Source: Candidatus Falkowbacteria bacterium RIFOXYA2_FULL_47_19 (GTDB lineage Bacteria; Patescibacteriota; Patescibacteriia; Patescibacteriales; UBA12075). Taken from it: a stretch of DNA of 64,000 bases. Of the stretch, positions 1 to 64,000 are shown piece after piece. The stretch spans positions 40,813 through 104,812 of the forward strand of contig MFGB01000020.1 in NCBI GenBank assembly GCA_001780275.1, written 5' to 3'. Positions within the stretch are counted from its first letter, which is position 1, and every line of letters starts with the position of its first letter. The notes beneath the pieces are model-generated. The model searched no databases. It saw nothing but the letters and a program-made list of their open reading frames with translations, and had not been told where the DNA came from. Both the position numbers and the translations under genes were made by a program.

Positions 1-198
1 GACCGCGCGACCTATATTCCTCTCATGGGACTTATTTCGATCTACGCGTCTTTTACGCTTTACGCGTTCATGGTCCCGATATTTTCCTTGGGCCTGATCT
101 CGGCTTTTGTATATCTGCCGCTGATATTTTTTCTTTTGAACGCCGCCGGCAATGCTTTAAAAAAACAAGCTCCCGTGATAATAAAAACGGACCGATAA
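1..198 (+). CDS. C-terminal fragment of a membrane protein (5' end outside window)
   Basis: Frame 1 is open from base 1 to TAA at 196-198. The translation ...PLMGLISIYASFTLYAFMVPIFSLGLISAFVYLPLIFFLLN... is TM-like. It is absent from the ORF track only because no start codon lies in the window. Confidence 0.4.
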   Translation, partial: DRATYIPLMGLISIYASFTLYAFMVPIFSLGLISAFVYLPLIFFLLNAAGNALKKQAPVIIKTDR

Positions 199-233
199 TT
201 CATTTATTCCCGAAAACATGTTAAAATAAGATT

Positions 234-986
234 ATGGATTACCGCGAGCTCGTGAACTTGGGTTTAAGCGAAAAAGAGGCTAAAGTATATTTAGCCGCTT
301 TGGAATTGGGAAAATCGCCCGTATCCCCCATAGCTCAAAAAGCGCAGGTAAACCGGGCTACGACCTATGTCATAATCGAGGGTCTTATGCAAAAAGGATT
401 GATGACCGTTTCAGAAGAAGAGAAAATACAATGTTTCGCGGCCGAATCGCCGGACAAGCTCGGGCTTTTATTCCGTGAACGGGAGATGGCGATCGCACGC
501 CAGCGGGAGTATCTCGAGAAGCTTCTTCCTCAATTGCGCTCGCTCGACAATACGAGCAAAGATAAACCGGTGGTCAAATACTATTCCGGACGGAGCGGCG
601 TTATCGCAATGGTCGAAAGCCTTCTGGACGATATCAAGGATACTACCGTCAAAATGGCCTTTTCGGTGGACGCGGTCGAAAATTTCTTCACGCCGGAAGA
701 GAGTTCGCGCTGGCGGAAAAAAAGGCTGCAAAAAAATATTACCACCAAGGTGATATACACCATGAAAAAGGGGAAACTGTCCGAAGTGGAAAAAAGCCGC
801 GACCGGAAAGTGCCGTTGGAAAAATACCCGATAAAAAGCGATATCGCGATTTACGGCGATAAAGTCAGGATAGCTTCTTTGGGCGGACGCCTTATGGGTA
901 TAGTGATCGAGGACCGGGAGATCGCCGATACTTTTCGGGCCATCCTGGATCTCGCCTGGGAAGGGGCGGAAAAATACCGGGAATAA
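234..986 (+). CDS. TrmB-family HTH transcriptional regulator
   Basis: The N-terminus LGLSEKEAKVYLAALELGKSPVSPIAQKAQVNRATTYVIIEGLMQKGL is the typical TrmB winged-helix signature. A hairpin terminator follows at 1009-1034. Confidence 0.75.
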   Translation: MDYRELVNLGLSEKEAKVYLAALELGKSPVSPIAQKAQVNRATTYVIIEGLMQKGLMTVSEEEKIQCFAAESPDKLGLLFREREMAIARQREYLEKLLPQLRSLDNTSKDKPVVKYYSGRSGVIAMVESLLDDIKDTTVKMAFSVDAVENFFTPEESSRWRKKRLQKNITTKVIYTMKKGKLSEVEKSRDRKVPLEKYPIKSDIAIYGDKVRIASLGGRLMGIVIEDREIADTFRAILDLAWEGAEKYRE

Positions 987-1008
987 GCCGATATCTTCCA
1001 TATTTAAA

Positions 1009-1034
1009 ATCCCGCTTTAGGGCGGGATATTTTT
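1009..1034. terminator. Bidirectional hairpin terminator between convergent genes
   Basis: atcccgc-tttag-ggcgggat stem-loop followed by a T-run, with an A-run upstream. Confidence 0.6.
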
Positions 1035-1620
1035 ATTGAAAGAACCTGCAGATAATTCGCGCTTGCCTGGGTACTTCCGGCGGAATTATCACTAAAGTCA
1101 CTTTATCGAAATTAGCCTGCGTTCTGCCGTTCAGCCTGATCTCTAAGGGCATGCCTTGATACAGGCTTAACTCCGAAGCAGTGTAAACCGCGCGCGATAG
1201 CGAAAATTTTCCCGGCGTAATATCCAGAGAAGATTCGGAGACGAGAATATTGTCGCCGGCGCATAATTCGACCGAATAATTTCCGCAGGGATGGTCAGTC
1301 CTTTTGCCCACGTAAACTTCGAGGACATAGGTAAAACCCGCGGCCAGCTTCTCTTTTAAAACCTGTCTTATTGATCCGCCGTTTGTCCAGGCAACATTAT
1401 GCCCGTCCGGAACTCCCCCGGGGTAGATGAATATATCGGGCCGGAACGTCCCCGCGAGTCGCGGTCCGACTACCCTCCAGCCGGATATGATATTATTGAC
1501 CCAGGTTCCGCCCTGGCCCATTATCCAGTTCTGTCCGGGCTTATCCTCCTCAAATGAAGGGTTATCGACGCGGGCTTCATAAATACCTTCTTTCGTTATT
1601 TCTTTTCGCTTGTCTTCCAT
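1033..1620 (-). CDS. Hypothetical protein (beta-sandwich / carbohydrate-binding-like composition)
   Basis: 195-aa ORF with SD-like gggagacgg upstream of the ATG. No family recognised with certainty. Confidence 0.55.
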   Translation of the reverse strand: MEDKRKEITKEGIYEARVDNPSFEEDKPGQNWIMGQGGTWVNNIISGWRVVGPRLAGTFRPDIFIYPGGVPDGHNVAWTNGGSIRQVLKEKLAAGFTYVLEVYVGKRTDHPCGNYSVELCAGDNILVSESSLDITPGKFSLSRAVYTASELSLYQGMPLEIRLNGRTQANFDKVTLVIIPPEVPRQARIICRFFQ

Positions 1621-1740
1621 TTATCCGTCTCCCTTGCAGCGAATATCATGAGTCACTTCTAAAAAAACCTTTACAATAAAATTATGTCTTAAAAATATTA
1701 AAAAACGCTTAAATAACGCGGACGACTTTCGATTTTTTTA

Positions 1741-1771
1741 TAATAAAACGGCCCCGGATCTTTCCGGGGCC
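1741..1771 (-). terminator. Intrinsic terminator after the interrupted small basic ORF
   Basis: Minus strand reads ggccccgg-aaagat-ccggggcc followed by gttttatta. Confidence 0.55.
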
Positions 1772-1788
1772 TTGATGTTATGGCGCGG

Positions 1789-2001
1789 CTATTTTATCAT
1801 TTGTTCCTCTTTTCGGTTTAAGGTGCGATGCTTTTGCGGATACTCTTCCGCGGTCTTGGCCGACAATCTTAGATTAATTTACCGATTCATCTTTTTATTC
1901 TCCTTTCTTTTCGGCTTTACGCGGCCGGCTCTTTCCCTTACTGGGGTCCCCCGGTTCGAAAACCGGGGGCAATGCCCCTTCAGGGTTTTTTAGCGGCCCA
2001 T
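1789..2001 (-). pseudogene. SD-led 71-codon basic reading frame interrupted by two in-frame TAA codons (weak L35-like pattern)
   Basis: AGGAGG lies 7 nt upstream of the ATG at 2001. The frame reads MGR*KTLKGHCPRFSNRGTPVRERAGRVKPKRKENKKMNR*INLRLSAKTAEEYPQKHRTLNRKEEQMIK*. A terminator lies directly downstream. Confidence 0.3.
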
Positions 2002-2295
2002 GGTAAGCCTCCTGATTTTTGTTGGCGTTTAAAAAAATATTTATGGGTAACACGTAAATGAATCTTAGCGTATTTTAGTAATTCTGTCAATAGCTGCTGA
2101 CAAAATTTAAAATGTGAGTCTGAATTATGTTTTTTATAGGGCATTTTAACTAAAAACAAAAGTTAAAATAAATAAACAAATAAAAATAACATAATAATCA
2201 ATTTTTTAGTTGTATATAATCAACAAATATTTTAGTTTATTTTTATTTAAAATAGGCTAAAAAATATATATATTTTAATATTTTGTCAAAGACTA

Positions 2296-2324
2296 TTGAC
2301 AATATTTTTTAACCATGCTAAGCT
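2296..2324 (+). promoter_or_regulatory. Sigma70-like promoter
   Basis: TTGACA, 17-nt spacer, TAAGCT, at the end of a long AT-rich tract upstream of the small-ORF pair. Confidence 0.4.
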
Positions 2325-2373
2325 GGACTTAGATCGTTAATAAAACCAATAACAAAAGCCGGGAGAGAAGCTC

Positions 2374-2532
2374 ATGAAATTTACAAAAAAAGAATTAAAG
2401 CCGCTCGAAGGTTGCCGGGGATGCGCAAAAAAATGCCAATGGAACGGGCCCGTCGCCCCCAAAGATTCGGCCCAAAATAAGGACGTTAAATTTTATCCCT
2501 GCCACTCGCGAAACAATCCCGGCCAGAAGTAG
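2374..2532 (+). CDS. Possible 52-aa Cys-containing peptide
   Basis: ATG preceded by gggagagaag. Translation is MKFTKKELKPLEGCRGCAKKCQWNGPVAPKDSAQNKDVKFYPCHSRNNPGQK. It is below the ORF-track size cutoff and could instead be 5' UTR. Confidence 0.25.
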   Translation: MKFTKKELKPLEGCRGCAKKCQWNGPVAPKDSAQNKDVKFYPCHSRNNPGQK

Positions 2533-2567
2533 TCAAATTTTTTTACCACCCCCAAAAGGAGGATCAG

Positions 2568-2765
2568 ATGGCTAAACCGAAAAAAGAAGGCAAAAAAAAC
2601 CGCAAGATCGGGCGCGCCGCCCGTAAACCGGCTCATACGAGCTATACCCGCGAACGCCGCTGGGAGACGAACAAGGAGCGCCGGATGGCTCGCCAGGCCA
2701 AGTTCGAGGCCAAAAAAGAGGCCGAAACCCAATCTGCCGCCCAAGCCGGAAAAATTCCGGCCTAG
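2568..2765 (+). CDS. Small highly basic protein (65 aa), function unknown
   Basis: Strong SD aaaaggagga 6 nt before the ATG. The sequence is Lys/Arg-rich (MAKPKKEGKKNRKIGRAARKP...). A hairpin plus T-run terminator lies at about 2775-2812. Confidence 0.55.
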   Translation: MAKPKKEGKKNRKIGRAARKPAHTSYTRERRWETNKERRMARQAKFEAKKEAETQSAAQAGKIPA

Positions 2766-2921
2766 CCCTTATCGATCAATCCGGGGAGCCTAACCGCTCC
2801 CCTATTTTTTTTAAGGATCTTTTCGGATAACGACTTCAGACCTAGGCCGTTTTTAAATTTTAATTTTAACTTAATTTTATTGTCATACTATAAAACATAA
2901 AATAATTATTTAACTTAACAT

Positions 2922-3257
2922 ATGGAAATTTTAATATCGTGGGCAATCTCAGCGCTGATTATATTGGCGGCGGGCTATTTACTTCCCGGCATAAAGATAT
3001 CCGGATTTTTCTCGGCATTACTGGTGGCGTTGGTTTTGGGCATAATCAATGCGTTTATAAAGCCGCTTTTATTGCTCCTAACATTGCCGATAAACATCCT
3101 GACGCTTGGTTTGTTTACCCTGGTAATAAACGCCCTCTTGGTCATGCTTGTGGCCGCGATCGTTCCCGGTTTCCAAGTAAAAAATTTCTGGTGGGCGCTT
3201 TTATTCAGCGTGTGTTTATGGGCGGCCAATTGGCTTATGTCCCGTGTTTTTACTTAA
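2922..3257 (+). CDS. Phage-holin-family-IV / DUF360-type small membrane protein
   Basis: Four TM segments. The pattern LLPGIKISGFFSALLVALVLGIINAFIKPLLLLLTLPINILTLGLFTLVINALLV is typical of that family. Confidence 0.7.
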   Translation: MEILISWAISALIILAAGYLLPGIKISGFFSALLVALVLGIINAFIKPLLLLLTLPINILTLGLFTLVINALLVMLVAAIVPGFQVKNFWWALLFSVCLWAANWLMSRVFT

Positions 3258-3262
3258 ATCGA

Positions 3263-3610
3263 ATGCCGGCTATAACGATAAAACGCGTTTACGAAGAACC
3301 GTCCGAAAAGGACGGTTTGCGGATTTTAGTCGACCGGCTTTGGCCTCGCGGATTGAATAAAGAAAAAGCGACCATTGATCTTTGGCTTAAAGATATCGCC
3401 CCCAGCGAAGATCTGAGAAAATGGTTCGGACACGATCCCGGCAAATGGGCCGAATTCAAAAAAAGATACGGGCAGGAGCTCCGGGGGAATCGATCGGCTT
3501 TAGAGGCGCTGAAGATAATTGTCCGGGAAAATCACCGGGTCTGCCTGCTTTACGCGGCCAAAGACGAAAAGCACAATAACGCTGCCGTTTTATTAAAATA
3601 CTTAAAATAA
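3263..3610 (+). CDS. DUF488 (YeaO-like) family protein
   Basis: MPAITIKRVYEEPSEKDGLRILVDRLWPRGL.KEKA.IDLWLKDIAPS..LRKWFGHDP.KW..F matches the DUF488 pattern. This is the internal ATG of the long track ORF 2939..3610. Confidence 0.8.
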   Translation: MPAITIKRVYEEPSEKDGLRILVDRLWPRGLNKEKATIDLWLKDIAPSEDLRKWFGHDPGKWAEFKKRYGQELRGNRSALEALKIIVRENHRVCLLYAAKDEKHNNAAVLLKYLK

Positions 3611-3699
3611 TAACCCGATAAATTCAAGGAGGAAACCGTCTTTTTTTAAGGGCGGTTTTATTTGCCAATAAGGATGTATGTTGTTAAAATGAAAATAAT

Positions 3700-4434
3700 A
3701 TGGATAAATCGATCATCATCATTCTTATCGCCCTGGCCGGACCCCTCTTGGGCGCCGTACTCGGCATCTGCGGGCGTTACAAGGAAAAGCAGGTATATTA
3801 TCTTCTAAGTTTCGCCGCCGGTGTAATGGCGTTTATTTCGATTTTCGAGCTTTTACCTGAAAGCCTTATTCATGGTTACGTTTTTCACTCTGTCCTGGGC
3901 TTGCTTTCGGGCGGTCTCGTCATGCACGTCTTAAATATCGTTTTACCGCATTTCCATCACCCGGAATGCGGCCAAAACAAGCTTAAACGCGCGACTTTAT
4001 TCGTTTTTTTAGGGATTGCCATCCATAATCTGCCGGAAGGCGCGGCTATCGGCATTGGAGCGTTCGCTGATTTAAAATTTTCCCTGGTTATCGCGCTGGC
4101 TATAGCGCTTCACGATATCCCCGAAGCTATTTGCGTCGCCGCGCCGCTCTATTCCGTTACCGGAAAAAAATGGAAATCTTTTTTTCTGGCGCTCTTGGCG
4201 GCCGTCCCCACGATTCTGGGATTTTTATTGACTTATTATTTCCTGGGAGATATCTCTTTAAAGACTTTAAGCCTCGTCATAAGTTTTACAGCCGGCGTTA
4301 TGCTCTATATTTCTTTCTTCGAAATAATTCCCGTCGTACTTGAAGGCCGCCTGGGAAAAAAATATGCCGGCGCCTGCTTTATGGCCGGTGTTTTACTGGT
4401 CTTCATTTTAGAGAAGATACTCGACTTGAATTAA
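3700..4434 (+). CDS. zupT: ZIP-family divalent metal (zinc) transporter
   Basis: Contains HNLPEGAAIG and HDIPEA metal-site motifs in a polytopic membrane protein. Overall layout resembles ZupT. Confidence 0.8.
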   Translation: MDKSIIIILIALAGPLLGAVLGICGRYKEKQVYYLLSFAAGVMAFISIFELLPESLIHGYVFHSVLGLLSGGLVMHVLNIVLPHFHHPECGQNKLKRATLFVFLGIAIHNLPEGAAIGIGAFADLKFSLVIALAIALHDIPEAICVAAPLYSVTGKKWKSFFLALLAAVPTILGFLLTYYFLGDISLKTLSLVISFTAGVMLYISFFEIIPVVLEGRLGKKYAGACFMAGVLLVFILEKILDLN

Positions 4435-4446
4435 GACCGTAATCAT

Positions 4447-5556
4447 ATGAAAAACGCGATAGCGATAATAACGCTTCTCTTTCTCTTCTGCCCGTATGTT
4501 TCCCGCGCGCAGGAAACGCCCGAAAAAGACGAAATTTTTCAGGCGCGGATAATCGCCGTGATCGCGGAGGAAGAAAAAACCGCCGATGACGGCAGTAAGT
4601 TCATCCAGCAGCATCTTAAATTGATCGGCCTTGAGGGCAGATACGACGACAAAGAATTCGAATTTAACGGTATCGGCGATATCGATGTTCTAAGTAAACA
4701 CGTCTTCGCGCCGGGCGACAAAGTAACTGTGGCGGCCAGCTACGGAGAAGGAAGCGAAGTTAATTTTTATATAGTGGATTTTGTCCGCTCGGAATCCCTC
4801 TGGCTGCTCGCCGCCCTTTTTTTGGCGGCTTTGCTCGCGATCGGCCGATTTAAAGGCTTTCGATCCCTTATAGCCTTGACCATCACCTTTCTGATCATAT
4901 TGAAATACATGATCCCGCAGATACTCTCCGGCACCGACCCTCTTTTAGTTACGGCGATCGGGTCCGTCCTGATACTCTTCTCTATAATATATATTACCGA
5001 GGGTTTTTGCTCCCGGGCGAACATATCGATATTAAGCATATTTTTAAGCCTGATATTAACGGTGGTCCTGGCGAATATCTTCGTCGGATTAACGAAGCTT
5101 ACGGGCGTAACCAGCGAAGACGTCCTTTTCCTGTCGGATATCGGGGGCGCGTCCCTGAATCTGCAGGGGCTTCTTTTGGCCGGGATCATCATCGGCACTC
5201 TCGGGGTTCTGGATGATATCGTAATTTCCCAGGTGGCTACGGTCGAACAGATAATCAGGGCTAATCCCGGTTTAACCAAAAAAGAATTATTCGGCAAGGC
5301 CTATGACGTGGGCACGTCCCATATCGCCTCTATGACCAACACCCTTTTTCTCGCTTACGCCGGCGCCTCATTGCCCCTTCTTGTTCTCTTCGCGTCCGGG
5401 GCAAGCGCCTTCACGGGCTGGGCGCAAGCCGTAAACACCGAACTCATCGCCACGGAGATCGTCCGGACGCTGGCGGGAAGCATCGGCCTCGTCTTGGCGG
5501 TTCCGATCTCCACCTATATCGCGGTTCTGTGGCATAAAAGAACCGGGATGCGTTAA
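4447..5556 (+). CDS. YibE/F-family membrane protein
   Basis: Signal/TM segment, soluble N-domain, then a multi-TM region with GVLDDIVISQVATVEQ and GTSHIASMTNTLFLAYAG motifs. Confidence 0.6.
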   Translation: MKNAIAIITLLFLFCPYVSRAQETPEKDEIFQARIIAVIAEEEKTADDGSKFIQQHLKLIGLEGRYDDKEFEFNGIGDIDVLSKHVFAPGDKVTVAASYGEGSEVNFYIVDFVRSESLWLLAALFLAALLAIGRFKGFRSLIALTITFLIILKYMIPQILSGTDPLLVTAIGSVLILFSIIYITEGFCSRANISILSIFLSLILTVVLANIFVGLTKLTGVTSEDVLFLSDIGGASLNLQGLLLAGIIIGTLGVLDDIVISQVATVEQIIRANPGLTKKELFGKAYDVGTSHIASMTNTLFLAYAGASLPLLVLFASGASAFTGWAQAVNTELIATEIVRTLAGSIGLVLAVPISTYIAVLWHKRTGMR

Positions 5557-5778
5557 TTCTTGCATTTTTTTTAATACTTTGCTAATATAATTTTGAAACA
5601 AAAAATGATATTGCGTGAATATTTTTTAATACTCGAAGAAATCCACCGGCGAAGCTGGTCGTCCACGGTTTCAAGTTGCGGACGAAGTCAGATATGTTCA
5701 TTTTAGGAATAAACGGATTCGAAATATATCGATAGTGGGTTTGCCCGTATGATCATTGTTGTTTGTCATTCCCGCGAA

Positions 5779-5954
5779 AGCGGGAATCCAGCCTGCCTGC
5801 CGGCAGGCAGGGGGTAGGCGGGATTAGCCATGCATTACGTATGTAATTGTCGGTACGGATTAATCCTGGATCCCCGATATCCGCCCCGGGCGGATTCGGG
5901 GATGACAAATTAACGTTTTGGAGAAGAGGACGAAGTCGGTGTGTAGCTTAACAT
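5779..5954 (+). repeat. Hairpin-rich intergenic repeat, copy A (second copy at 51092-51302)
   Basis: Contains tcccgcg-aaa-gcggga, the palindrome cctgcctgccggcaggcagg, and a roughly 15-bp hairpin atccccgatatccgcc/ggcggattcggggat, ending in gtcggtgtgtagcttaa. It aligns with copy B with loop differences and a G-U-compatible change. Confidence 0.7.
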
Positions 5955-5962
5955 ATAATTCT

Positions 5963-6059
5963 GCCCGGATGGTGAAATGGTAGACACGAGAGACTTAACC
6001 ATGCACCACGAAGGGTGCATGGTTACCCGGAACCCGACGTGGTTCCGGGTAAAATCTCC
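5963..6059 (+). pseudogene. tRNA-Leu(TAA) 5' half with a 54-nt double-hairpin insertion in the anticodon loop (no variable arm, T arm or 3' acceptor)
   Basis: 5959-5998 is identical to 6328-6367. After cttaa come two perfect hairpins (5999-6022 and 6023-6052). The anticodon-arm 3' side then resumes as aatctcc. Confidence 0.6.
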
Positions 6060-6073
6060 ACTCGATATGTTTT

Positions 6074-6325
6074 ATGTATTTCGTTTATATATTATTAATG
6101 AATAATAAAAAGCTGTACACGGGCTATACATCAAACATAAAAAGAAGGCTGAATGAACACAAACGAGGAGCGAATGAAACAACTAAAAAATATTTACCAA
6201 TAAAACTGATATTCTGTGAAATATTTTTAAACAAAAAAGACGCCGAGAGAAGGGAAAAGTATTTTAAAACGAGTAAGGGAAAAAGCACTATAAAATTAAT
6301 GTTACGGGAATATTTTCAAAAATAA
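6074..6325 (+). CDS. Small GIY-YIG nuclease-superfamily protein
   Basis: Motifs are FVYIL...LYTGYTSN..RRL.EH, and the protein is only 83 aa (catalytic domain only). It sits between the tRNA-Leu half-copy and the intact tRNA-Leu. Confidence 0.8.
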   Translation: MYFVYILLMNNKKLYTGYTSNIKRRLNEHKRGANETTKKYLPIKLIFCEIFLNKKDAERREKYFKTSKGKSTIKLMLREYFQK

Positions 6326-6331
6326 TTTTCT

Positions 6332-6414
6332 GCCCGGATGGTGAAATGGTAGACACGAGAGACTTAAAATCTCTTGGCCGCAAGGCCATGCCGGTTCAAG
6401 TCCGGCTCCGGGCA
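6332..6414 (+). tRNA. tRNA-Leu (anticodon TAA), class II long variable arm, CCA not encoded
   Basis: Acceptor gcccgga/tccgggc, anticodon arm agaga-cttaaaa-tctct, variable arm tggccgcaaggccat, T arm gccgg-ttcaagt-ccggc. Confidence 0.9.
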
Positions 6415-6423
6415 CAAACAAAA

Positions 6424-6449
6424 GGCCGCGCCACAGCGCGGTCTTTTTG
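6424..6449 (+). terminator. Intrinsic terminator after tRNA-Leu
   Basis: ggccgcgc-caca-gcgcggtc followed by ttttt. Confidence 0.65.
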
Positions 6450-6528
6450 ATTTAAGCTATGCTTTCGCAAATGCATGCAGTATGTAAAAAGCCTAAAAAT
6501 ATAACTGTTTTATTATCACAACGAAACA

Positions 6529-6557
6529 TTGACAAATTTAGATAAAACTGTTATACT
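6529..6557 (+). promoter_or_regulatory. Sigma70-like promoter
   Basis: TTGACA, 17-nt spacer, TATACT. Confidence 0.5.
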
Positions 6558-6748
6558 AATGAAATAAAAATTGCTTTAAATTTATAATCAATTTTTACTC
6601 AGGATCTTTGCTAACTTGCAGGCGAGTGTATTAATTATAACGCTTAATTGCGCTAACAGGATATTCAATGCGTTGCTCTTTAGAGACAAACCGCTAGTGC
6701 ATGGGACGGCGCGAGTCAAAAAACAAAAACAAAGAAAGGAATCACGTT

Positions 6749-7147
6749 ATGATCAGAGACATTTTTTCTTCTCTCTCGTCGTTCATAGACAAGTGTCTAG
6801 AGGTGCTACTCGTGTTTATCGCAGTTGGATTGCTGGGGCTGTTGATTTTCATCATGGTCGATTCCGTTGGGATAACTCCCACGAATACGACGACCACGGT
6901 AGTTGAGGTAAGACAGGTCGTTCCTGCTCACACTACAATACTTCTTCTTGGGGAGACCACCTTCCCACAGTATCACCCCGAATCCTATCGGCTATACTTT
7001 AAAATAGATGGGGAAAAAGTTTTTCTTACGGTTGGAAAAAAATTCTTCGCTGACGTCAAGGTCGGGGACATGATTGAGGTCGATTACGGGTTTGAAAGAT
7101 TGAGCAAGTTACCCCAGCCGATAAAAATCAGGCTGGTAACCAGATAA
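6749..7147 (+). CDS. Hypothetical membrane-anchored protein
   Basis: Internal ATG of track ORF 6701..7147, preceded by aaagaaagga. The N-terminal TM is LEVLLVFIAVGLLGLLIFIMV. A hairpin terminator lies at about 7162-7200. Confidence 0.55.
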   Translation: MIRDIFSSLSSFIDKCLEVLLVFIAVGLLGLLIFIMVDSVGITPTNTTTTVVEVRQVVPAHTTILLLGETTFPQYHPESYRLYFKIDGEKVFLTVGKKFFADVKVGDMIEVDYGFERLSKLPQPIKIRLVTR

Positions 7148-7380
7148 GCTGGACAAATCTCAAGGCCCCAGTGGTAGCAGTTACTACGTGGGGCCTTTTT
7201 ATTTTTACAATGAACCAAGAATTTGCCGCCAGTACTTTCCCGTTTTCGCAGGGAGACTTCCTTGCCCGGACTAATCCAAGTATTCCGCGATCTGAATTTC
7301 GAATGTCGATTGCCGATTGACGAATACAAAAACAGCGGCGCAAAAAATACGATCGATCGTGTATTCGCGCCGCTGTTTTT

Positions 7381-7899
7381 TTATTTCCAGATTTTTTTCA
7401 GTTTTTCGTTCAGACCGTATATTTCGCCGTCGCTTAGTCCGCCTTTGTTTTTGTCGTCATTATCGGCTTCGTCTATTTTTTCTTTTTTCCGGATGATCCG
7501 TTCCGCCCAATCGGTCGATCTTTCCAGGCGTACGCCATACCGAGTTTCACCCGCGGCCGCTTCCAGTCTTTGTCTCAATAAATTATCATCCGTAACCACG
7601 ACTATCCCTCGTTCCGCGCCGGCGAAATCTCCGCTTATGAAGCTTCCGCGCACCATCTCGACGATCTTGTCGTCGGCCGAACGGTAAAAATCGTCTTTGG
7701 GAGAGTAAATGACGGTCAAATTGTGGTCGATCAAAATTTTATCGCCCATTTTGTCTGTACCGTCAAAAACCAGCGTGATATTAACGCCCCTGTCCCGGTT
7801 AAATTCACGGATCATATCAATCAGCTTTCTGTCAAAATCATCCTGCCCGAGCATCTTTAATTTACCGGCTAAATTGTTTGCATCAATAATGAAGTGCAT
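7381..7899 (-). CDS. NYN-domain (YacP-like) predicted ribonuclease
   Basis: MHFIIDANNLAGK... and VNITLVFDG... match the YacP/NYN pattern. Confidence 0.7.
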   Translation of the reverse strand: MHFIIDANNLAGKLKMLGQDDFDRKLIDMIREFNRDRGVNITLVFDGTDKMGDKILIDHNLTVIYSPKDDFYRSADDKIVEMVRGSFISGDFAGAERGIVVVTDDNLLRQRLEAAAGETRYGVRLERSTDWAERIIRKKEKIDEADNDDKNKGGLSDGEIYGLNEKLKKIWK

Positions 7900-7999
7900 A
7901 TTTTATGCCCGCGAATTTTTGTAAGCTGAAAACCGCCAGTCGGCGGTTTTCATAAATTTTATTTAATATTTCTTATTCGTAATTCGAAATTCGACATTC

Positions 8000-9286
8000 T
8001 TAATTTACGATATTCCATTCCCTAAGCTTGTCTATGACCTTGCGGCTCGTGAGGACATTTAAAATATAGCTTCTGTATTCCGGGGTATCGAACCGGCCGG
8101 CCAGATCTTTGTGGTCCTTATATTGTTTTTTCATCTCCTCGACATTTTTTTCCACCTCCGAGGCCTCGACCCTGATCTTTTCCGCTTCGGCCACTTCGCG
8201 CACCAGCAGAGAGGTTTTTACGCGCTTGACCGCTTCCGGCAGAAGGTCGAGGGTAAGCTGTTCCTTGCTTTTGCCCAGGCTCGAAAGATAATCCTCGAAC
8301 TTGCCGCCCCTCTCGGTAACGGTCTGCTCGAGTTCGGCAAGCATGGTGTTCGCTTCGTGTTCGATCAATACCTCCGGCATATCGCCGAAACGGGCTTTAC
8401 CGACCAGTTTTTCAAGCATCTCTTTTTCGGCCGACTGCTCCGCTTCGCGCTTTTTCTGCTCTTCCAGACTCTTTTTTATGTTAGTCGTAAGCTCTTCCAT
8501 GTTCTTAAGTCCGAAACCGGCCGCCAGCTCGTCGTTAAGTTCCGGCAATACGCGTTCGTAAACTTCATTGACCTTAGCCTTGAATTCGATCATCTTTCCG
8601 GCTAAATTTTTCATATGGTGGTCTTTCGGGTAAGGCAAGCTGAATTCGCGGGTCTCGCCCTTTTTCATGCCTAGAATCTTCTTGTCGAAACCGGGCACGA
8701 CATAATTCTTGCCGATAACCACAGCCGCACCTTTGCCCTGGCCGCCCTCGACCGGCACTTTATCCAAAAACATATTGATGTCCGTGAGAACTTTGTCTCC
8801 GTCTTTTATTTCCCGGTCGACCAAAACCTCTTTTACCTTCATTTCCCGGATTTCGTTCATCATCCGGTCTGTTTCCTCCGCCTCGACAGTCGCTTTCTTC
8901 TGCTTGACCTTAAGGTCTTTATATTCTCCGAGCGTAACCGCCGGCAATATCGCGATAACGATCTTATAGACAAGAGGATTGCCGGGAGCGATCTTCGTGA
9001 TATCGACCTTCGGACTTCCCACCGGTTGGCCCTTGACGTGCTCCCTGAATACCTTGTCGATGGTTTTATCAATCGCGATCCGACTGGCCTCCTCAAGGAT
9101 CGTCATCTCCCCGATCTTCTTCTTTAATATTTCATAAGGCACGTTGCCCGGGCGGAAACCGTCGATCTTCACTTCCCGCGAGACCTTGGCCGCGCCTGCG
9201 AGGATATACGGTTTGAATTCGTCTACCGACAGTTCGACGGTCAGTTCCACCTGCGACTTCGGCAGTTCTTTTTTTTCTACATGCAT
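8000..9286 (-). CDS. tig: Trigger factor
   Basis: The N-terminal ribosome-binding region GFRPGNVP, a central PPIase-like segment and a helical C-domain are all present at full length (428 aa). Confidence 0.93.
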   Translation of the reverse strand: MHVEKKELPKSQVELTVELSVDEFKPYILAGAAKVSREVKIDGFRPGNVPYEILKKKIGEMTILEEASRIAIDKTIDKVFREHVKGQPVGSPKVDITKIAPGNPLVYKIVIAILPAVTLGEYKDLKVKQKKATVEAEETDRMMNEIREMKVKEVLVDREIKDGDKVLTDINMFLDKVPVEGGQGKGAAVVIGKNYVVPGFDKKILGMKKGETREFSLPYPKDHHMKNLAGKMIEFKAKVNEVYERVLPELNDELAAGFGLKNMEELTTNIKKSLEEQKKREAEQSAEKEMLEKLVGKARFGDMPEVLIEHEANTMLAELEQTVTERGGKFEDYLSSLGKSKEQLTLDLLPEAVKRVKTSLLVREVAEAEKIRVEASEVEKNVEEMKKQYKDHKDLAGRFDTPEYRSYILNVLTSRKVIDKLREWNIVN

Positions 9287-9401
9287 ACGTATAATGCGAA
9301 TCTACGAATGATATGCGAATCCGCGAATATGCGAATCCGGCATACCAATTGTATTCCGTCAATTAGCTTGTATAGAATATCTTTTTGGCAATAACTTAAA
9401 A

Positions 9402-9989
9402 CTATTTCTTATTCCGGTCAACCCACCATTGATCGTCCTTGTTTCCGAACCACCATTCGTCGGAATTGGTTTTGAGCGCTTCATCGGCCAATCTTACGGC
9501 CGAGGCGGTCTTCAGCCTTTTTACGACCGCTCCGATCCAGGTTTCGGCGCGCTTGTTGCCGATATCGATCTGTTCCTTCAGGGAAAGCAGGAATTCAAGC
9601 TGGTCGGCGTCATGCGCGATAATGGATTCCGGCGTTTTCTTCTCGTTATATTCCCGGATAAGATCCTTAAGCTCGCCGCCGAATTCCAGGGTCGCGGCTA
9701 GATCGTCCGTAGCCTTGTCTTCGTCGGTTCGGGCGTATTTCTGGTGGACATAATTAAGGTCGCTCGTCCGTGTTTCGGCCAGGTCGTGAAAAAGACAAAG
9801 CTTCATGGTCTTCGCGCTGTCGCAATTTTTTTCCAGGGCTGATAAAACATAACCGATGAACACTACCCGGTTGTTGTGCTCGGCTACCGATTGCCGGCCG
9901 CTTCCCAGGAAATGAAAACCGCTCCGGGGCGTTTTCGCCATCATTCCGGCCTCGAAAAGAAAATTAACAACGGATTTTAAATCTGGCAT
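9402..9989 (-). CDS. HD-domain phosphohydrolase (YfbR-like 5'-nucleotidase type)
   Basis: SVAEH...LFHDLAETRTSD... gives the H..HD..D metal-site pattern. Confidence 0.8.
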   Translation of the reverse strand: MPDLKSVVNFLFEAGMMAKTPRSGFHFLGSGRQSVAEHNNRVVFIGYVLSALEKNCDSAKTMKLCLFHDLAETRTSDLNYVHQKYARTDEDKATDDLAATLEFGGELKDLIREYNEKKTPESIIAHDADQLEFLLSLKEQIDIGNKRAETWIGAVVKRLKTASAVRLADEALKTNSDEWWFGNKDDQWWVDRNKK

Positions 9990-10027
9990 ATCAAAGCGCT
10001 TTTTAAAGAAAGATGAATAATTATTCG

Positions 10028-10960
10028 TTATTTATCGAAAACCTCCGTGAACTTCGGCACGACCTGCTTCTTTCTCGACATGATGCCCGGTATGTAAACC
10101 TGGTTTTTATCGAGTTTCGCTCCCAGGGCTTTTTCCACTTCTTCGGTATTGTCCGCCGCGACCAGGAAAAGGGAGCCCTCTTTCATGATATCGGTAATAA
10201 AAAGTATCACGCCGCGATAGCCGTTCTTTGTTTTCATGTCTTCCAAAGCGGCCAGGAGCTCCTCTTTCCGCCCGTCGAATTCGCTAAGATCAACCGTCTC
10301 GATCTGGCCGAAGCCGAATTTACCGGCCTTGAATTCATAATCCTTAAAATCGTTCTTGATTATCCCTTCGGCGGTCATGTCGCCCACGCCCGCCTTTATT
10401 TTGAACATCTCAAGGCCGTATTTTCGCCAATCGTCGATTCCGGCGAGCGGCGCCAATTCGGCGATTATCCCCTTATCCTTTTCGGTGCAGGTCGGGGACT
10501 TAGTGATCACGGTATCGTCCAGTATCGCCGAGAGCATCAATCCGGCCATCTTCTTGTCTATTTTAAAACCGGCGATCTTACAGAGTGAATAAATAATGGA
10601 ATTGCTCGAACCCCAGGGACGGATATCGAGATATATCGGTTCTTCATAAGAAAAATTCACTTTGTGGTGGTCAAGTATCGCGAATACCTTCGCTTTTTCC
10701 CGGCCGTCGACCGATTGCGAAGCCTCGTTATGGTCGACCAGGATAAGCTTCTTTCCGGCCGCGTCCTCCAAAAGCTCCGGAGCCTTAAAGCCGAATTTAT
10801 CCAAGACGAATGCCGTTACCTTATTGATCTCTCCGGCCCGCGCGGGCGCGTAATTGTCCGTTTTTAATACATAGTTCAAAAAATCGGCGTAGTTAATGGC
10901 GGCCGCCACCGAATCGAGGTCGGGGGATTTATGGCCGATGACGTAAATCTTGTCGCTCAT
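10028..10960 (-). CDS. ppaC: Family II (DHH) manganese-dependent inorganic pyrophosphatase
   Basis: VIGHKSPDLDSVAAAINYADFL, VDHNE and ILDHHK motifs, with a DHHA2-like C-domain. Confidence 0.88.
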   Translation of the reverse strand: MSDKIYVIGHKSPDLDSVAAAINYADFLNYVLKTDNYAPARAGEINKVTAFVLDKFGFKAPELLEDAAGKKLILVDHNEASQSVDGREKAKVFAILDHHKVNFSYEEPIYLDIRPWGSSNSIIYSLCKIAGFKIDKKMAGLMLSAILDDTVITKSPTCTEKDKGIIAELAPLAGIDDWRKYGLEMFKIKAGVGDMTAEGIIKNDFKDYEFKAGKFGFGQIETVDLSEFDGRKEELLAALEDMKTKNGYRGVILFITDIMKEGSLFLVAADNTEEVEKALGAKLDKNQVYIPGIMSRKKQVVPKFTEVFDK

Positions 10961-11068
10961 AGCTCATGACGCATAACTCTCCGCCGCCTTTGGCGGGATA
11001 ACCCGCGGAGAACTATATTTATCGGGGGACGGGGTTATGCGGATTTAATATTTAGAGGATATGAATAA

Positions 11069-12454
11069 TTATTTTTCTGTTTTATCTTCCGCCTGTTCCG
11101 GATTTTCCGAAGAATCTTCCCTTTTTTTCTCCGTCTTCTCTTTCTTTTCCTTTTTTGTCTTTTCTCTTTTCACTTTCTTTTCTTTCTTCCCCTCTTCCTT
11201 ACCTGCCGTTTCGCCCTCTTCCGCGCTGTCTTTCTCCGCTTTTTCTTCGGCCTTCGTTTCTTCCCCGGCTTCCGGGGCCGCTTCTTTCTTCTTGGTTTTA
11301 GATTCGGTTATGTCTATTTTCCAGCCGGTAAGCTTGGCCGCGAGGCGGGCGTTCTGGCCGCCTTTGCCGATCGCGAGCGAAAGCTGGTCCGCGGCCACCG
11401 AAACGGTCGCCTTTCTTTCTTTTTCGTTAAGATCGATCGACACTATCTTGGCCGGCGAGAGGGCGTTGGCGATATATTTGATCGGATCGTCGTCGTATTC
11501 TATAATATCGACCTTCTCCCCGCCCAATTCGGAAATGATCGTCTGGATGCGGGCGCCTCTTTGCCCCACGCAGGATCCGATCGGGTCGACGTTATCGGAG
11601 TCGGTCCAAACCGCCACCTTCGAACGGAAACCGGCTTCGCGGGCGACGCCCTTAAGCTCGATCAGGCTGTTCGAGATCTCCGGGATTTCAAGGTAAAAAA
11701 CCTTTCTTAATATTTCTTCGGAGGTGCGGGAAAGGATTATCTCGGGGCCTTTCGGCCGGAGACCTACCTCTTTAACGTAAACTTTCACCCTTTCGCCGGG
11801 ACGGTAAATTTCTCCCGGGATCTGCTCTTCCGGAGGAATTATACCGACCGATTTGCCCAGGTCCACTAAAACGATCTTCCCCTCCCGACGCTGGACCACG
11901 CCGCTTACCACTTCGTGTTCCTTTTCCTTGAAATCGTTGAACACCATCTCCCGTTCGGCTTCCCGGAGGCGCTGGATGATCACCTGCTTGGCGGTCTGGG
12001 CGGCCATGCGGCCGTAAGAGTCCGGCACTTCCAGGCGGGTTTTTATCTCATCGCCGACCTTGGCGGTTTTTTTTAAAAGTTTGGCGTCGGACAGCTGGAT
12101 CTCGGTCTTCGGATTGAATTTCCTTATCTCCTCTTCCGGAACGGCTTCTCCGTTCCCGATTCCCGGGTCTTCCTTTATTTCTTCCGCGGCCTCATTTTTA
12201 GGCTCGACTTCGCCTTCCGCCTCTTCCGCGGACGGCTCCGGTTCTTCCGGCATGTCTTCGACCACGGTTTTAACGTCATAAACCTTGGACTTGGCTATGT
12301 CCTCGTTGAATTCGACTTTAATATTCTGGTTTTTCTGCCCGAAGTCCTTGCGATAGGCCGCGGCTAAGGCGGATTCGATCGTGACAATGACCGCGTCATA
12401 GCTTAATCCTTTTTCCTCGCAGACTTGCTTGATGGCGTTGGTTAGATCGCTCAT
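11069..12454 (-). CDS. nusA: Transcription termination/antitermination factor NusA with an acidic insertion and a Lys/Glu-rich C-terminal tail
   Basis: N-terminal domain, S1 domain (GVVQRREGKIVLVDLG) and KH1/KH2 with GxxG (AIGKGGQNARLA). The roughly 75-aa KE-rich tail replaces the AR repeats. Confidence 0.93.
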   Translation of the reverse strand: MSDLTNAIKQVCEEKGLSYDAVIVTIESALAAAYRKDFGQKNQNIKVEFNEDIAKSKVYDVKTVVEDMPEEPEPSAEEAEGEVEPKNEAAEEIKEDPGIGNGEAVPEEEIRKFNPKTEIQLSDAKLLKKTAKVGDEIKTRLEVPDSYGRMAAQTAKQVIIQRLREAEREMVFNDFKEKEHEVVSGVVQRREGKIVLVDLGKSVGIIPPEEQIPGEIYRPGERVKVYVKEVGLRPKGPEIILSRTSEEILRKVFYLEIPEISNSLIELKGVAREAGFRSKVAVWTDSDNVDPIGSCVGQRGARIQTIISELGGEKVDIIEYDDDPIKYIANALSPAKIVSIDLNEKERKATVSVAADQLSLAIGKGGQNARLAAKLTGWKIDITESKTKKKEAAPEAGEETKAEEKAEKDSAEEGETAGKEEGKKEKKVKREKTKKEKKEKTEKKREDSSENPEQAEDKTEK

Positions 12455-12663
12455 ATTGTTTATTTGATAATCATTTTCGTTTATTTCGTGACCATTCGCT
12501 TATTTCATTCCGGTCGTTTGCGTAACCCAGATATGAAATTATCGAAAAGCCGTGAATAAACGCTATTCAATGAAATTTATTAAAAAAGGCTAGTTTATCT
12601 TTACGATAACTAGCCTGATATTAAAAATCATATCATGGACGGATTTATTTGTCAAGGGCGCGA

Positions 12664-13596
12664 CTATTGGTCGACATTACCCCCTTCGATTACCCGCCTT
12701 TTTATCAAAACCAATTCCGCTTCAGCTCCAACGCTGAAAGCTTCGAGGAATAGCTGTTTTAAATCGCTGTCAGAAAGCTCCGGCGACGCCTTGATCGCGT
12801 CAAGCCGCCCCGACAACTCGGGAATTTGCCGTTCCCAACCGGCAAGGAGAGCCTTGGTTTCGGCGGCGATTTTAGTACCAACCTCCGCCTTCGCGAGAGT
12901 GACCGTATAAATCCTTTCCTCGTTTTTTAGGACAAGCGTAACCTGACCTTCCGTTGCCCGGATCAAATCATTGACCTTATTGGCGATTTTCCCGATATTA
13001 TCAAACCGTTCGCTGATCGTAGAAGCTCCGATCTTATACCCGTCAACGGGAATTCCGTTAACCGAGACCAGGCGGTCGCCGACCTTCATCGGGGACGATT
13101 GAGCCGGCGAATCGTGGAAGATCATGCTTATCTCGATGACCAGTACATCGGTCTGGCCCCTGATTATGTCCAGGACATTCTGGTGTGCCGGCCTCATTCT
13201 GATGCCAATCCCAGAAAACGGGAATATTTTAGCCGCTTCCGAGAGAATATCGGTAGATTCTTTGAGATCCTGCCGGGAATCGGCGATCCTCCGCTCTATG
13301 GCCCTGATCTTATCTTCCCGGGAGATTTGATTCCATGTCTTATCGGCATCATTCTGGTGCGCCGTAATATTTACCTTAAAGCCTTCGGGATGAACCCCCC
13401 ATCTGGCCCCGTCTTCGATAACGATTTTTTCGTATTTTTTCTCAAAAACGAACCAGGCGTGGCTGTTCAGCTCGGAATAAGCACCAAAGAATTCCTCCTT
13501 GTTCGTTTCTCTGGTTATATCCACGCCGATCAAAACGATCAAAACGAAGAATGCCACGATAGCGGATACGGTGATTTTTAAAGTACCTTTTTTCAT
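12664..13596 (-). CDS. Membrane-anchored PDZ-domain protein
   Basis: N-terminal TM, and a PDZ-like segment SPMKVGDRLVSVNGIPVDG. Confidence 0.5.
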   Translation of the reverse strand: MKKGTLKITVSAIVAFFVLIVLIGVDITRETNKEEFFGAYSELNSHAWFVFEKKYEKIVIEDGARWGVHPEGFKVNITAHQNDADKTWNQISREDKIRAIERRIADSRQDLKESTDILSEAAKIFPFSGIGIRMRPAHQNVLDIIRGQTDVLVIEISMIFHDSPAQSSPMKVGDRLVSVNGIPVDGYKIGASTISERFDNIGKIANKVNDLIRATEGQVTLVLKNEERIYTVTLAKAEVGTKIAAETKALLAGWERQIPELSGRLDAIKASPELSDSDLKQLFLEAFSVGAEAELVLIKRRVIEGGNVDQ

Positions 13597-13774
13597 TTTT
13601 CCTCCTTGCGGTCAAGACCCGAAAAATAAAATTCAGATAAAAATTTTTTTAACCTTATCACACGTTCGTTGTTTTTACAATAGCCCACGTTTTAGAAATG
13701 TATTGACTTTATGTGTTCTTTTGTTTAAAATAAGATAATCATAAAAAAATGATCTTTGAAAAAGGGGAATAAAA

Positions 13775-14344
13775 ATGAGAGACGAGAGGATAGGACTTAT
13801 AGAAAATTCCGACCTGACCTTAATAAACAAACTTCTTCTGTTGCTCGTATTTCTTGGCGAAAAACCGGCTACGGAAATTATTTTACGCGCCTGCGTTGAA
13901 TATCCGTATAAAAATACGATAAAACCAAAGGAGCGGCTTATTCCTGAGATCAAGGAATTATTGAACGCGCTCGGCCTAAGTTATAGCGTCAGGATAATTT
14001 ATTCTTCCGGCCATGTTTTTTTATACATATCCCGGGACCAGGAAACAATAAACGGAATAAGCAAGTCTCTTTATCCGAGAGATGATGAAAAATTCGGCCG
14101 ATACATGGGTTTTCCCGAAACCGCGATTGAGGCGTTTTTAAAAAAAAGGCCGAAACTTAACAAAGAACGAAGCCGCAAAATCGTGGAAAGTAAATTATTA
14201 TTTTTTGCCGGCTTTGTTTTTTCAGAAGAATTCAATTTAAAAGAGCTAAAAGAATTTTCGGTCAGACGGTATTTGGCGGTCAGGAAAAATTCCCCGCGAT
14301 TATTTTGGGAAAACAGTATTTTTTGTAAATATTATTTCGGATGA
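13775..14344 (+). CDS. Hypothetical protein
   Basis: 189-aa ORF with SD aaaagggga upstream. No family recognised. Confidence 0.5.
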   Translation: MRDERIGLIENSDLTLINKLLLLLVFLGEKPATEIILRACVEYPYKNTIKPKERLIPEIKELLNALGLSYSVRIIYSSGHVFLYISRDQETINGISKSLYPRDDEKFGRYMGFPETAIEAFLKKRPKLNKERSRKIVESKLLFFAGFVFSEEFNLKELKEFSVRRYLAVRKNSPRLFWENSIFCKYYFG

Positions 14345-14741
14345 TGTAAAATATCAGTCTCCGGATTGCTTCCAATCGGTTCTTAACAAACAACAAAAAA
14401 AATCGACTTCCGCGTCGATTTTTTGTTGGTTTATATTTTTTACTGATAATATTTTTGGTTCGGCTCGAAATAAGCTCCGTAAAATTGCGTATCGGCAGTT
14501 TTCGCGCCAATAGATGCCGGCATAATCAAGTAACGAAAACGATAACGTATACGTAATTTTTAAGATACGGTTCTTCATTTTTCCTCTTCAGCGATGGCAA
14601 TACGGTTAAAAATTGGAAAAAATTCTCTTGACATTAACTGCACAAAATATAGAGAAAAAAATCAGTTTTGTCAAGAAGAAGCTCGCGCCCGCATCAATGG
14701 AAAAAAAACAGGAGCTCTGTTATCGGGCTCCCGTGCGATAC

Positions 14742-15611
14742 TTATAATTTCCGAAAGGCGAAAACGCCGTGATGGCTACAGTTATCCCGCCGGCTGTCGA
14801 CGTGGCTGTAAGCAAAACTGACATGATAGGTTTTATCGAGTATCCGGGTCGGAAAAATAGCCGCCTCGAATTCACGGTCGCGTCTATGTTCCGACGTAAT
14901 TATCGTCGTGTCAGGCACGTTGCAATAGCGGCCATCGGTAATTGTGCAGCCGTAATACGGCGGCAGGCTTTCGATCGTCGCGCGGTTCTTTGTGTTGTAC
15001 AGGCAATGAAGGGCCGTTAATTCGCAGGCGAGAGGGACCATATATTCTTCCGGCAGATATGCCTGTTGCCGCTCCCATGACCAGGAAGGCGAATTCGGCA
15101 CAATCCTCAGGTACATAAGGTACCAGCTGAAACGGGGATGGGTTTTCCGGAAATAATCGCCGTCGCCGTGGCAGGAACCGGACACTCCGCAAGGATATCC
15201 ATCGTCCGGGTGGAGTTTTGACCATTTTTCGAGCGTGAATTCCTTCCGGTCCGGGATAGAGAACAGGAAATGATTATTCCTGACGCGGTCATTGCGGGTT
15301 CGATCGAAAGGGCAGGGGCTCTCTAGAATTTCTTCCAAACGCTCCGCTGCGATTGGCAATGGCGGGGTAATATCTCGCGGATATCCGTAAAAAATCTGCC
15401 AGTCTAGGTGCGAGAAGAACCGGTCCGGCGGCAAGAGCCTTAAAAGCATCCTGGTCGTTTCGCACTCGATCTTGTCCGGACACGAATACTTCCCGAGGGC
15501 GGCGGAGAGCCGGCTCACGTAATCCATGTCTTTGGTCATGTACCTGGATTTTTGTGCCAGGTATGCCTGATAATCGTTAATGGTTTTCCGGGTCGCCTCT
15601 TCGTTCGTCAT
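14742..15611 (-). CDS. Hypothetical Cys/His/Trp-rich protein
   Basis: 289-aa ORF. A minus-strand promoter (TTGACA, 18-nt spacer, TAAAAT) lies at 15680-15709. No family recognised. Confidence 0.6.
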   Translation of the reverse strand: MTNEEATRKTINDYQAYLAQKSRYMTKDMDYVSRLSAALGKYSCPDKIECETTRMLLRLLPPDRFFSHLDWQIFYGYPRDITPPLPIAAERLEEILESPCPFDRTRNDRVRNNHFLFSIPDRKEFTLEKWSKLHPDDGYPCGVSGSCHGDGDYFRKTHPRFSWYLMYLRIVPNSPSWSWERQQAYLPEEYMVPLACELTALHCLYNTKNRATIESLPPYYGCTITDGRYCNVPDTTIITSEHRRDREFEAAIFPTRILDKTYHVSFAYSHVDSRRDNCSHHGVFAFRKL

Positions 15612-15679
15612 GATACTCCTTTCGCTATTCGGTTTATTTATTAAGGTACAAAATTATTGAATGCTTTCTTATTAGTTGC

Positions 15680-15709
15680 ATTTTAAACGAGGATGCGAGG
15701 CATGTCAAT
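15680..15709 (-). promoter_or_regulatory. Sigma70-like promoter for 14742..15611
   Basis: Minus strand reads TTGACA atgcctcgcatcctcgtt TAAAAT. Confidence 0.45.
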
Positions 15710-15714
15710 CGAAA

Positions 15715-15752
15715 AACAAAAAACACCCGGCCAGGTTTATGGTGGGATGTTT
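15715..15752 (-). repeat. CACCC(C)-type palindromic element (family copy, minus orientation)
   Basis: Minus strand reads aacatcccaccataaacctggccgggtgtttttt, close to the copy at 23171. Confidence 0.55.
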
Positions 15753-15830
15753 GGTATTAAAATCAAAAAAGAACAAAGGCCCAGTCTGGATTGACTGAGC
15801 CTTTTAAGCAAAGAACGGCGGTGGTACGCC

Positions 15831-16376
15831 TTAGGTCAGGCTGACGATGTACGGAAAATCCTTGGGGAGCTTGACGCTACGAAGCCAGTCGGAAACGAAT
15901 TCGTATTTTTCCGCCCCGCTAATGATAGCGTTGGCGTGGGTGACAGGGTCGTGGTGCTTCATCGAGTTGTAACGGTAAACGGTGTAACCGTTTTCCACGC
16001 ACCATTTCGCGAAAGCGGCGTCGTAGATAAAGCTGGTATCATAATCCAGCCATTTTTCATATCCGTGATAGCCTGGTTTGCGCCGCGGGTATCCCGGGGT
16101 ATCGGCGATATGCGGTTCGAGGTTGGCATCTTTCAGGGCATCCCGAACCTTTACCTCGCTTTTATCCTGTCTGTACAGGTACATCATGTCGTCTTCACAG
16201 TTGGTGGCCTCGCCGTTTTCTCCGGGCGTAAAGCCGTAGTCTCCGCCGCAATGAAAACAGTAGTGGGTATTCCCTCTTTCCTTCATCTGCTTAAAGGTAA
16301 AACGGCTGAAAAAAAACGCCGGTTTGTTAAGTTCCCTGGCTTTCATGTGGGTAAAAATAATTCCTGTAGGGCTCAC
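15831..16376 (-). CDS. Hypothetical protein
   Basis: 181-aa ORF with a GTG start preceded by aaaggag. Contains THYCFHCGG. No family recognised. Confidence 0.55.
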   Translation of the reverse strand: MSPTGIIFTHMKARELNKPAFFFSRFTFKQMKERGNTHYCFHCGGDYGFTPGENGEATNCEDDMMYLYRQDKSEVKVRDALKDANLEPHIADTPGYPRRKPGYHGYEKWLDYDTSFIYDAAFAKWCVENGYTVYRYNSMKHHDPVTHANAIISGAEKYEFVSDWLRSVKLPKDFPYIVSLT

Positions 16377-16571
16377 TCCTGTGTCTCCTTTCGGTTTTTA
16401 TCGTTTATCGACAAATTTTCAAAGATTTTGACTATATATCGTAATTTTATATAATATCAGATTTTTTATAAAATGTCAAGCCACGTTTTATATATTATTT
16501 ATTTTTAGCAATTTTTCGTCACCATAAGGTCACAAGTTTTTCCCTGCGGCGCAAGCGGTACAGAGAGAAAT

Positions 16572-16607
16572 AAAAACACCCCCGGGTTTGAATGTTGGGG
16601 CGTTTAA
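16572..16607 (-). repeat. CACCCC-type palindromic element (family copy, minus orientation)
   Basis: Minus strand reads aaacgccccaacattcaaacccgggggtgttttt. The loop attcaaacc is shared with the copy at 26326. Confidence 0.55.
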
Positions 16608-16627
16608 AATAAGTGATTTTCCGGCGA

Positions 16628-16681
16628 TCTCTCCCTCTCCCGCGGCGGCGCCAGCCGGGGGAGAGGGGTAGGGGTGAGGGC
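16628..16681. repeat. G/C-tract palindromic repeat (GGGGAGAGGGG...GGGGTGAGGG type)
   Basis: ctctccctctcccgcggcggcgccagccgggggagaggggtaggggtgaggg. Related tracts occur at 24044-24117 and 26362-26500. Confidence 0.55.
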
Positions 16682-16754
16682 AAAAAACCGCAAAACAAAA
16701 ACCCCTTAATTTAAGAAGTTGCTTTTTTACGGGGCTTATAATCTAGCAACGCCT

Positions 16755-17537
16755 TTACTCCGCCAAAGTCTCCATGCGGCGGCTGACGCTCCAGAGAAGA
16801 TCGAAGAATCCGAGCATCATCTCGGTAGTCGCGCGGCTTTTAACGACCCAGGCGAGACCCTCGCGCTTCGTCGTGAAAAAAGCCGTATAGTCGTCCCAGA
16901 TCATGACCGAAGAGCGGAAAAAAAGTTCCGGGGGCAGGAACTTCGCTTCCCGGAGCTCTTTCTCGTGGACGCGCTTATTATATTTCTTTATCTCGAATTT
17001 TTCGACCCTTAAACTCTTAAGCCTTACTCCGGCCGCCAGGCGCCGGCGCGTAAAGTGGAATTTTTCCCCGAGGATCTCCTGGAAATCCCGGGCCGAAACT
17101 ATTTCATAAACCAATTTGCTTTCCGCCTTGAGCGCCTCGTGAAAAATATCACTCATCCGGACGCGGTCGTAGATCTTGATCCGGGCCGAAGGAGCCTCTT
17201 CGGCTTTTAGGGTGTTGAGCAGCGGAATAATACCGCCTATATCATGGATCTTCCTTTCGAAGATTCTTTTTAATTCTCCGGGTTCGGCAGCGGAAAAAAG
17301 CTTCTGCGACCGGTCTTTGGTAACGGCCGCGAAGCCGCCCTTATTAAGCTGAGCCGCGACGTATTTCGTGGTGGTTAAGGGCCAGCCGGCGAGCTTCGCC
17401 AGGGACGAGAGGTTTAAGGGCCGGTTGGCCTCGAGAAGCGCCAGATAAGCCGCTCTTTCCCGGCCGGATAATCCGAGGCTTTCCAGAACTTCGGATATCT
17501 CCTGCCGCTTTAATTCCGACAAAGAATCGTATTTCAT
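16755..17537 (-). CDS. TrmB-like HTH transcriptional regulator (paralog of 234..986)
   Basis: LGLSGRERAAYLALLEANRPLNLSSLAKLAGWPLTTTKYVAAQLNKGGF resembles the TrmB N-domain. Length is similar to the first copy. Confidence 0.65.
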   Translation of the reverse strand: MKYDSLSELKRQEISEVLESLGLSGRERAAYLALLEANRPLNLSSLAKLAGWPLTTTKYVAAQLNKGGFAAVTKDRSQKLFSAAEPGELKRIFERKIHDIGGIIPLLNTLKAEEAPSARIKIYDRVRMSDIFHEALKAESKLVYEIVSARDFQEILGEKFHFTRRRLAAGVRLKSLRVEKFEIKKYNKRVHEKELREAKFLPPELFFRSSVMIWDDYTAFFTTKREGLAWVVKSRATTEMMLGFFDLLWSVSRRMETLAE

Positions 17538-17740
17538 ATATATTATTTTTATTTACTTTATATATCGAAAATAAACTAAAATTTTCGTAGTAATAAATTA
17601 ATATTATTTATTTAATTATAGACAAAAAATTTATTTTTGTCAAAATACTTACTAATTTTTATATATCTATTTTTAAATTCATGTAAATATATAGCTGTAA
17701 GCGAATTGTTCTTTGAAAAACAAAACGAAGGAGAACTGGG

Positions 17741-18283
17741 ATGAAAAAAAATCGTAACAAAGCCAGTCTCGCTGATTTAGAAAAAAGCATCGTGGCTATC
17801 GCCGATTGGCCCGAACCGGGCGTCACTTTCCGGGATATAACCCCGCTCCTCGAAGATCCGGAACTATTCCGCGCCACGATCGACCGCCTGGCCGCGGCCT
17901 GCGCCGATAAACGAATCGACAAGATCGTGGGCTTAGACGCCCGCGGTTTCATTTTCGCCTCCACCCTGGCCTATAAGCTCGGTGCCGGCCTGGTGCTCGC
18001 GCGCAAGAAGGGGAAACTCCCCCGCGAAACCTGCGGCCGCGGCTACGGCCTTGAATACGGCAAAGCCGTCCTCGAAATCCATAAGGATTCGATCAAAGAG
18101 GGCGAAAAGATCCTGATCGTCGATGACGTGCTGGCCACCGGCGGTACTATGGCTGCCGCGTCCGGAATAGTCGAAGAGCTTAAGGGCGATATCGTCGGAA
18201 TCCTCTGTCTGATCGAATTGCCGGCCTTAAACGGCCGGAAAAAGCTCGAAGCTTACGAGGTTGAATCCTTGTTCGAATTCTGA
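17741..18283 (+). CDS. apt: Adenine phosphoribosyltransferase
   Basis: ILIVDDVLATGGTMAA PRPP-binding motif and FRDITPLL, with typical Apt length. Confidence 0.92.
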   Translation: MKKNRNKASLADLEKSIVAIADWPEPGVTFRDITPLLEDPELFRATIDRLAAACADKRIDKIVGLDARGFIFASTLAYKLGAGLVLARKKGKLPRETCGRGYGLEYGKAVLEIHKDSIKEGEKILIVDDVLATGGTMAAASGIVEELKGDIVGILCLIELPALNGRKKLEAYEVESLFEF

Positions 18284-18301
18284 TAACGAAAGGAGGATGG
18301 C

Positions 18302-18592
18302 ATGAAAGTACTTAAAAAGGGCGAACCCAAAGAATGGTCTGTTAAGGTAAAATGCACCGGATTCGGAAATAACCGATACGGCTGCGGAGCCGAACTAGAA
18401 GTCGTTAAAAAGGATATCTATCTGACCTACTCTGAACATTACTGGGGAGAAACCGACATTTTCTATACGATCACTTGCCCCGAATGCGGAAAAGAAACGG
18501 ATATTCCGAATTCCAAAATCCCGTATTATCTCAAGGGCGTTTTTCCCTCTAAGGCGGCCTGGCAGAAGGCCGCGAAAGGAGAATTATCATGA
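18302..18592 (+). CDS. Small zinc-ribbon-like protein (paralog 1)
   Basis: MKVLKKG...CTGFGN..YGCGAEL.V...D.Y.T...CPECGKETDI, with SD aaaggagga upstream. Confidence 0.7.
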   Translation: MKVLKKGEPKEWSVKVKCTGFGNNRYGCGAELEVVKKDIYLTYSEHYWGETDIFYTITCPECGKETDIPNSKIPYYLKGVFPSKAAWQKAAKGELS

Positions 18593-18837
18593 AAATAATA
18601 AAGAAGGGGCGGGAACAGAAGGGCTGGTCAAAGGAATACGCCTGCACCGGCAAGGGAAATGGCGGCGGCGGATGCGGAGCCGTGCTCCTGGTTTCGGAAA
18701 ATGATCTCTATATGACTTCGCGCTCCGACTATTCGGGCGACACCGAGTATTTCGTGACCTTCAAATGCCCCTGCTGCGGCGTCGAAACCGATATCGAGGG
18801 CGTGCCGAGCCGGATCTGGTCCAAGCTTGATCTCTAG
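18589..18837 (+). CDS. Small zinc-ribbon-like protein (paralog 2)
   Basis: MKIIKKG...CTGKGNGGGGCGAVL.V...D.Y.T...CPCCGVETDI. The ATGA overlap with paralog 1 implies translational coupling. Confidence 0.7.
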   Translation: MKIIKKGREQKGWSKEYACTGKGNGGGGCGAVLLVSENDLYMTSRSDYSGDTEYFVTFKCPCCGVETDIEGVPSRIWSKLDL

Positions 18838-18852
18838 CGAAGGAGATAATAC

Positions 18853-19263
18853 ATGATACTGACCGTTGATGCCGCGATTATTGTCGGGGGGCGTTCGCTC
18901 CTTCTTCTGAGGCGGAGTAAATACCCGTTCGCCGGGAAGCTCGTTTTTCCCGGCGGACACGCGGAGGATAAAGACGGGAACACGCGAACGGCCGCGAGCC
19001 GCGAACTTTTCGAAGAAACCGGGATAGAGATCCCGCCGGAGAGATGGGGGCTTCTAACCGTTCTGGACGGACGGGGCCGCGATCCCCGCTACGGCTTCTC
19101 CGTTTCCGTGGTATACCGGGCGGATATCGACGATCCGCTGATCCTCGGTAAGATCAGGCCGTCGGACGAAGCTTCGGAGATACTGCTCGTGCCGATCGAC
19201 GAATTGCGGGAAGAAGACCTCGGCTTCGATCACTTTGATGCGATAAAAAAAATCAAAAAGTAA
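18853..19263 (+). CDS. NUDIX hydrolase
   Basis: Nudix box GGHAEDKDGNTRTAASRELFEETGI. Confidence 0.85.
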   Translation: MILTVDAAIIVGGRSLLLLRRSKYPFAGKLVFPGGHAEDKDGNTRTAASRELFEETGIEIPPERWGLLTVLDGRGRDPRYGFSVSVVYRADIDDPLILGKIRPSDEASEILLVPIDELREEDLGFDHFDAIKKIKK

Positions 19264-19463
19264 AAAACAAGCGGAATCTAAAAAAATTCCGCTTTTTTAT
19301 TGACCAAAACCCTCCTAAAGCCGGTTTTTTACTGGCGCGGGACGGCCTGATCTTTCATATATTTTCTTTTGCGCTTCTTTGGCGGATACTGAATTGACAA
19401 CATTAAAAAAATATGTTAGCATTATAAATTACCGAACCAGCCGACAAATAAAGGAAAAACGCC

Positions 19464-20372
19464 ATGAGCGCTCTTTTAAAATGGATGAGACCGATAACGG
19501 ATTATCTGAAATACGATAATAATTACTGGACCAGAGAGCGGGTAAAAGCTCTGGGAAAAAGATGCTTGATTTACTTCCTGCTGTTGTTTATCGTTTTTGT
19601 TTATTACGCCGTTCTAACGGGGCTATCCCCCAGCCAGGCCGCCCTCTCCGCTTATCGGAATATCAAACCGGGAATCACGGCTATGAGCCGGGATTTTCCC
19701 GCGCGCTTGCACGCTTATGCCGGCTGGTATCTCAGAAGCAAAAGCTTGCCGGACGAAAAAAAGCTTAGGGAGTATTTTGATGATCCGGAGCTAAAAAGAA
19801 ATATCCGGTCGCTGATCGGTCGTGACAAACTTGAAAAATATTCCGAGCTGGGCGGAGCGGTAATGCTCCGGGAAAGAAGCGGAAAGAAATATTTTTATTT
19901 TCATGTGATTGAAAGCGAAAACCTGGCCTTAAGCCGGAAGATAAGAGACAGTATGGGCGACAGGGAAGAGCTCGTGGTGATCATAGATGCCAACATCGAG
20001 GAATTCAAAGATCTTTATGGCAGCGAAGAATTATTCAAGAAAGTATACGGGCACATAAAGAACGGCACCGCGCACAAAGGAAAAAAGGATTACTTTCTAT
20101 ATGACGCCATAGATCTTTATCTGAGTATATCGGACTCAAGGTATAATTTAACTTCGGACGAAATTATAACGGAAGTGTTCTATCCCTTCGGTCCGGACGG
20201 TTTTTTTCTCGGCACCTTCCATATTCATGATATAGGCGGTCCGCCCAGCGACAACGATTTTCTCCACACGGATAAACACCCGGAGTTTGTTATTTCCAGC
20301 ACCTCTTCCGGTTTTATGGTCTATGTATTGTCGCAGGGGGTTATAATCCATGAAATCGATAAAAAATATTAA
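19464..20372 (+). CDS. Membrane-anchored protein with a JAB/MPN-like metal motif near the C-terminus
   Basis: One N-terminal TM. GTFHIHDIGGPPSDNDF resembles the JAMM motif H-x-H-x7-S-x2-D but has 6 rather than 7 intervening residues. Confidence 0.45.
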   Translation: MSALLKWMRPITDYLKYDNNYWTRERVKALGKRCLIYFLLLFIVFVYYAVLTGLSPSQAALSAYRNIKPGITAMSRDFPARLHAYAGWYLRSKSLPDEKKLREYFDDPELKRNIRSLIGRDKLEKYSELGGAVMLRERSGKKYFYFHVIESENLALSRKIRDSMGDREELVVIIDANIEEFKDLYGSEELFKKVYGHIKNGTAHKGKKDYFLYDAIDLYLSISDSRYNLTSDEIITEVFYPFGPDGFFLGTFHIHDIGGPPSDNDFLHTDKHPEFVISSTSSGFMVYVLSQGVIIHEIDKKY

Positions 20373-20505
20373 TATGCGGCTATTTTCATAGCCGTTTTTA
20401 AATTTATATTTTTACTTTTCGCCTTGACTTATTTTAGCAAGCATGTTAATATCTTTACAGATAATAGTCGTTAGGCTATTATTTTTTATACTGAAAAGCA
20501 GAATT

Positions 20506-20579
20506 GGAGCGGTAGCTCAGTTGGTTAGAGCGCTGCCCTGTCACGGCAGAGGTCGCGGGTTCGAGCCCCGTCCGCTCCG
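20506..20579 (+). tRNA. tRNA-Asp (anticodon GTC), CCA not encoded
   Basis: Acceptor ggagcgg/ccgctcc, anticodon arm ctgcc-ctgtcac-ggcag, T arm gcggg-ttcgagc-cccgt. Confidence 0.9.
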
Positions 20580-20584
20580 CAAAA
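20560..20584 (+). repeat. Direct repeat, left copy (3' end of tRNA-Asp; att-like)
   Basis: ttcgagccccgtccgctccgcaaaa is identical to 27420-27444. Confidence 0.8.
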
Positions 20585-20796
20585 CAAGAAATCCCGATAC
20601 TTCGGGATTTTTTGTTTTGTGGAACGGATGTACGCAAGAACCCGTTTGATTATAGAATAATGGCAGGATAAATTACTTACACATCGAATAAGAATTTTAA
20701 ATCCCACCCTCCGTATCCTTTGATCCTGCCCCGCTTGCCCCGCAGGTGAGCGCAGCGAGCTGTGCGGGGTCCGCTCCGCCAGGCGTATTTAATCAT

Positions 20797-21048
20797 ATGC
20801 AGTATGTCGTATACATTTTGCAAAGCAAAAAAGACTTAAGCTATTATATCGGGCACACTGATAATCCGGAAAGGAGAATTGAGGAGCATAATCGCGGTAA
20901 AGATAAATATACAAAAAGTAAAATTCCTTGGACCTTGGTTCGCAAGGAATTTTTTGATACCAGGGGCGAGGCCATGACGAGGGAAAATCAAATAAAAAGA
21001 AAAAAGAGTAGAAAATACATAGATTGGCTGGTTGGCTCTAAAAGTTAG
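20797..21048 (+). CDS. Small GIY-YIG nuclease-superfamily protein
   Basis: MQYVVYILQSKKDLSYYIGHTDNPERRIEEHN. The start is taken at the internal ATG of track ORF 20746..21048, because the upstream part runs through a GC hairpin. Confidence 0.75.
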   Translation: MQYVVYILQSKKDLSYYIGHTDNPERRIEEHNRGKDKYTKSKIPWTLVRKEFFDTRGEAMTRENQIKRKKSRKYIDWLVGSKS

Positions 21049-21085
21049 AGCGTCCCGACGGCCGTCGGGAAGGTCGCGGGTTTTT
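21033..21085 (+). pseudogene. tRNA-Asp-like fragment with the anticodon arm replaced by a 7-bp GC hairpin
   Basis: ggctc....gttagagcg / tcccgac-ggcc-gtcggga / aggtcgcgggtt aligns with the D arm, variable region and T-stem 5' side of tRNA-Asp. No acceptor stem is present. Confidence 0.4.
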
Positions 21086-21240
21086 ACACCGTCGTATGAC
21101 GGGGCTTTTCTTTTTCAAGAATGAATAAATATTGAATCTATGTTTTTTTCCGGCGCCCTCGGGGTTGACGAACCGGTCTTTTCGCGCTAAGATCCTTTCA
21201 GCAGAAGCTATTATAAAACTCAAAGCCAGGAGGCGGCAGA

Positions 21241-21678
21241 ATGAATACTGTATTTAATGATCATGAATACGGGCCCAGCGTTTATTTTTTTATTTTTACG
21301 GTTTACCTCCCGGTGTTCATCGGGTTACCATTTACTTTGTGCACCGCATCATCGCCCCTTTTTATCGCAGCGGCAAAATGGCTGTTTATCAGCCTCTTCT
21401 GTTTGACGCTCTTTGTCATCGCCGTTATTAATCTTTTGATCAGATATTCTTTTCTTAAGCACCGTTCTTTCCTGCAGGAATACCGGGTGCTGGAAAAACG
21501 GATAAGCCCGGTCAACCTGAAATCGCGTTTTGTTTTTGAACAAAAAATGAAATTTCTGGAGATCGTCACGGTCTGGAAAAAAACCGGCGAAACTTTTGAC
21601 CGTGCGGCCGCCGTTCTCTGGCAAAAAGAATTCAAGGCCCGATTCTACAAACTGGAATACTTTGTTCCGCATTATTAA
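21241..21678 (+). CDS. Hypothetical membrane protein
   Basis: Strong SD ccaggaggc, two or three TM segments, and a terminator at about 21693-21718. Confidence 0.55.
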   Translation: MNTVFNDHEYGPSVYFFIFTVYLPVFIGLPFTLCTASSPLFIAAAKWLFISLFCLTLFVIAVINLLIRYSFLKHRSFLQEYRVLEKRISPVNLKSRFVFEQKMKFLEIVTVWKKTGETFDRAAAVLWQKEFKARFYKLEYFVPHY

Positions 21679-22012
21679 TAAAAAACACAAAACGGTTTCC
21701 CAAAAACCGTTTTTTTTATTCCCCCTTGAATTAAAAAACCGATCAAGCGTTTGATCGGACGGCGGGAGTCAAATGCTCGTCTCTATCCATAAATAGGAAT
21801 AGAAGACAGACAATCTTCTTCGGGTTGTATTTGTGAATCTAGTTGGTCAACCATAACACGTTATATATTTATTAAGATTACAACAATATCTTTACTTGTT
21901 GATTTCTCTGTGGTAAATTAATAATGCCTTAAAAATAGTAAAATATGGATTTACCAAAAATTCCAACAGACAATTTATACAAATTTTAGCATTATCTGGT
22001 TTAATTTTTATA

Positions 22013-22375
22013 TTGCTTACTTTCTTGCTCGGCGGATATTACAATTATTATATAACTAAAGAGGTTCTCCTCGTTAAAGAAGAGACTACACGCGCGCTGG
22101 AAATGAATAGTGATAGCAATCATTCAAGTACAACCCCCCGTTTATACATAAGCAAAGAAATTGCGGATAAAATAACCGATCTTCAAAATAGAACTATCGC
22201 CTTAAAAGCCAGCATAGATACCATATTATTACTTAAGCCATTCATTTTTGGCGCGATGATTGTTAGTACGGTTATGGCATTTTTAGGTTTTTATTTATGG
22301 TATATAAAATTACAAAAACATAAAGACGAGATTATAAAATTAGAAGCGGAAAAATTAAGGTCTAAAATACAATAG
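22013..22375 (+). CDS. Hypothetical small membrane protein (start uncertain, possible frameshift with the ATG at 21945)
   Basis: The TTG start falls inside a predicted TM helix. An ATG at 21945 with 14 codons lies in another frame just upstream. Very AT-rich. Confidence 0.35.
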   Translation: MLTFLLGGYYNYYITKEVLLVKEETTRALEMNSDSNHSSTTPRLYISKEIADKITDLQNRTIALKASIDTILLLKPFIFGAMIVSTVMAFLGFYLWYIKLQKHKDEIIKLEAEKLRSKIQ

Positions 22376-22376
22376 T

Positions 22377-23171
22377 ATGTTAGAAGAATTTCAAAAATCA
22401 ATTAAGGCTGTCTTGTATGACAGACTGTCAAGCCCATTAGCAGGAGCTTTTATATTATCATGGTTCGTTTGGAACTGGGGATTGATTTATTACATCTTGA
22501 CCGGAGATGAAACGAGATACACAATTGAAAGAATTGAATACATAAAAGAAAATTTTTTATCCGAAAAATATATTTTGTTTTTCCCCTTGCTTTCTGTTAT
22601 TTTTTTAGTCTTCCTTTACCCATTTGCGGCAAATTTAGTATATAGGGTAATGTTAATGTTTAATAAACAGAAAAGAGACATCAAAATTAAAATTGAAAAT
22701 GATCAATGCCTTACTTTTAGGGAATCGGTTGAAATAAAAGAAACTTTCAGAAAACAGGAAGAGGTTTTTAAAAAATTCAACCAAGACAAAGACGAAAAAA
22801 TAAACATACTAAAAAGGGAAAATGATCTATTAAAAAATAAAATCAAAAAAATAGAGAATGACAATAAAAGAAAAGAATTATCTCCAGAGGAAAAAGCAAA
22901 AATTGACAAAATTTTAATTCATAACCTCGGAACCAAAGACGATGAATTTAAAAAAATAATAGAATCTAAATATAATAGACATTTTCTATCAATGGTAAAA
23001 TATATTAATCAGGGCTGGGGGTTTGGCGAAGATATAGACAATAACGCAGTAGGATTTTTTATTGCAAACGATATTATTGAGCAAACAAATAGGGCAAGTA
23101 TTTATAAATTAACCACCCGGGGTAAAGAATATTTAAAATATTATTACGATAATATTGAAACAAAAAACTAA
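22377..23171 (+). CDS. Hypothetical membrane protein with a central coiled coil
   Basis: TM segments at the N-terminus and a KE-rich heptad-like region (KINILKRENDLLKNKIKKIENDNKRKE). Abuts the upstream ORF with a 1-nt gap. Confidence 0.55.
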   Translation: MLEEFQKSIKAVLYDRLSSPLAGAFILSWFVWNWGLIYYILTGDETRYTIERIEYIKENFLSEKYILFFPLLSVIFLVFLYPFAANLVYRVMLMFNKQKRDIKIKIENDQCLTFRESVEIKETFRKQEEVFKKFNQDKDEKINILKRENDLLKNKIKKIENDNKRKELSPEEKAKIDKILIHNLGTKDDEFKKIIESKYNRHFLSMVKYINQGWGFGEDIDNNAVGFFIANDIIEQTNRASIYKLTTRGKEYLKYYYDNIETKN

Positions 23172-23205
23172 AAAACACCCCACCATAACCCGGCGGGGTG
23201 TTTTA
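23171..23205 (+). repeat. CACCCC-type palindromic element
   Basis: aaaaaacaccccaccataacccggcggggtgtttt immediately after the stop of 22377..23171. Confidence 0.6.
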
Positions 23206-23214
23206 TTACTATGG

Positions 23215-23940
23215 CTAATTAATTATGCAAAAATTTTTATACTTTAAAAACAATGCGCTAAGGTTGTTATATATTTTTTCTGAATTTTCTAAAATTTCCT
23301 TATTTCTATTTACAATCATTTGCGAAATCCAAGCCTTATTATTATCTGGTGTCATATTAAAAGATAAATCTAGTTGTTGTACAATATTTATCGCATTATT
23401 TACGGAATCCATAGACTCCATTACGTTGACAACCTCAATGGCAGAGGAACCTAAATATAAATATATATTATTTAAATTTTTATAATAAGGGTCAGTTACA
23501 TAGCCGGTCATTATAAATCTATTTTTTTCAAATCCGGTTAAAGTTTGCACAGTATTGGTTGCCTTTTTCAGATTAATAAAATTGGAATAAGTTAAAACGC
23601 AGTAAAAACTATTCTTTGCGTCCAGTTCATTTTTTTGTATTTCTATATAATGATTATTAATGTTCTGTATTTCAATAGAGTTTTGAAAAATAAAAAATAT
23701 TAATCCGAGAATGATTGTAATAACGGCAAGAAATTCACCCGATTTAATTTTATTTATTTTTATTTTATTTCTAAATAATAAGAATATACATATTACCGGC
23801 AACAAAAAATAGTAATTAGAAAGAATTACCGCTTTATATAAATTTTTAAATTTTAAAATTACATACAGTGCAATCAATACAAAAAGAATATTGAAAAAAA
23901 TATTCAATATTTTATGTAAAAGATTTTTTTTATTATTCAT
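23215..23940 (-). CDS. Hypothetical membrane protein
   Basis: 241-aa AT-rich ORF with 3-4 N-terminal TM segments. Confidence 0.5.
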   Translation of the reverse strand: MNNKKNLLHKILNIFFNILFVLIALYVILKFKNLYKAVILSNYYFLLPVICIFLLFRNKIKINKIKSGEFLAVITIILGLIFFIFQNSIEIQNINNHYIEIQKNELDAKNSFYCVLTYSNFINLKKATNTVQTLTGFEKNRFIMTGYVTDPYYKNLNNIYLYLGSSAIEVVNVMESMDSVNNAINIVQQLDLSFNMTPDNNKAWISQMIVNRNKEILENSEKIYNNLSALFLKYKNFCIIN

Positions 23941-24004
23941 AACGCTGTAGTTAGATACGTTTATATATTACCATTCGTTTTTTTAATTTACAAACTTTTT
24001 AATC

Positions 24005-24038
24005 AAAAACACCCCGCCATTAAGGCGGGGTGTTTTTT
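24005..24038 (+). repeat. CACCCCGCC palindromic element
   Basis: aaaaacaccccgcc-attaa-ggcggggtgtttttt, located between divergent genes and therefore not acting as a terminator for either. Confidence 0.6.
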
Positions 24039-24043
24039 GTTTA

Positions 24044-24117
24044 CCTCCCCCCCCTCCCTACCCCCCCCTCCAGCTGGGCGGGCGGGCAAGTCTGGGGAGG
24101 GCGACGGCGGGGGGTTT
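24044..24117. repeat. G/C-tract repeat
   Basis: cctcccccccctccctacccccccctccagctgggcgggcgggcaagtctggggagggcgacggcgggggg. Confidence 0.5.
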
Positions 24118-24283
24118 TTTATTGAATTATAGTATTTAAAATTTTATTTTTCTTAAGGAAAATTTTATATTTTTTTTATCTTTTCTTCATGTCGTTTTTG
24201 TTATAATAAAATTGAGCGTTTTTTATAAAACAAAGGTCGGGCTCTGTTAAAAATTTTAATCAACTAAATTTTCTAAAAATTAT

Positions 24284-25156
24284 ATGCATAAAATTAAACA
24301 ACATAAATTATTATTAATGCTATCCCTTGGATTAGTGGCATTAATTGCCTCTTTTTTCTTCGCGTCATATATAAACGCTGATTTAAATTCGGGATTAGTG
24401 GCTCATTGGAAGTTAAATAATTCAATGACGGATTCATCTGGCAATGAAAATACGCTTACCAACGACGGAACTGAAAGCACAACCGGTCTCTACGAAGCCG
24501 ATGATACTGCCTATAAATTTAATGGAATTAATGATGAATCATTAATTGCTGCGGATAGTAGTTCTTTAGATATTACCGGTGATATTAGTATTTCTGGTTG
24601 GTTAAAAATTGATAAACCGTTATCATATACAGAATGGCAAATCGCCCTAGTTTCTAAATGGAGTGGCGCTACGAATAACAGGTCTTATTTGTTGTATGCC
24701 TCCAATGATAGTGAAAACTCGTTTAATGATATGCTTATATTTGGCATATCGTCGGATGGAACGGGCGAGGGCAGTGGTCAGGAGCTTTATTTTTCTAATA
24801 GCACAACTAATTTTGCTACCGGAACTTGGCATCATTTTGCTGTAACGTGGAATGCGTCAGAATCTAGAGCTGAATTTTACATGAACGGAAAGAACTTGGG
24901 GGGTGATACCGGATCTAAAACGCAAATTTATAATGGAAACGCAAGTTTGAAAATTGGATATTCCGGTGATTATAACGGAGACTATAGTGTAGACGAGGTT
25001 CGTTTATACAATAAAGTTTTAACCGTCAATGAAATCAAAGCATTAAGCATTAACCCCGATTATAATAACGATGGAACGGTTGATGATGACGATATTTACG
25101 ACCAGGCTAAAATACATGCCGACTGGTTAGAAAATGTTTGGGGGACCGAAAAATAA
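24284..25156 (+). CDS. Secreted LamG / concanavalin-A-like lectin-domain protein with a C-terminal Ca-binding (dockerin / EF-hand-like) motif
   Basis: Signal/TM segment, LVAHWKLNNSMTDSSGNENTLTN...W.H.AVTW...YMNG typical of Laminin_G_3, and a C-terminal DYNNDGTVDDDD. Confidence 0.7.
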   Translation: MHKIKQHKLLLMLSLGLVALIASFFFASYINADLNSGLVAHWKLNNSMTDSSGNENTLTNDGTESTTGLYEADDTAYKFNGINDESLIAADSSSLDITGDISISGWLKIDKPLSYTEWQIALVSKWSGATNNRSYLLYASNDSENSFNDMLIFGISSDGTGEGSGQELYFSNSTTNFATGTWHHFAVTWNASESRAEFYMNGKNLGGDTGSKTQIYNGNASLKIGYSGDYNGDYSVDEVRLYNKVLTVNEIKALSINPDYNNDGTVDDDDIYDQAKIHADWLENVWGTEK

Positions 25157-25174
25157 ATTTTTATTTTAGACTCT

Positions 25175-25214
25175 AAAAACCACCCCGCCACTCAAATCCG
25201 GCGGGGTGTTTTTG
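25175..25214 (+). repeat. CACCCCGCC palindromic element
   Basis: aaaaaccaccccgcc-actcaaatcc-ggcggggtgttttt after the LamG gene. Confidence 0.6.
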
Positions 25215-25385
25215 TTTACTTCCCAATCAGTCTAGGGGATAATAATATACTTTTTATTTGTTTAATAATAGCAGTATTTATTATTTCTTTAGAAAAATTT
25301 TATAAAAATTTTATATTTTCTACAGTTTTTCTTTATATTTTTTTTATTTTTTCTTCATATTTTTTGCTAACCATAAACAAAAAAT

Positions 25386-25414
25386 TTGACAATATTTTTT
25401 TTATTATATAAAAT
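25386..25414 (+). promoter_or_regulatory. Sigma70-like promoter
   Basis: TTGACA, 17-nt spacer, TAAAAT. Confidence 0.5.
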
Positions 25415-25510
25415 GGCAACATCGTCTGCCAACCAGTAAACAAAAAGGAGGTGATTATAATCTGGTCTGGTGGATTTTTTTGTTCATTCCCAATAAAAAA
25501 GGAGAAAACG

Positions 25511-26266
25511 ATGAAAAAAAATGTATTACTCGTAACTCTTGTTATTTTGTTCTGTTTTATTTTTGTGACCAACGCTCTCGCCGTTGATGTCGTTGTGACG
25601 CAGAAATTTTACGCCGGCTCCGGTGACGGACATATGTATGCCTATAGCTCAAGCTGGGACGCTGCTCATGATGCAAGCGCCGCTTATCAACTTTGGTATA
25701 CAGCAACAAGCATTGGAGTATTTTCAACAAAAAATATATATGGTCAATTTGCTCCCTACCGTGCATTTTTACCGTTTGATACCTCGTCAATTCCCAATGA
25801 CGCAGAAATAGCCTCGGCTGAATTACATCTATACATACTTAATGCTCCGAATGACTGCAATGATGGATACGACTGGATTACGGTCGTAGAAACTTTTCAG
25901 GCCAGTACGAGCAGTCTTAGTAATGACGACTTTGACCTATGCGGTGACGCGATTAATAACCCAACAGAGGGAATTGATTCAGGAGAAAGAAAAGACATTA
26001 CCAATACTCCTACAAACCAATATTCCCACTTCTCTCTAAATAATACGGGTAAGAGCTGGATTAATGTTTCAGGGTATACAAAACTCGGTTTACGGGAAGG
26101 GCACGATGCTATTGACAGCACACCCAGTCTGCCGTCACCCGGAGATAACGGTATTGCGTTTTATAGTTCAGAGGGGAGTAACCCTCCTTATTTATTAATT
26201 ACCTACGTATGCGATTCGTGCGACATTCCTGACAGCGAAGATGTTGTATCCGTCTCTCTTTACTAA
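25511..26266 (+). CDS. Secreted hypothetical protein (possible DNRLRE-like carbohydrate-binding-type domain)
   Basis: Internal ATG preceded by aaaaaggagaaaacg. Signal peptide ends ...VTNALA. FLPFDTSSIPNDAEIASAELHLY and LGLREGHD resemble the DNRLRE-domain pattern, but this is a weak call. Confidence 0.6.
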   Translation: MKKNVLLVTLVILFCFIFVTNALAVDVVVTQKFYAGSGDGHMYAYSSSWDAAHDASAAYQLWYTATSIGVFSTKNIYGQFAPYRAFLPFDTSSIPNDAEIASAELHLYILNAPNDCNDGYDWITVVETFQASTSSLSNDDFDLCGDAINNPTEGIDSGERKDITNTPTNQYSHFSLNNTGKSWINVSGYTKLGLREGHDAIDSTPSLPSPGDNGIAFYSSEGSNPPYLLITYVCDSCDIPDSEDVVSVSLY

Positions 26267-26325
26267 TTATTAAAATCGTCTATAAAAGTAAAAGCGGGAC
26301 CGCACTCCTGCTTTTTTCATATAAT

Positions 26326-26358
26326 AACACCCCACCATTCAAACCTGGGGTGTTTTTT
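26326..26358 (+). repeat. CACCCC-type palindromic element
   Basis: aacacccca-ccattcaaacc-tggggtgtttttt, following the gene's own hairpin terminator at 26291-26316. Confidence 0.6.
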
Positions 26359-26361
26359 ATT

Positions 26362-26500
26362 TTACCCGCCAGCCGCCGCCCCAATCCGCCAGCTGGCGGA
26401 GAGGAGGGGGTAACGACGCAAAACCCCTCTCCAGAATTGGAGAGGGGTGCCCCGCCCTTCGCGAAGGGCGGGGCGGGGTGAGGGAAGTTTGGGGAGGGCA
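26362..26500. repeat. G/C-tract palindromic repeat cluster
   Basis: Contains ccagctggcggagaggaggggg, cccctctcc-agaat-tggagagggg, ccccgccc-ttcgcgaa-gggcgggg and ggggtgaggg. Confidence 0.55.
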
Positions 26501-26538
26501 TTTGACCCGATGGAGGTATTTTTTGTTTTGCTTTCCCG

Positions 26539-26567
26539 TTGACAAAGGCCGCGGTTCGTGCTAAGGT
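26539..26567 (+). promoter_or_regulatory. Sigma70-like promoter
   Basis: TTGACA, 17-nt spacer, TAAGGT. Confidence 0.4.
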
Positions 26568-26639
26568 TTTTTGACCGGCCGCCGGGCAGGCGCCGGCAAG
26601 GAAAAGCGGCGGGACCGCTAAACACGAAGGAGGAGCAGC

Positions 26640-27176
26640 ATGTCAAAAAAAAGAAGTTTTCCAAAAGTGGTTTTTGACCACGAAGCGCGTCATCCCGATT
26701 ATAATATTTTTTACGGGATGTACTTTGACACCGAAGAAGAGGATATGAGGATCGTAAGTCTCCTCAAAAAACGGCTGGCCAGGAACAGCGAACTGGCCGC
26801 CTGGATCGAGCTTATAAGGGTTGAGTACCTGTCAACGAAAGAAAAGGAAAAACCGTGCACCTGTTTCAGTATCGTTTTAGCCAAGCAGGTATCAGGAGCG
26901 GCCGGCGTAGGCGAATTTAATTTTACTATTGCCTGGGACAGAGATTCTAAAACGGTTCTTTTCACGAGACGCAAATATCCGTCCGAGGAAAATAGCGGTC
27001 GTATTGATATCGTTAATCCGATACAACTAAAAAACGAAGGCGCGGATGAGATCGTTGACGCGATACTATACGGCATCCGGGCATCCCTGGATAAAATCCG
27101 CCTTGATATTCAGAATATCATAATGAGCATACCCTGCCGCATCAAGATCAGATCTTTTGAAGAAGTAAACAGATGA
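26640..27176 (+). CDS. Hypothetical protein
   Basis: Strong SD gaaggagga. 178 aa, no family recognised. Confidence 0.55.
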   Translation: MSKKRSFPKVVFDHEARHPDYNIFYGMYFDTEEEDMRIVSLLKKRLARNSELAAWIELIRVEYLSTKEKEKPCTCFSIVLAKQVSGAAGVGEFNFTIAWDRDSKTVLFTRRKYPSEENSGRIDIVNPIQLKNEGADEIVDAILYGIRASLDKIRLDIQNIIMSIPCRIKIRSFEEVNR

Positions 27177-27193
27177 AGAAGTAAACAGATCAT

Positions 27194-27236
27194 AAAAAAA
27201 CAGGCACCCTGCTTAAATCCGGCAGGGTGTTTTTAT
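27194..27236 (+). repeat. CACCC-type palindromic element
   Basis: aaaaaaacaggcaccctgc-ttaaatcc-ggcagggtgttttt. Confidence 0.55.
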
Positions 27237-27419
27237 TTTGCCTCGTCTCTTTACCGCCCGATCGACCACCGGAAAAATCCGGTAACCGTATAGTGACGGA
27301 AAATCGGAAAAAGCTGGGAAAATCGTTAAAATTTGTTAAGACTTGTTAGGGCTTGATTTTAACTAATACTGCGTTAAAAGCCCGTGTTTATTGGGTTTTC
27401 TAAAAACCCATTTATAATT

Positions 27420-27444
27420 TTCGAGCCCCGTCCGCTCCGCAAAA
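27420..27444 (+). repeat. Direct repeat, right copy (duplicate of the tRNA-Asp 3' end; att-like)
   Basis: 25/25 identity to 20560-20584, followed by a hairpin terminator at 27449-27478. Confidence 0.8.
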
Positions 27445-27603
27445 GAGAAAAGCGGACATTTTTCATGTCCGCTTTTTGGGAGTTAGTTCATATCCCGGTT
27501 TTTTACTATTCCTTGACGAAATTTAAAAAACATGCTATTATACTGCGATACTGGTAATAAATCTATTTTTGCTCTTAAAAACATATAGCAAAAGGAGATA
27601 ACA

Positions 27604-27840
27604 ATGAAATTATCGAACATCAACCGCGGTAATATTGAAGCCCAACTAAAAGAAACCGATCCCGAAAAACTGCATGAAAAGGCCACTGACTATTTTAAAT
27701 GCATTATGCAAATTCCCGAAAATGTAGATGAGCGCGGTGCGGCCACGATGTTTCTTTCCCTGGCCGCGTTTTTCCAGGCGCGGGCCGCCTACTACGCCGC
27801 CATGGCCGCAAAGCCGAAATTTGGTCGCCAAGACTGCTAA
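27604..27840 (+). CDS. Hypothetical small protein
   Basis: SD aaaaggaga upstream. 78 aa. Confidence 0.45.
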   Translation: MKLSNINRGNIEAQLKETDPEKLHEKATDYFKCIMQIPENVDERGAATMFLSLAAFFQARAAYYAAMAAKPKFGRQDC

Positions 27841-27938
27841 GGGTTCGATTCATCAAACCAACGCCCCACCCGTCAACGTGCGGGAGCGCCGACGTGAATG
27901 TTTTACAACCCCGTTCTTAAAAAAGGAGGAAATTAGGT

Positions 27939-28430
27939 ATGCGCGTGAATCTTAAAACGATCCTGGTCTTCGCTTTGCTGCTCGCCGCTTTTTCTTTACC
28001 GGCCGAGGCCGGGGAACTTGCCGCTAAAGAGGGCCAATATCTCGGCTGGGGAATTATTACGAAAACGGATCCCGGTTTTGCATCCGTTACATACCACTGG
28101 AAAACTTATCCGGATTATCCCGATAACGAAAATCACGTATTCTATCCCGGCGATCTTATCGCGCAGCAGAAAATAAACTGCTGCGATAGCGGAGCCATAA
28201 TTTATTCGTCCCTGTGCGCCGGCAAAGTACATCTCCTCGTAAGATTCAACGGATATAGAACGGCTCATCAGATTACCGAGTCCGTCTTGGATCCGGGCCA
28301 GGAAACGATCATCGGCTCCGTAGTTGATTCAGGCGATGCGGCCATTATTATCAAACTTTTAAGCATCGGGGCGAACGGCAAAGCGTCATTCGCTATATCG
28401 CAAATCACGTTACGGCAATTACGGAGGTAA
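27939..28430 (+). CDS. Secreted hypothetical protein
   Basis: SD aaaaaggagga upstream. Signal peptide ends ...SLPAEA. Confidence 0.6.
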   Translation: MRVNLKTILVFALLLAAFSLPAEAGELAAKEGQYLGWGIITKTDPGFASVTYHWKTYPDYPDNENHVFYPGDLIAQQKINCCDSGAIIYSSLCAGKVHLLVRFNGYRTAHQITESVLDPGQETIIGSVVDSGDAAIIIKLLSIGANGKASFAISQITLRQLRR

Positions 28431-28434
28431 AATA

Positions 28435-28638
28435 TTGATCACGATATTCCCCGGCCGCGCGAGCGCCAAAAAAACCAAACGGATAGCCAAGCCGACTTAC
28501 TGGGATATCCGGTTGAAGGAAACGATACTGGATGAAATATCTTCCCTTCCCGGCGAGAAACCGGTTCGCGCGCGGACCGGAACGCGCCCGAGCGGAGATC
28601 TTATGAGAACCCGACTCATCGGACGGATCTGTTCTTAA
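28435..28638 (+). CDS. Possible small basic protein (TTG start)
   Basis: GGAGG 8 nt upstream of the TTG, 4 nt after the upstream stop. A terminator lies at about 28665-28695. Confidence 0.35.
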   Translation: MITIFPGRASAKKTKRIAKPTYWDIRLKETILDEISSLPGEKPVRARTGTRPSGDLMRTRLIGRICS

Positions 28639-28907
28639 ATATTAAATAATTCTTTCCCTTAAACAAATAACCGTTGGCATAACCAACGGTTTTTTATATT
28701 CATTTTTCGTTTTTAAAGCGATCGTATACCCTTATAGTCCGGCCGGCATCGATCACGCCGATCTTCGGATCAACGGTTTTGCGCTAATCCCGGATTTTTT
28801 AATCCATTATTTACTTTAAATTGTTTATACTGTTTATATATGATTTTAATTATCTCGCGCGAGAGCCGGAAAAATTTGACAAATCGACTCAGCCTGTTAA
28901 AATTTAT

Positions 28908-29948
28908 ATGAAAATAGCACAAGTAGCGCCCATAATCGAACGCATTCCCCCGAAAAAATACGGCGGCATAGAAAGGGTCGTTTACGCCCTGACCGAAGGA
29001 CTCGTAAGGCGCGGCCATGACGTTACCCTGTTTGCCAGCGGCGACTCGGTTACCGCCGCTAAACTGTCGTCGGTTTATCCGCAAAGCCTCCGCGAGACGA
29101 GGGTAAGCGATCTTTACGGATTGAACGTCCTTTCCCTCCTTAATATCGGGGCCGCGTACGACCGTCAGGATGAGTTCGATATAATACACGAACATAACGG
29201 CTATACCGCCCTGCCGACGGCGCAGATCGCCCGCAAGCCGGTGATCATGACGATGCACGGCCCGTTCACGCCGGAGGTCGCGAGGGTGTTTAAAATGCTT
29301 AATAAACCGTTTTTGGTTACCATTTCCCGGGCTCAGGCGGAAAACGTCCCCGGCATAAACCTTTTAGGAACTATCTATCACGGACTTGATATGGAAAACT
29401 ATCCTTTTTCCGGGGAGCACGAAGGCTATTTGCTTTTCGTGGGGCGGATATCGCTCGAAAAAGGAACGCACCTCGCGATCCAAACCGCCATCTACCTGAA
29501 CCTGCCCCTCGTGATCGCGGCCAAGCTTGAAGAGACGGACATGTCCTATTTTAAGCAGTATGTCGGTCCCCATCTGTCCGAAAGGATAAGATGGGTGGGG
29601 GAGGTGGAAGAAGAAGAGCGTAACCGCCTCATGAGCAAGGCCCTGTGTTTTCTCCATCCCGTTACTTGGAGAGAACCGTTCGGCCTTACCCTGATCGAGG
29701 CTATGGCCTGCGGATGCCCGGTTGTGGCGATGAACCATGGGTCGATCCCGGAGATCGTCAGGGACAACGAAACCGGATTCGTCGTATCAAGCCTCCTCGG
29801 GATGATCGAAGCGGTTAAAAATATCGAAAAAATTGACCGCGCGCGCTGCCGGGAGTACGCGCTTAAGAATTTCAATACCGATAAAATGACCCGAGCGTAT
29901 GAAGATTTATATTTAAAAGCCATACAAGCCGCTTCCGACAAGGGCTAA
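28908..29948 (+). CDS. Glycosyltransferase family 4 (GT-B)
   Basis: Starts MKIAQVAPIIERIPPKKYGGIERVV, with the EX7E region EPFGLTLIEAMACGCPVVA. The internal ATG of the track ORF is used. Confidence 0.85.
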   Translation: MKIAQVAPIIERIPPKKYGGIERVVYALTEGLVRRGHDVTLFASGDSVTAAKLSSVYPQSLRETRVSDLYGLNVLSLLNIGAAYDRQDEFDIIHEHNGYTALPTAQIARKPVIMTMHGPFTPEVARVFKMLNKPFLVTISRAQAENVPGINLLGTIYHGLDMENYPFSGEHEGYLLFVGRISLEKGTHLAIQTAIYLNLPLVIAAKLEETDMSYFKQYVGPHLSERIRWVGEVEEEERNRLMSKALCFLHPVTWREPFGLTLIEAMACGCPVVAMNHGSIPEIVRDNETGFVVSSLLGMIEAVKNIEKIDRARCREYALKNFNTDKMTRAYEDLYLKAIQAASDKG

Positions 29949-29975
29949 ACGGCATTTGGAACAAGACGAAACAAC

Positions 29976-31286
29976 ATGACCGATAAAACGAACAAACCGG
30001 ATTATCTTGAGTTAAAGGAGCTGGCCCTTAAAACCTTAGGCGAGCTTGAAACCGATTACGGCATTCTCGCCTCCGGACGGAACGAACTTTTCGGCTGCCT
30101 TTTCGGGCGTGATTCGCTTATTACCGCCCTAAAACTGCTTCAGGCTTACCGCTATGAAAAAAATCCCTATTATCTCGCTTTAACGAAAAAGATCATAGCT
30201 AACCTGGCGGCGCTCCAGGGGAAAAACGATAATATCGAAAGCGGCGAACAACCGGGCAAGATAATCCACGAATACCGGATAGACAACCACGAACGCCTGA
30301 CGGCCCGGGCGGTCAAACCCTGGTATATCTACAGCGACGGCACTATGCGGAATTACGACAGCCTGGACGCGACGCCCTTGTTCCTTATCGCCGCTTACCG
30401 TTATTGGCAATACAGCGGCGACAACGAATTTATCCAAAACCTGCTCGCGCCGATCAAAGCGGCTTTGCTCTGGATCGACGAATACGGCGACACGGATAAC
30501 GACAACCTCATCGATTACCGGCTTGATCCGGGCCGTAATCACGGCGGTCTTATTTGCCAAAACTGGATGGACAGCACGGAATCGCTTTTTCACGACGACG
30601 GCACGCCGCCCGTTTTTCCGGTCGCGCCCGCGGAAGCGCAAGGTTATGCCTATATGTCCTTAAGGCTTTGGGCGAGATTTTTCCGCGCTCGGGACGGCGA
30701 GTTCTCCGTCCGGCTGACCCGGAGCGCCGATCGCCTTAAAGCAAGTTTTATCGAACGCTTTATCGTAAACCGTAACAATGAAACGGCTTTTGCCAGCAAC
30801 GTCGACAGTACCGGGCCGATGATAACGGCCAGGTCGAATATCGGCCACCTGCTCTGGTCGTGTCTTAACAAGACCGATGACGGCGGAACCGACTGCATAG
30901 TGCCCGACGCCCACATTCCGGCATTGGTAAAACGCATTTTGTCACCCGATCTTTACGAGCCTAAGGCCGGTATCCGTACTTTAAGCCGGCTGTCCGGCAA
31001 CTTTGACCCCCGGGGTTATCATAACGGCTCGATCTGGCCGCACGATAATAGCCTGATCGCCGAAGGCCTGGATAATCTTTCTTATCACGAAGAAGCGCGG
31101 CGCTTAAGAAGAGCGGTACTGGATTCTCTTTATTATTTTAAAACCCCGGTGGAATTGTACGCTTTCGACAATAACCGCCATCAGGAATATGTTTCCCGCC
31201 AGGGCCAATCGGCCTGCCGCCAGCAAGCCTGGAGCGCGGCCGCCATGCTTTCCGACGCTTTAAAGGAAATAAATCGGATCGATTGA
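29976..31286 (+). CDS. Amylo-alpha-1,6-glucosidase / glycogen-debranching-enzyme-like (six-hairpin glycosidase)
   Basis: GRDSLITALKLL, QNWMDS and YHNGSIWPHDN motifs typical of the GDE_C family. Confidence 0.75.
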   Translation: MTDKTNKPDYLELKELALKTLGELETDYGILASGRNELFGCLFGRDSLITALKLLQAYRYEKNPYYLALTKKIIANLAALQGKNDNIESGEQPGKIIHEYRIDNHERLTARAVKPWYIYSDGTMRNYDSLDATPLFLIAAYRYWQYSGDNEFIQNLLAPIKAALLWIDEYGDTDNDNLIDYRLDPGRNHGGLICQNWMDSTESLFHDDGTPPVFPVAPAEAQGYAYMSLRLWARFFRARDGEFSVRLTRSADRLKASFIERFIVNRNNETAFASNVDSTGPMITARSNIGHLLWSCLNKTDDGGTDCIVPDAHIPALVKRILSPDLYEPKAGIRTLSRLSGNFDPRGYHNGSIWPHDNSLIAEGLDNLSYHEEARRLRRAVLDSLYYFKTPVELYAFDNNRHQEYVSRQGQSACRQQAWSAAAMLSDALKEINRID

Positions 31287-31385
31287 CCTTAACCGTTGGA
31301 CAAGAAACCGATTATGTGCGAACATAGATTATATTATAACTTGGTTTTTTTAAAAATTTCTAGCGCGGAAAACGGGGGTATTTAA

Positions 31386-31769
31386 GTGAAAAGAAGTAAA
31401 TTTTTCGTTTCTTTGGGGATCGCTATCGCTGCCGTCGGCCTAATCGTGTCTGGCGGAATTTCAGAAGAAAAAAAATCCGCCCTGGTCGCCAAAATAGAAT
31501 GCGACCGGGGAAATACGGATATAATCCGGATAATCGATGAAAACGGAACGACATTCATGATCAGAGCCGATTCAGGAAATATATATCGGGCGATCACGAC
31601 AACCAACGACGTCTCGACGAAAACCCGCTACTTTTTTTATCAAAAAGGCTACGCGATGGACGTAAATATTCCCTTCGGGGAATGGATGGAAAAATTAGCC
31701 GCGGACTGCCCCGATTATCACAAATACATTCAGAAAAAGGAAAACGATTGCCGGATAATATCTGAATAA
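31386..31769 (+). CDS. Hypothetical membrane-anchored protein (GTG start)
   Basis: N-terminal TM FFVSLGIAIAAVGLIVSGGI. SD-like aacggggg upstream. Confidence 0.45.
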   Translation: MKRSKFFVSLGIAIAAVGLIVSGGISEEKKSALVAKIECDRGNTDIIRIIDENGTTFMIRADSGNIYRAITTTNDVSTKTRYFFYQKGYAMDVNIPFGEWMEKLAADCPDYHKYIQKKENDCRIISE

Positions 31770-31890
31770 ATCCTCGTTTCCGGCGGTTTTAAACAAGAAA
31801 GGCTCCATAACGGCGCCTTTTTAATTTATTTTTAATAATTTAATGTTATTCTTAAATTATATTAACAAATAATTAATCGAGACTAAATTT

Positions 31891-32289
31891 ATGAGGGGAT
31901 TTAATTCCAACATCGAAAAAGACACCCTGGAAAACGACAACTTCCGGAAAGTACTTTATACCGGAAAAAACAGCCAGCTGGTCCTGATGAGCCTTAAGCC
32001 GGGCGAAGAGATCGGCTCCGAAACCCATTTTGACAACGATCAGTTCTTCCGCTTCGAAAAGGGGAAAGGAAAATGCGTTATCGACGGGAATGAATACGCG
32101 GTCGGTGACGGTACGGCCATCGTCGTGCCCGCCGGCGCGGAACACAACCTCATGAACGTGTCCGATTCCGAGGATTTGAAACTTTATACGATCTATTCTC
32201 CGGCGCATCACAAGGACGGTATCGTGCGCGCCACGAAAAAAGAGGCTGCGGCCAACGAAGCGGAATTCGACGGAAAAACCACCGAATAA
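31891..32289 (+). CDS. Cupin-domain protein
   Basis: GEEIGSETH....F.F.KG.G...IDG..Y.V.DGTAIVVPAGAEHN matches the cupin_2 pattern. Confidence 0.75.
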   Translation: MRGFNSNIEKDTLENDNFRKVLYTGKNSQLVLMSLKPGEEIGSETHFDNDQFFRFEKGKGKCVIDGNEYAVGDGTAIVVPAGAEHNLMNVSDSEDLKLYTIYSPAHHKDGIVRATKKEAAANEAEFDGKTTE

Positions 32290-32418
32290 ATATAATAAAA
32301 ATTTGGAACCGAAAATCTGAAATAAACTTTTTAAAAGCGGAGAATAGTCTCCGCTTTTAATTATCCGTTAATCATATTAATATAAAATTTATAAGTAATT
32401 AACATAATAATTAATAAT

Positions 32419-32823
32419 ATGAACAGAATAATACATTTCGAAATACAGGCGGACAACCCCGAACAGGCGGCGGAATTTTACCGCCATGTATTCGGCTGGA
32501 ATATCGAAAAATACAAGGGGGACGATCTTGGTTTTGAGTACTGGATGGTCATGACTGCCGAGGAGGACAGCCGGGAGCCGGGTATAAACGGCGGGCTCCT
32601 TAAACGCCCCGCCGGAACACCGCCGCCGGAATGTGGCACTAACGCTTATGTCTGCAGCGTGGTTGTCGAAAATTTCGACAAAACCGCCGAAAAAATAAAA
32701 AAGGCCGGCGGCCAGGTGGCTATGCCTAAATTCGCTCTTCCCGGAATGGCCTGGCAGGGATATTTTATAGACACCGAGGGCAATACTTTCGGGGTGCACG
32801 CGCCGGATAAAAACGCCAAATAA
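32419..32823 (+). CDS. VOC (glyoxalase/bleomycin-resistance) family protein
   Basis: IIHFEIQADNPEQAAEFYRHVFGW ... GYFIDTEGNTFGVH. Confidence 0.8.
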   Translation: MNRIIHFEIQADNPEQAAEFYRHVFGWNIEKYKGDDLGFEYWMVMTAEEDSREPGINGGLLKRPAGTPPPECGTNAYVCSVVVENFDKTAEKIKKAGGQVAMPKFALPGMAWQGYFIDTEGNTFGVHAPDKNAK

Positions 32824-32839
32824 CGATTAAATTAAATTT

Positions 32840-33217
32840 ATGGCAAAACAAAAAAGCGCGTACGTCGACGGATTCGTATTAGTGGTACCGGAAAAAAATC
32901 TGTCCGCTTACAAAAAAATGGCTCAAAAAGCGGGAAAGATTTGGCGCAAATACGGCGCCCTGGACTATAAGGAATGCGTCGGCGATGACCTGAAGACGAA
33001 GTGGGGCGTCCCGTTCCCGAAACTGGTTCGGCTCAAACGGGATGAGATCGTGGTTTTCTCCTACGTAACTTATCGGTCGCGCGCGCATCGCGATCGCGTC
33101 AACGCGCTGGTAATGAAGGATCCGTTCATGAACGACGCGGCATACAAAGACAAACCGATGCCCTTCGACGTGAAGCGCATGGTTTACGGCGGCTTCAAGG
33201 TTTTGGTTGACGGCTAA
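32840..33217 (+). CDS. DUF1428-family protein
   Basis: YVDGFVLVVPEKNLSAYKKMAQKAGKIWRKYGALDYKECVGDDL ... FDVKRMVYGGF. Confidence 0.78.
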   Translation: MAKQKSAYVDGFVLVVPEKNLSAYKKMAQKAGKIWRKYGALDYKECVGDDLKTKWGVPFPKLVRLKRDEIVVFSYVTYRSRAHRDRVNALVMKDPFMNDAAYKDKPMPFDVKRMVYGGFKVLVDG

Positions 33218-33564
33218 ACTTCAGGGCGCTAAAAAATTCGAGAAAAAGACGGAGTCCGATGGATTCCGTCTTTGAATATCGCCCGAAATATGCTATATTT
33301 GAATCATAATATTTATCTATGTCTCACGATATCGAATCAAACTATACCGAGGATTATTGGAACGACGAGAAACAATGCCCGCATTGCAGCAGTTCCGATA
33401 CTCGGGGTGAAGAAATTTTTTGCCGGGAACTCGGGCAAAGGGTGCCGAAAACGGCTCATTGTGATTTTTTCCAATCGGTAGATTAAAAAAAGGTTTCCCG
33501 AAAAAAAGTTTAAACCGTTTAAAAACGGCTGTTTTTACGATTAAACCGATTTTAAAACCCACTC

Positions 33565-33593
33565 TTGACAATTAACGGTTTTTATCATAGTAT
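33565..33593 (+). promoter_or_regulatory. Sigma70-like promoter upstream of rplS
   Basis: TTGACA, 17-nt spacer, TAGTAT. Confidence 0.5.
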
Positions 33594-33662
33594 TAGAGAA
33601 GAATAATTAAATAAAAACATCGTCTAATAGAACCCGATTGTTCTATTTTTATATTACTTTAT

Positions 33663-34046
33663 ATGACCAACGATAAAAAAGAAAAAAAATCCCCGACGGC
33701 AACCGATAAAAAAGAAGAGGCCGCAAAAAACACCCAGGATCTAAAGCCCGGCATGACCGTGCGTATTTACCAAAAGATCAAGGAATTGAACGCGAAAGGA
33801 GAGGAAAAAGAGAGGGTGCAGTATTTCGAGGGCATGATCATTGCCCGCAAACACGGCCGGGAAAATGGCGCCACCATAACGGTTCGCAAGGTTTCCGACG
33901 GCGTGGGCGTGGAAAAAATATATCCTCTGGCTTTGCCGACGATCGAAAAGATTGAGATCAAAAAGCAGGCGCAGGTACGGCGGGCAAAATTAACCTTCCT
34001 CCGCGGAGACTATAAAAAACGGTTAAAAGAAAAAAAGATCGCCTAG
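33663..34046 (+). CDS. rplS: 50S ribosomal protein L19 with a short Lys-rich N-terminal extension
   Basis: GMTVRIYQKI.E....ERVQYFEGMIIARKH....ATITVRK...GVGVEKIYPL..P.IEKIEI. Confidence 0.92.
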   Translation: MTNDKKEKKSPTATDKKEEAAKNTQDLKPGMTVRIYQKIKELNAKGEEKERVQYFEGMIIARKHGRENGATITVRKVSDGVGVEKIYPLALPTIEKIEIKKQAQVRRAKLTFLRGDYKKRLKEKKIA

Positions 34047-34135
34047 GCGAATCGATAATATCATATATCCGTTTCTGGATATTTTTTACGTTTGGACCTA
34101 AAGCCAAATAATTCGATATGATATTTAAAATATAA

Positions 34136-34215
34136 CCGGACGTGGTGGAATATTTGAGCACGCCCCGCCCTGGGCGGGGTGGGGGCAACCTCGTGAAGGT
34201 TTTAAGCCCGAGGCG
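34136..34215 (+). pseudogene. tRNA-Leu(GAG)-like fragment with the anticodon arm replaced by a GC hairpin
   Basis: ccggacgtggtggaat... and ...tcgtgaaggtt match the 5' and variable/T regions of the adjacent tRNA-Leu. The centre is ccccgcc-ctg-ggcgggg, and there is no 3' acceptor. Confidence 0.4.
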
Positions 34216-34289
34216 GATCAGCCGCGGGCTGACAAGTCTTTAGACGTTTAAAGCAGCGATATTTTTTAAAAATTTATTTTAAATCATTA

Positions 34290-34373
<84 letters not shown>

Positions 34374-34389
34374 CACAAAAATAATATCA

Positions 34390-34463
34390 GGACGCGTAGC
34401 TCAGCTGGTTAGAGCACCTCGTTTACACCGAGGGGGTCCTAGGTTCGAATCCTTGCGCGTCCA
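34390..34463 (+). tRNA. tRNA-Val (anticodon TAC), CCA not encoded
   Basis: Acceptor ggacgcg/cgcgtcc, anticodon arm cctcg-tttacac-cgagg, T loop ttcgaat. Confidence 0.9.
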
Positions 34464-34578
34464 CGATGAAATTTTTTGTTTACATTTTTTATAAAAAAAC
34501 AGAACAAACTCTCCGATAATATTGGCAAATACAGCAATAAGCGCCTTAAAAATTTATTATGCAAGGGGGTAAACACGA

Positions 34579-34833
34579 TTGTATCGATTCAAAGAGGTTA
34601 AAAATAACCGTTGGATAATAGAAAAATTTTATGGATTACTTCGTATCGGCATCTGGTTGCCGGTTAAAGAGAGGTATTATAGTAGCCGCCTTATTCCCCT
34701 TCCGCCGCATATTGATATTGACAACCCTGAAATAAAAAAATTTACCACTAAAAACGAAGCGGCCGTTTGGCTGAAAAACAGGGGTGGCCGCACCGCAAGA
34801 GTCGTTTACAGAAAATACCAGTTCCATTTTTAA
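34579..34833 (+). CDS. Possible small protein (TTG start)
   Basis: aaggggg 8 nt upstream of the TTG. A hairpin terminator follows at about 34855-34885. Confidence 0.35.
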   Translation: MYRFKEVKNNRWIIEKFYGLLRIGIWLPVKERYYSSRLIPLPPHIDIDNPEIKKFTTKNEAAVWLKNRGGRTARVVYRKYQFHF

Positions 34834-34949
34834 TTAAAAAATCAAAATAAAGCACAGGATACAATAGTATCCTTTTTTATTATTTTAAAATTATTGAATA
34901 GAGGGGGTTTTTACTTTATTTTTTCAAAAAAATGCGCTAGAATGAGAGC

Positions 34950-35378
34950 ATGTTAAAAATAATCACAAAATCAGAAGAAGCCACCCAGGTTTTCGCAAAA
35001 AAATACGCCGAAACCATAGGAGGCGGCGACGTGATAGGCCTGATCGGCGATTTGGGCGCGGGTAAAACCGTATTTACCAGAGGTCTGGCCGAGGCGTTCG
35101 GGATAAAGCGAAGCGTTAACAGCCCGACATTTACCTTAATGAAGGTTTATAAAATTCCAAAAAAAGAATCGTCCATAAAACACTTGGTGCATATTGACGC
35201 CTATCGTTTAAAAAACGCCCGGGAATTATCAAGCATCGGCGCGGAAGAATATTTCGGCCGCGTAGACACAGTGACGATCATCGAATGGGCCGACAAAATA
35301 AAAAAGATCCTGCCGAAAAAAACCAGGTTTATAAAACTAAAGCACGATAAAGACAATAAAAGAATAATTTACTATTAA
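34950..35378 (+). CDS. tsaE: tRNA t6A37 biosynthesis ATPase TsaE
   Basis: GDLGAGKTVFTRGL, SPTFTL, HIDAYR and IIEW motifs. Confidence 0.88.
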   Translation: MLKIITKSEEATQVFAKKYAETIGGGDVIGLIGDLGAGKTVFTRGLAEAFGIKRSVNSPTFTLMKVYKIPKKESSIKHLVHIDAYRLKNARELSSIGAEEYFGRVDTVTIIEWADKIKKILPKKTRFIKLKHDKDNKRIIYY

Positions 35379-35390
35379 TTTTTTAATTTT

Positions 35391-36233
35391 ATGTTAAGAG
35401 CCGAACAGCTCCAAAATGCTGCCCTTCAAAAAGCGACACTGGAAGGCCTTTTCCAAAAGTCTAAAAAAGCGTTGGAAGCGGACAAGATATATATGAGAGA
35501 ATTTGTCGATTTATATGGAGAAGAAAATGTTCAGAAAGACGAAGATCGTTTAAAAAGGATAAAGCACTCTTTTAACGATAGCGATCGCGAACAAGGTGTA
35601 GAGGCAAAAAAATTGGCGGACATATTTGAGGCGATTATTTCCGAACAAATAGAGTTAAGCGATTGGTTGGGCGAAAACACTTCGGCCATTCATACCGCCG
35701 AATTTGATGACGTTGTTAATGGAGTGGACGTGATAGCGGAATTCAACGAAGAGGGTAAATCTCCGGATTATATGGGTCTGGCGATTGACGTGTCTTATGT
35801 TCGTGATATCAGGTATAAAATAGAAAAAATCAAAAAAGACATAGATGGAAAAAATTTAAGCCAGATCAAATATTTTAGAGGGGGAAGCGATGATTTTAGG
35901 GGAGAAAAATCCAACATTCCGAAGGTGATCATTACGGCTAATCCCAACACTATACTGGAGTTGGGAGCTTTGTGGCAGAACCGGAAAAACAAAGAACTGG
36001 CCGGACACTATGTGCAATTTCAGATTCTAGACGAAATTATAGTACAACTTGAAGCTTATATGAAATATGCGCAAAAAACCGGCCGGGAAAAGATTGCGGC
36101 GATTTATCAAAAGACGCTTATCAAGATAAAGGAAATTTATGATAATAAAAAACCGGAAGAAAATGATTCCGGTGAGCGCGATTCTTATTTTAAACCGATG
36201 CTGGAAATCGTTGAAAAGATTGAAAATTTATAA
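35391..36233 (+). CDS. Hypothetical protein
   Basis: 280-aa ORF, no family recognised. Confidence 0.55.
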   Translation: MLRAEQLQNAALQKATLEGLFQKSKKALEADKIYMREFVDLYGEENVQKDEDRLKRIKHSFNDSDREQGVEAKKLADIFEAIISEQIELSDWLGENTSAIHTAEFDDVVNGVDVIAEFNEEGKSPDYMGLAIDVSYVRDIRYKIEKIKKDIDGKNLSQIKYFRGGSDDFRGEKSNIPKVIITANPNTILELGALWQNRKNKELAGHYVQFQILDEIIVQLEAYMKYAQKTGREKIAAIYQKTLIKIKEIYDNKKPEENDSGERDSYFKPMLEIVEKIENL

Positions 36234-36234
36234 T

Positions 36235-36702
36235 TCAACTTTCTTTTTTGAAAGTAAAAAAAATCAATAATCCGACGCTCCCTACTATCAGAATATCGGC
36301 TATATTAAAAACCGTAAAATAGCGCAAATCCAGATAATCAATGACAAAACCGTATTTCAGGCGATCGAATAGATTGCTGGCGGCACCAAATATAAGAATC
36401 AGGATCAGTCCGGCCTCCCGAGGCCGGTCTTTTTTTATTAAATTTAAAAAATAGTACAATAAACTTAAAAGTATTGCCAAGATCAATATATTCAGAAAAA
36501 CCCCGTTAAGCGGCAAAGAAAAAGCGATATAACGGTTTTCCGCGAAACTAAACTTAAAAAAATCGCCTATAAGGCCAAACTCCGCCTGTCTTACGGCTAA
36601 ACATTTTAAAAATCTATCCAAGGCGGCAAAAAAAACAGCCGGTAAAAAATACCGGTCTATTTTATGTAAATTCGATAAAAACATAACGGAAAAATTCATC
36701 AT
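36235..36702 (-). CDS. lspA: Lipoprotein signal peptidase (signal peptidase II)
   Basis: GAASNLFDR...FVIDYLD...FNIADILIVGSVGLLIF. The start is taken at the ATG that overlaps the upstream TAA (TAATG), not the longer track ORF. Confidence 0.85.
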   Translation of the reverse strand: MMNFSVMFLSNLHKIDRYFLPAVFFAALDRFLKCLAVRQAEFGLIGDFFKFSFAENRYIAFSLPLNGVFLNILILAILLSLLYYFLNLIKKDRPREAGLILILIFGAASNLFDRLKYGFVIDYLDLRYFTVFNIADILIVGSVGLLIFFTFKKES

Positions 36703-37070
36703 TAACCATTCTGCAATTTCGTTTTGCAGGGCACGCAGGCCGAAGCGACCGGCCTGGCCAGAAGGCGCTTTTTTCCGATCGGCTGATGGCAGTATTTGCA
36801 CACTCCGTAAACGCCCTTTTCTATCCGATCCAGGGCGTTCTCTATGTCGCGAAGAGACTCTTCCAGCACCTTGTCGGTGGCCAGATTGGTCGTATATTCA
36901 TCGATTTCCTGGGCGTTTTCATCAAGCTTATCTCCATAATCCGGAAATTTTACCCTGTTTCCGGTCGAAACCTCTTCCAGGTCTTTGAGTATTTGCTCCC
37001 TTTTCTCCGTTAACTCCTTTTTTATTTTTTCTAAAGATTCTGAATCTAATTTATTGTCTTCGGTAGTCAT
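36702..37070 (-). CDS. DksA/TraR-family C4 zinc-finger protein
   Basis: Coiled-coil N-region plus CKYCHQPIGKKRLLARPVASACVPCK. Confidence 0.75.
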   Translation of the reverse strand: MTTEDNKLDSESLEKIKKELTEKREQILKDLEEVSTGNRVKFPDYGDKLDENAQEIDEYTTNLATDKVLEESLRDIENALDRIEKGVYGVCKYCHQPIGKKRLLARPVASACVPCKTKLQNG

Positions 37071-37100
37071 AAACTATTATTAACTGTTAAAAAAAATTTC

Positions 37101-37109
37101 TTATTCACA
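37101..37109 (+). promoter_or_regulatory. DnaA-box match (TTATTCACA)
   Basis: Fits the TTATNCACA consensus. Confidence 0.3.
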
Positions 37110-37718
37110 AGAAATTCTATTATTATTATATATCGCCACGACAATTTTGGCAAGCTTTCGATAAATGCGCTATTATAAACCTACCATCTGAAATATAAAT
37201 ACAAATTAAAAAGTGGCCCAACTGGGCCCCCTTCTTATGTAAATAGATGAGGTCACTAATGTTGAGCCACAAGCCCCGGATCTTATTAATTGTTCATATA
37301 CAAGATATGAGCAAGAAAATCCCTGATCACGGAGTTTTTGGAGCTTTTTTCCGACTTAAAAGCATGTTTTCTACCAATCAAGCGGTAAATACCGATTATT
37401 TAAAATATTATAATCAGCACTACCTTTTTTTTGTTTTTGTTTTTGTCTGACCATGTCGGATCTGGCCGAAATGATAAGTAGAAAACAGGAAAATTTAACC
37501 AATTTTATCCGCGAATTTTTATAAGCAGATATTTAGGTAAATTTTTCTTAAATTGTAAATAACTTTTTGTTTATTAACCTATTATTAATATACCATATAA
37601 AATTATTTTAGTCAATCCTAAATGAATCTCTTTTTTTACTTATTATTAGACAAAAATTATTAACTGTTAATAACATATTATTTTTTAAGTCTAGGTATAT
37701 TTAGACTATAAATGTTGT

Positions 37719-37750
37719 TTATCCACAATCTTATCCACAATTGTGAATAA
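37719..37750. promoter_or_regulatory. Cluster of three DnaA boxes
   Basis: TTATCCACA (37719-37727), TTATCCACA (37731-37739), and TGTGAATAA (37742-37750), which is the reverse complement of TTATTCACA. A very AT-rich tract precedes the cluster. Confidence 0.55.
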
Positions 37751-37868
37751 TTAAGTCCAGATAAACCTAGACAGCCAGCTCAACCACACTTCATATATGT
37801 TAGTTAGTATTTAAGTCTATAATATTCTGGACTGCATAACAAAACCCCCTCACGTGGGTCTTGAATTG

Positions 37869-38094
37869 AGGCCTGGACCGCCCCGCCATCCGGCGGGGTC
37901 TTCGCCCCGCTCTGCGGGACTCGAGATTTTTCAAACACTCGCCTATTTGCCAAAAGAATTCCTTTAATATTAGGCCTGGACCGCCCCGCCATCCGGCGGG
38001 GTCTTCGCCCCGCTCTGCGGGACTCGAGATTTTTCAAACACTCGCCTATTAGCCAGAAGAATTCCTTTAATCTGAGGCCTGGACCGGATTTGAA
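37869..38094. repeat. 103-bp tandem repeat (two full units plus a third start); each unit begins with the 3'-terminal 12-20 nt of tRNA-Cys
   Basis: Units start at 37869, 37972 and 38075. Units 1 and 2 differ at about 5 positions. Each contains the hairpins ccccgcc-atcc-ggcgggg and cccgc-tct-gcggg. The third copy shares 20 nt (aggcctggaccggatttgaa) with the tRNA. Confidence 0.8.
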
Positions 38095-38252
38095 GGGGCG
38101 GAAGCCCCAAACCAGCAAGTAAACATGTTAAGTTGCGGAGCAAATTGTTTTCAGAAAAAAAATCGCAATTGCCTTTTAAGATCCGGTCTAAACCGGTTCA
38201 AATCATGATCCCGGCCTCAATTCAAAAACCCCCTTACGGGGGTCTTGAATTG

Positions 38253-38324
38253 AGGCCTGGACCGGATTTGAACCGGTGCATGACAGTTTTGCAAACTGTT
38301 GCCTTACCGCTTGGCTACCAGGCC
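38253..38324 (-). tRNA. tRNA-Cys (anticodon GCA), CCA not encoded
   Basis: Minus strand reads ggcctgg-ta-gcc..ggc-a-acagt-ttgcaaa-actgt-catgc-accgg-ttcaaat-ccggt-ccaggcc-t. Confidence 0.9.
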
Positions 38325-38470
38325 GAATAGACTATGCCAGCTTTACATATGTTGTGGGTTTTTTGTATCAATATAAATGTAATATATCAAAAAATACCGA
38401 ATAACACAAGTAAATAAAAATCCCCATTCGGGGTTTAAATAAGCTTATGTTAAAGAAATCGCTTTGTTTT

Positions 38471-39001
38471 CTAGGGCTCTAATATTTCTATCTTGACGTG
38501 CTTTACGCCAAATTTTTTCGCGTCGGTCTTGTCGGCCATCCAAATATCCACCCGATCATCATAACGTTCGTTCATGCGATCCCTGACCGTAAAGACACGA
38601 TCTCCGAATAAATCCGGAATTCGCACCTGCGTACCGAATTTTAGCCAATTAGCGGCAATCGTGTCTTCGATTCCATGTTCACAAACATTAAAACCGTTTG
38701 CCGTCACGCAAGGAGAATCGTCACATTGGTTTTTTTCGGAATTATAGGCGGTAACCGTGCGGTAAGTTATTTTTAATGCTTTCCGGTTTTCGTTTAGAGG
38801 TAAATTATTTATAAATTCTTTGACTATTACCGGCTCTTCAACCACCGGTTCGATCATTTCCTCGTCAATACTGTTTATTTCGATAGCTAAAACAGGGGCA
38901 GGAAAAAGGAAAAAATCAAAAACTATGATAATAATTAATGAAAAAATTATCTTTTTGGCTAGTTTTAAAGAAATATTTTTTTCTTTTAATAACGTTTTCA
39001 T
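38471..39001 (-). CDS. Secreted/anchored 3D-domain (MltA/RlpA-like) cell-wall-acting protein
   Basis: N-terminal TM. The C-terminal TVTAYNSEKNQCDDSPCVTANG...GTQVRIPDLFGDRVFTVRDRM...VDIWM is typical of 3D domains. Confidence 0.72.
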   Translation of the reverse strand: MKTLLKEKNISLKLAKKIIFSLIIIIVFDFFLFPAPVLAIEINSIDEEMIEPVVEEPVIVKEFINNLPLNENRKALKITYRTVTAYNSEKNQCDDSPCVTANGFNVCEHGIEDTIAANWLKFGTQVRIPDLFGDRVFTVRDRMNERYDDRVDIWMADKTDAKKFGVKHVKIEILEP

Positions 39002-39252
39002 GCGTAGTAATCAAATAAAAAACCCTATCATACGTAAACGTATAAAGATAGGGATTTTCTTCATCTAATTTAATCTTATCATACCGCAAAGATAAAGTCA
39101 AGGTCAATTTCCAAAATCTATCATATATTAGCAAAAATTCTCATTAATTTTTAAACTATCTGTAATATTGTTGTTTATATATGAGTGGTTTTGGGTTTAA
39201 TTTATTTATAGATCATTAAAAATAACAATAAACGATAAAAAAGGGGGGGACC

Positions 39253-39765
39253 ATGAAAATCGGCCACGCGCTCATAATCTGCGCTCTGCTTTTTTCAGGG
39301 TGTACTGTTTTTAGAAACGCGACGGTGGAAATTAAAAAAGACGCCGACGGAAAAGTGGTTACTTCGCGTTATAAAAGTACCGAAAGGGGTTTTGTGTCCG
39401 ACCGGGGAGAAAGGGTCGGTGATTGGGCTACGGCGGATTCGATGGCCCGAAGCGGCAGCCAGGAGGAGTTCGTAAACCAGACCGGTAAACCCTTGCACAA
39501 TAAAGGCTATCTTATAAAATTAAGAAATGGTTTATGGCTGGCGAATATCTACTATGGCGAAACCGACGACGAACTATATACTCGGGTGATCATGCATCAA
39601 AACAAAAAAGCCGAACTATACCTGCCGGACGGATATTATCATGTCAGATGGACGGAATTATCCGGCTCCGGACAGGAAATTAAAAGTGAACCCTTTTTCG
39701 TCCGTCCCGGAAAGATCGTTTACTATGACGAGGAGCCTTTGGGCTGGATACAGGGCCTGAATTAA
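39253..39765 (+). CDS. Lipoprotein, function unknown
   Basis: Lipobox LLFSGC at residues 13-18. SD aaaggggggg upstream. Confidence 0.62.
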   Translation: MKIGHALIICALLFSGCTVFRNATVEIKKDADGKVVTSRYKSTERGFVSDRGERVGDWATADSMARSGSQEEFVNQTGKPLHNKGYLIKLRNGLWLANIYYGETDDELYTRVIMHQNKKAELYLPDGYYHVRWTELSGSGQEIKSEPFFVRPGKIVYYDEEPLGWIQGLN

Positions 39766-39775
39766 ATCCAAAAAA

Positions 39776-39802
39776 AAGCATCCGATCTTTAACGGATGCT
39801 TT
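39776..39802. terminator. Bidirectional terminator
   Basis: aaagcatccg-atctttaa-cggatgcttt between convergent genes. Confidence 0.6.
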
Positions 39803-39820
39803 CTTAATATCAAATTTAAA

Positions 39821-40246
39821 CTAACCTCCGAAGGCGCTAGGATTTCCACTCATCGCGGCATCCAGGGCAGTAAAGACAAAATAGGTGATCGAATAAGCGG
39901 CCACGATTATGATCAAGCCTATTACAGCGCGCTTGATCGTGTCTTTGGCTTTTTCGACTTTCTGTTCTTCGCCGGCGGCCGTCATCCAGTTATAGCCGCC
40001 GTATATTATAAGCACGATAAATATAATGCCCAAAAGGCTTAAAAAACCTGTTAATATCGTGGCGACAATACTCCCCGGATTCTGGCCGGAAGCGAAACCG
40101 GCCGCCGTACCCAGGCTATCGCCGGCGCCTATTATCCTGTCCGCGGCATCTCCCGTAAGCAGCGCGGCCTTAACGCCGAAAAACGGAATTAAAAGGAGAG
40201 CGACCGATCCATATCCGAATATTTTTTTTATGATCTTTATTATCAT
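39821..40246 (-). CDS. VirB2/TrbC-like pilin paralog (array member 1 by coordinate, last in transcription order)
   Basis: Start taken at MIIKIIKK, whose ATGA overlaps the upstream stop. Signal/TM, TM1 LSLLGIIFIVLIIYGG, loop YNWMTAAGEEQKVEKAKD, TM2 AVIGLIIIVAAYSITYFV. Confidence 0.75.
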   Translation of the reverse strand: MIIKIIKKIFGYGSVALLLIPFFGVKAALLTGDAADRIIGAGDSLGTAAGFASGQNPGSIVATILTGFLSLLGIIFIVLIIYGGYNWMTAAGEEQKVEKAKDTIKRAVIGLIIIVAAYSITYFVFTALDAAMSGNPSAFGG

Positions 40247-40644
40247 ATTTCTAAAATGATAGCGTTGGAAATGAATTGCCAGATAGCGAACGATCCGACC
40301 ACTATTATAAGACCGATAAGAGCCCGGCTTATCGTGTCTTTCGCTTTCGAAACCTTTTGTTCGTCGCCGGCGGCCGTCATCCAATTATAACCGCCGAATA
40401 ATATCAATACGATGAATATTACTCCCAATAGGCTTAAAAAGGCCTTAATTATGACGCCCACCACGGTTATGAAGGTGTTATTATATTCCCCGTCTTCATA
40501 AGGGGCGTAACCGGCGCCTTCGGTACCTACTTTTTCCAGATTATCCAGCGGCGTAGCGGCAAAAACAAAATAGGGGACGATCAATACTGCCAATAAGAAA
40601 AAAAGTAAAATCAAATGCCGATATTCTTTTATTTTATTCATCAT
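40243..40644 (-). CDS. VirB2/TrbC-like pilin paralog (member 2)
   Basis: Signal peptide ...VFAA, then LSLLGVIFIVLILFGGYNWMTAAGDEQKVSKAKDTISRALIGLIIVV. Confidence 0.78.
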   Translation of the reverse strand: MMNKIKEYRHLILLFFLLAVLIVPYFVFAATPLDNLEKVGTEGAGYAPYEDGEYNNTFITVVGVIIKAFLSLLGVIFIVLILFGGYNWMTAAGDEQKVSKAKDTISRALIGLIIVVGSFAIWQFISNAIILEI

Positions 40645-40673
40645 ATGGTCAAAGTTTAAATATTATTCGGACA

Positions 40674-41078
40674 TCATACTTCCTGCATGGTTTCCGCGCC
40701 GATCTGGCTTAACACGAAATAACTGATAGCGTAAGCGGCTAAGACTATGATCAAACCGATGACAGCGGCCGTGATCAGATTCTTGGCTTTCTCTACCTGC
40801 TGATCGTTGCCCCGGGCGAGCATCCACGTATATCCGGCATAGATCATCAATATTAGAAACACAACACCCACGAAAGATAAGGCGGCCTGGATAACTTTTC
40901 CTATAAGAACGGCCGGATCCGCGTCGCTTCTGTAGCCGGCGCCCGTTGATCCGGCCACGTCGTTTAGGGGCTGCTTGAAGGCATCGCCCAAATTAGCGGC
41001 TTCGGCGGACGGAATAAAAACCGCCAGCAATATTACCGCGGCAATCAAATATTTATTGATCTTCAAAAGTTTAAGCAT
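40674..41078 (-). CDS. VirB2/TrbC-like pilin paralog (member 3)
   Basis: Signal peptide ...SAEAA, then LSFVGVVFLILMIYAGYTWMLARGNDQQVEKAKNLITAAVIGLIIVL. Confidence 0.78.
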   Translation of the reverse strand: MLKLLKINKYLIAAVILLAVFIPSAEAANLGDAFKQPLNDVAGSTGAGYRSDADPAVLIGKVIQAALSFVGVVFLILMIYAGYTWMLARGNDQQVEKAKNLITAAVIGLIIVLAAYAISYFVLSQIGAETMQEV

Positions 41079-41122
41079 ACGTTTTTCGTTCGCTTATAAT
41101 ATATCAGGTTTTTTAAAAATCA

Positions 41123-41527
41123 CTAGCCGACCGCGGTGCTTCCGGCTAATTGCCCGCCGATAAAAACGGTTATGGCATAAGCGAGCATTATTATTATAAG
41201 TCCGATCGTGGCGTTAACGATCGTGCCCTTGGCTTTTTCCGCGACCTGCTCGTTGCCCCGGGCCATCATCCAGGAGTAACCGGCGTAGATCATTATAATA
41301 AGGAAAACCACCCCCAGAAAAGACAAGAGGACCTTGATTATCATCCCGAGCATCTGCGCCGGGGATCTTTGGGTCAGACTGATGGAAGCGTGGCCGGTAG
41401 CCTGTCCGGTTTCTTTAATGCCGCTCTCATCTATAAAACTATAAGCTGAACAATCGTTAACCGCCGGAATCGCTGACAGCAGCCACAAGAAAAAAAATAT
41501 AGAAAAAAATATTTGGCCGTATTTCAT
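41123..41527 (-). CDS. VirB2/TrbC-like pilin paralog (member 4)
   Basis: LSFLGVVFLIIMIYAGYSWMMARGNEQVAEKAKGTIVNATIGLIIIM. Confidence 0.78.
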   Translation of the reverse strand: MKYGQIFFSIFFFLWLLSAIPAVNDCSAYSFIDESGIKETGQATGHASISLTQRSPAQMLGMIIKVLLSFLGVVFLIIMIYAGYSWMMARGNEQVAEKAKGTIVNATIGLIIIMLAYAITVFIGGQLAGSTAVG

Positions 41528-41561
41528 AATAAACTGCCGCCGGACAAGATCCGGATCGTTT

Positions 41562-41948
41562 TTAAGTCGGGGAGGTTAGCGCCCGGCCTATAAATGCGGT
41601 AAGCGCGTAAGCCGCCAAAACTATTATAAGACCGATGGCCGCCTGCTCGATCAGACTCTTCGCTTTTGCGACCTCCTGCTCGTTGCCCCGGGCCATCATC
41701 CAGGTAAAGCCGCCATAGATCACCAAAAGAAAAAAGATAATACCGGTAAAAGCAAGTATCGAACCGACGATCTTGCCTATGGTGGCTGGAACCGTGCCGC
41801 GCGGTACTGTGCCGTAGCCTTCTTTGGCGGTGATATTAAGGCCGTCTAAGGCCTCCTTCCCCGCGTCGGCGTAAACCGTCTGGAAAAACGCCAGGAAAAC
41901 CAGGCTAAAGAGCATAAATACGACAAAATGGGATTTAACGGAAAACAT
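41562..41948 (-). CDS. VirB2/TrbC-like pilin paralog (member 5)
   Basis: Signal peptide ...VYADA, then FTGIIFFLLVIYGGFTWMMARGNEQEVAKAKSLIEQAAIGLIIVL. Confidence 0.78.
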   Translation of the reverse strand: MFSVKSHFVVFMLFSLVFLAFFQTVYADAGKEALDGLNITAKEGYGTVPRGTVPATIGKIVGSILAFTGIIFFLLVIYGGFTWMMARGNEQEVAKAKSLIEQAAIGLIIVLAAYALTAFIGRALTSPT

Positions 41949-42082
41949 AAATTATCAATATGGTTAGAACACTGTTACGGGCATGAACGCGAATCTGCTT
42001 CACGCCCATAACAGTGGAACCCGATTAGAAAAACCGGGTTTCCACAATTATAAAAAAACGTAAAAGATCTTTGTTAAGACGA

Positions 42083-42484
42083 TTAACCCGTGGCGTTCGT
42101 AGCGTTATACAAAGCGTTGATCACGAACTGGGCGATGGCGAAGGCCGCTAAAATTACGACCAGGCCGATAATGCCGGCGGCGATCAGCTTTTTAGCCTCG
42201 TCAACCTTGCCTTCGTCTCCGGCGGCCGTCATCCATTTAAATCCGCCGAAAAGGATCAACAATACGGCGATAATACCTAAAAATCCCAAAAATATGTTAA
42301 TTACCGAACCGGCCATTTCCCTGGGGTCGGTATTGCCCAAACCGGTCGCTGTCTGAACGTTAGATTCAAAACCGCCCCAAAGCATGTTGTCGGCGGCTGA
42401 TTGCGCGTGAGCGGTCAGACCGAAAGCGAAAACCGGTAAAATAACCAGAATTGAAAGCGCTAAAACAAAAAATGTTTTTTTCAT
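42083..42484 (-). CDS. VirB2/TrbC-like pilin paralog (member 6, near-identical subgroup)
   Basis: Start taken at MKKTFFVLALS, preceded by ttgggggtgaat. Contains LTAHAQ, GGFKWMTAAGDEGKVDEAKKLI and the tail ALYNATNATG. Confidence 0.82.
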   Translation of the reverse strand: MKKTFFVLALSILVILPVFAFGLTAHAQSAADNMLWGGFESNVQTATGLGNTDPREMAGSVINIFLGFLGIIAVLLILFGGFKWMTAAGDEGKVDEAKKLIAAGIIGLVVILAAFAIAQFVINALYNATNATG

Positions 42485-42632
42485 ATTCACCCCCAATCTA
42501 TTAATTAACAATTAATATAAACCGTGTCTTTCCGATTAACGGTCTTCCTGCGGCCATAAACGCGAATTGTCGTGTTCATGGCGGCGGAGTCCGCTTTAAA
42601 GCGGACGCCCGCTGATCGAATAGTTTGAATAT

Positions 42633-43034
42633 TTAACCGGTGGCGTTCGTGGCGTTGTACAAAGCGCTGATCACGAACTGGGCGATAGCGAAGGCCGCCA
42701 AGATAACGACCAAGCCGATAATACCGGCGCCGATCAATTTCTTAGCTTCATCAACCTTGCCCTCGTCTCCGGCTGCGGTCATCCACTTGAATCCGCCTAA
42801 AAGTATGATCACGACCGCGATAATACCAAGGAATCCCAATAATATATTGACCACCTGGCCCGCCATTTCTCGTGGGTCGGTGTTCCCCAAACCGGTAGCG
42901 GTCTGTACGTTGCCCTCAAACCCGCCCCAAAGCATATTGTCGGCGGCTGTTTGCGCGTGAGCGGTCAGACCAAAAGCGAAAACCGGCAAAATCACCAAAA
43001 CGGATAAAGCTAAAACGAAAAAAGTTTTTTTCAT
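42633..43034 (-). CDS. VirB2/TrbC-like pilin paralog (member 7, near-identical subgroup)
   Basis: Differs from member 6 at 11 of 133 residues by manual alignment. Has the same SD and the same tail ALYNATNATG. Confidence 0.82.
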   Translation of the reverse strand: MKKTFFVLALSVLVILPVFAFGLTAHAQTAADNMLWGGFEGNVQTATGLGNTDPREMAGQVVNILLGFLGIIAVVIILLGGFKWMTAAGDEGKVDEAKKLIGAGIIGLVVILAAFAIAQFVISALYNATNATG

Positions 43035-43231
43035 ATTTCACCCCCAATCTATTGAATAATAAAAAAATAAAATCGATACTAACTTTAATCTTAAACAAGA
43101 AACTGCAAATCCCTTTTTCGCTCCCGCCGCCATAAACGCGAAGCGCCTTTCGTGTTTATGGCGGCGGAGTCCGCTTTTTAAGTCGGACATCCGCGGATTT
43201 ATCAAAGACAGTAGCAGGTAATTATATAATA

Positions 43232-43633
43232 CTAACCGGTAGCGCCAGTGGCTCCGTATAAGGCGTTGATAACGAACTGGGCGACTCCGAAAGCGGCTAA
43301 GATCACGACTAAGCCGATAACTCCGGCGCCGATCAATTTCTTAGCTTCATCGACTTTCGCCTCGTCTCCGGCGGCCGTCATCCATTTGAATCCGCCCAAC
43401 AATATGATCACTACGGCTATTATGCCTAAAAATCCTAACATGATATTAACGACTTGCGCGGCCATCTGCCGGGGGTCGGTGTTTCCTAATCCGGTCGCCG
43501 CCTGGACGTTGGTTTCATAATTGCCCCAAAGCATGTTATCGGCGTCAGACTGGGCGTGAGCGGTCAAGCAAAAAGAAAAGATCGGTAATACCATTAAAGT
43601 AAAAATCGCTAAAACGAACATTATTTTTTTCAT
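43232..43633 (-). CDS. VirB2/TrbC-like pilin paralog (member 8, near-identical subgroup)
   Basis: Contains LTAHAQ, GGFKWMTAAGDEAKVDEAKKLI and the tail ALYGATGATG. Confidence 0.82.
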   Translation of the reverse strand: MKKIMFVLAIFTLMVLPIFSFCLTAHAQSDADNMLWGNYETNVQAATGLGNTDPRQMAAQVVNIMLGFLGIIAVVIILLGGFKWMTAAGDEAKVDEAKKLIGAGVIGLVVILAAFGVAQFVINALYGATGATG

Positions 43634-43723
43634 ATTTCACCCCCTTTCTACGGACTTGGGAAAAATATCCGATTTAGCTGCTTTTTTCCGTTTTTCCCTT
43701 GTCAAATATATATGACTTTATAA

Positions 43724-44125
43724 TTACCCGATAGCTCCGGTAGCTCCGTATAGAGCGTTCAGGATAAATTGAGCCAGGGCGAAAGCGGCCAATAATATTA
43801 TCAAACCGATCACCCCGGAGCCGATGAGCTTTTTGGCTTCCTCGACTTTCTCTTCGTTGCCGGCGGCCGTCATCCATTTGAATCCGCCCAATAAAATAAT
43901 AATAACGGCGATAATGCCGATAAAACCCAACATGATATTGACTACCCGGGCCGCCATCTCCCGCGGATCGGTATTGCCCAAACCGGTAGTGGCCTGAACA
44001 TTACCTTCTAATCCGCCCCACAGCATAACGTCAGCCTCGGATTGAGCGTGGGCGGTTAAAGCAAAGGAAAAAACCGGCAACAAAACCAATATCATCGGAA
44101 TTATGACAAATAATATTTTTTTCAT
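43724..44125 (-). CDS. VirB2/TrbC-like pilin paralog (member 9, first in transcription order)
   Basis: Contains LTAHAQ, GGFKWMTAAGNEEKVEEAKKLI and the tail ALYGATGAIG. SD aaagggggtggg upstream. Confidence 0.82.
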   Translation of the reverse strand: MKKILFVIIPMILVLLPVFSFALTAHAQSEADVMLWGGLEGNVQATTGLGNTDPREMAARVVNIMLGFIGIIAVIIILLGGFKWMTAAGNEEKVEEAKKLIGSGVIGLIILLAAFALAQFILNALYGATGAIG

Positions 44126-44292
44126 ATATTTCCCACCCCCTTTCCTTTTAAAAATATATTATAAACCTTAACTTTATTTTAACATATTTTGTCATGCTTT
44201 TGCAACTTATTATTTAATAATAAAACAAATAAGGAAAATTTTTTTAATTTATGCTAAAATTGTAAATATAAACAGGCTATAACAATTTTTTA

Positions 44293-45912
44293 ATGCTTAC
44301 CATAAAAAAACTAAATTATCCCTCCCTGCTTTGGTTTTTATTTTATCTGGTTATTTTTTCCTATTTAATATTTAATTCCTATAATTACCTGGATGCTGAT
44401 CTGGGCTGGCACCTGGACGTAGGAAAGCGCATATTAGAAGAAAGATCCGTTCCTGTTGAGGAACATTATGACTATACTCTTATAAACAGGACGTGGGTGG
44501 ATCATGAATGGCTGCTTAACGTCGCAACCTATTGGCTATATGATAATTATGGTTATTTTAGCGTAAGTATATTTTTTGCCCTGATCGTGATTTTAGCCCT
44601 GATAGTCCTTAACATATATACCAGAAAATATTTTATCCGCGGCCCCGGCGGTCAGATTTTAATAGGAACCATACAATTTTTCGGCGTTTTAGCGATGGCG
44701 CCGCACCTGGGGGTCAGGATGCAGACCGCAACTTTGCTTAATTTATCGCTATTGCTTTTTATAATCCGGACCTATGAAATAACTAAAAACACCAGGGTTC
44801 TTTTCTGGTTATGGCCGCTTTTCTGTTTTTGGGCGAACTCCCACGCCGGATTTTTAATCGGTGTTTTTATGTTATTCCTGTGGATAGGGATTAAATCGCT
44901 GGAAATTGTTCTTAAAAAATTCCGGGTTTTTGCCCGGATTGACTTCATGAACGAGCGGAAAAGCGGGGAATTAGTTAAATTCCTGCTTTTTGCCCTGGGA
45001 GCGGTCGGGGCCACCCTCATAAATCCGTATGGATTAAAACTATATTCCTTCCTTCTGGATTATTCCAATAATTACTACCTGCAGGTGATCGCGGAATGGC
45101 TGCCCTCGTACTCCATGCCGATCCAGTATAAACAATTAATTTACGCGGCCCTGGTCGTGGCCATGTTAACGGTATTTACGGCCGATCTGGCGCGGAGCTG
45201 CAGAAAAAAAGAAAATTCAACCGTGGATGGCTGGCACCTGGGCATGATCCTCGTCCTTTTGTTCATGGCCGCGCAATCAAAGCGCCATTTTCCGTTGTTT
45301 TTCGTAGTTTCCTTTCCCTGGCTTATCTTTTCCCTGGTCCGCGACCTGCGTCTGCCGGCGCGCTTCGCGAAATATATTTCGGAAAATACGGTCCTGAAAA
45401 TATTCGTTCTGCCGATTTTTCTTCTGGCCGCCGCTAATTTCCTGGTCAGGGCGCAGTATGCGCCTGATCCATTTTTCTCCCCTTATTTCTGCGGCTATTA
45501 TCCTTGCGGGGCGGTGCAATACATGAAAAACAATCCCGATCTTTTGGACAGGAAGATCTTAAACGATTACGGCTGGGGCGGGTACATGATCTGGACCTGG
45601 CCCGGAAAAAAACTTTTCATTGACGGACGATTGCCCTTCTACGAGTTCAACGGGCATAGCCTCCTTGAAGAATACACGGATTTCTTTGTCGCGGGACAGG
45701 CAAAGAATAAACTTGATAAACACGGCATCGGCCTGGTATTGCTCAAACTCTACCCCAAGGTTTCCCTGAACTGGTTCGAAAGAAAATTCCTGGGATTGGA
45801 CGATAACGAGATCAATAACCAAAAAAGATATCTGCGCGATTACCTTAGGGGCGCGGCCGGCTGGGAATTAGTTTATGGCGATAAGGTCAGCGAAGTATAC
45901 GCCGAAAAATAA
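44293..45912 (+). CDS. Polytopic membrane protein, GT-C-fold-like putative lipid-linked-sugar glycosyltransferase
   Basis: About 12 or more TM segments. An acidic first-loop motif YLDADLGWHL follows TM1. The soluble C-terminal domain contains DYGWGGYMIW. The family assignment is inferential. Confidence 0.45.
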   Translation: MLTIKKLNYPSLLWFLFYLVIFSYLIFNSYNYLDADLGWHLDVGKRILEERSVPVEEHYDYTLINRTWVDHEWLLNVATYWLYDNYGYFSVSIFFALIVILALIVLNIYTRKYFIRGPGGQILIGTIQFFGVLAMAPHLGVRMQTATLLNLSLLLFIIRTYEITKNTRVLFWLWPLFCFWANSHAGFLIGVFMLFLWIGIKSLEIVLKKFRVFARIDFMNERKSGELVKFLLFALGAVGATLINPYGLKLYSFLLDYSNNYYLQVIAEWLPSYSMPIQYKQLIYAALVVAMLTVFTADLARSCRKKENSTVDGWHLGMILVLLFMAAQSKRHFPLFFVVSFPWLIFSLVRDLRLPARFAKYISENTVLKIFVLPIFLLAAANFLVRAQYAPDPFFSPYFCGYYPCGAVQYMKNNPDLLDRKILNDYGWGGYMIWTWPGKKLFIDGRLPFYEFNGHSLLEEYTDFFVAGQAKNKLDKHGIGLVLLKLYPKVSLNWFERKFLGLDDNEINNQKRYLRDYLRGAAGWELVYGDKVSEVYAEK

Positions 45913-45927
45913 ATATTTATTATTTTT

Positions 45928-46653
45928 ATGAATATATCAGATTATAATTCGCTAAAAAATTCCGACGAGCAGCATTTTTGGTATAAAGCCAGAAAGGTCC
46001 TGATCGATCGTCTTTTAGGGCTTTACCTCAAAGAGGACGACGGGCGGGAAATACTGAATATCGGGGCGGGACTTGGCACTGAAGCCGAAATTTTAAAAAA
46101 ATACGGACGGGTGACCGCCTTGGACAAAGACCCGGAAACGGTCGCTCTTTCGGACCGATCGGGAATAAGAACCGTGCTCGGCGACATAGAAGAGGTTGAA
46201 CCGGAAAAAAATAAATATGATTGCGTCTGCTGTTTTGATATTCTTGAACATTTGCGCGATGACCGCGCCGCCCTGAAAAAGATATATCGCGCCTTGCCGC
46301 CCGGCGGCTATTTGTTCTTTACCGCTCCGGCTTACGGCTTTTTATGGAGCGGACACGACCTTGTTACCGGACACAAAAGAAGATACACCCAAGGCGGGGT
46401 AAAAAAATTGCTCAACGAGGCCGGTTTTGAAATTCCGCTGATAGGTTATTGGAACTCCCTGCTTTTGTTGCCGGTAATGATCTACCGGCTGGCGAAAAGG
46501 GCCGCCGGCCTCGCTCCGAAAACCGACGCCCGCCCCCTGCCCCGGATCCTTAACCGCTTACTGTTCCTTGTCCTTAATTTAGAAAATAATTTTATCGGCC
46601 AAAGCATCCCTTTCGGGTTAAGTATTTACGGGACGGCCAGAAAAAAGATATGA
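45928..46653 (+). CDS. Class I SAM-dependent methyltransferase
   Basis: Motif I ILNIGAGLGTE, acidic post-I residue (TALDKD), and motif CCFDILEHL. Confidence 0.82.
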   Translation: MNISDYNSLKNSDEQHFWYKARKVLIDRLLGLYLKEDDGREILNIGAGLGTEAEILKKYGRVTALDKDPETVALSDRSGIRTVLGDIEEVEPEKNKYDCVCCFDILEHLRDDRAALKKIYRALPPGGYLFFTAPAYGFLWSGHDLVTGHKRRYTQGGVKKLLNEAGFEIPLIGYWNSLLLLPVMIYRLAKRAAGLAPKTDARPLPRILNRLLFLVLNLENNFIGQSIPFGLSIYGTARKKI

Positions 46654-47411
46654 ATATCGAATTCCATATTCCGGTATATAATGAAGAAAGGATCCTGGAA
46701 AAAAATATTACCTTCCTCCATGATTATTGCCGGAAAAATTTCGGTTTCGACTGGTCGATCGCGATCATCGTGAACGGTTCCACCGACCGCTCCCGGGTCA
46801 TAAGCGAACGCCTGGCGGCCCGGTATCCGGAGAAGATCAGGGCGGAATATTATCCGGCGGCCGGCCGGGGCGGAGCGATCAGGAATTCGTGGCTTAAAAG
46901 CCGGGCCGATATAGTTTCTTACATGGATGTCGATCTCGCGGTCGATCTTAAGAATATCAATGATCTGGTGGAACCGATCCTGGTTGACCGGGCCGATCTG
47001 GTCATCGGCTCCCGCCTCCTGTCGAACGCGAGCATTGAAAGATCTTTTATCCGCGAACTCGTTTCCCAGAGCCATCTTATTATCTCTCGGTTGATCCACC
47101 GCCATAATTTTTCCGATCTGCAGTGCGGCTTTAAAGCGGTCAGGCGAACCGCCTTCGCGGCGATCGCTCCTTATGTCGCGAACAAGGGCTGGTGGTTCGA
47201 CACCGAGACCATACTTCTCGCCAAGCTGTTCGACTACCGGATTGCGGAAATTCCGGTTATCTGGTCGGAAAACCGGTATGATAAAAGAAAAAGCAAAGTA
47301 AATCTGACGACCGACAGCTTAAACGCGCTTTTTAATCTCATTAAGCTTAAGTTCCGTCTGACCGGCTTAAAAAACAGCCTTAATATAAACGATAAAAAAA
47401 ATCTTCGCTGA
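46650..47411 (+). CDS. GT2 glycosyltransferase (polyprenyl-phosphate sugar synthase-like)
   Basis: IPVYNEE..., DVD (DxD) in SYMDVDLAVD, and the QCGFK motif. ATGA overlap with the methyltransferase. Confidence 0.82.
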   Translation: MNIEFHIPVYNEERILEKNITFLHDYCRKNFGFDWSIAIIVNGSTDRSRVISERLAARYPEKIRAEYYPAAGRGGAIRNSWLKSRADIVSYMDVDLAVDLKNINDLVEPILVDRADLVIGSRLLSNASIERSFIRELVSQSHLIISRLIHRHNFSDLQCGFKAVRRTAFAAIAPYVANKGWWFDTETILLAKLFDYRIAEIPVIWSENRYDKRKSKVNLTTDSLNALFNLIKLKFRLTGLKNSLNINDKKNLR

Positions 47412-47527
47412 AATATAAATTTTTACTCCGAATCTTGAACCGGATATCCGCTCTAAACGAGCGGATTTTTGTTTATTGTTTTCCAAATAAAAAACGGTTC
47501 GCTTTTACACGTACTGTAATTGGATCG

Positions 47528-49948
47528 TTATTCGTAATCCGGCTCTATATATAAATCATAGACATGAATAGCTCCGTCGCTGTCCGCGTTGATCTCGCCG
47601 GTAATAGCCGTAAAACCGTCGATCGCCACGGCATCTTTTCCGAAATAATTGCTGGCGAAGGATTCATATACGGAAGCGATCTGGCTATAAACGTCGCCGG
47701 TTATCAGAAACGCCCAGAATCTTTTCTGAAGATATGAAGAAACCACGGCCCGGTTGCCGTCCAGAGCCACCCGCTGGCCGAATCCGTCGCCGATATATCC
47801 GTTTTCCGCCGTAATTTCGTTGATCTTGTCCCATTCGCCGGTAGCGGCATCGCGCCTAAAAAGGAGGGCGCGGCCGGCTTTACCGGATTTGGGCGTGGAA
47901 CCGACCAAGGCGTAATTGCCGGAAATTGAAACGCTCTGCCCGACATACACGCAATTCACGTAATCGCCGACAAAATAATCGGTTTCACTCCAGGTTTCCG
48001 TACTCTCGTCATATTCGAAGAAATAAACCGCGCCCTGGTCATAAGCACCGTGTTTATGAGCGCCTACCACGGCGTAATTGCCGTCAATGGCCACGCTCGT
48101 ACCGAAATAGGCATTGGCTTCGCCGTTAGAAGCGGTTACAACCGTGTGTCCGCTATCATGAAAAATATAAGCCGCGCCGGCATTGCTTGCGGCACTGTCA
48201 TTGCGGGGCGCGCCGGCAATCGACATATCTCCGGAAATATCGACGCTCTGTCCCAGGTTTTCCCCGGCGCTGCCGTCCTGTCCCAGGAACTCGTCGCCAA
48301 CCTGGGTGCAGCCGTTGCTGGAACAGGTATAAAAATAAACCGCGCCGACATCGCTGTACGCGCTATGGCCCTGTCCGATAATATCGCCGTCCCTCTGCCA
48401 GGCGCCGACAATGGCGTTGGCACCGTCTATCGCTACGGCGCTGCCGTAATTCTCGTATCCGCCGTAATCCGGGTATGTCGTAATGATATCCTTGACTTCC
48501 ACTTCTTCCCAGCCGTTCGCCCCTTTAGCGAAAACGAAAAGAGCGCCTCGCTGGTTATACACGAACCTGGGATCTCCCACCAGCATAATATCCCCGGAAA
48601 CACCGATCGACCAGCCGAACCAGCTGGCGTCGCTGTCGCTCGGATTCAATTCCGAGTGGCCCGGGGCGCCCAATGTAAATTCATAAGCGGATTCGATATC
48701 GAGATCATAACCGATCATGGTTTTAACGCCGTCTATCTCGAACAACTGCTCCACGGCGGTATGGTTTCCGTCTATCACGGTCTCGTACTCTCTCGTAACC
48801 GGCGGCCCATAAGCGGAGTAGCCGTAATGGCCGTTCCAGAATTCAAGGATATGCTCTTTGACCGCGATCGCTTTTCCGATCGCCCAGTTCAGGACCAACT
48901 GCGACCAATGCTCGTTCTCCTCTGCATCCACCCGCAGAAAATCCTGCACATAAAGTCCGTCATCGTCGCAGGTGGCCGGCGGAGTGGTTGAGCATTGCGG
49001 ATCAGGCCATTCATGTACCCAAACGCCGTGGCCGTCGTTGTCCCAGGGCAAGCCGAAGGTTTCTAAACCGGAGTTACCGTAATATTCCTCGTTGTCGTAT
49101 TCGTCGAGAAAAAGCTGGGAAAGTGGATCTTGGCCGCTTAATTTCCATCCCGGGAAATCCTGGAATATGCCGACGGGATGGACGGTATAGACGCGGTCGA
49201 TGTTAACATGACTGGTAGCCGTATATCCATATAAGGGATAAGTTACCTCTTCGCCGCCAGTTACCGTGTCAAACCAATTCCCATTCGCGTTTCCGTAAGG
49301 ATCGTGCACAATTACGTTTTGTTCTGTGCCGTTTACGCCCGTATCATAACCGATAATCACCAGATAATGACCATACTCTATGCTACTGATCGTAATCTCG
49401 GCATGACCGATCAGGGGCAGTCCAGCGTCAATGTTTTGCTTGATGATGTCAAAACGATCTGAATATATCGCATCACTAACGATAAGGCCGTGATTTTCGA
49501 GATACAACTTCAATTGATTAGGATCTGTGCCCCAATATGGATTCGCCGAGTCTGCTCCGGGGCCAGTAACTATAAATCCATGAGCTCCATAAACTTCGTG
49601 CGGGAAATGAAGATTATATGTATTTGGCGCATCTATTCCGTCCCAATCCCTTGCCCATTCTTCATTATAATCTTCACCGCTTTTGTCGGTCCAGTTGGTA
49701 TAAGGGTTGTATACATACCAACCTGGGTAGCCGGAAGTGTTTTCCGGCTGAAGCTTATGGAACTCCGTAATCATCACGGCCGATGTCGGGCCGCAGGCGT
49801 TATATCCCAGAAAATAATTCTGGTCCATGTGTTCAACTTGGTTGATATATGGGACGTTTTCAACTGTTACGGTGGCCGCGTTGACCTGAGGGATAAAAAC
49901 CAACAAACAGACCGTGACAAGGGCTGATGCCCACGCTATTTTTTTCAT
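47528..49948 (-). CDS. Large secreted protein: N-terminal C39-like (papain-fold) peptidase domain plus C-terminal FG-GAP-like beta-propeller repeats
   Basis: Signal peptide ...PQVNAA. VPYINQ...NACGPTSAVMI and GHYLVIIGYD...VHDP give C39_2-like Cys/His. Repeats include GQSVDISGDMSIAGAP, FGTSVAIDGNYAVVGA, GQSVSISGNYALVGS and FGQRVALDGNRAVVSS. Confidence 0.7.
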   Translation of the reverse strand: MKKIAWASALVTVCLLVFIPQVNAATVTVENVPYINQVEHMDQNYFLGYNACGPTSAVMITEFHKLQPENTSGYPGWYVYNPYTNWTDKSGEDYNEEWARDWDGIDAPNTYNLHFPHEVYGAHGFIVTGPGADSANPYWGTDPNQLKLYLENHGLIVSDAIYSDRFDIIKQNIDAGLPLIGHAEITISSIEYGHYLVIIGYDTGVNGTEQNVIVHDPYGNANGNWFDTVTGGEEVTYPLYGYTATSHVNIDRVYTVHPVGIFQDFPGWKLSGQDPLSQLFLDEYDNEEYYGNSGLETFGLPWDNDGHGVWVHEWPDPQCSTTPPATCDDDGLYVQDFLRVDAEENEHWSQLVLNWAIGKAIAVKEHILEFWNGHYGYSAYGPPVTREYETVIDGNHTAVEQLFEIDGVKTMIGYDLDIESAYEFTLGAPGHSELNPSDSDASWFGWSIGVSGDIMLVGDPRFVYNQRGALFVFAKGANGWEEVEVKDIITTYPDYGGYENYGSAVAIDGANAIVGAWQRDGDIIGQGHSAYSDVGAVYFYTCSSNGCTQVGDEFLGQDGSAGENLGQSVDISGDMSIAGAPRNDSAASNAGAAYIFHDSGHTVVTASNGEANAYFGTSVAIDGNYAVVGAHKHGAYDQGAVYFFEYDESTETWSETDYFVGDYVNCVYVGQSVSISGNYALVGSTPKSGKAGRALLFRRDAATGEWDKINEITAENGYIGDGFGQRVALDGNRAVVSSYLQKRFWAFLITGDVYSQIASVYESFASNYFGKDAVAIDGFTAITGEINADSDGAIHVYDLYIEPDYE

Positions 49949-50134
49949 TTATTTTCCTTTCTGGTTTTTCTGGACGTTCGTGAATGTTTGACCGATGACC
50001 CACCTAAATGCTTATTCAATTTTAATGAACCATTGTTTTCCTCCTTTCTATCTTATGTTTTTGCTACAGAGTAATTTTTTTAAAATTACTCTTGAAGAGA
50101 TACGAAATTAATCGCATCTCCGAAAAGAATAATT

Positions 50135-50860
50135 TTATTGTATAAACTGAAATAAATCTAATACCTCCCGACACAATTCTTCTTCCATGTAATTAATAAC
50201 CAAATAATCCTTATTATCTAACTTATTATATTCCGTATAATATTGTTTACTGTCAAATGTTTTGCATGACCGGTTCCCGCTCTCATCGGGCACCATATTA
50301 CAAGACTTGACACTGGCCAGCACCTCATAAAACCTTATATCGTTCTTATTATTAAATTCCTTGATTGATATTAATTCTGCAGGATTTTGATAATTATTCC
50401 AGCCGACCGTTTCTAAATAATTTTTTAAACTATTGTAATTTTTGTTACTATAATCATGAAAATTTATATATATATATGGATTTTTATCGTCCTCTGGATA
50501 ATGCTGTTTTGATTCCTCTGGAACCGGTCCCCGAATACTTAACCCACTACTTCCTTCCTGAAATTCCATTACGTCCTCGCTATCTTCAAACTCAAACTCA
50601 ATCCCCCAATATTCATTCCGATATTTTTTCCAGCCACCCTCTTCTTTTGTAATTACGCCTTTGTATTTATCGTCCGGATTTTCCGCCACCGCTTCTTCGT
50701 TATTTAAATTCGCGCTCTCGTTATTTACTTGCGCTTGCTCCTGATTTTTATTTTGTTCCTCTCCCGGCGTCTGTTTTCTTATTAACAAACCTGCTCCGGC
50801 GATAAATAAGAGCGCTGCCGCGATGGTAATAACCAGGACGTTTTTGTGGATTTTAAACAT
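50135..50860 (-). CDS. Hypothetical membrane-anchored protein
   Basis: N-terminal TM VLVITIAAALLFIAGAGLLI, a Q/N/E-rich linker, and AT-rich composition. Confidence 0.55.
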   Translation of the reverse strand: MFKIHKNVLVITIAAALLFIAGAGLLIRKQTPGEEQNKNQEQAQVNNESANLNNEEAVAENPDDKYKGVITKEEGGWKKYRNEYWGIEFEFEDSEDVMEFQEGSSGLSIRGPVPEESKQHYPEDDKNPYIYINFHDYSNKNYNSLKNYLETVGWNNYQNPAELISIKEFNNKNDIRFYEVLASVKSCNMVPDESGNRSCKTFDSKQYYTEYNKLDNKDYLVINYMEEELCREVLDLFQFIQ

Positions 50861-51091
50861 AGATTTTTTAGGGAAAACCCTCCTTTAAATTAAATTAAAA
50901 TTATCATAGCACAAAGCATATGAAATTTCTCTAAAAAAAATATAAAGAAAATATAAAAATATTATAAAGATAAGATTAAAATTTATAATAGCTTTATTTA
51001 ATATAAGCAAAAAAATATTTACCCGAAAATTACCGCCTTAACGCGCCGAAACGTAAAAAATATTTAAAAAAAATTTAAGAAAAAATAAATT

Positions 51092-51302
51092 TTCCCGCGC
51101 GAGCGGGAATCCAGCCTGCCGGCCGGCAGGGGGTGGGCGGGATTAACTTTGTATTGTGTTTGCGATTGTCGGTACGGATAGATCATGGATCCCCGATATC
51201 CGTCCCGGGCGGATTCGGGGATGACAAATCAGCGTTTTGGAAAAGAGAGTGGAGTCCGTTTACTAATAATTCCACCGACAAGGTCGGTGTGTAGTTTAAT
51301 AT
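51092..51302 (+). repeat. Hairpin-rich intergenic repeat, copy B (copy A at 5779-5954)
   Basis: Same order of modules as copy A. It has a shortened central palindrome (cctgccggccggcagg) and about 30 extra nt before the shared gtcggtgtgtag(c/t)ttaa end. Confidence 0.7.
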
Positions 51303-51344
51303 TTCTTATTATTATTTTATCATCCGCGGCGATTTTCAACAAAC

Positions 51345-51373
51345 AAAAACGGACATTTAAGTCCGTTTTTTTT
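51345..51373. terminator. Bidirectional terminator downstream of the MFS gene
   Basis: aaaaacggac-atttaa-gtccgtttttttt. Confidence 0.65.
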
Positions 51374-51378
51374 ATTTT

Positions 51379-52569
51379 TTATTCCCCGTTCTTCATGGAA
51401 CCCAGGAAGAGAACAGAGAGGAGGAGGAATGAACCGGCGACCGTCCAGGAAGCCGGAACGCCGTAGTTTTGCGCGATCCATCCGCTCGCGATAAGGCCTA
51501 AAAAAGCGGCTACGCCCTCCAGCATAGAGACGAAGGATTGGACAGTGGCGCGCACCCGGCCGGGGATGCGGCGGTTAAGATAGGCGTTTTGGATAGGCGC
51601 GTAGAATCCGCGCGCGAATTCGTGTCCGTAGAAACCGATAAGCGCCGCGAATAAGACCGGGCTCAAGGCGGCGGCTATCGCGCTCACGGCGAAAACAACC
51701 AAACCCAGGATGATCGCGTATTTTTCCTTTTTGAATTTATTCCCGAAACGGCCGGCAAATTCGTTTCCCAGATAAAGTATTATCAGGGAAGCGCCATGCA
51801 CCCAGCCCAGAGCTACGACCGGCACCGAGAAACCGTCCCGGAAAAACGGCTGCCAGTACATATTAAAGGGCATACAGGTAAAGGAGTAAGCCATGGCGGA
51901 AAGGCCGAGGAAAAAAATCGAGCGGTTTTTCAGGCCGAAATCACAGCTGTCTTTTATGATCCGTTTCAGGCCGGTCCGTTCCGGATCGGCCTTTTTTCTG
52001 GCCTGGAAATATGATTCGTCTATCAGGAATATGGCCAGAACCCCGCAGATCAAGATCGTAATACCGGACACGAGCCAGGGCAGAGCGATATTGATCGCGC
52101 CGATATAGGCGCCAAAAACGGTTCCGATTATCCGGCTTAAGTTTCTGATCTTCTCCTTGTCGCTCGCGAGCTTATTCAGGCAAAAACTCTCGCCGCAAAG
52201 ATCGAGCGAATCTATCGCCCAGGCGTCAAAGGCGCCCGAACAAAACGACATGCCCAGGGCCGCTATGATCTCTGCTATCACGAACCATGTGAAAGTAGAA
52301 GAGAAATAATAAATAAACATCGATCCGGCAGCGGTAAAACAGGATAAGACGAACGAAAGTTTTCGCCCGTAATTATCAGCGATCGATCCGGTCGGTACTT
52401 CAAAAAGCGCGCCCGACAGCATGAAAGAAGCATTGATCAAATTAACCTGCCACAAATTTAATCCGTTAAACAGCAGAAAGACAGTATAGGTCGAGAAAAA
52501 AAACGACATTCCCAGGTTAATAATGAATTCAAAGCCGTAATACACCGCGAGTATTTTTTTCTTGGCCAT
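51379..52569 (-). CDS. MFS transporter
   Basis: 12-TM layout with an MFS-like loop motif (GSIADNYGRK). The start is moved to the ATG at 52569 (MAKKK) because the SD GGGGG lies 5 nt upstream of it. The track GTG at 52575 abuts the SD. Confidence 0.85.
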   Translation of the reverse strand: MAKKKILAVYYGFEFIINLGMSFFFSTYTVFLLFNGLNLWQVNLINASFMLSGALFEVPTGSIADNYGRKLSFVLSCFTAAGSMFIYYFSSTFTWFVIAEIIAALGMSFCSGAFDAWAIDSLDLCGESFCLNKLASDKEKIRNLSRIIGTVFGAYIGAINIALPWLVSGITILICGVLAIFLIDESYFQARKKADPERTGLKRIIKDSCDFGLKNRSIFFLGLSAMAYSFTCMPFNMYWQPFFRDGFSVPVVALGWVHGASLIILYLGNEFAGRFGNKFKKEKYAIILGLVVFAVSAIAAALSPVLFAALIGFYGHEFARGFYAPIQNAYLNRRIPGRVRATVQSFVSMLEGVAAFLGLIASGWIAQNYGVPASWTVAGSFLLLSVLFLGSMKNGE

Positions 52570-52595
52570 ATCCACCCCCTTTCGGTTTGTAAAAG

Positions 52596-52641
52596 AGCGA
52601 AAATAATAAAGAGCCAGGCGTCGCGGCCTGGCTAAAGGGGG
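52596..52641 (-). terminator. Leader terminator/attenuator plus anti-SD element upstream of the MFS gene
   Basis: Minus strand reads CCCCCTTT-agccaggc-cgcgac-gcctggct-ctttattatttt...AAAGGGGG(SD)-tggat-ATG. Confidence 0.5.
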
Positions 52642-52689
52642 TTAGTTTATATGAAGCGATTTAATTTTTTGTATCGGGAAAATTTGTTC

Positions 52690-52798
52690 TTAAACCGCCT
52701 GAAGCCAGACTGCGAGGGCAAAATACCGGAGCATAGGAAAAACGCGCCCCGGTGAGATCGGCCCAGGTTTTCATGATTTGGCTTAAATTGCGGTTTAA
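52690..52798 (-). ncRNA. Candidate cis-regulatory structured leader (aptamer-like, class unknown)
   Basis: A 9-bp closing helix ttaaaccgc/gcggtttaa encloses nested helices aagcca/tggctt, gggc/gccc and accgg/ccggt. Confidence 0.3.
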
Positions 52799-52904
52799 AA
52801 ATAATCTCATAAAATTTATTTCACTATATTAATAATACGTTAAAACGAGAAAAACGTTACACTTATTTTAGCTAAAAACAAGTTAAAAAATAATAATTTT
52901 TAGC

Positions 52905-52933
52905 TTGACATATTTTTATGTTTATGCTATTTT
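52905..52933 (+). promoter_or_regulatory. Sigma70-like promoter for 53053..53892
   Basis: TTGACA, 17-nt spacer, TATTTT. Confidence 0.5.
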
Positions 52934-53052
52934 AAGCTCAAGTTCCATGTTCTTTTAACTCCCTTTAGGGGCGGGGAAAAATTCGCCCCAGGCGCGGTGA
53001 TATCCGTGCCGGCTCTTTTGGCCGGTGATATCCGGCTACGAAAAGGAGGCTT

Positions 53053-53892
53053 ATGTCACGCTTTAGGGTAGAGGTTACAAGTGAGGGTTCGCTAAGTTTG
53101 CGGGAAAAAAGTGGATCTGGTTTTTATGTGCGAGCAGCTTCATTCAAGGGTATTAATGTTCCTGTGGGCGTAACAACAAAAGAGGTTTTAATAGAGCTGC
53201 CGCGTGAATCAAAACAGGAGTTTATGTTTATCCAGGCGCCGGCGACAACGGAAGATGCTGAGATTATTGTTCTGGAGTGGGCAGAGAGATGGCTGGATGA
53301 TGACACCAAGGTCGCCGGCACGGTAACGGTAAGCGTGCCGTTTGCCAACCTTGATCTGCCGAAAAATTTTCGGCCCAGGAAGAAGAAGATGTATTCGATC
53401 AGCGAAGACGCGATCTATCTGCGCGTCGGCCAAAGCTTCTATTGCTCTAATGAGGCTAAGGCCAGAGCGCGCGAACTTCGCTATGCTCCGGCCGAAACCA
53501 TGATCAAGTATATTCTCGGCTGGATCACCCTGGCTGACCTCGGGATGATCGCCCGCGGCGCGGACAAAAAAGAAGTTGAAGGGTTGCGGCGGGAAAACAA
53601 GGGGTTGAGAAAATCCCTGGACGAAGCCCGCAAACAGGCCAGAAAATTTTTGGACGAAAAAACCGCCCTGGAGGACGAGTTAAGATCCACTACTTTTTCA
53701 CTCAAGGTCATGTTGGGGCAAAATGAGGATACTTTGGATATTTTAAAAAAACACTGGGATATCCTCGGCGATATTCGCCGGGTTGCCGGTGAAACGGAAA
53801 AGGTTCCTTTTTGGCAAAAGGGCCGCTCCCATGATAAATTGGAGCTGATCAGAGGCCGCCTGGAGCGAGCGGCCGCAGAGGATAAAATTTAA
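53053..53892 (+). CDS. Hypothetical protein with a C-terminal coiled coil
   Basis: SD aaaaggagg upstream. 279 aa with a heptad-like region VEGLRRENKGLRKSLDEARKQARKFLDEKTALEDEL. Confidence 0.6.
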   Translation: MSRFRVEVTSEGSLSLREKSGSGFYVRAASFKGINVPVGVTTKEVLIELPRESKQEFMFIQAPATTEDAEIIVLEWAERWLDDDTKVAGTVTVSVPFANLDLPKNFRPRKKKMYSISEDAIYLRVGQSFYCSNEAKARARELRYAPAETMIKYILGWITLADLGMIARGADKKEVEGLRRENKGLRKSLDEARKQARKFLDEKTALEDELRSTTFSLKVMLGQNEDTLDILKKHWDILGDIRRVAGETEKVPFWQKGRSHDKLELIRGRLERAAAEDKI

Positions 53893-53911
53893 TTTTACAC
53901 AAACAACCAGC

Positions 53912-53937
53912 AAAGCCTTATCAAAAGATAAGGCTTT
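53912..53937. terminator. Bidirectional terminator
   Basis: aaagccttatc-aaaa-gataaggcttt between convergent genes. Confidence 0.65.
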
Positions 53938-53956
53938 TAAAATTATCAGAGAAGAA

Positions 53957-54640
53957 TCAGACGAAAAGACATTTTTCCCAGCCTGTTTTTTCCAATTCCT
54001 CAAGCGTCTTTGCGTTCGCGATCTGGAAATCACCGACTGCGGTGCGGGTAAGTTCCTCTAAATAGGCGCCGCAGCCGAGAGCCTGGCCGATATCGTGCGC
54101 GAGCGCGCGGATATAAGTGCCGGAAGAACATTTTACCCTGATAGCGAGAAGCGGCCAGTCGTAAGATGATAATTCCAGTTCATAAATATTTATGGCGACC
54201 GGCGCGCGTTCAACCTCGACTCCCTTACGGGCCAATTCGTATAATTTTTTACCATTGATCTTTTTGGCGCTGTACATCGGCGGCACCTGCGTTTGTTTGC
54301 CGATGAATTTTTGCATGACCGGTTTGATGGTTTCGGAATCCGGCTTTGTGTATTCGGAATCAGGTTTCGTGGTTATGTTTCCGGTCGGGTCATAAGTATC
54401 CGTGGTCGCGCCCAGACGGAGAACAGCCGAATATTCTTTATCCAGTTTCACGAAACGGCCGATCTCTCTGGTCGCTTCGCGTCCGACGGCCACGATCAAA
54501 ACACCCCGGGCAAACGGATCGAGCGTGCCGGCGTGCCCGATCTTCTTTATTCCGGTAAGCCGGCGCAATTTATAGATCATGTCGTGTGAAGTCGGCCCCG
54601 CCGGTTTATTTAAAATTAAAAATCCGCTTTTATCTTCCAT
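53957..54640 (-). CDS. truB: tRNA pseudouridine(55) synthase
   Basis: GFLILNKPAGPTSHD and GHAGTLDPFARGVL (catalytic Asp motif). Confidence 0.92.
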   Translation of the reverse strand: MEDKSGFLILNKPAGPTSHDMIYKLRRLTGIKKIGHAGTLDPFARGVLIVAVGREATREIGRFVKLDKEYSAVLRLGATTDTYDPTGNITTKPDSEYTKPDSETIKPVMQKFIGKQTQVPPMYSAKKINGKKLYELARKGVEVERAPVAINIYELELSSYDWPLLAIRVKCSSGTYIRALAHDIGQALGCGAYLEELTRTAVGDFQIANAKTLEELEKTGWEKCLFV

Positions 54641-54703
54641 AAGACGATAAAATTAACATGCTTATACCTTAACACGATTTTGGCGAAAAATCCAAATCTT
54701 TGG

Positions 54704-54732
54704 TTGACTTTTATAAATAAATATTGTAAAAT
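54704..54732 (+). promoter_or_regulatory. Sigma70-like promoter upstream of infB
   Basis: TTGACT, 17-nt spacer, TAAAAT. Confidence 0.5.
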
Positions 54733-54795
54733 TAAATAAAATTCAGGGTAGATTGTCCTTGAATTTTAAATTTACTAATATTAAAAAAAATAATC

Positions 54796-56790
54796 ATGAA
54801 TGTAACCGAATTAGCCAGAATTTTAAGAGTTAATCCGCAGGAATTGCGCGACTATTTGCCGCAATACGGTTTTGATATTGGCCAAAAAGCCATAAAAATC
54901 GACGGCCACGTCGCCAATAAGATCATGAAAGAGTGGCCGGATATCAGGCGCAAAATAGCCAGACAGAAAGAGCTTGAATTACAGAAAGACAAAATAAATA
55001 TTCCGGAAAATGAAACATCCGCGGAGAAAAAAACGATCAGTATTCCGCGCCTGGTTACGGTCAGGGAATTAGCCGCTTTGTCCGGCGCGCCGCTTAATAA
55101 AATTCTGGCAGAGCTTATGAAAAACGGAATATTCGCTTCTTTGAACGAAAAAATAGATTTCGATACCGCCTGGCTAGTGGGCACTGAACTTGGACTTGAG
55201 ATAAAACCGGCCGAAACGAAAAAAGAGGCTGAAAACAGGGAAGAGGAAGAGGAAGATAAGATAAAGAGCGCCTTCGCGAAAGAAGAGGAAAAGGATCTTT
55301 TGCCGCGTCCGCCGGTGATCGTGGTCATGGGCCACGTCGATCACGGTAAAACGAAACTTTTAGACGCTATCCGGCGAACCCACGTCGTGGACGGTGAAGC
55401 CGGCGGCATTACCCAGCATATCGGCGCTTATCAGGTAATGCGCCGCCAAAAACTCATCACTTTTATCGATACGCCGGGACACGAGGCTTTTACCGCCATG
55501 CGCAGCCGCGGCGCACGCATCGCAGATATCGCGATTTTAGTGGTCGCCGCGGATGACGGCGTCAAACCGCAGACGATCGAAGCTTTCCGCATAATCGAAA
55601 AAGCAAAGATACCTTTCGTGGTGGCGATAAACAAGATAGACAAACCCGGCGCCAATCTGGACAAAACGAAGCAGGAATTATCCTCGCAGCTTAATATAGT
55701 ACCGGAAGACTGGGGCGGCAAGACGATTTGTGCCCCCGTATCGGCCAAAGAGGGCCAGGGTATTACCGAGCTTCTGGATATGGTCCTATTAGCCGCTGAG
55801 ATGGAGGCGAAAAGCCTAAAAGCTAATCCGGCGGCGTCGGCTCTGGGCACTATCATAGAATCGCACGTCGATAAAGGCGCCGGTCCGGTGGCGACGATCC
55901 TTATACAGAACGGCACGCTTAAAGTAGGCGATCACCTCGTTTTTGACGGAATCGATATCGGCCGGGTAAGGGGACTTAATAATTACCAGGGGGAAAAAAT
56001 AGAATCCGCCCTTCCGGCCACCCCGATCCAGATTCTGGGCCTAAAAGCCTTGCCGCGGGTCGGGGATATTATCGGGGTGGGCTTTGGAGAAAAAATGAAA
56101 TCGAAAAAAACCAAGACCATCGTCCGGTCGGCCGGTTCGCAAATGCCGGAAAATACGATCCGGGAAGACGATAAGGCGAAAAAGATCAATATTATAATTA
56201 AAAGCGACGTACTTGGATCGGGCGAAGCGATCGAAGAATCGCTCGAAAAGATAAATACCGACAAAGTAAAGGTAAGGGTAATAAGCCGCGGCTTAGGAAA
56301 TATTACGGAAGGCGATCTTAAAAGGGCCGAGGCGGCGAACGGCCTGGTTATCGGTTTTAACGTAAAAATACCGACAGTTATCGAAAATATGGCCCGGGAA
56401 AAAAATATCGAAATAAAACTTTACAATATCATCTATAACCTTATAAATGACGTTAAGGCCATGATGCTGTCCGCACTGGGTCCGGTTACCGAAAGAAAGG
56501 ATCTGGGCAGGCTCAAGGTCAAGGCGGTTTTTAAAAATGAAAAAACCAGCCAGATCGTCGGCGGCCGGATGGAGGAAGGACGGGTCGAAAAAGGGTCGAT
56601 GATCGAGGTTTGGCGGAATAAGGAATTTTTAACTTCAGGTGTGCTAAAAAAATTACAATCCGCCAAAGAAGACGTTACCGACTGTGAAACGGGGCAGGAA
56701 TGCGGTATCGAATACGAGGGCAGTCCGATCATAGAGGTCGGCGATGTCCTGCGTTTTTATAAAACGGAAGAAACGGCCGGTAAATTATAA
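54796..56790 (+). CDS. infB: Translation initiation factor IF-2
   Basis: G domain VVMGHVDHGKTKLLD, DTPGHEAF and NKIDK, followed by the IF-2 C-terminal domains. Confidence 0.95.
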   Translation: MNVTELARILRVNPQELRDYLPQYGFDIGQKAIKIDGHVANKIMKEWPDIRRKIARQKELELQKDKINIPENETSAEKKTISIPRLVTVRELAALSGAPLNKILAELMKNGIFASLNEKIDFDTAWLVGTELGLEIKPAETKKEAENREEEEEDKIKSAFAKEEEKDLLPRPPVIVVMGHVDHGKTKLLDAIRRTHVVDGEAGGITQHIGAYQVMRRQKLITFIDTPGHEAFTAMRSRGARIADIAILVVAADDGVKPQTIEAFRIIEKAKIPFVVAINKIDKPGANLDKTKQELSSQLNIVPEDWGGKTICAPVSAKEGQGITELLDMVLLAAEMEAKSLKANPAASALGTIIESHVDKGAGPVATILIQNGTLKVGDHLVFDGIDIGRVRGLNNYQGEKIESALPATPIQILGLKALPRVGDIIGVGFGEKMKSKKTKTIVRSAGSQMPENTIREDDKAKKINIIIKSDVLGSGEAIEESLEKINTDKVKVRVISRGLGNITEGDLKRAEAANGLVIGFNVKIPTVIENMAREKNIEIKLYNIIYNLINDVKAMMLSALGPVTERKDLGRLKVKAVFKNEKTSQIVGGRMEEGRVEKGSMIEVWRNKEFLTSGVLKKLQSAKEDVTDCETGQECGIEYEGSPIIEVGDVLRFYKTEETAGKL

Positions 56791-56818
56791 CCGCGAACAC
56801 CACCGGTAACGCAATAAT

Positions 56819-57154
56819 ATGTCCAGACGAATCGAACAAGTCAATGAGATCTTAAGGAGCGAGCTCGCTAACCTTATTACCGGCAACCTTGAGATGGACG
56901 GCTGCCTTATAACGGTAATTTCCGTTAAAACCTCGCCTGATCTGCGGCATGCCCGCGTCAGCGTTTCCGTATTGCCGGAACATCTGACCGGCACGGCCCT
57001 CCAGGAGATCAGAAAAAAGAATTCCCTCTTCAGCCGCGTGCTCAAGAAGAAGCTTAATCTTAAACTGATCCCTAAGTTCAACTGGGTGGTCGACGCCAAC
57101 GAACGGTACGCGGCCGAAATAAACCGGGCCATAGATGAAATGAAAAACACCTAA
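56819..57154 (+). CDS. rbfA: Ribosome-binding factor A
   Basis: RIEQVNEILRSELANLI...VSPDLRHARV pattern, in the position after infB. Confidence 0.88.
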   Translation: MSRRIEQVNEILRSELANLITGNLEMDGCLITVISVKTSPDLRHARVSVSVLPEHLTGTALQEIRKKNSLFSRVLKKKLNLKLIPKFNWVVDANERYAAEINRAIDEMKNT

Positions 57155-57163
57155 TAATTTATT

Positions 57164-58126
57164 ATGCAGGAAGAAAAATTCACGCTCGCCTGGAATAAAA
57201 TACAAGCAGCGAATAAAATACTCCTGGTAACCCATAAAAAGCCGGACGGGGACGCTCTTGGTTCGATTTGCGCCTTAAGTGAAATACTGGAATCGAAAAA
57301 AAATTATGACGCTTTTTGCGGCGACACCCCTTCAGCGCAATTTGATTTTCTTCCCCATATCGAAAAAATCCGGTCAGACAGGAATTCTCTGGATTTTTCC
57401 GCTTACGACCTTATATTCGTATTGGATTGCGGCGGAATCAACCGGACCGGACTGGAAAAAGAACTGCTTAGCCGCCGAAGCGGACAATTCGTGATCGAAT
57501 TCGATCATCACCCGAAAATGGACGATTACGCCGATCTCGAGATCCGGTTGCCGAAAAGTTCGTCTACCGCGGAAGTTCTACATGATTTTTTAAAAACGAA
57601 CGGCATAAAACCGAACAAGAATGTCGCCAACTGCCTCCTGGCCGGAATTTTAACCGATACCGGTAATTTCCTTTATCCCTCGACCTCGGACAAAACGGTA
57701 AAGATCGGCGCGGCCATGCTCTCTGCCGGCGCCCGGCTTCCGACCATTATCGAAAATACCTGGCGCAACAAGAATCTGCCGGGCATGAAATTCTGGGGCA
57801 AGGCGATCGACAATCTTAACGTCAACAAAAAATATAATTTTGCTTATACGGTCCTGACCCACGAGGATATCGCGCGATCCGGCGCCACTGAAGAGGAGTT
57901 CGACGGCATTGCCGGTTTTTTAAGCAACTTATGCGGCGTGAACGGACTTTTAGTGCTACGGGAAGAAACAGACGGACGGATCAAGGGCAGTTTGCGGACC
58001 ACCCATCCGACGGTCGATGTTTCTAAATTAGCTAAACTCCTGGGCGGTGGCGGACACGCCAAAGCCTCCGGTTTCGTTATGGAGGGCCGGATAGAAAACT
58101 CCGGGCATGGCTGGCGGGTGGTCTAA
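57164..58126 (+). CDS. DHH/DHHA1 phosphoesterase (NrnA-like oligoribonuclease / pAp phosphatase)
   Basis: HKKPDGDALGS, DHH (FDHHPK) and GGGGHAKASGF motifs. Confidence 0.85.
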   Translation: MQEEKFTLAWNKIQAANKILLVTHKKPDGDALGSICALSEILESKKNYDAFCGDTPSAQFDFLPHIEKIRSDRNSLDFSAYDLIFVLDCGGINRTGLEKELLSRRSGQFVIEFDHHPKMDDYADLEIRLPKSSSTAEVLHDFLKTNGIKPNKNVANCLLAGILTDTGNFLYPSTSDKTVKIGAAMLSAGARLPTIIENTWRNKNLPGMKFWGKAIDNLNVNKKYNFAYTVLTHEDIARSGATEEEFDGIAGFLSNLCGVNGLLVLREETDGRIKGSLRTTHPTVDVSKLAKLLGGGGHAKASGFVMEGRIENSGHGWRVV

Positions 58127-58255
58127 AAATTAATGTCTTTTTAATTTTAACTTAATACTATATAATAAATTAATCATTTGCCGATCGGCGGTTAGGGATG
58201 ATATGTTTAAACATCGGATTTAAACAACCCCTGACGCCTGATCCACTTAAACCAA

Positions 58256-58834
58256 ATGCCGTTAATACCTACAGTCATCGAAAAATCCGGCCAGATCGAA
58301 CGGGCGTATGATATCTACTCTCGCCTCTTAAAAGACCGGATAATCTTTTTAGGCGAACAAATATCGGATCATGTCGCGAATATCATCATCGCCCAATTCC
58401 TTTTTTTGGACGCGGAAAACAAGGAAAAAGACATTAAATTCTACATAAACAGCCCGGGCGGATCGGTTACGGCTGGGATGGCTATTTACGATACGATGCA
58501 ATACGTTAAATGCGACGTTTCCACTATCTGCGTCGGCATGGCCGCTTCTATGGGAGCGACCTTGCTCGCGTCCGGCGCCAAGGGAAAAAGATTCGCTTTG
58601 CCGAATTCAGAGATTATGATCCACCAGGTAATGGGCGGGGCCGAGGGTCAGGCGACCGACATAAAGATCCGCGCCGAACACATCCTTCAGGTCAAAGACC
58701 GTCTCAATAAGTTACTGGCCAAGCACACCGGCCAAAAAATATCCCAAATCGAAAAAGACACCGATCGCGATCGTTTCATGACCCCCGAAGAAGCGCAAAA
58801 ATACGGGATTATAGATAAAATCATTTCAAAATAA
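58256..58834 (+). CDS. clpP: ATP-dependent Clp protease proteolytic subunit
   Basis: [24 protein letters not shown] (catalytic Ser) and IMIHQ (His). Confidence 0.95.
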
Positions 58835-58877
58835 AACAAAAAACCGAACCGACCGCGCATCGCAAAGGAGGATTATT

Positions 58878-59180
58878 ATGTTTTCCAGGCACCGGAAATT
58901 CCGAAACGCGCTTAAGGCCGCCACGGGAAAAGAACATAACCGCATGATCGTCGCCCATTTTCTGAAAAGAGGCGAAGAGGTCCCTATTGATAGACACGAT
59001 GCCGATGAATGGATAATAATCGACAAAGGCATATGTTCGGTCCTGATCGGAAACACGGAATACGACATCGATGCCGGGTCGCATATTTTTACGATCCACA
59101 TCCCCAAACGCACCGAACACGCCTTTGTCGCTTTAAGCGATATCGAATATTTCGTGGTCAAGGAGATCATAACCGAATAA
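58878..59180 (+). CDS. Small cupin-like protein
   Basis: SD caaaggagga upstream. The beta-strand-rich segment DEWIIIDKGICSVLIGNTEYDIDAGSHIFTIHIPKRTEHAF is cupin-like. Confidence 0.5.
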   Translation: MFSRHRKFRNALKAATGKEHNRMIVAHFLKRGEEVPIDRHDADEWIIIDKGICSVLIGNTEYDIDAGSHIFTIHIPKRTEHAFVALSDIEYFVVKEIITE

Positions 59181-59242
59181 TAACCGCTAAGAAGCCTTCG
59201 GCTTCTTTTTATTTTTTTCTTTTTAAGATATAATAAAAAGGT

Positions 59243-59923
59243 ATGAAAAAATTCTATTTAAAAAAACTTGACGAACGCGGTAAGATAGCGGTTTGGCAAG
59301 TTGACGGTGCGTCTATTAGAAATAAGATCGACATAGAATTTACCAACTTCGGACACCACTATCGCAATCCTTATATACCAAAATATGAGTTCTGGCTGGA
59401 CCGGGAGGCCGACTTCAATGAAGAAGAATTCTATATTACCCATCTGTTGGCGGACTGGGAGCTTATGAAAAAGGGCTATAATCATTGGAACGCGGGAGTG
59501 ATCGCGGAGAAAAAAGAGGCGGCGGAAAGAAGAAAATCCAAAGATTACGCCGCGGCTCTGAAAAAAAACGGCCAGCCCGCGGTTGAAAAGATCCATGTCC
59601 GCCTGCTCCAAAAGACCGCTAATAACGTATCCGTGTGGGTGGTTAGGGGAAGGCTCATAAGAAATGCCATAAACATCGAGTTCAGCGAAGGCGGCCACGA
59701 TCTGGTTTACGACTTCATTCCAAAAAACGAAGTTTGGATAGATAATGATATTTATAGCGAAGAGCGGCTGCCGATAATCCTTCATGAACTTTACGAACGC
59801 ACTTTGATGATGGAAGGACTCAAGTACCTGGCCGCGCATAGGCGTGCCAGTCGCCTAGAATACGAAGCCCGCAATAACAAAAAAATCTTGAAAAGCAATT
59901 TGGCGCTTTTGGGATGGAAATAA
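59243..59923 (+). CDS. Hypothetical protein made of two homologous roughly 95-aa repeats; the second carries HELYE
   Basis: IAVWQVDGASIRNKIDIEFTNFGHH..IPKYEFWLD aligns with VSVWVVRGRLIRNAINIEFSEGGHD..IPKNEVWID. ITHLLADWELM aligns with ILHELYERTLM. Confidence 0.6.
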   Translation: MKKFYLKKLDERGKIAVWQVDGASIRNKIDIEFTNFGHHYRNPYIPKYEFWLDREADFNEEEFYITHLLADWELMKKGYNHWNAGVIAEKKEAAERRKSKDYAAALKKNGQPAVEKIHVRLLQKTANNVSVWVVRGRLIRNAINIEFSEGGHDLVYDFIPKNEVWIDNDIYSEERLPIILHELYERTLMMEGLKYLAAHRRASRLEYEARNNKKILKSNLALLGWK

Positions 59924-59925
59924 TT

Positions 59926-60609
59926 ATGGAAGCATTCAAAATAAAAATTGATTGCCTGATCATTTCCGACATCCACCTGGGGGACAGTACCGCCCGTTGC
60001 CGGGAAGTATTAGAGGTGCTAAGAAAATACGATTACGACAAACTGATACTTAACGGGGATATCGTGGACGGCCTGCGCCTGGAGCGGTGGACCCCGGAGC
60101 ATTGGGGGGTTTTTTCGAAGCTGAAAAGATTGTCGAAAAAGTGTGAGGTTGTCTGGATACACGGCAACCATGACGCCAGTAATTATATTTTATCCAGGCT
60201 CCTGGGCCTGAGAGTACGCAACCGTTATGTGTGGAAATACGGACGCAAAAAATTCCTGGCCATCCATGGGCACCAATACGACCGTTATCTTAATAATAAC
60301 TACATAGCGAGCCAGATCGCTTATATATTTTACAGCTTCATAAAGAATATCGATTATAACGGTATTTTGGCGAACCTTATCAGGAATAGAAGCGCCGTTT
60401 GGGAAAGGGGTTCATTGGAGGTGGCGAAAGGCGCCCTGCGCCTGGGGCGCCTGCTTATGGCCGATTATGTTTTTTGCGGCCACACCCACAAGATACATTC
60501 GGAAGAGGGGCGAGGCATTAAATACTTCAATACCGGATCATGGGTGGAAAAACCTTCGGCCTACATAACAATTACCGGCGATCAGGTCGAATTGCATAAA
60601 ATCGATTAA
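59926..60609 (+). CDS. Calcineurin-like metallophosphoesterase (LpxH-like fold)
   Basis: ISDIHLGD, NGDIVDG, HGNHD, HGHQYD and CGHTH motifs. An alternative start at 59914 overlaps the upstream gene. Confidence 0.78.
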   Translation: MEAFKIKIDCLIISDIHLGDSTARCREVLEVLRKYDYDKLILNGDIVDGLRLERWTPEHWGVFSKLKRLSKKCEVVWIHGNHDASNYILSRLLGLRVRNRYVWKYGRKKFLAIHGHQYDRYLNNNYIASQIAYIFYSFIKNIDYNGILANLIRNRSAVWERGSLEVAKGALRLGRLLMADYVFCGHTHKIHSEEGRGIKYFNTGSWVEKPSAYITITGDQVELHKID

Positions 60610-60692
60610 AATTAATCGATTCTCTATATTTTTTTTATATTTATATTATCGTTTTCTTATCTTAGCGTAATTATATCTTGATAAGCTGTGGC

Positions 60693-60863
60693 ATGGGGAA
60701 AGAAAACGATCAAGAAGAAAAAATCTGCTTTTATTGCGTTTTTCTTAAGAAGAGCGGTGACTATTATTATTGTCATAGATGCCTTGAGGTGTTCAAAAAT
60801 AGAAAGGAATTTAAAAGAACCTGCCCGTATTTCTTTAAAAAACGAATAGTCCGAATTAAATAA
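60693..60863 (+). CDS. Possible small Cys-rich zinc-finger protein
   Basis: MGKENDQEEKICFYCVFLKKSGDYYYCHRCLEVFKNRKEFKRTCPYFF. A hairpin terminator follows at about 60864-60890. Confidence 0.35.
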   Translation: MGKENDQEEKICFYCVFLKKSGDYYYCHRCLEVFKNRKEFKRTCPYFFKKRIVRIK

Positions 60864-60932
60864 AAACGTCCGTCAGGAGACGTTTTTTTATCACAAAAAA
60901 ACAGGATGGATTTATCCTGTTGTACTGCTTTT

Positions 60933-61493
60933 TTAATACTGTGCTTTTTTAACAAAGCTTAATATTTCCGCGAAAGCCTCGTCAGCGCTCAACTTGCTGG
61001 TGTTGATTATAAAATCATAATGAGACTTGTCGTGTACGTCGATCTTGTAATATTTTTTATAACGGACTATGTCGCTTTTTTGCCTGCGGCGAATGCTTTT
61101 CAGCACGTCCGAGACCGAGTCCAGATTTTTACCCTCATTCCTTTTGTCCGAGTTCTCTTTAAGATCTTTCCAAATTCTGGCGGCCGCGATCGTGTCTTTT
61201 ACATCGATGTACAGCTTAAGGGAGTGCGGAATAAAAAACCAGGAAGTTCGACCCTCGATAATGAAATTATCTTCCGTTTCACCTAATTTTTTTTGATAAT
61301 CGTCAACTTCTTTATCCGTGGTCGGATCGGTTTCGCCGAGTTTATTGTATTCTTCCAGAGTAAGGCCGCGTTCTTTGGCCATCTTCCGCCTTAATCCGCC
61401 CATATAATACCTTGGCCATCCCAAGGTTTCCGCTAATTTTTTAGCCAGAGTGGATTTTCCGGAACCTTCCGGCCCATTAATGGAAATAATCAT
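60933..61493 (-). CDS. Cytidylate-kinase-family (archaeal-type) nucleotide kinase
   Basis: P-loop INGPEGSGKSTLAKKLAE. Length and layout match cytidylate_kin2-type proteins. Confidence 0.65.
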   Translation of the reverse strand: MIISINGPEGSGKSTLAKKLAETLGWPRYYMGGLRRKMAKERGLTLEEYNKLGETDPTTDKEVDDYQKKLGETEDNFIIEGRTSWFFIPHSLKLYIDVKDTIAAARIWKDLKENSDKRNEGKNLDSVSDVLKSIRRRQKSDIVRYKKYYKIDVHDKSHYDFIINTSKLSADEAFAEILSFVKKAQY

Positions 61494-61497
61494 GTTT

Positions 61498-62217
61498 TTA
61501 TTTTACCCCCTTTTTGAGGAAATTTTTTAAATCCTCCGGTATATCGATTTTATATGATTTTTTCTCGCCACGCAAGTCGGTAAATTCAAGCCGATGGGCG
61601 ACTAAAAATATCCGGTCCAGCGAAAGCTTCGCGTTTTTTGTCTTGGTTTTTCTGGTTCCGTATAGCTCGTCGCCGACCAGAGGATGCCCATAGGCCGCCA
61701 GATGCACCCGGATCTGGTGAGTGCGTCCGGTTTTTATCCGGACCTCAAGCAGCGTATAGTTTATGTACGGCTTCACCACCTTAAATACCGTAATCGCTTC
61801 GCGCCCCGCGGAATTCTTCTCCCCCTTAACCGTGGTCGGCTTGGCCGCCATCTTGTGGCCGCGGACGCTTCTTTCTATCGGAAAATTTATCTCGTCTCCG
61901 TCTTTTTCGATGCGTCCATGGACAAGCGCGGTATAATATTTTCTGATGCTTCTTTCCTGGAACTGTTTCTTCAGGTCCGCAAAACTTTCCTGCGTACGGG
62001 CTACGACCAATAGTCCGGATACTGACTTATCCAAACGATGCATGATTCCCGGCCGCGTCGAATCTTCACCGACTTCCTTTAGTTCGGGCCAATCAGCGAG
62101 AAGCTGATCCGCCAGGGTCAAATCCTTAAGATGCGGCGCGCCATGGACCAGAAGCCCGGCGGGCTTATTGACCACGATATAGTCTTCGGTTTCGCTGATT
62201 AGTTCATATTTCAACAT
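61498..62217 (-). CDS. RluA-family pseudouridine synthase (no S4 domain)
   Basis: HRLDKSVSGLLVVART and GRTHQIRVHLA motifs. Confidence 0.88.
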   Translation of the reverse strand: MLKYELISETEDYIVVNKPAGLLVHGAPHLKDLTLADQLLADWPELKEVGEDSTRPGIMHRLDKSVSGLLVVARTQESFADLKKQFQERSIRKYYTALVHGRIEKDGDEINFPIERSVRGHKMAAKPTTVKGEKNSAGREAITVFKVVKPYINYTLLEVRIKTGRTHQIRVHLAAYGHPLVGDELYGTRKTKTKNAKLSLDRIFLVAHRLEFTDLRGEKKSYKIDIPEDLKNFLKKGVK

Positions 62218-62249
62218 AGGATTAAACTTATGCCGGCTGCGGCCGGAAA

Positions 62250-63443
62250 TTATTTATTTATCGCTTCATCAAATCTTTCCGCCATCGCTTTCAGGGAAAA
62301 ATCCTTAACGACCCTTTCCCGTCCGGCCTGCCCCAGGCAAGAGCGCAAAGACCTGTCTTTATAAAGCCTGATTATGCTTTGCGCCAACGGCTCGCTGTCA
62401 TCGGTTTCATTAAACAACGCGCCGGAGCGAGAATCAATAAAATCCTCCAGGCCGATGCCGGACGGCCCGATAACCGGCAGGCCCGCGGCGGAAGCCCTAA
62501 GAACCGTCCTGATATCGGAAAATTTCAAATAATCGCTGGCGCTCACGAAAACATCGAAATTATCGAACCATTTCTGCAAGCGTTTCTGTTCTCCCACAAA
62601 CCAGACCAAACCGTCGATTCCCATTTTTTTAGCCAGCCAACCGGACGCCTTGCGTTCTTTTCCGTCTCCGATAACGATAAGCTGCAGGTTGGGGATAACC
62701 GTCAGGCACCTCCTGACCGCCTGAAGAAGGGTTTCCAGCCGTTTTTTTTCGTTAAGATCCAAAACGGTGCCGACCGTGAAAAATTTCCGCTTGGTCTTTT
62801 TGTGCTCGGTTTCCGCCAGTTGGTCGAAAATATTGTCTTGTTCCCCGGAACCGTCTATCTTTAAGCCTGGCGCCACGGAAAAGATCAATGATTTTTTAAT
62901 GCCAACGGCCGCCAATTCGTTTTTGGTTAATCCCGAAAAAACCACCAGGCGGGCAAAGCGGGAACAGGCGCGGAAAAGCCAGCGCGAGAACCGGCTCTTC
63001 AGATTCAGTTCTCCGGGAAGTTCTATCCAAAAAATTTTCAAACGCAACAACGCGGCCGCCGGAGTTACAATGATCTTTTCCGGCCAGCTATAGCAGACGA
63101 CTGCCCGTATATTATTTCGTCTTTTTCGGAAAAAAAGAAAAAACAGGAAAATAAAAAAATAAAAAGGCCAAAGAAGCAAAAACGCCACGGATGAAAAAAG
63201 ACCATTGGCCGCGCGCGGAAAAATTGCGGGTTTTTTCGTCATCCAGGCTCCTTCGCTGACCGCCTGCAGGAACTGCCGGCTGCCGGTCATAAAATTAAAA
63301 GCGTAATTATCGCTCGCCAGTTCTTTAAATAGATCCATCGGCTCCGGAACCCCTGGGGTGGAATTTATTATTAAAATATTCTTTGTTGGCATAATCTTTT
63401 GAATATTTGATGATCGGGTATTCTTTGTGTTCTTGAAAATCAT
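62250..63443 (-). CDS. Glycosyltransferase (GT-B, GT4/GT1-like) with an internal hydrophobic segment
   Basis: C-terminal GLPVIGPSGIGLEDFI... resembles the GT-B nucleotide-sugar domain. ATGA overlap with the upstream flippase-like gene. Confidence 0.6.
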   Translation of the reverse strand: MIFKNTKNTRSSNIQKIMPTKNILIINSTPGVPEPMDLFKELASDNYAFNFMTGSRQFLQAVSEGAWMTKKPAIFPRAANGLFSSVAFLLLWPFYFFIFLFFLFFRKRRNNIRAVVCYSWPEKIIVTPAAALLRLKIFWIELPGELNLKSRFSRWLFRACSRFARLVVFSGLTKNELAAVGIKKSLIFSVAPGLKIDGSGEQDNIFDQLAETEHKKTKRKFFTVGTVLDLNEKKRLETLLQAVRRCLTVIPNLQLIVIGDGKERKASGWLAKKMGIDGLVWFVGEQKRLQKWFDNFDVFVSASDYLKFSDIRTVLRASAAGLPVIGPSGIGLEDFIDSRSGALFNETDDSEPLAQSIIRLYKDRSLRSCLGQAGRERVVKDFSLKAMAERFDEAINK

Positions 63444-64000
63444 TGCTTGCGCAAAAGCTCCGATATTTCTTCTTTGGTAATTCCTTTAAGAACATACAAC
63501 GACCCGAAATAAACGACAACCGACAGGCTAAGCGCCAATAACAGATTATCGTATCCCGAGATTCGCAAGGCAAGCAAAGACAGCGCCATAATTCCGGCGG
63601 CCATTATCGCCTTAAGCGTTCTTCCTAAGACCGGAAAAAAACCAGTATATTTTCGTACCAGGTACAGAGAGGCCAGGGCGATAGCGGCTTCCGAGTAGAT
63701 AGTCATCCAGGCCGCGCCAAAATAAGAAAAACGCGGTATAAACAACCAATAGCCCATCAATGCCGTAACGGCCGTAAAGGCGTAAGCGCCGATTATTTTT
63801 TTTTGCTTGTCTATAGCAATGACGGCATGAGCGAAGATATTTCCTAAAAATATGAAACCGGCCGCCCCGATAAGTATTTTTAGTATCGGGCCGGAAGGGG
63901 CGAAATCGTTTCCGGCCACGAACACCATTATGTCCTGGGCTAAAAATTGCGCCCCAACCACGAATGGGATGGTTAAAACGGATAACAAATCGAAAGATTT
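63440..64000 (-). CDS. C-terminal part of a polysaccharide-biosynthesis / MOP-type flippase (5' end outside window)
   Basis: Consecutive TM helices, and the frame stays open to the window edge. Confidence 0.5.
   Translation of the reverse strand, partial: KSFDLLSVLTIPFVVGAQFLAQDIMVFVAGNDFAPSGPILKILIGAAGFIFLGNIFAHAVIAIDKQKKIIGAYAFTAVTALMGYWLFIPRFSYFGAAWMTIYSEAAIALASLYLVRKYTGFFPVLGRTLKAIMAAGIMALSLLALRISGYDNLLLALSLSVVVYFGSLYVLKGITKEEISELLRKQ

Follow-up and report, generated by a model that had tools for sequence, protein, structure and literature searches.

A double hairpin and a small GIY-YIG nuclease gene form a recurrent, putatively mobile cassette at bacterial tRNA genes

Organization of the tRNA-Leu locus

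The window analysed here, a stretch of 64,000 nucleotides from Candidatus Falkowbacteria bacterium RIFOXYA2_FULL_47_19 (contig MFGB01000020.1), contains an intact tRNA-Leu(TAA) gene preceded by a copy of its own 5′ half, with two hairpins and a small gene for a GIY-YIG protein in between. The locus and its immediate surroundings comprise:

5590–5632, + strand: 3′ remnant of an older GIY-YIG gene (..KMILREYF..), which aligns to the 3′ end of the intact gene
5959–5998, + strand: truncated upstream copy of tRNA-Leu(TAA), identical to 6328–6367 over 40 of 40 nt
5996–6052, + strand: double hairpin (DH), made of H1 (5996–6025) and H2 (6023–6052), each with perfect 12-nt arms
6050–6058, + strand: resumption of the tRNA sequence, TAAAATCTC (nt 34–42), equal to 6365–6373
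6074–6325, + strand: gene for an 83-aa single-domain GIY-YIG nuclease (Pfam PF01541, E value 1.5 × 10−16)
6328–6415, + strand: 4-nt leader and intact tRNA-Leu(TAA) (ARAGORN; Rfam tRNA, 60 bits)
6424–6448, + strand: GC-rich hairpin followed by TTTTT, a terminator-like site in the scan, to which the terminator part of Rfam leader models aligns

The repeated segment (blastn E value 7 × 10−17) consists of four leader bases and tRNA nt 1–36, its last base being the end of the anticodon. From there the order is anticodon TAA, H1, TTA (the reverse complement of the anticodon), H2 and TAA, and as TAA stands on both flanks of the insert, the break can be placed anywhere from 33/34 to 36/37. In predicted folds the resumed nt 34–42 allow the anticodon stem to close around the DH, and beyond them there is no tRNA similarity. 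The DH ends 21 nt before the GIY-YIG start codon, the intact tRNA gene proper (6332–6415) starts 7 nt past the nuclease stop codon, and the 329 nt between the tRNA repeats hold the DH and the 83-aa open reading frame (ORF) only. When folded, positions 5959–6073 reach z scores of −4.7 as DNA and −4.8 as RNA against shuffles, and the hairpin at 6424–6448, judging by its sequence, probably terminates a common transcript, which would run from the tRNA fragment through the DH and the nuclease mRNA to the tRNA. The 40-nt repeat, the intact tRNA in its second copy, the two perfect hairpins, the resumed side of the anticodon stem with the loss of similarity behind it and the GIY-YIG ORF had all been named in a preliminary description of this DNA, and all of them hold up here. 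An identical GIY-YIG gene is found on four independent JGI metagenome contigs, in three of them with tRNA-Leu(TAA) 10 nt downstream, so that the locus, compared over the gene and the downstream tRNA, is not an assembly artefact.

The older remnant lies just 3′ of a YibE/F gene, and a longer remnant occupies the same place in a related locus (L086). Elsewhere in the window, a tblastn search (E value 3 × 10−10) revealed a second, degenerate cassette:

20768–21083, + strand: second cassette as a whole
20768–20783, + strand: tRNA-Asp 3′-end piece followed by CCA, assigned by eye
20797–21048, + strand: GIY-YIG gene, 34% identical to the first
about 21049–21083, + strand: tRNA-Asp-like piece from D-arm to T-stem, assigned by eye

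An intact tRNA-Asp gene (20506–20580) lies 215 nt upstream. The preliminary description had considered that the GIY-YIG family might be linked to tRNA nowhere else; we found the opposite, as the second such gene of the window also adjoins a tRNA.

A bare catalytic domain

The 83-aa protein matches the Pfam GIY-YIG family over residues 1–70 with 60.9 bits (cut-off 22.6). Its relatives are 75–95 aa long and lack a second domain, and across 24 of them Y5, G17, R25, H29, E61 and K65 are invariant and Y15 is nearly so. An NCBIfam scan of the protein gave no match over the cut-off. Searched against the PDB, which holds no Ssn structure, profile A1 retrieved 1zg2 (BH0048, E value 5.5 × 10−16) and 1ywl (EF2693, E value 5 × 10−14), both UPF0213 proteins, and the product of Bacillus subtilis yazA (UPF0213, YhbQ/YazA type) is 35% identical. 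In a plasmid collection, tblastn returned just two weak matches, of the UPF0213 type.

A structured hairpin family at the ends of tRNA pieces

We described the DH by an alignment (A2) and a covariance model (R1). In A2, 87% of the cells are paired and eight pairs show compensatory changes, with a covariation score that none of 500 shuffles reached; the consensus is CCnTGAACC..GGTTCAnGG, mostly doubled, and the loops of H1 and H2 are mutually complementary in several loci. Over the 64-kb window, R1 recovered the DH as its sole match (66.9 bits, E value 5 × 10−15; runner-up E value 0.06) and detected no DH in the second cassette. Across related loci it found 57 DH sites in 39 of 82, each close to a GIY-YIG gene (at most 184 nt upstream or 392 nt downstream), and none away from such genes in 454 kb of loci. 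Sites upstream of the gene mostly end 9–33 nt before its start (25 of 39), and some loci (L035, L037, L061 and L068) carry a DH on both sides. The exact H1 pattern, which represents one DH variant, retrieved 17 unrelated hairpins from viral contigs (IMG/VR), none of them beside a GIY-YIG gene or a tRNA.

The position of these hairpins relative to tRNA is precise: 35 of the 57 sites directly abut tRNA-derived sequence, and the start of the DH coincides with the end of the tRNA piece, be it anticodon nt 36, the D or T loop or the 3′ CCA end. Twelve of the 35 lie at the tRNA 3′ end, ten at nt 36 (within 2 nt) and eight in the D-loop region (seven at nt 18, in Leu tRNAs); the remaining five are at other positions, some of them within or close to the T loop. 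Five loci have a lone hairpin between exact 8-nt repeats of the tRNA 3′ end, an arrangement that shuffles never produced.

Recurrence at tRNA genes in many phyla

For comparison we used 80 loci of other genomes, each with a gene for a relative of the 83-aa protein. Within 400 nt of the nuclease gene the density of tRNA genes is 1.02 per kb, about 13 times that farther away (0.08 per kb); 60 of 89 GIY-YIG matches (84 loci) have a tRNA at this distance, and 62 of 63 nearby tRNAs are co-oriented with the nuclease gene, whose stop codon lies 4–30 nt before the tRNA start in other loci. The layout of the window, that is, a tRNA 5′ piece, the DH, the GIY-YIG gene and the intact tRNA, recurs at Leu, Gln, Arg, Ser and Met tRNA genes. 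Upstream pieces are exact copies of nt 1–36/37, 1–18 or 1–71, with the intact tRNA 3′ of the nuclease gene, and in seven loci (L010, L021, L033, L035, L049, L057 and L061) the piece is nt 1–36/37 at 100% identity. Where a loop is interrupted, the same tRNA is present again, intact, behind the nuclease gene. Resumption of the tRNA sequence after the DH, for 4–9 nt, is likewise seen in other loci.

More elaborate arrangements also occur. Locus L068 reads [1–37] DH GIY [1–74] [26–36] DH [34–73], with L005 and L035 alike, and in loci of this type the matching tRNA 3′ half is retained behind the second DH; L006 and L057 hold tandem arrays of fragments and DHs, and L005 and L007 hairpin-riddled pseudo-tRNAs. 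The cassette is found beside tRNA genes in many bacterial phyla, carried by some tRNAs and some genomes only, and full-text literature searches returned no paper in which small GIY-YIG genes are connected with hairpins and tRNA fragments.

Arguments against an intron or an integrase scar

The preliminary description had pointed out that the break falls at the tRNA-Leu(UAA) intron site and had offered a decayed intron or homing event as one origin. Such an origin, a group I or other intron with a homing ORF that decayed and was later rescued by duplication of the tRNA, would explain a break in the anticodon loop near the classic 34/35 position. It has precedent in the same phylum, as tRNA genes of Patescibacteria often hold group I introns, some with endonuclease genes (PMC13011429), which like the cassette combine an interrupted anticodon loop with a nuclease ORF nearby; the protein also has a weak match to TIGR01453, the group I intron endonuclease family, although at 21 bits (cut-off 56) and over residues 2–42 only. 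However, a search of positions 5500–6700 with Rfam (E value ≤ 10) found no group I intron or other ribozyme, only the tRNA and chance or terminator-type matches. Just nt 34–42 follow the insert, hence there is no 3′ exon, and the 3′ half at 6368–6415 is part of an entire tRNA that has a 5′ half to itself. The gene encodes a bare 83-aa catalytic domain without a DNA-binding domain, and the term ‘GIY-YIG’ is absent from the text of the survey of bacterial tRNA introns (PMC13011429). Other tRNAs carry these hairpins at the 3′ CCA end or in the D or T loop, so agreement with the Leu intron site is a coincidence. With neither a group I signal nor a 3′ half in the upstream copy, the intron reading fails; we consider it largely refuted and its chances very slight.

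The missing 3′ half equally led us to reject a bulge–helix–bulge (BHB) intron or a split tRNA, for which bacteria, moreover, are not known to possess the splicing endonuclease. The locus is a hairpin–nuclease cassette rather than a decayed intron, and its upstream half should not be annotated as a tRNA, whether ordinary, split or intron-containing.

Integrative elements typically leave partial tRNA copies next to intact tRNA genes, and the cassette resembles them in having a partial duplicate at one end while keeping a functional tRNA, so the locus could in principle be the attachment-site scar of an integrase-type island or prophage. In contrast to such elements, which normally duplicate the 3′ end, it is the 5′ portion that is usually duplicated (nt 1–36 in the window), and the breaks fall in tRNA loops instead of a 3′ att core. 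The would-be island of 329 nt (a cargo of about 330 nt) contains hairpins and an 83-aa gene only and recurs with the same small cargo and layout across dozens of genomes; no integrase is encoded, as there is no integrase-sized ORF between or beside the repeats in positions 4000–9000 (Pfam was run on the 83-aa and 42-aa ORFs only). An integrase scar is accordingly unlikely, and we give it next to no weight. Fragments of tRNA genes in prokaryotes are a recognized annotation issue (bioRxiv 10.1101/2022.07.05.498093).

Mobility and the alternative of a fixed operon

The preliminary description had put forward, as the other origin, that a mobile cassette copied part of the tRNA it targeted. The recurrent layout agrees with it, whereas mobility itself rests on remnants and rearranged relatives, because no empty site was recovered: two metagenome scans and the loci of relatives contained neither an empty site nor a presence–absence polymorphism, and homologues of the downstream 132-aa gene, used to search for one, are non-syntenic and have no tRNA-Leu upstream. 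At L086, the fragment and hairpins are present but the nuclease gene is absent before the next tRNA-Leu start, and the fragment matches the tRNA of the window while differing from the resident one. In the two closest relatives, identified through the YibE/F neighbour (75–90% identical at the protein level), the contigs stop within the repeat zone.

The absence of an empty site would also be expected of a fixed, vertically inherited operon, in which the GIY-YIG protein does housekeeping work at tRNA genes with heavy transcription, the hairpins act within a shared tRNA–mRNA transcript as signals for RNA processing, stability or insulation, and the tRNA fragments arose by local tandem duplication. 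Strict orientation and tight spacing suit co-transcription from the tRNA promoter, H1 pairs with the CCA tail of the adjoining tRNA, and the protein is conserved across phyla with its catalytic residues intact. In a neighbour-joining tree, moreover, the GIY-YIG proteins cluster by tRNA type and layout, as an operon would predict; given that host phylogeny is confounded with tRNA type, we did not count this clustering in favour of homing, and it leaves room for long vertical inheritance. Such an operon is nevertheless hard to reconcile with the nuclease remnants and rearrangements that relatives with a 75–90% identical neighbouring protein show at this locus, with a cassette that sits at many tRNA species, at varied positions inside them, and in only some tRNAs and genomes, with the tandem arrays and pseudo-tRNAs described above or with the foreign fragment at L086. 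We therefore hold a fixed operon to be improbable, if still worth serious consideration.

Relation to known systems

The Ssn family (CDD cd10448) is the closest described system (Chenal et al. 2025, Nat Commun 16:2388; PMC11893778). Ssn nucleases are single-domain GIY-YIG proteins of ~94 aa, with hairpin repeats flanking their genes, which bind their hairpin solely as single-stranded DNA (ssDNA), cut just upstream of it and leave RNA untouched; the authors term the hairpin–gene–hairpin arrangement IS-like, and the paper does not mention tRNA. The cassette shares with them a stand-alone protein of about 80–95 aa, the catalytic spacing (Y6/Y17/E64 in SsnA, Y5/Y15/E61 in the window protein) and a gene immediately flanked, at times on both sides, by short cognate hairpins. 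By analogy, the junction between the tRNA piece and the 5′ side of H1 may correspond to the Ssn cut site. In contrast to Ssn hairpins, the DH belongs to a different sequence family, outside the SRM consensus, and is not dispersed but found only beside the gene and against tRNA-derived sequence. The cassette is probably a selfish element related to Ssn ssDNA nucleases, although its nuclease is no more than a candidate member of the Ssn clade, the nearest solved structures being UPF0213 proteins.

Phage T4 SegB, a free-standing GIY-YIG homing endonuclease in a tRNA gene cluster (PMC2330249), likewise places a GIY-YIG gene among tRNA genes and, as the cassette may do, spreads itself together with flanking tRNA sequence by cleavage and recombinational repair. 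Seg proteins, however, exceed 200 aa, carry a DNA-binding domain and cut double-stranded DNA, and their systems have no cognate hairpins, no duplicated tRNA fragments and no insertions within tRNA loops. We rejected a homing endonuclease of the Seg or I-TevI type, as a protein of 83 aa in total has neither the linker nor the C-terminal DNA-binding domain.

Short palindromic hairpins, often as inverted doublets, that flank a single small nuclease gene and are tied to it are also a trait of REP/REPIN–RAYT and IS200/IS605 systems, where, as here, recognition is presumed to take place on folded ssDNA. The enzyme differs, being a GIY-YIG hydrolase instead of a HUH (Y1) transposase and thus not performing strand transfer itself, and unlike REP sequences the hairpins are confined to tRNA genes and fragments and not scattered between genes. 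A HUH (Y1) transposase element was rejected, the ORF containing only a GIY-YIG domain.

A model for the spread of the cassette

On balance, we favour with moderate confidence that the locus is one copy of a widespread, mobile tRNA-gene cassette consisting of a DH and a small GIY-YIG gene within ~20 nt. Its nuclease may act in the manner of Ssn enzymes, binding its own hairpin in ssDNA and nicking alongside it, where the tRNA piece adjoins. Repair of the free end, with its tRNA sequence, would then draw on a homologous tRNA gene as a template for copying or as a partner for annealing, either through homing-like synthesis-dependent strand annealing or through a single crossover of an excised hairpin–nuclease–tRNA unit; by both routes, part of the tRNA would be duplicated on one side of the cassette and an intact tRNA always regenerated. 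The upstream 5′ half would thus be a junction footprint and neither a gene nor an exon. The tRNA gene would supply a strong promoter and a homology arm conserved between genomes, while the complete downstream tRNA-Leu(UAA) copy would maintain the tRNA supply of the cell. GIY-YIG enzymes are DNA hydrolases, unable to join strands, so the insertion chemistry would have to be that of host repair.

Some observations sit uneasily with such a mobile cassette. The regenerated tRNA is identical to the target, and a homing enzyme of the classical kind would cut its own locus again; and the 64-kb window contains a single DH, unlike dispersed NTS or REP repeats.

A further one is that insertion in tRNA loops or after CCA fits an event at the RNA level as well as it fits folded ssDNA. 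A tRNA 5′ half severed behind nt 36, or a mature tRNA ending in CCA, might have been joined to, or have primed, a hairpin–nuclease RNA that was afterwards reverse transcribed and entered the tRNA gene by recombination. The hairpins do start where a folded tRNA is exposed and single-stranded, namely in its three loops (D, anticodon and T) or at the 3′ end, and the opening bases of H1 directly after the tRNA piece are CCA or CCN (..CTTAA-CCA-TGCACC in the window, with CCA likewise after the tRNA-Asp 3′ fragment), even though the tRNA-Leu and tRNA-Asp genes of the window encode no CCA. However, H1 bases 1–3 vary (CCA, CCC, CCG) and covary with their pairing partner, and so behave as stem bases; neither the cassettes nor their surroundings encode a reverse transcriptase, characterized Ssn enzymes do not act on RNA, and folded single-stranded tDNA exposes identical loops. 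An RNA-level origin strikes us as quite improbable. A comparison of CCA behind DH-linked tRNAs (17 of 17 against 32 of 63) was set aside, as it is biased by the wording of the pattern and at least six DH-linked tRNAs lack CCA.

More tentatively, and as a possibility that we would not yet favour, the DH and its Ssn-like nuclease might constitute a new class of tRNA-gene-specific mobile elements, which enter the cloverleaf loops or the 3′ end and duplicate the tRNA. Such elements would enter where the folded sense strand is single-stranded (D, anticodon and T loops, 3′ end), would let the host survive by carrying or duplicating the displaced part of the tRNA, and would draw on the tRNA for a promoter and for a universal homology arm by which to pass between genomes. 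If so, they would generally give rise to arrays of tRNA fragments and to broken contigs, in Patescibacteria, Omnitrophota, Planctomycetota and further phyla.

Should the mobile cassette be real, Ssn-type nucleases would gain a natural and interpretable genomic target in tRNA genes, and Ssn-based ssDNA tools a second hairpin family. It would also represent a selfish element that occupies an essential single-copy tRNA gene without integrase or ribozyme, by rebuilding the gene, and would account for tRNA half-genes, hairpin-riddled pseudo-tRNAs and assembly breaks at tRNA genes in metagenome-assembled genomes.

An Ssn-type hairpin near the cassette

We also considered the DH as an Ssn-type SRM/NTS hairpin and rejected this assignment, as that consensus does not describe it; in related loci the SRM pattern has three matches in 455 kb, which equals background. 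In favour of a link to the Ssn family, 27 nt identical to its NTS hairpin occur at 5765–5791, 170 nt 5′ of the tRNA fragment; this sole NTS hit of the window (5764–5791) forms part of a separate repeat, ~280 nt upstream.

Anatomy of the tRNA-Leu locus

The preliminary description had proposed that a 40-nt repeat opens an intact tRNA-Leu(TAA) in its second copy, that two perfect hairpins interrupt the anticodon loop of the upstream copy before tRNA sequence briefly resumes, and that an 83-aa GIY-YIG ORF lies between the copies, and we recovered all of these elements. The repeat is exact (blastn E 7e-17), and the intact tRNA gene (6332-6415; ARAGORN; Rfam tRNA 60 bits) begins within its second copy, so that the upstream copy consists of 4 leader bases and tRNA nt 1-36.

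Features of the locus
5959-5998, + strand: partial copy of tRNA-Leu(TAA), identical to 6328-6367
5996-6025: hairpin H1, perfect, 12-nt arms, directly after the upstream tRNA copy
6023-6052: hairpin H2, perfect, 12-nt arms
6050-6058: resumption of tRNA sequence (TAAAATCTC), repeating nt 34-42; tRNA similarity stops there
6074-6325, + strand: GIY-YIG ORF, 83-aa protein (Pfam E 1.5e-16)

The stretch 5959-6073 folds far better than shuffled sequence (z about -4.7, as DNA or RNA), and its predicted fold is a three-way junction with both hairpins, closed by the anticodon stem. An identical GIY-YIG gene occurs in four independent metagenome contigs, and in three of these tRNA-Leu(TAA) follows after 10 nt, so the arrangement of gene and downstream tRNA is no assembly artefact. 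The neighbouring proteins, like the closest homologues, belong to Patescibacteria (CPR), probably to a Falkowbacteria-like member. An integrase scar was rejected as scarcely credible, given a cargo of 329 nt, the lack of a recombinase and a duplicated part that is the 5' one.

Linkage to tRNA genes across phyla

With an alignment of relatives of the 83-aa protein we retrieved 80 loci (labelled L plus a number) from one-genome-per-species contigs, which represent Patescibacteria, Omnitrophota, Planctomycetota, Bacteroidota and other phyla. A tRNA gene lies at most 400 nt away in 60 of 89 GIY-YIG matches. Density reaches 1.02 tRNAs per kb within 400 nt of the nuclease gene compared to 0.08 per kb in the remainder of the same loci, and 62 of the 63 tRNAs within this distance are on the nuclease strand.

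Two layouts recur. In the first, that of the window, the tRNA (Leu, Gln, Arg, Ser or Met) starts 4-30 nt past the nuclease stop codon, and its 5' part is present as an exact copy ahead of the nuclease gene. In seven loci (Arg-TCG, Leu-TAA, Leu-CAA, Gln-CTG, Gln-TTG) this copy spans nt 1-36/37, in five Leu loci nt 1-18, and in one Ser locus nt 1-71. In the second, 65-250 nt separate the end of the tRNA (Asn, Gln, Glu, Met, Ser, Arg, Ala or Gly) from the start codon of the downstream nuclease gene.

A double hairpin confined to the nuclease genes

Every 1-36 copy ends at the last anticodon base, and two hairpins of the same family come next (H1 GCCnTGAACC-loop-GGTTCAnGGC, then H2 CCTGAACC-loop-GGTTCnGGG), after which 4-9 nt of tRNA sequence resume ahead of a spacer and the nuclease start codon. 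The local anticodon and its complement add to the length of the stems (TAA/TTA/TAA in the window; CTG/CAG/CTG and TTG/CAA/TTG in Gln loci). Loci of the second layout have these hairpins immediately after the tRNA 3' end; there the tail of the tRNA base-pairs with H1 (..GCCA|TGAACC..GGTTCA|TGGC), and H1 covaries where the tail differs. In an alignment of 13 double hairpins, 87% of cells pair and eight pairs show compensatory changes. The covariation score is reached by none of 500 shuffles, and pairing in slid controls drops to 21-51%.

The only hit in the 64-kb window of a covariance model built from this alignment is the window's own double hairpin (66.9 bits; next best E 0.06). Elsewhere it finds 57 sites in 39 of 82 loci, each of them at most 184 nt upstream or 392 nt downstream of a GIY-YIG gene; the 454 kb of related loci contain no site away from such genes. 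The double hairpin belongs to the cassette. In five Leu loci (L006, L008, L011, L017 and L022, about 2920-2985) the H1 and H2 loops are mutually complementary (ACTAAAG/CTTTAGT), so the pair can also form one hairpin of 15-19 bp, in likeness to REPIN doublets.

Junctions with tRNA sequence

Sequence identical to a tRNA of the same locus directly adjoins 35 of the 57 sites.

Positions of the junctions in the tRNA
tRNA 3' end: 12 sites
nt 36 (within 2 nt): 10 sites
D-loop region: 8 sites, 7 of them at nt 18 of Leu tRNAs
elsewhere, some in or near the T loop: 5 sites

The preliminary description had alternatively suggested a decayed intron or homing event at the tRNA-Leu(UAA) intron site. This does not hold, as there is no ribozyme and no 3' exon, and the same insert also occurs at tRNA 3' ends; we rejected the intron reading as extremely improbable. 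An origin of the junctions at the RNA level would fit those in loops and at CCA, but a reverse transcriptase is absent and we think it improbable.

Some loci hold pseudo-tRNA copies of the 3' part whose anticodon, variable and T loops simultaneously carry hairpins of this family (L005 3350-3520, L007 3342-3690, L046 2888-2975), and arrays of up to four double hairpins downstream of an intact tRNA also occur among these three. Tandem arrays of fragment plus double hairpin (DH) are found in L006 and L057, and in other loci the unit still has the two halves of the broken tRNA on its sides, as in L068, which reads [1-37] DH GIY [1-74] [26-36] DH [34-73]. Five loci (L028, L038, L048, L080 and L081; for example L081 2928-2962) have a single 19-nt hairpin (TGNACC-loop-GGTNCA-TGG) between exact direct repeats of the 8-nt tRNA 3' end (N5CCA), a combination absent from shuffled loci. 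The repeat looks like a target duplication.

Turnover at the locus and a second cassette

The 3' end of an older GIY-YIG gene persists at 5590-5632, immediately past the YibE/F gene. In L086, whose YibE/F protein is 75% identical, a longer remnant occupies the same place (6140-6200), the window version having an additional 20-nt deletion. After it (6211-6382) come a tRNA-Leu fragment (nt 1-15, D-loop hairpins, nt 24-34), a spacer of about 45 nt with no nuclease gene and the start of another tRNA-Leu. The fragment (GCCCGGATGGTGAAA...CACGAGAGACT) is identical to the window tRNA-Leu and differs from the resident tRNA-Leu 45 nt on (GCCCAGGTGGTGAAACTGGTATAC...), which hints that tRNA fragments travel between genomes with the cassette. 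L085, a 90% relative, shows a different arrangement again. Both contigs stop 170-290 nt past the YibE/F gene, inside the zone of tRNA fragments and hairpins; such repeats may be a systematic source of contig breaks beside tRNA genes in metagenome-assembled genomes.

The window holds a second region of this kind.

Features of the second region
20506-21083: GIY-YIG region including tRNA-Asp, with tRNA-Asp-like pieces on both sides of the gene
20797-21048: small GIY-YIG gene, 34% identical to the first, 215 nt downstream of tRNA-Asp

Ahead of this gene, ggggtccgctccgCCA copies the 3' end of tRNA-Asp and includes CCA, which is not encoded in the genuine tRNA-Asp gene; behind it lies a tRNA-Asp-like piece from D-arm to T-stem, its anticodon arm swapped for a different hairpin. 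The covariance model finds no double hairpin in 20506-21083.

A fixed tRNA-linked operon, its hairpins acting as RNA signals, would account for orientation and spacing but leaves remnants, arrays and the many target positions unexplained, and we consider it unlikely. The mobile cassette of the preliminary description, copying part of its tRNA target, gains from the recurrent tRNA-linked architecture, remnants and rearrangements; its empty site was found neither in relatives nor in two metagenome scans, more distant homologues of the downstream gene lacking synteny.

Relation to Ssn nucleases

Among described systems the Ssn family comes closest; its members are GIY-YIG proteins of about 94 aa with a single domain, encoded by genes that have NTS/SRM hairpin repeats on their flanks (Chenal et al. 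2025, PMC11893778). Binding is limited to the hairpin in single-stranded DNA, the cut falls a few bases upstream of it, and the authors likened the hairpin-gene-hairpin layout to an insertion sequence (PMC11893778). The window protein shares their size, single domain, catalytic-residue spacing and cognate hairpins, and its tRNA junction lies where an Ssn-type enzyme would be expected to cut. Membership in the Ssn clade is unproven: the double hairpin falls outside the published SRM consensus, SRM matches in the 80 loci are at background level and the nearest solved structures are UPF0213 proteins.

Given the Ssn-like protein, its cognate hairpins and a junction at the expected cut position, the region is therefore most likely a selfish hairpin-plus-nuclease cassette resident at tRNA genes. 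The nuclease would nick its presumed substrate, the DNA strand bearing the hairpin, and the tRNA-carrying end would then be repaired against a homologous tRNA gene, by homing-like copying or through one crossover involving an excised hairpin-nuclease-tRNA unit; in both cases part of the tRNA would be duplicated and one intact copy left. Co-transcription probably starts at the tRNA promoter and extends as far as the terminator at 6424-6448.

The Ssn paper (PMC11893778) makes no mention of tRNA, and in the full-text literature, a coverage mostly outside subscription journals, we came across no account of small GIY-YIG genes combined with hairpins inserted at tRNA loops and with rebuilt tRNA genes.

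Separately, a MITE-like repeat of about 150 nt lies at 5762-5909, with a second copy, 85% identical, at 51092-51247 and inverted ends TTTGTCATTCCCG / CGGGGATGACAAA. Over 27 nt, its 5' end (5765-5791) is identical to the Neisseria NTS hairpin that SsnA recognises, and its 3' end has a similar hairpin on the opposite strand. The inner palindrome of this element lies directly behind a tRNA-Leu fragment in L085.

Follow-up and report, generated by a model that had tools for sequence, protein, structure and literature searches.

How did about 6 kb of foreign-looking genes, which lack a recombinase of their own, come to be inserted at a tRNA-Asp gene of Candidatus Falkowbacteria bacterium RIFOXYA2_FULL_47_19? 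The window, that is, the whole stretch of DNA that was analyzed, comprises 64,000 nt (GCA_001780275.1, contig MFGB01000020.1, 40,813-104,812 of the forward strand), and a first-pass annotation had described in it a tRNA-Asp island of about 6.8 kb enclosed by a perfect 25-nt repeat, the two copies being taken as attL and attR of one event. Our analysis retains a foreign, variable insertion without a recombinase, but the 6.86 kb are not one element, and the bounding tRNA-end repeat is most likely a leftover of a small GIY-YIG nuclease module by which tRNA genes become duplicated, rather than a clean integration scar.

The intact tRNA-Asp(GTC), further called tRNA1, occupies positions 20506-20579 of the plus strand (Rfam tRNA, 71.6 bits; according to ARAGORN, 20506-20580, the 3' end differing slightly between the tools). 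It is preceded by a promoter-like site with a TG extension (TTGACT-17-TAATAT, 20424-20452, plus strand) in a region conserved in the sister species (window 20396-20520 versus 3546-3670 of sister contig L030, 84 of 100 aligned bases identical). The unrelated loci L020 and L023 share about 90% identity with the window over the tRNA and its trailer (20504-20618). The 25-mer TTCGAGCCCCGTCCGCTCCGCAAAA, composed of the last 20 nt of the tRNA and CAAAA, spans the T-loop, the 3' strands of both the T-stem and the acceptor stem, the discriminator and 5 trailer nucleotides. As had been reported, it recurs exactly (20560-20584 and 27420-27444, both on the plus strand), and each copy is followed by its own plus-strand hairpin terminator: TCCCGATACTTCGGGA with a T-run at 20589-20610, a palindrome of the same type as the internal hairpins of the pseudo-tRNAs described below, and a hairpin with a T-run at 27448-27476. 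Weak similarity extends beyond the 25-mer, up to 32 nt (29/32). Chance, or a dispersed repeat family unrelated to tRNA, has a negligible probability as the source of the repeat; no point speaks in its favor, and it is refuted by the copy count (exactly two copies in the window, one of them within the tRNA, and no third even with 3 mismatches allowed) and by shuffling (0 expected in 100 shuffles).

The contents of the interval agree with their first description, namely, a GIY-YIG gene, orphan hydrophobic proteins, an AT-rich core and secreted lectin-like (LamG) proteins, with no integrase, transposase or phage structural family detected in the interval ORFs by Pfam, PHROGs, PADLOC or NCBIfam. 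Integrases and transposases are also absent from the other sizeable window ORFs scanned, and no integrase adjoins tRNA-Asp at the 12 loci examined (the window and 11 others). The suggested mobilization in trans gained no support: neither a trans-acting integrase nor a circular or excision junction was found. Similarly, the 37 contigs read from this population gave no empty site: all contigs reaching into the interval carry its sequence at about 100% identity, and two strain backgrounds have an identical copy. The block is a variable islet at a tRNA-Asp hot spot, fixed in the Rifle population and probably immobile.

The interval between the repeats is, with about even confidence, a composite of two parts differing in age. 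The second and larger part (about 21.09-27.42 kb) is a block that abuts tRNA-Asp-derived T-arm sequence on both sides and has a compositionally foreign core at 21.8-26.3 kb. In 200-nt windows, the GC content is 17-30% between 21.8 and 25.4 kb, versus about 46% outside, and ranges from 0.17 to 0.44 over the entire AT-rich core, while the tetranucleotide distance in 2-kb windows covering 21-26 kb is z = 4.2-8.6. The compositional (k-mer) deviation, proposed as a check of the island, is thus real (z up to 8.6), but limited to 21.8-26.3 kb, the edges (20.6-21.7 kb and 26.3-27.4 kb) being host-like.

The core (21800-26300) holds five genes: 22013-22375, 22377-23171, 23215-23940 (minus strand), 24284-25156, encoding a LamG-type protein (Laminin_G_3, E = 1.6e-18), and 25451-26266, encoding a DNRLRE-domain protein (NCBIfam, E = 4.8e-11). 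Apart from the GIY-YIG protein, the remaining interval proteins are orphans, some of them hydrophobic and, judging by sequence, putative membrane proteins. Two orphan genes, both on the plus strand, with host-like GC content and no family match, encode a hydrophobic 145-aa orphan, a putative membrane protein (21241-21678), and a 178-aa orphan adjoining the distal repeat (26640-27176), for which a set of 1.84 billion representative proteins contains only 4 relatives, and whose AF2 model has a mean pLDDT of 48.8. The right arm, including the 178-aa gene, is tied to the AT-rich core by a common family of bidirectional terminators CACCCCGCC...GGCGGGGTG (23176-27229, with members at 23176, 24010, 25181 and 27205 and a variant at 26322), since within the 64-kb window this family is confined to the block (23.1-27.3 kb). 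A cluster of GC-rich palindromes (61% GC) is located at 26365-26500, and a similar tract is seen at 24040-24115; the cluster is not related to the dispersed repeat at 5792-5940. Overall, the cargo (secreted LamG and DNRLRE proteins and orphans, some hydrophobic) is typical variable envelope equipment, and PADLOC matched none of it to a known defense family.

Secreted proteins and hydrophobic orphans are common in CPR genomes, and the interval might be native, being a fast-evolving surface-protein locus, AT-rich for functional reasons, with the 25-mer being only what a local tandem duplication of the tRNA left behind. This would agree with the identical copy in both strain backgrounds and with the 264-aa protein, whose sole homologue with usable context sits among housekeeping genes. 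Nevertheless, we consider a native origin very unlikely, given that the peak of z = 8.6 is far outside the rest of the 64 kb, other surface-protein genes included, that the terminators of the block form a family of its own, and that in the recovered parts of the sister locus (two short contigs) none of the interval genes was seen, while other genes were present.

The first part of the interval (20585-21094) has the GIY-YIG gene between the intact tRNA-Asp and two hairpin-disrupted pseudo-copies, psiA and psiB, all on the plus strand. By sequence and alignment, psiA (20740-20781) comprises a GC hairpin followed by TCCGCTCCG, corresponding to the 3' acceptor strand of tRNA-Asp, and CCA; with its 11-nt exact match to the tRNA (20769-20779), it is what remains of a tRNA-Asp 3' end, and it closely precedes the nuclease gene. 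That gene (20797-21048) encodes an 83-aa nuclease of the stand-alone UPF0213/Slx1-like family (Pfam PF01541, E = 2.6e-17). The profile of 20 homologues matches SLX1 and the UPF0213 structures PDB 1zg2 and 1ywl (E = 8e-16 and 3e-13), and the GIY/YIG, Arg and His columns of the alignment are invariant. The pseudo-tRNA-Asp psiB (21026-21094; repeat family and alignment) overlaps the end of this gene and carries the hairpin TCCCGACGGCCGTCGGGA in place of the anticodon arm; its variable loop remains intact, as does the T-stem on its 5' strand, and decay has affected the T-stem 3' strand and the T-loop. As psiB is identical to sister L030 3669-3708 in 39 of 40 positions, the homology ending at GCGGGTTT in the psiB T-loop, the module is older than the split of the two species.

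A module of this kind, or what is left of one, is found at all five window tRNAs and at all eight GIY-YIG loci examined. In each of the eight loci with available DNA (window Asp, window Leu(TAA), sister Val, L020 Asp, L033 Val, L034 Ile, L037 Ala, L040 Asn), four of which were found through protein homology alone, there are an intact tRNA and hairpin-substituted copies of that very tRNA, with at least five tandem units in the L037 Ala locus and duplicated tRNA 3' halves 100% identical to the tRNA in L034, L037 and L040. The GIY-YIG gene may be present in one sister species and absent from the other, the pseudo-tRNA footprints remaining. This module is the more unusual feature of the locus.

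The sister species (GCA_043801965.1) is represented by a single MAG, with the locus recovered on two short contigs ending inside it. Here, an intact tRNA-Asp with a G-G mismatch in the acceptor stem is located 25 nt downstream of psiB and is followed by an AbiEi-like gene; with an IS30 element on the other side, the cargo is unlike that of the window. The homology resumes at window position 27513, right after the end of the IS30 transposase gene (L019 137-515 matches 27513-27892), with the promoter-like site of a 78-aa gene (27513-27541, plus strand). Variable insertion at this tRNA is also seen in other genomes: loci L020 and L022 carry integrase-less islets with defense genes at the same tRNA-Asp, their distal repeats starting at the same T of TTCGAG, and the L020 islet seems to have accreted in tandem. 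At their right ends, the three islets (window, L020 and L022) have no arm sequence in common. Across genomes, the tRNA-Asp flank carries DpnI, AIPR, AAA_21+DUF4276, R.Pab1, TOTE and AbiEi-like genes, and in no case an integrase.

These islets, as well as the exact repeat that starts in the T-loop and reaches 5 nt past the tRNA end, would fit the classical reading, in which the entire 6.86 kb is one integrative element, decayed or of the CIME type and served by a tyrosine integrase in trans; the sister acceptor mismatch would also be expected, were the tRNA 3' end element-derived. Still, we find this explanation unlikely. The first 0.5 kb (GIY-YIG, psiA and psiB) is a module of the type seen at other tRNAs, with psiB predating the species split, and the foreign block starts only after psiB, its composition becoming foreign only from 21.8 kb on. 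Besides the lack of an integrase in the scanned window ORFs and beside the 12 tRNA-Asp loci, and of an empty site in 37 contigs, the 25-mer has no match in IMG/VR. The two 25-mers are probably not attL and attR of a single event, and the distal copy is better read as a remnant of a second tRNA-Asp copy, tRNA2.

Moreover, T-loop-starting tRNA fragments in this genome arise with neither cargo nor integrase. A 22-nt copy of tRNA-Cys (38073-38094) starts at the T-loop and is adjoined by a 103-nt array; the population is polymorphic for an additional psi-tRNA-Leu(GAG) unit, and its pseudo-tRNA arrays differ in copy number, the breakpoints lying at the T-loop. Therefore, the 25-nt repeat is no proof of integrase-mediated integration, the rule by which a duplicated tRNA 3' end had been taken as its scar is unsafe in this genome, and recombination between tRNAs and pseudo-tRNAs alone could produce the right-hand junction.

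Given that array variation, one may ask whether an integrase was ever involved. The nuclease might cut or mark tRNA genes, with repair, by homing or by unequal recombination against a donor copy, duplicating tRNA segments and carrying the intervening DNA along, so that the repeat and the island would both be products of the module; SLX1 relatives are structure-specific nucleases, and homing endonuclease genes are known to pass through a cycle of gain and decay, which the presence or absence of the GIY-YIG gene with lasting footprints would fit. The gene occupies the usual place of an integrase gene, beside the tRNA, and duplicated tRNA segments accompany it in 8/8 loci. Yet we regard such a scenario as unlikely. 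A DNA-binding domain is missing from the 83-aa protein, and we know of no cleavage activity in its clade; in L022, which nevertheless has an islet, the roughly 1.3 kb upstream of the tRNA contain no GIY-YIG gene; and typical module pseudo-tRNAs carry the variable loop, the T-stem 5' strand and the conserved hairpin, all of which are missing from the distal 25-mer. The T4 SegB precedent, a GIY-YIG homing enzyme acting in a tRNA gene cluster (PMC2330249), favors the scenario, whereas the clade of the window protein was earlier suggested to be linked to RNA or tRNA modification rather than to mobility (PMC1564403).

The explanation that we prefer, with a probability near one half, combines an older GIY-YIG/pseudo-tRNA module with a later block of about 6.3 kb, having a foreign core, between tRNA-Asp copies. 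The anatomy, the composition, the contrast with the sister and the lack of a recombinase are established, and from here on we infer the order of events and the enzyme. The module (20585-21094), of an architecture met again at other tRNAs of the genome and in genomes unrelated to it, would have supplied the additional tRNA-Asp sequence found at the locus. The block, extending from roughly 21,085/21,095 (the left junction is placed no finer than 21085-21095) to 27,419, with a core that was likely horizontally acquired, would sit between the psiB T-arm and the T-loop of tRNA2. The distal 25-mer would then be the surviving 3' end of tRNA2, which is intact at that place in the sister, and would match tRNA1 exactly because tRNA1 and tRNA2 were duplicates, not because the 25-mers are attL and attR of one 6.86-kb element. 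That the ancestor of the window had tRNA2 is suggested by the single sister MAG on short contigs. The block may have entered by recombination aimed at tRNA-Asp between the T-loop and the 3' end, a segment classically targeted by tyrosine integrases. The recombinase could have disappeared along with the 5' part of tRNA2, whose loss was tolerable since tRNA1 remains, or could have acted in trans. The integrase in this scheme is assumed, against its absence from all 12 tRNA-Asp loci.

Among known systems, the locus resembles islands and prophages inserted at tRNAs by tyrosine integrases, whose att sites (P4/lambda type) extend from the T-loop to the tRNA 3' end: foreign DNA adjoins the tRNA, the distal repeat has the same extent, and the sister carries other cargo at the same tRNA. 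Unlike them, it has no integrase in the element, in the scanned window ORFs or at the 11 tRNA-Asp loci examined elsewhere; a separate, duplicated tRNA copy is the probable repeat partner, and neither excision nor an empty site is seen. CIMEs, non-autonomous att-flanked islets with tandem accretion known from the Streptococcus ICE literature, share the att-like flanking repeats, the absence of recombination genes and, in L020, apparent accretion, but differ in cargo and host phylum; here no partner element or integrase was found and mobilization is putative. In the pan-genomes of E. coli and Pseudomonas, defense and variable hot spots without mobility genes adjoin tRNA genes, similar to the integrase-free tRNA-Asp flank with its differing cargo, though the window cargo belongs to no known defense family and, to our knowledge, tRNA-derived bounding repeats are no stated feature of those hot spots. 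As for the module, T4 SegB is likewise encoded among tRNA genes and is present or absent between close relatives (PMC2330249), but SegB-type enzymes have DNA-binding domains and belong to the I-TevI/UvrC lineage, in contrast to the 83-aa minimal Slx1/UPF0213 domain, and the duplication and hairpin substitution of the target tRNA are not described for seg genes. The closest proteins are the stand-alone UPF0213/prokaryotic Slx1-like ones (1zg2, 1ywl), with the same family, minimal domain and lack of a C-terminal extension. The survey of that clade, which suggested an RNA or tRNA-modification link and no mobility, noted UPF0213 only as fused with or neighboring COG4123 and TrmH-like methyltransferases and reported no function or genomic association with tRNA genes (PMC1564403), whereas here the gene lies beside tRNA genes.

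The five tRNA genes of the window include tRNA-Asp(GTC) at 20506-20579/80, and the 25-mer covering its 3' end (TTCGAGCCCCGTCCGCTCCGCAAAA) is present in two exact copies, at 20560-20584 and 27420-27444, as the first-pass annotation had reported. The 25-mer runs from the T-loop through the 3' strands of the T-stem and acceptor stem to the discriminator and ends with 5 nt of trailer, and each copy is indeed followed by a hairpin terminator (hairpin and T-run at 20589-20610 and 27448-27476, respectively). The interval between the copies (about 6.86 kb) is thus bounded at both ends by exact direct repeats derived from a tRNA, a feature of genomic islands. No third copy was found at up to three mismatches, and none in 100 shuffles, which argues against a dispersed repeat family, considered earlier as a possible objection; the 25-mer has no match in IMG/VR either. 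The repeat is therefore real and derived from the tRNA, though the tRNA copy carrying the proximal 25-mer may differ from the targeted copy. Approximately 100-150 nt upstream of the distal repeat (27265-27325) there is a cluster of four motifs containing GGAAAA(A) (CCGGAAAAATCCGG, ACGGAAAATCGG, CGGAAAAAGCTGG and GGGAAAATCG), which could be candidate protein-binding iterons or arm sites.

The GC content is about 46% outside the interval and 17-35% in most 200-nt windows at 21.8-25.4 kb, in agreement with the AT-rich core noticed at the first reading. In tetranucleotide composition, the distance from the remainder of the window peaks at z = 8.6 and exceeds z = 2 in every 2-kb window between 21 and 27 kb. 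The deviant region itself is limited to 21.8-26.3 kb, whereas the edges of the interval (20.6-21.7 kb and 26.3-27.4 kb) have host-like composition, so that deviant composition holds for the core and not for the interval as a whole. Moreover, bidirectional terminators of one family (CACCCCGCC...GGCGGGGTG) are located at 23176, 24010, 25181 and 27205, a variant is found at 26322, and the family is absent from the rest of the 64 kb. Since both the gene of a 178-aa protein (26640-27176) and the AT-rich core carry these private terminators, we conclude that they share an origin. Our analysis has shown that the interval is composite, comprising an old module of a GIY-YIG gene and pseudo-tRNAs (20585-21094) and a block of about 6.3 kb with a foreign core (21085/21095 to 27419). 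On either side, the border of the block falls within T-arm sequence of tRNA-Asp origin, on the left in the pseudo-tRNA-Asp psiB (21085-21095) and on the right at 27420. The AT-rich block also encloses two tracts that are rich in GC and contain palindromes and poly-C/G runs (24040-24115 and 26365-26500), each directly after a terminator.

The GIY-YIG gene (20797-21048) is followed by the gene of a hydrophobic 145-aa orphan, read as a membrane protein (21241-21678), the abutting genes of 120-aa and 264-aa proteins (22013-23171), a hydrophobic 241-aa gene on the minus strand (23215-23940), the genes of a LamG protein (24284-25156) and a DNRLRE-domain protein (25451-26266), and the 178-aa orphan. 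The gene content listed in the first-pass annotation, with GIY-YIG, membrane and lectin-like proteins, is thus confirmed, the membrane assignment being a reading of hydrophobicity. The same is true for the claim that no integrase, transposase or phage structural gene is recognizable: none of the interval ORFs matched an integrase, transposase, excisionase or phage structural family, and none a tyrosine or serine recombinase, another feature by which islands are recognized, in Pfam, PHROGs, PADLOC and NCBIfam. All intergenic gaps of the interval are too short for an integrase pseudogene, and no recombinase is encoded there. Other sizeable ORFs of the window, checked in precomputed and fresh Pfam scans, contain no recombinase, and no cognate integrase for mobilization in trans was seen across the 64 kb of the window and up to 10 kb of flanking sequence. 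The 178-aa protein is a near orphan, and its AF2 model (pLDDT 48.8) is too poor for a recombinase-fold search. The four relatives found for the 264-aa core protein all come from short contigs; one has housekeeping genes as its neighbours, and none has an island or integrase context. Its tblastn matches in phages are weak, and the DNA of the interval has no match in phage and plasmid collections.

The module consists of the GIY-YIG gene and two hairpin-disrupted pseudo-tRNA-Asp copies. The downstream copy, psiB (21026-21094), overlaps the end of the gene and is aligned with tRNA-Asp from the acceptor stem (5' strand) as far as the T-arm, with the hairpin TCCCGACGGCCGTCGGGA in place of the anticodon arm. 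The upstream copy, psiA (20740-20781), directly precedes the gene and is formed by a GC hairpin followed by TCCGCTCCG and CCA; it is what is left of the 3' end of a tRNA-Asp. Another GIY-YIG gene of the window (6074-6325; 34% identity to the first) stops 6 nt short of an intact tRNA-Leu(TAA) (6332-6415), the 5' half of which has an exact 38-nt copy upstream of this gene (5961-5998). In the copy, two hairpins occupy the position of the anticodon loop, after which AAAATCTC resumes (window 5950-6415). Group I introns are known in tRNA genes of Patescibacteria (PMC13011429). A group I intron was considered for the split tRNA-Leu(TAA) and ruled out, as Intron_gpI has no Rfam match in window 5600-6600 or 18000-30000, or in four GIY-YIG loci. 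An intact tRNA is always found beside the pseudo-copy, and the pseudo-tRNAs are not intron-split tRNAs.

Partial copies accompany the remaining three tRNAs of the window, Leu(GAG), Val and Cys, as well. A pseudo-tRNA-Leu(GAG) with two GC hairpins (34136-34230) lies upstream of the real gene, and an additional 165-nt unit of this pseudo-tRNA, with the breakpoint exactly at the T-loop, is found in three other contigs of the same population (L009, L012 and L014) and not in the window; hence the copy number of the Leu(GAG) array varies within the population. The variable arm of the pseudo-tRNA (34124-34240) matches the tRNA of the sister species, not the window's own. Directly after tRNA-Val (34465-34560) only the decayed start of a GIY-YIG ORF (ATGAAATTTTTTGTTTACATT...) is left. 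Downstream of tRNA-Cys, the copies (37824-38324, minus strand) are not separated by any ORF and include an exact repeat of the last 22 nt of the tRNA, from the T-loop onwards, with a GC hairpin before it (38073-38094), a two-unit 103-nt array whose units end with hairpins and the 3' strand of the acceptor stem (37869-38074), and a copy of the trailer and terminator (37824-37880), all on the minus strand.

Several further repeats were noted in the window. The region around the tRNA-Cys copies (36-39 kb) is deviant in composition (z = 2.6-2.9), and about nine paralogous genes of approximately 133 aa form a tandem array at 39800-44130 (minus strand), with a period of 400-600 nt and 60-82% DNA identity. 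Two dispersed copies of a palindromic, GC-rich repeat (about 150 nt, 84-87% identical), which contains the hairpins CCTGCCTGCCGGCAGGCAGG and TTCCCGCGAAAGCGGGAA, lie at 5760-5940 and 51090-51260. The palindrome CCTGCCTGCCGGCAGGCAGG is also present inside a pseudo-tRNA-Asp upstream of a GIY-YIG gene in the unrelated locus L020, and the dispersed repeat (5792-5940) is unrelated to the GC-rich tracts at 24040-24115 and 26365-26500.

By sequence, the protein encoded at 20797-21048 is a member of the UPF0213/Slx1-like family (Pfam E = 2.6e-17). A profile of 20 homologues is placed with UPF0213, where PDB entries 1zg2 and 1ywl are the best matches, and with SLX1, and residues Y6, Y17, G19, R27, H31 and E63, corresponding to the catalytic columns, are invariant in all 20. 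The protein is only 83 aa long and consists of the catalytic domain, the C-terminal DNA-binding domain (NUMOD, zinc finger or HTH) being absent; with TIGR01453, only the Leu-linked paralogue scores, far below the cut-off. The protein collection contains 115 homologues, often from contigs of less than 1 kb, and the family was not found in IMG/VR. According to a 2006 survey of the GIY-YIG superfamily, these proteins are minimal prokaryotic Slx1-like domains, and the only links noted were to COG4123 and TrmH-like methyltransferases (PMC1564403). Full-text searches of the open-access literature retrieved no published account of small GIY-YIG genes with pseudo-tRNAs.

The anatomy of the module recurs in other genomes, in particular in all four homologues whose DNA was fetched by protein identity alone; in total, eight of eight loci fit the pattern. 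In L033, a pseudo-tRNA-Val, the GIY-YIG gene, another pseudo-tRNA-Val and an intact tRNA-Val follow each other. In L034, a pseudo-tRNA-Ile precedes a GIY-YIG gene that overlaps the intact tRNA-Ile of an rRNA operon, and an array of pseudo-tRNA-Ile 3' parts follows. L037 has an intact tRNA-Ala(GGC) and then at least five tandem units of a GIY-YIG gene with a pseudo-tRNA-Ala (period 356 nt), and thus the module amplifies into arrays outside CPR also. The order is tRNA-Asn, GIY-YIG gene and pseudo-tRNA-Asn with two hairpins in L040, and pseudo-tRNA-Asp, GIY-YIG gene and intact tRNA-Asp in L020. In the sister species (L019, 6409-6820), tRNA-Val is followed by an intact 83-aa GIY-YIG gene starting from the tRNA 3' end and by a pseudo-tRNA-Val with two TCCCGACGCTTCGGGA hairpins. 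The hairpins stand in for the 5' strand of the anticodon stem, of the T-stem, or of both, and their consensus, (T/C)CCCGA(C)-loop-(G)TCGGG(A/G), is common to distant genomes. The module of L034 (880-3700, on the 776-kb contig Ga0212093_1000017) is located between the 16S rRNA gene and tRNA-Ile, and its array after the tRNA has a period of about 95 nt. The L037/L038 array occupies approximately 1221-1225 kb of a 3.06-Mb contig (ERZ21878204:ctg9566l) and is followed by an AbiEi_2 gene.

By its flanking proteins, the window was assigned to Candidatus Falkowbacteria bacterium RIFOXYB2_FULL_47_14 of the Rifle aquifer (GCA_001778165.1). The flanking genes were retrieved on 37 contigs of one Rifle population (JGI, ENA, NCBI and Logan assemblies), 14 with the upstream 302-aa protein and 23 with the downstream 163-aa protein. 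These contigs are 99.8-100% identical to the window, and every one that reaches into the interval carries its sequence, so that the empty site, suggested earlier as a check, is seen in none of the 37 assembled contigs. Two strain backgrounds, which differ by 5-6 SNPs in the gene of the upstream 302-aa protein, have the same interval sequence; the only two SNPs inside the interval are at 24113 and 25182. Among 15 contig ends, two are at 20559 and 20580, and the other 13 fall within the AT-rich core, and hence the breaks look like effects of coverage or assembly, not of excision.

The sister species (MAG GCA_043801965.1, approximately 90% DNA identity) contributes two relevant contigs. Contig 18 (L030) has the same upstream genes, a promoter region identical in 84 of 100 positions, and then psiB, 39 of 40 nt identical to window 21045-21084. 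The homology ends at GCGGGTTT, within the T-loop of psiB, and 25 nt further an intact tRNA-Asp begins (3742-3816), followed by an AbiEi-like gene up to the contig end. The 3' strand of the acceptor stem of this tRNA is CCGGTCC, not CCGCTCC, producing a G-G mismatch with its own 5' strand, which is either a hybrid 3' end from an inserted element or a MAG error. Contig 22 (L019), found by a genome-contig scan with the downstream GDE_C protein, starts with the C-terminal end of an IS30-family transposase, this element ending the contig just short of the junction; the homology to the window resumes at 27513, in the promoter of a 78-aa gene. All genes of the interval are missing from both contigs, the GIY-YIG gene of the Asp locus among them. 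The sister likewise lacks the 163-aa gene that lies just beyond the distal repeat (27939-28430) but retains its neighbours, the 78-aa gene and a glycosyltransferase gene, and therefore the variability reaches past the repeat. A possible homology of window 27393-27419 to the sister spacer after psiB was rejected (score 19, compared to 15 +/- 2, maximum 23, for shuffles). The comparison means that the locus varies between sister species and that psiB is older than their split. In the population sampled here the block is fixed, and in the sister the site is occupied by other cargo. In the same position relative to psiB, the sister has an intact tRNA-Asp, whereas the window has a 25-nt tRNA remnant.

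A metagenome scan with the exact 42-nt 3' segment of tRNA-Asp yielded ten loci that belong to other organisms; the Rifle population is not represented among them. L020 and L023 are about 90% identical to the window over the tRNA and its trailer (20504-20618), a stretch that takes in the proximal trailer and terminator (20580-20618). The tRNA-Asp 3' end recurs 2.7 kb downstream in L020 and 2.9 kb downstream in L022, and in both cases, as in the window, the repeat is identical from the first T of TTCGAG onwards. An AAA_21 ATPase and a DUF4276 gene make up the L020 islet, with a DpnI gene beyond the second repeat, and the L022 islet consists of DpnI, as the first gene, and AIPR; L020 thus has two islets in tandem. 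Related att-like sites with different cargo and apparent tandem accretion, both features of CIME-like elements, are seen in these loci, and L021 has three closely spaced units of a hairpin and a tRNA 3' end. Directly after tRNA-Asp, other loci encode R.Pab1 with a methylase, TOTE AEP-helicase with Fic, or JAB with an E1-like protein. In L020-L025 and L030, the genes next downstream of tRNA-Asp are defence-type, including the AbiEi-like gene of L030.

The repeat boundary common to the three islets with different cargo (window, L020 and L022) fits a tyrosine integrase, the default enzyme for T-loop junctions. A recombinase gene usually adjoins the tRNA in such elements, but no integrase was seen at tRNA-Asp in any of the 12 loci. 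We consider it unlikely that the interval is a classical single element bounded by its attachment sites. According to the reading that we prefer, and that seems to us evenly poised between right and wrong, the ancestral order would have been promoter, intact tRNA-Asp (tRNA1), trailer, psiA, GIY-YIG gene, psiB, spacer, a second tRNA-Asp copy (tRNA2) and terminator. The block would have entered at the segment of tRNA2 from the T-loop to the 3' end, and the 5' part of tRNA2 would then have been lost, perhaps together with a recombinase gene, a loss that is tolerable because tRNA1 supplies the function. The exact 25-nt identity would thus result from the tRNA duplication, not from one integration event.

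The enzyme is the step of this scenario that we trust least. The genome contains tRNA fragments with a T-loop boundary and no cargo, namely the tRNA-Cys copy and the 165-nt pseudo-tRNA-Leu(GAG) unit, and therefore both recombination among tRNA and pseudo-tRNA copies and an activity of the GIY-YIG module are live alternatives to an integrase. An origin of the whole arrangement driven by the GIY-YIG protein, for which these cargo-less fragments speak, nevertheless appears improbable to us. The interpretation of the repeat as an attL/attR scar and the 6.86-kb unit are both probably wrong; what stands of the island reading is foreign cargo at a tRNA hot spot, with no integrase.

Taken alone, the island is of modest interest, being one more variable tRNA hot-spot islet, with envelope proteins, of an uncultured CPR bacterium. 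In these genomes, a duplicated tRNA 3' end does not prove integrase-mediated integration, which affects automated island and prophage callers relying on tRNA repeats. The recurrent association of UPF0213/Slx1-like GIY-YIG genes with tRNA genes and hairpin-substituted pseudo-copies is apparently undescribed; we found no description of this architecture, and it deserves follow-up. A speculative explanation, which we offer with considerable reserve, is that these genes encode the nuclease of undescribed selfish modules that target tRNAs, the target tRNA being duplicated at each insertion. One copy may stay intact, and in its counterpart a conserved palindrome close to TCCCGA(C)-N4-(G)TCGGGA may take the place of the 5' strand of the anticodon stem, of the T-stem or of both. 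Such modules may be gained, arrayed in tandem and decayed, and integrase-less CPR islets bounded by tRNA fragments, including that of the window, may be built or moved by the module, not by integrases. If the module is mobile, this would give a function to the widespread UPF0213/Slx1-like family and an integrase-independent route to defence and variable islets at tRNAs in genomes with few classical mobile-element enzymes.

In its outcome the block is similar to a tRNA-linked genomic island, or to a non-autonomous hot-spot islet of the CIME type, but tRNA-linked islands encode an integrase and the block does not. The GIY-YIG protein is not of the type of I-TevI/Seg homing endonucleases, because it lacks the DNA-binding domain that they possess and belongs to a different lineage. 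Still, the window has the Asp-linked gene and the sister, which keeps psiB, does not, and at the Val locus the gene is intact in the sister and reduced to a decayed start in the window. Sporadic presence and absence with decayed footprints is expected for homing genes, and between the two sister species the GIY-YIG gene behaves in this way.

Follow-up and report, generated by a model that had tools for sequence, protein, structure and literature searches.

Nine tandem T4SS_pilin-family genes in a Falkowbacteria genome, read as a six-gene cassette with a multiplied leader gene

Nine consecutive ORFs of 128-141 aa occupy the minus strand between positions 39821 and 44125 of a 64-kb stretch of Falkowbacteria DNA (hereafter the window), and the public record calls the same nine. 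A reading made from the sequence alone had noticed these tandem genes, taken them for VirB2/TrbC-like pilins, and pointed to the lack of T4SS genes around them. What are these proteins, why are there nine of them, and which machine, if any, would assemble them?

Architecture and family of the nine proteins

Each of the nine proteins begins with a signal-peptide-like segment and continues with a two-helix hairpin. Hydropathy analysis delineates three hydrophobic segments in each of them (about residues 4-27, 61-81, and 100-125), and the AF2 model of member 7 (pLDDT 77) displays helices at residues 2-20, 54-86, and 91-129, with a hairpin that agrees with the hydropathy. Each protein would be exported by Sec and reside in the membrane, its variable N-terminal segment and its C-terminal tail facing outward. 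The conserved G-x-W-M...A-K loop is predicted to lie in the cytoplasm, whereas a loop outside the cell had been named as telling against the pilin claim. This loop had been described as nearly invariant, which holds for its G, W-M, A, G, and A-K residues, common to all nine proteins, but not for the first G of the motif, replaced by A in members 3 and 4.

All nine proteins match PF18895 (T4SS_pilin) over the two-helix core, with scores of 31-46 bits. Since each of them exceeds the gathering cut-off of 26.6 bits, the match is not due to chance and supports the proposed membership in this family of the CPR. The name T4SS_pilin is a computational annotation, and we know of no member of the family that has been biochemically characterised or for which a pilus has been demonstrated. 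The best curated match of all nine is NF045849 (30.5-44.4 bits, E-values of 1e-7 to 1e-11), whose cut-off of 40 bits is exceeded by three of them. The tie to classical VirB2/TrbC pilins is weak, by sequence and structure alike. The architecture fits the initial claim, but the best of the nine reaches only 19.7 bits against TrbC (PF04956, cut-off 27.9) and 21.9 bits against PRK13857 (cut-off 103), and a profile search against PDB sequences returned no pilin match. Foldseek gave nothing significant, its top hit being the ATP synthase c-subunit (E 0.76), with an Aeropyrum conjugative pilus at E 5.5.

Gene order, copies, and spacers

The first gene to be transcribed is gene 9 (43724..44125, minus strand as are all nine), a leader-type gene of 133 aa (PF18895 40.8 bits, NF045849 39.6 bits) with its own SD, aagggggtggg. 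Three further leader-type genes, each encoding 133 aa, follow: gene 8 (43232..43633; PF18895 37.9 bits), which shares 76-80% identity with members 6, 7, and 9 and has a 99% identical orthologue in the related locus L002; gene 7 (42633..43034; PF18895 40.6 bits), whose protein has identical copies in GCA_001778165.1 and GCA_043801965.1; and gene 6 (42083..42484; PF18895 41 bits, NF045849 42.9 bits), 92% identical to member 7 with a dS of 0.89. Each of these four genes is preceded by a GGGGGTG-type SD, as had been noticed, but their description as near-identical was too strong, since members 6-9 are 71-92% identical as proteins and 71-82% as DNA. Then come gene 5 (41562..41948; 128 aa; PF18895 31.2 bits), gene 4 (41123..41527; 134 aa; 33.9 bits), gene 3 (40674..41078; 134 aa; 34.3 bits, with TrbC at only 18.8 bits), gene 2 (40243..40644; 133 aa; PF18895 32.8, NF045849 40.8 bits), and gene 1 (39821..40246; 141 aa; PF18895 46, NF045849 44.4 bits). 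Gene 1 starts inside the longest ORF, which begins with TTG at 40384; the ATG of the gene, at 40246, forms a 4-nt overlap (ATGA) with the stop of gene 2. Members 1-5 are indeed tightly packed, with gaps of -4, 29, 44, and 34 nt, versus 134, 148, 197, and 90 nt around members 6-9. A 143-nt DNA repeat family, with 60-77% identity, is common to all nine genes.

Tandem arrays are found in 76 of 80 related species loci and comprise 2-15 genes, most commonly six. Positional orthology was scored over 45 six-gene arrays. Their first position is of the member 6-8 type in every case, position 2 best matches member 5 in 33 arrays, position 5 matches member 2 in 40, and position 6 matches member 1 in 30. 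Because gene order is kept across species, the present array is read as a conserved six-gene cassette, with the leader gene at four copies (9, 8, 7, 6) followed by genes 5 (position 2), 4 and 3 (position 3 or 4 each), 2 (position 5), and 1 (position 6). Such arrays have already been published: Quinonero-Coronel et al. 2025 (PMC12102498) count 441 of them, with 2-11 genes for VirB2-like pilins, in 383 assemblies of Patescibacteria. Nine small membrane-protein genes in a row, deemed unusual at first sight, are thus an ordinary feature of this ultra-small bacterial group.

The sister genome holds 1:1 orthologues of all nine genes, 93-100% identical, and every copy is under purifying selection (dN/dS 0.02-0.13, and 0.02-0.08 for the 1:1 orthologues). 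The four leader copies are old, and since dS among paralogues 6-9 runs from about 0.9 to saturation, no recent gene conversion has taken place among them. These values bear on the suggestion that the array serves as a store of surface-pilin variants for antigenic or phase variation, with recombination swapping expressed and silent copies. A tandem series of paralogues whose exposed N-terminal segments vary would suit such a device, and an analogy has been drawn between the arrays and the VirB2 paralogues of Bartonella and Anaplasma (PMC12102498). However, all copies are intact, those of members 6-9 with a clear SD, and the same paralogue order recurs over 45 species. Together with the conserved 1:1 orthologues, the old paralogues, and the lack of any invertase or recombinase gene among the Pfam-scanned ORFs of the window, this makes the suggestion, already disfavoured, very improbable.

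Structured spacers lie behind the leader genes. The spacer following copy 6 (41949..42082, minus strand) forms a double hairpin (MFE -49.7 kcal/mol, z -7.3) that may serve as an attenuator or stabilise the mRNA. Those following copy 7 (42485..42632, minus strand; MFE -54.1 kcal/mol, z -5.7) and copy 8 (43035..43231, minus strand; MFE -50.7 kcal/mol, z -4.2 for 43090-43231) are followed by the SDs of copies 6 and 7, respectively, and a repeat (D3) is common to the former and the next spacer. The gap behind the first gene of the cassette is likewise structured in the 45 related six-gene arrays, with a median of 92 nt, versus 3-10 nt for the other gaps. Upstream of the array, the AT-rich divergent intergenic region separating it from a GT-C gene (44126..44292) contains promoter-like hexamers; the four minus-strand sites, from 44153 to 44293, are consensus matches only. 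A terminator-like hairpin (39772..39805, minus strand; 13-bp stem, then a T run) directly follows the last pilin gene. Judged from gene organisation alone (own SD, several copies, a hairpin behind each), the leader type would be the abundant, major subunit, and the five downstream paralogues may be specialised subunits of low stoichiometry.

Assembly machinery and conserved neighbours

A Pfam scan of the ~60 ORFs of the 64-kb window revealed no VirB4, VirD4, VirB6, relaxase, or pilus ATPase, in agreement with the sequence-only reading. The conclusion drawn from it, that the array stands alone and is not part of a T4SS, is not supported by the wider genomic context. The assembly to which the window is assigned, RIFOXYB2_FULL_47_14 (ABY1), belonged to the dataset of PMC12102498 and has a VirB4-positive entry in its Table S1. 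The sister MAG with the orthologous array possesses a T4SS ATPase of the TraD/VirD4/VirB4 superfamily on a different contig, and in MAG DBS2-4.bin161 a solo pilin gene adjoins such an ATPase (locus L044), the six-gene array being on a separate contig (L057). Separation of array and ATPase is the rule for this lineage, a T4SS ATPase being found within 10 kb of a family member in one of the 80 related loci. Furthermore, pilin genes lie away from virB4 in 813 of the 1,948 assemblies (~40%) having both (PMC12102498).

With slightly better than even confidence, we consider the locus to be the ABY1/Falkowbacteria form of the VirB2-like (PF18895) pilin array known from Patescibacteria, with a scheme of subunits assembled by a T4SS. 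The subunits would build a pilus-like or channel-lining structure for host contact or uptake, and their assembly would be ensured by a T4SS encoded elsewhere in the genome and not by a local machine.

The neighbours of the array raise another possibility. Divergent to it, a plus-strand gene (44293..45912) encodes a 539-aa membrane protein with a GT-C fold. Its AF2 model (pLDDT 90.7, pTM 0.90) resembles STT3/PglB/AglB according to Foldseek (E 5e-7 to 4e-3), as well as AftA, AftD, and Pmt4; the protein harbors an invariant D34-x-D36 and has no Pfam or NCBIfam match. A methyltransferase gene (45928-46653) lies immediately upstream of that of a GT2 glycosyltransferase resembling polyprenyl-phosphate sugar synthases (46650..47411, plus strand; Pfam Glycos_transf_2), whose top NCBIfam matches (AglJ, ArnC, PpgS, dolichyl-P hexose transferase) are all far under the cut-offs. 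Downstream of the array and on the same strand, a conserved 176-aa protein (38471..39001, minus strand) possesses an N-terminal TM and a Cys-containing domain and matches nothing significantly in Pfam or PDB, even by way of a 25-sequence profile. A GT-C homologue adjoins the array in 45 of the 80 loci, a GT2 is close to it in 38, and a homologue of the 176-aa protein lies ~1 kb downstream in 35. The STT3/PglB-like GT-C and the GT2, which flank the array in roughly half of these loci, represent an unreported lead. As the sequence-only reading proposed, the array might encode a surface filament or a membrane scaffold that is independent of a T4SS, needing no secretion ATPase and perhaps matured by the adjacent glycosylation module; the scarcity of adjacent T4SS ATPases and the lack of a significant sequence or structure match to solved conjugative pilins point the same way. 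We nevertheless hold this to be unlikely, as the genome is reported VirB4-positive, the sister genome possesses a T4SS ATPase, and the array is without a linked alternative assembly ATPase. Family members also adjoin T4SS ATPases elsewhere (L044), and occur in Mycoplasma ICE transfer modules (NF045849) and in the essential Southlakia T4SS locus (PMC12857230).

A further reading retains the T4SS and dispenses with the extracellular pilus: the proteins would be integral parts of the channel, either VirB3/PrgI-like or forming a lumen-lining hetero-oligomer. This would be expected of a monoderm MPF-FATA-type machine, and the T4SS of Patescibacteria branches inside the monoderm MPF-FATA class, a class devoid of pili (PMC12102498). 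The nearest curated family originates from ICEs of wall-less Mycoplasma, and six conserved paralogues in a constant set suggest a complex of defined stoichiometry. However, the cleavable-looking signal peptide and the variable exposed N-terminal segment are pilin-like, a single paralogue at four copies better fits a polymerising major subunit, and the pilin genes are unlinked to channel genes, so that we find this account rather improbable.

Comparison with known systems

In the pap and fim chaperone-usher operons, the gene of the major subunit stands at the front, with a stable stem-loop behind it, and lesser-expressed minor-subunit genes come next. The likeness of the array to these operons would be an analogy of organisation only, the protein families and the assembly machinery being unrelated. 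With VirB2/TrbC (PF04956; the Agrobacterium T-pilin and the F-pilin TraA), the proteins have in common a leader peptide and a pair of hydrophobic helices, along with a short charged loop in the cytoplasm. Their sequence scores however fall well short of the cut-offs and no fold match is significant; furthermore, the array has no adjacent VirB5, VirB6, or VirB4, and its host is a monoderm. The same hairpin is matched by NF045849 (Mbov_0395/MMCAP2_0565, "pilin-like conjugal transfer protein" of Mycoplasma ICEs), a family belonging to a transfer system of the monoderm MPF-FATA type. In Mycoplasma the gene is present once and carried on an ICE, whereas the present genes are chromosomal and multi-copy.

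The closest likeness is to the arrays of other Patescibacteria. Southlakia epibionticum ML1 has an essential array of six genes (Wang et al. 2023, cited in PMC12102498 and PMC12857230); it is located inside a T4SS locus, whereas the present array is surrounded by housekeeping and glycosylation genes. Another Patescibacteria array of VirB2-like pilins is the "Sec-secreted array" of TM7x. The arrays published in PMC12102498 are also composed of tandem PF18895/VirB2-like genes, belong to genome-reduced monoderm epibionts, and are often far from virB4. They are said to peak in Microgenomatia and Saccharimonadia, in contrast to the present one, which comes from ABY1, and to show at most 54% identity inside an array, whereas the present array possesses a four-copy subgroup at 71-92%.

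Gene set and family of the nine pilin-like proteins

Nine consecutive minus-strand ORFs of 128-141 aa lie head-to-tail over 39821-44125, as the sequence-only reading had described them. They are numbered here from member 1 (39821-40246) to member 9 (43724-44125), with transcription running from 9 to 1. All nine are complete, members 6-9 have a clear SD, and a 143-nt DNA repeat family with 60-77% identity is common to all nine genes. Member 1 starts at the ATG at 40246, giving a 4-nt overlap with the stop of member 2; the TTG at 40384, which starts the longest ORF, is an over-extension, and the public gene call sides with ATG 40246. Members 6-9 do form a group, but the label "near-identical" given to them earlier is too strong, as they share 71-92% protein and 71-82% DNA identity.

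Each protein possesses three hydrophobic segments and shows the PF18895 architecture, in which a signal or anchor segment at the N-terminus precedes a helical hairpin of two TM segments. The AF2 model of member 7 (pLDDT 77) has helices at residues 2-20, 54-86 and 91-129: the first is N-terminal, a segment of 30 poorly ordered residues comes next, and the other two make up a long helical hairpin. The predicted topology, unchanged whether the leader is cleaved or not, places the N-terminus (MKK...) inside, the variable segment and the C-terminal tail outside, and the conserved loop in the cytoplasm, the orientation that the pilin reading had presupposed. The loop motif largely holds, G..W-M.A.G...A-K being invariant among the nine proteins, but the first G proposed for it is an A in members 3 and 4.

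All nine proteins match PF18895 (T4SS_pilin) with 31.2-46 bits, above the gathering threshold of 26.6, and the public gene calls at this locus are assigned to it too; this family assignment stands. The likeness to TrbC/VirB2 profiles expected alongside it stays below the curated cut-offs: PF04956 scores 17.9-19.7 bits in three of the nine, against a cut-off of 27.9, and the NCBIfam VirB2 model PRK13857 16-22 bits in three, against a cut-off of 103. Among curated families, the best match is NCBIfam NF045849, the Mbov_0395 family of pilin-like conjugal transfer proteins from Mycoplasma ICEs. It matches all nine proteins (E 1e-7 to 1e-11), members 1, 2 and 6 above its cut-off of 40 bits (44.4, 40.8 and 42.9 bits) and the other six with 30.5-39.6 bits, which fits the published view of an origin of the Patescibacteria T4SS from the monoderm MPF-FATA class (PMC12102498).

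Foldseek, run with the pilin model on the PDB, returns nothing at E <= 0.001; unrelated proteins match the helical hairpin at E > 0.7, led by the ATP synthase c-subunit (E 0.76), and 8dfu, a conjugative pilus of Aeropyrum, comes at E 5.5. The hairpin fold is too simple to discriminate. PDB sequences searched with a profile built from the pilin alignment yield no pilin either. With profiles below threshold and null structure searches, the VirB2 analogy rests on architecture and profile naming and not on proven homology with any characterised pilin. That these hairpins build a purely membrane-embedded channel component is an unlikely alternative.

Cassette order, spacers and selection

Nine such genes in a row had been thought unusual. 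In our scan of species-representative genomes, however, 76 of 80 related loci hold tandem arrays (45 with six genes, 12 with seven, four with nine, and one each with 11, 13 and 15), and the survey published by Quinonero-Coronel et al. 2025 (PMC12102498) counts 441 such arrays, each of 2-11 VirB2-like genes, over 383 assemblies from Patescibacteria. In L016, L018-L020, L022, L023 and about 30 other loci, pilin arrays and synteny typical of Patescibacteria occur in TPA MAG records whose titles look taxonomically wrong, many reading "uncultured Gammaproteobacteria bacterium" and one "Candidatus Binatia".

The 45 six-gene arrays, all from other species, were compared with the window genes position by position. 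Position 1 is of the members 6-8 type in every array, position 2 corresponds to member 5 (41562-41948) in 33 of 45, positions 3 and 4 to members 3 or 4, position 5 to member 2 in 40, and position 6 to member 1 in 30. The window array is therefore a conserved six-gene cassette whose leader gene has been expanded to four copies, members 9 to 6. This expansion is old: among members 6-9, dS is 0.9 or higher, up to saturation, with dN/dS of 0.05-0.13. The sister MAG GCA_043801965.1 holds this nine-gene array in an equivalent context, with 1:1 orthologues of all nine genes at 93-100% identity and dN/dS of 0.02-0.08. The array had also been proposed as a reservoir for pilin variation. Every copy is complete, and the old paralogue divergence, the 1:1 orthologues, and the low dN/dS throughout argue against silent cassettes, gene conversion, and such a reservoir.

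In related arrays, a stably folding gap with a median length of 92 nt follows the first gene, the remaining gaps being 3-10 nt. Repeated double hairpins on the minus strand occupy the spacers after members 8 (43035-43231), 7 (42485-42632) and 6 (41949-42082), with z scores of -4.2, -5.7 and -7.3, respectively. The element consists of GTCCGC..GCGGAC, then a stem of about 14 bp, CCATAAACACG...CGCGTTTATGG. Rfam identifies only five tRNAs over the window, none of its families matching in the array spacers. A terminator-like hairpin lies 3' of member 1. The layout is a leader gene with its own SD, a structured spacer, and five translationally coupled genes, the order expected where a major subunit is made in abundance and minor ones come after it; we infer that the leader encodes the major subunit and the five downstream genes the minor subunits.

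Neighbouring genes and a possible glycosylation module

Divergent from the array, a plus-strand gene (44293-45912) encodes a 539-aa multi-TM protein without Pfam or NCBIfam match. Its AF2 model (pLDDT 90.7, pTM 0.90) retrieves GT-C enzymes in Foldseek, the STT3/PglB/AglB oligosaccharyltransferases among them (E 5e-7 to 4e-3), including a match to the AglB C-terminal domain (E 9e-3). As modelled, the product combines the GT-C hallmarks of a multi-TM fold, an acidic motif in the first external loop (D34-x-D36, invariant after TM1), and an extracytoplasmic C-terminal domain. It is predicted with high confidence, from the model, to have an STT3/PglB/AglB-like GT-C oligosaccharyltransferase fold. 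Members of its family, about 540 aa long, come mostly from Patescibacteria according to source labels and are annotated only as hypothetical.

GT-C homologues adjoin the array in divergent orientation in 45 of the 80 loci, and a neighbouring GT2 gene (46650-47411, plus strand, in the window) occurs in 38; its likeness to AglJ, ArnC, and dolichyl-P-hexose synthase is far below cut-offs. The C-terminal tails of leader-type pilins, on the predicted outer face, were compared over 65 species (loci L016-L095). They share a conserved x-A-T, which reads N-A-T in 24 of the 65 and is doubled as N-A-T-N-A-T in members 6 (42083-42120) and 7 (42633-42670). The x-A-T is a possible glycosylation site in which only the T is conserved. 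N-glycosylation sequons are not conserved throughout the tails, which gives no support to a model of strictly N-linked modification.

The array may plausibly be linked to a glycosylation module that depends on a lipid carrier; the recurrent adjacency to the GT-C gene could also come from shared ancestry of gene order. The full form of the proposal is tentative at best: a heteromeric pilus-like structure of six paralogues, the leader of which would be glycosylated outside the membrane by the GT-C enzyme, with the GT2 supplying the lipid-linked sugar. If true, a monoderm would have VirB2-like pilins that are glycosylated, in a system coupled genetically to a glycosylation module and not to a secretion machine. 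No report of these conserved neighbours was found; a literature search on Patescibacteria and oligosaccharyltransferase gave a single paper, on archaeal bundling pili. Together, the fixed gene order, the amplifiable leader with its structured spacer, the strong purifying selection, and the recurrent oligosaccharyltransferase-like neighbour speak for a surface structure of defined, multi-subunit make-up that may be glycosylated, and disfavour antigenic variation.

Downstream of the array, at about 1 kb, a 176-aa protein (38471-39001, minus strand in the window) recurs in 35 of the 80 loci. A TM segment lies at its N-terminus, and its conserved C-terminal domain contains Cys, with the motif T-A-Y-N-S...C...A-N-G...D-R-M. 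The protein resembles a "3D"/MltA-like cell-wall domain, which would make it a possible VirB1 analogue; this identity could not be confirmed, as PF06725 appears in only one of 25 homologues (E 0.096), and the protein itself has no significant family or PDB match. On the other side of the array, an 806-aa protein (47528-49948, minus strand) carries a Peptidase_C39-like domain and four FG-GAP repeats, and the sister MAG (L002) has other genes at that position. Farther away, G+C falls to 0.27 at 22001-24000, against about 0.45 elsewhere. The two ORFs there (22013-23171, plus strand; 23215-23940, minus strand) match no significant Pfam family, and the segment may be a horizontally acquired island.

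Secretion genes, probable function and known arrays

About 60 ORFs, covering the whole 64-kb window, were scanned with Pfam, and the reported absence of T4SS genes near the array is confirmed. Of the window, 25 kb lie past the point where the NCBI contig starts. The content is that of housekeeping and envelope genes (IF-2, TruB, NusA, trigger factor, L19, TsaE, LspA, ClpP, and several glycosyltransferases). A TrbC/VirB2-type locus unites pilin and T4SS genes (VirB4, VirB6), which are not found together here. Nor does a T4SS component, the ATPase included, lie in the 10 kb past the 3' (high-coordinate) end (locus L007). That segment holds three further solo PF18895 genes (L007 3460-3903, 5919-6377, and 10001-10411), about 1.5-8.4 kb beyond the window. 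One solo PF18895 gene precedes a 377-aa, a 226-aa, and a PLD-family protein, the first two without family match. Another (10001-10396 in L009) sits between lexA and a response regulator/MacB-type efflux cluster in L009 and L010, contigs from a sibling assembly and a sequencing run; the same protein is A2303_01450 (NCBI) in the window genome, which has at least four solo paralogues beyond the array.

Distance from secretion genes is common in these bacteria. A T4SS ATPase lies within 10 kb in only one of the 80 loci (L044), directly after a solo pilin, the six-gene array of the same MAG being on another contig (L057). Pilin genes are near virB4 in only 1,135 of 1,948 published assemblies (PMC12102498). 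The suggestion that the array stands alone, without a T4SS, is not supported at the genome level: Table S1 of that study lists VirB4 as "Yes" for GCA_001778165.1, reported here as the window's assembly, and the sister MAG encodes a DUF8128/TraD/VirD4/VirB4-superfamily ATPase on a contig other than that of the array. In ABY1, the class of the Candidatus Falkowbacteria host, this ATPase (about 840 aa, DUF8128 and TrwB/TraG-D_C; L044 7638-10666, L096 9494-12517, L098 10001-12538) is 65-78% identical between species and lies amid housekeeping genes, with no more than one small gene upstream of it; T4CP (TraD/VirD4) models score slightly above VirB4 models.

Searches for the window genome's own copy gave no A2303_ or RIFOXYB2_FULL_47_14 name among the best 120 homologues of the L044 ATPase, and no match above 76% identity in a metagenome scan with the sister-genome ATPase. 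Two candidate proteins were discarded, P0174 for its source in an unrelated sample and P0165 for being only 68% identical to the sister genome's ATPase. The Walker-A proteins of 506 and about 1,090 aa found repeatedly upstream of related arrays belong to the ComM/Mg-chelatase-like and SMC types, and neither is a T4SS ATPase.

The most likely function, held with moderate confidence, is that the array would provide a T4SS, encoded elsewhere in the genome, with its VirB2-like subunits, one of them major and five minor. A T4SS-independent structure, for which the secretion-free surroundings speak and against which the assembly's reported VirB4 and the sister ATPase stand, seems rather improbable. 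The six-gene array of Southlakia is highlighted as essential by a 2025 review (PMC12857230), and VirB2-like arrays and T4SS of Patescibacteria are essential in this one species tested. The comparative anatomy of the locus yields testable predictions; its main value lies in the cassette and in the oligosaccharyltransferase-like neighbour.

Published Patescibacteria VirB2 arrays (PMC12102498) are defined by at least two genes in tandem, or with one non-pilin gene between them, and the nine contiguous genes fall within this definition. Their within-array identity has a mean of 25% and a maximum of 54%; members 1-5 fit, with 25-43%, whereas members 6-9, at 71-92%, depart from this divergence. A pair at 70% identity or more is found in nine of the 76 surveyed arrays. 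The window array is a correctly described locus of an already known kind, and not a new kind of system.
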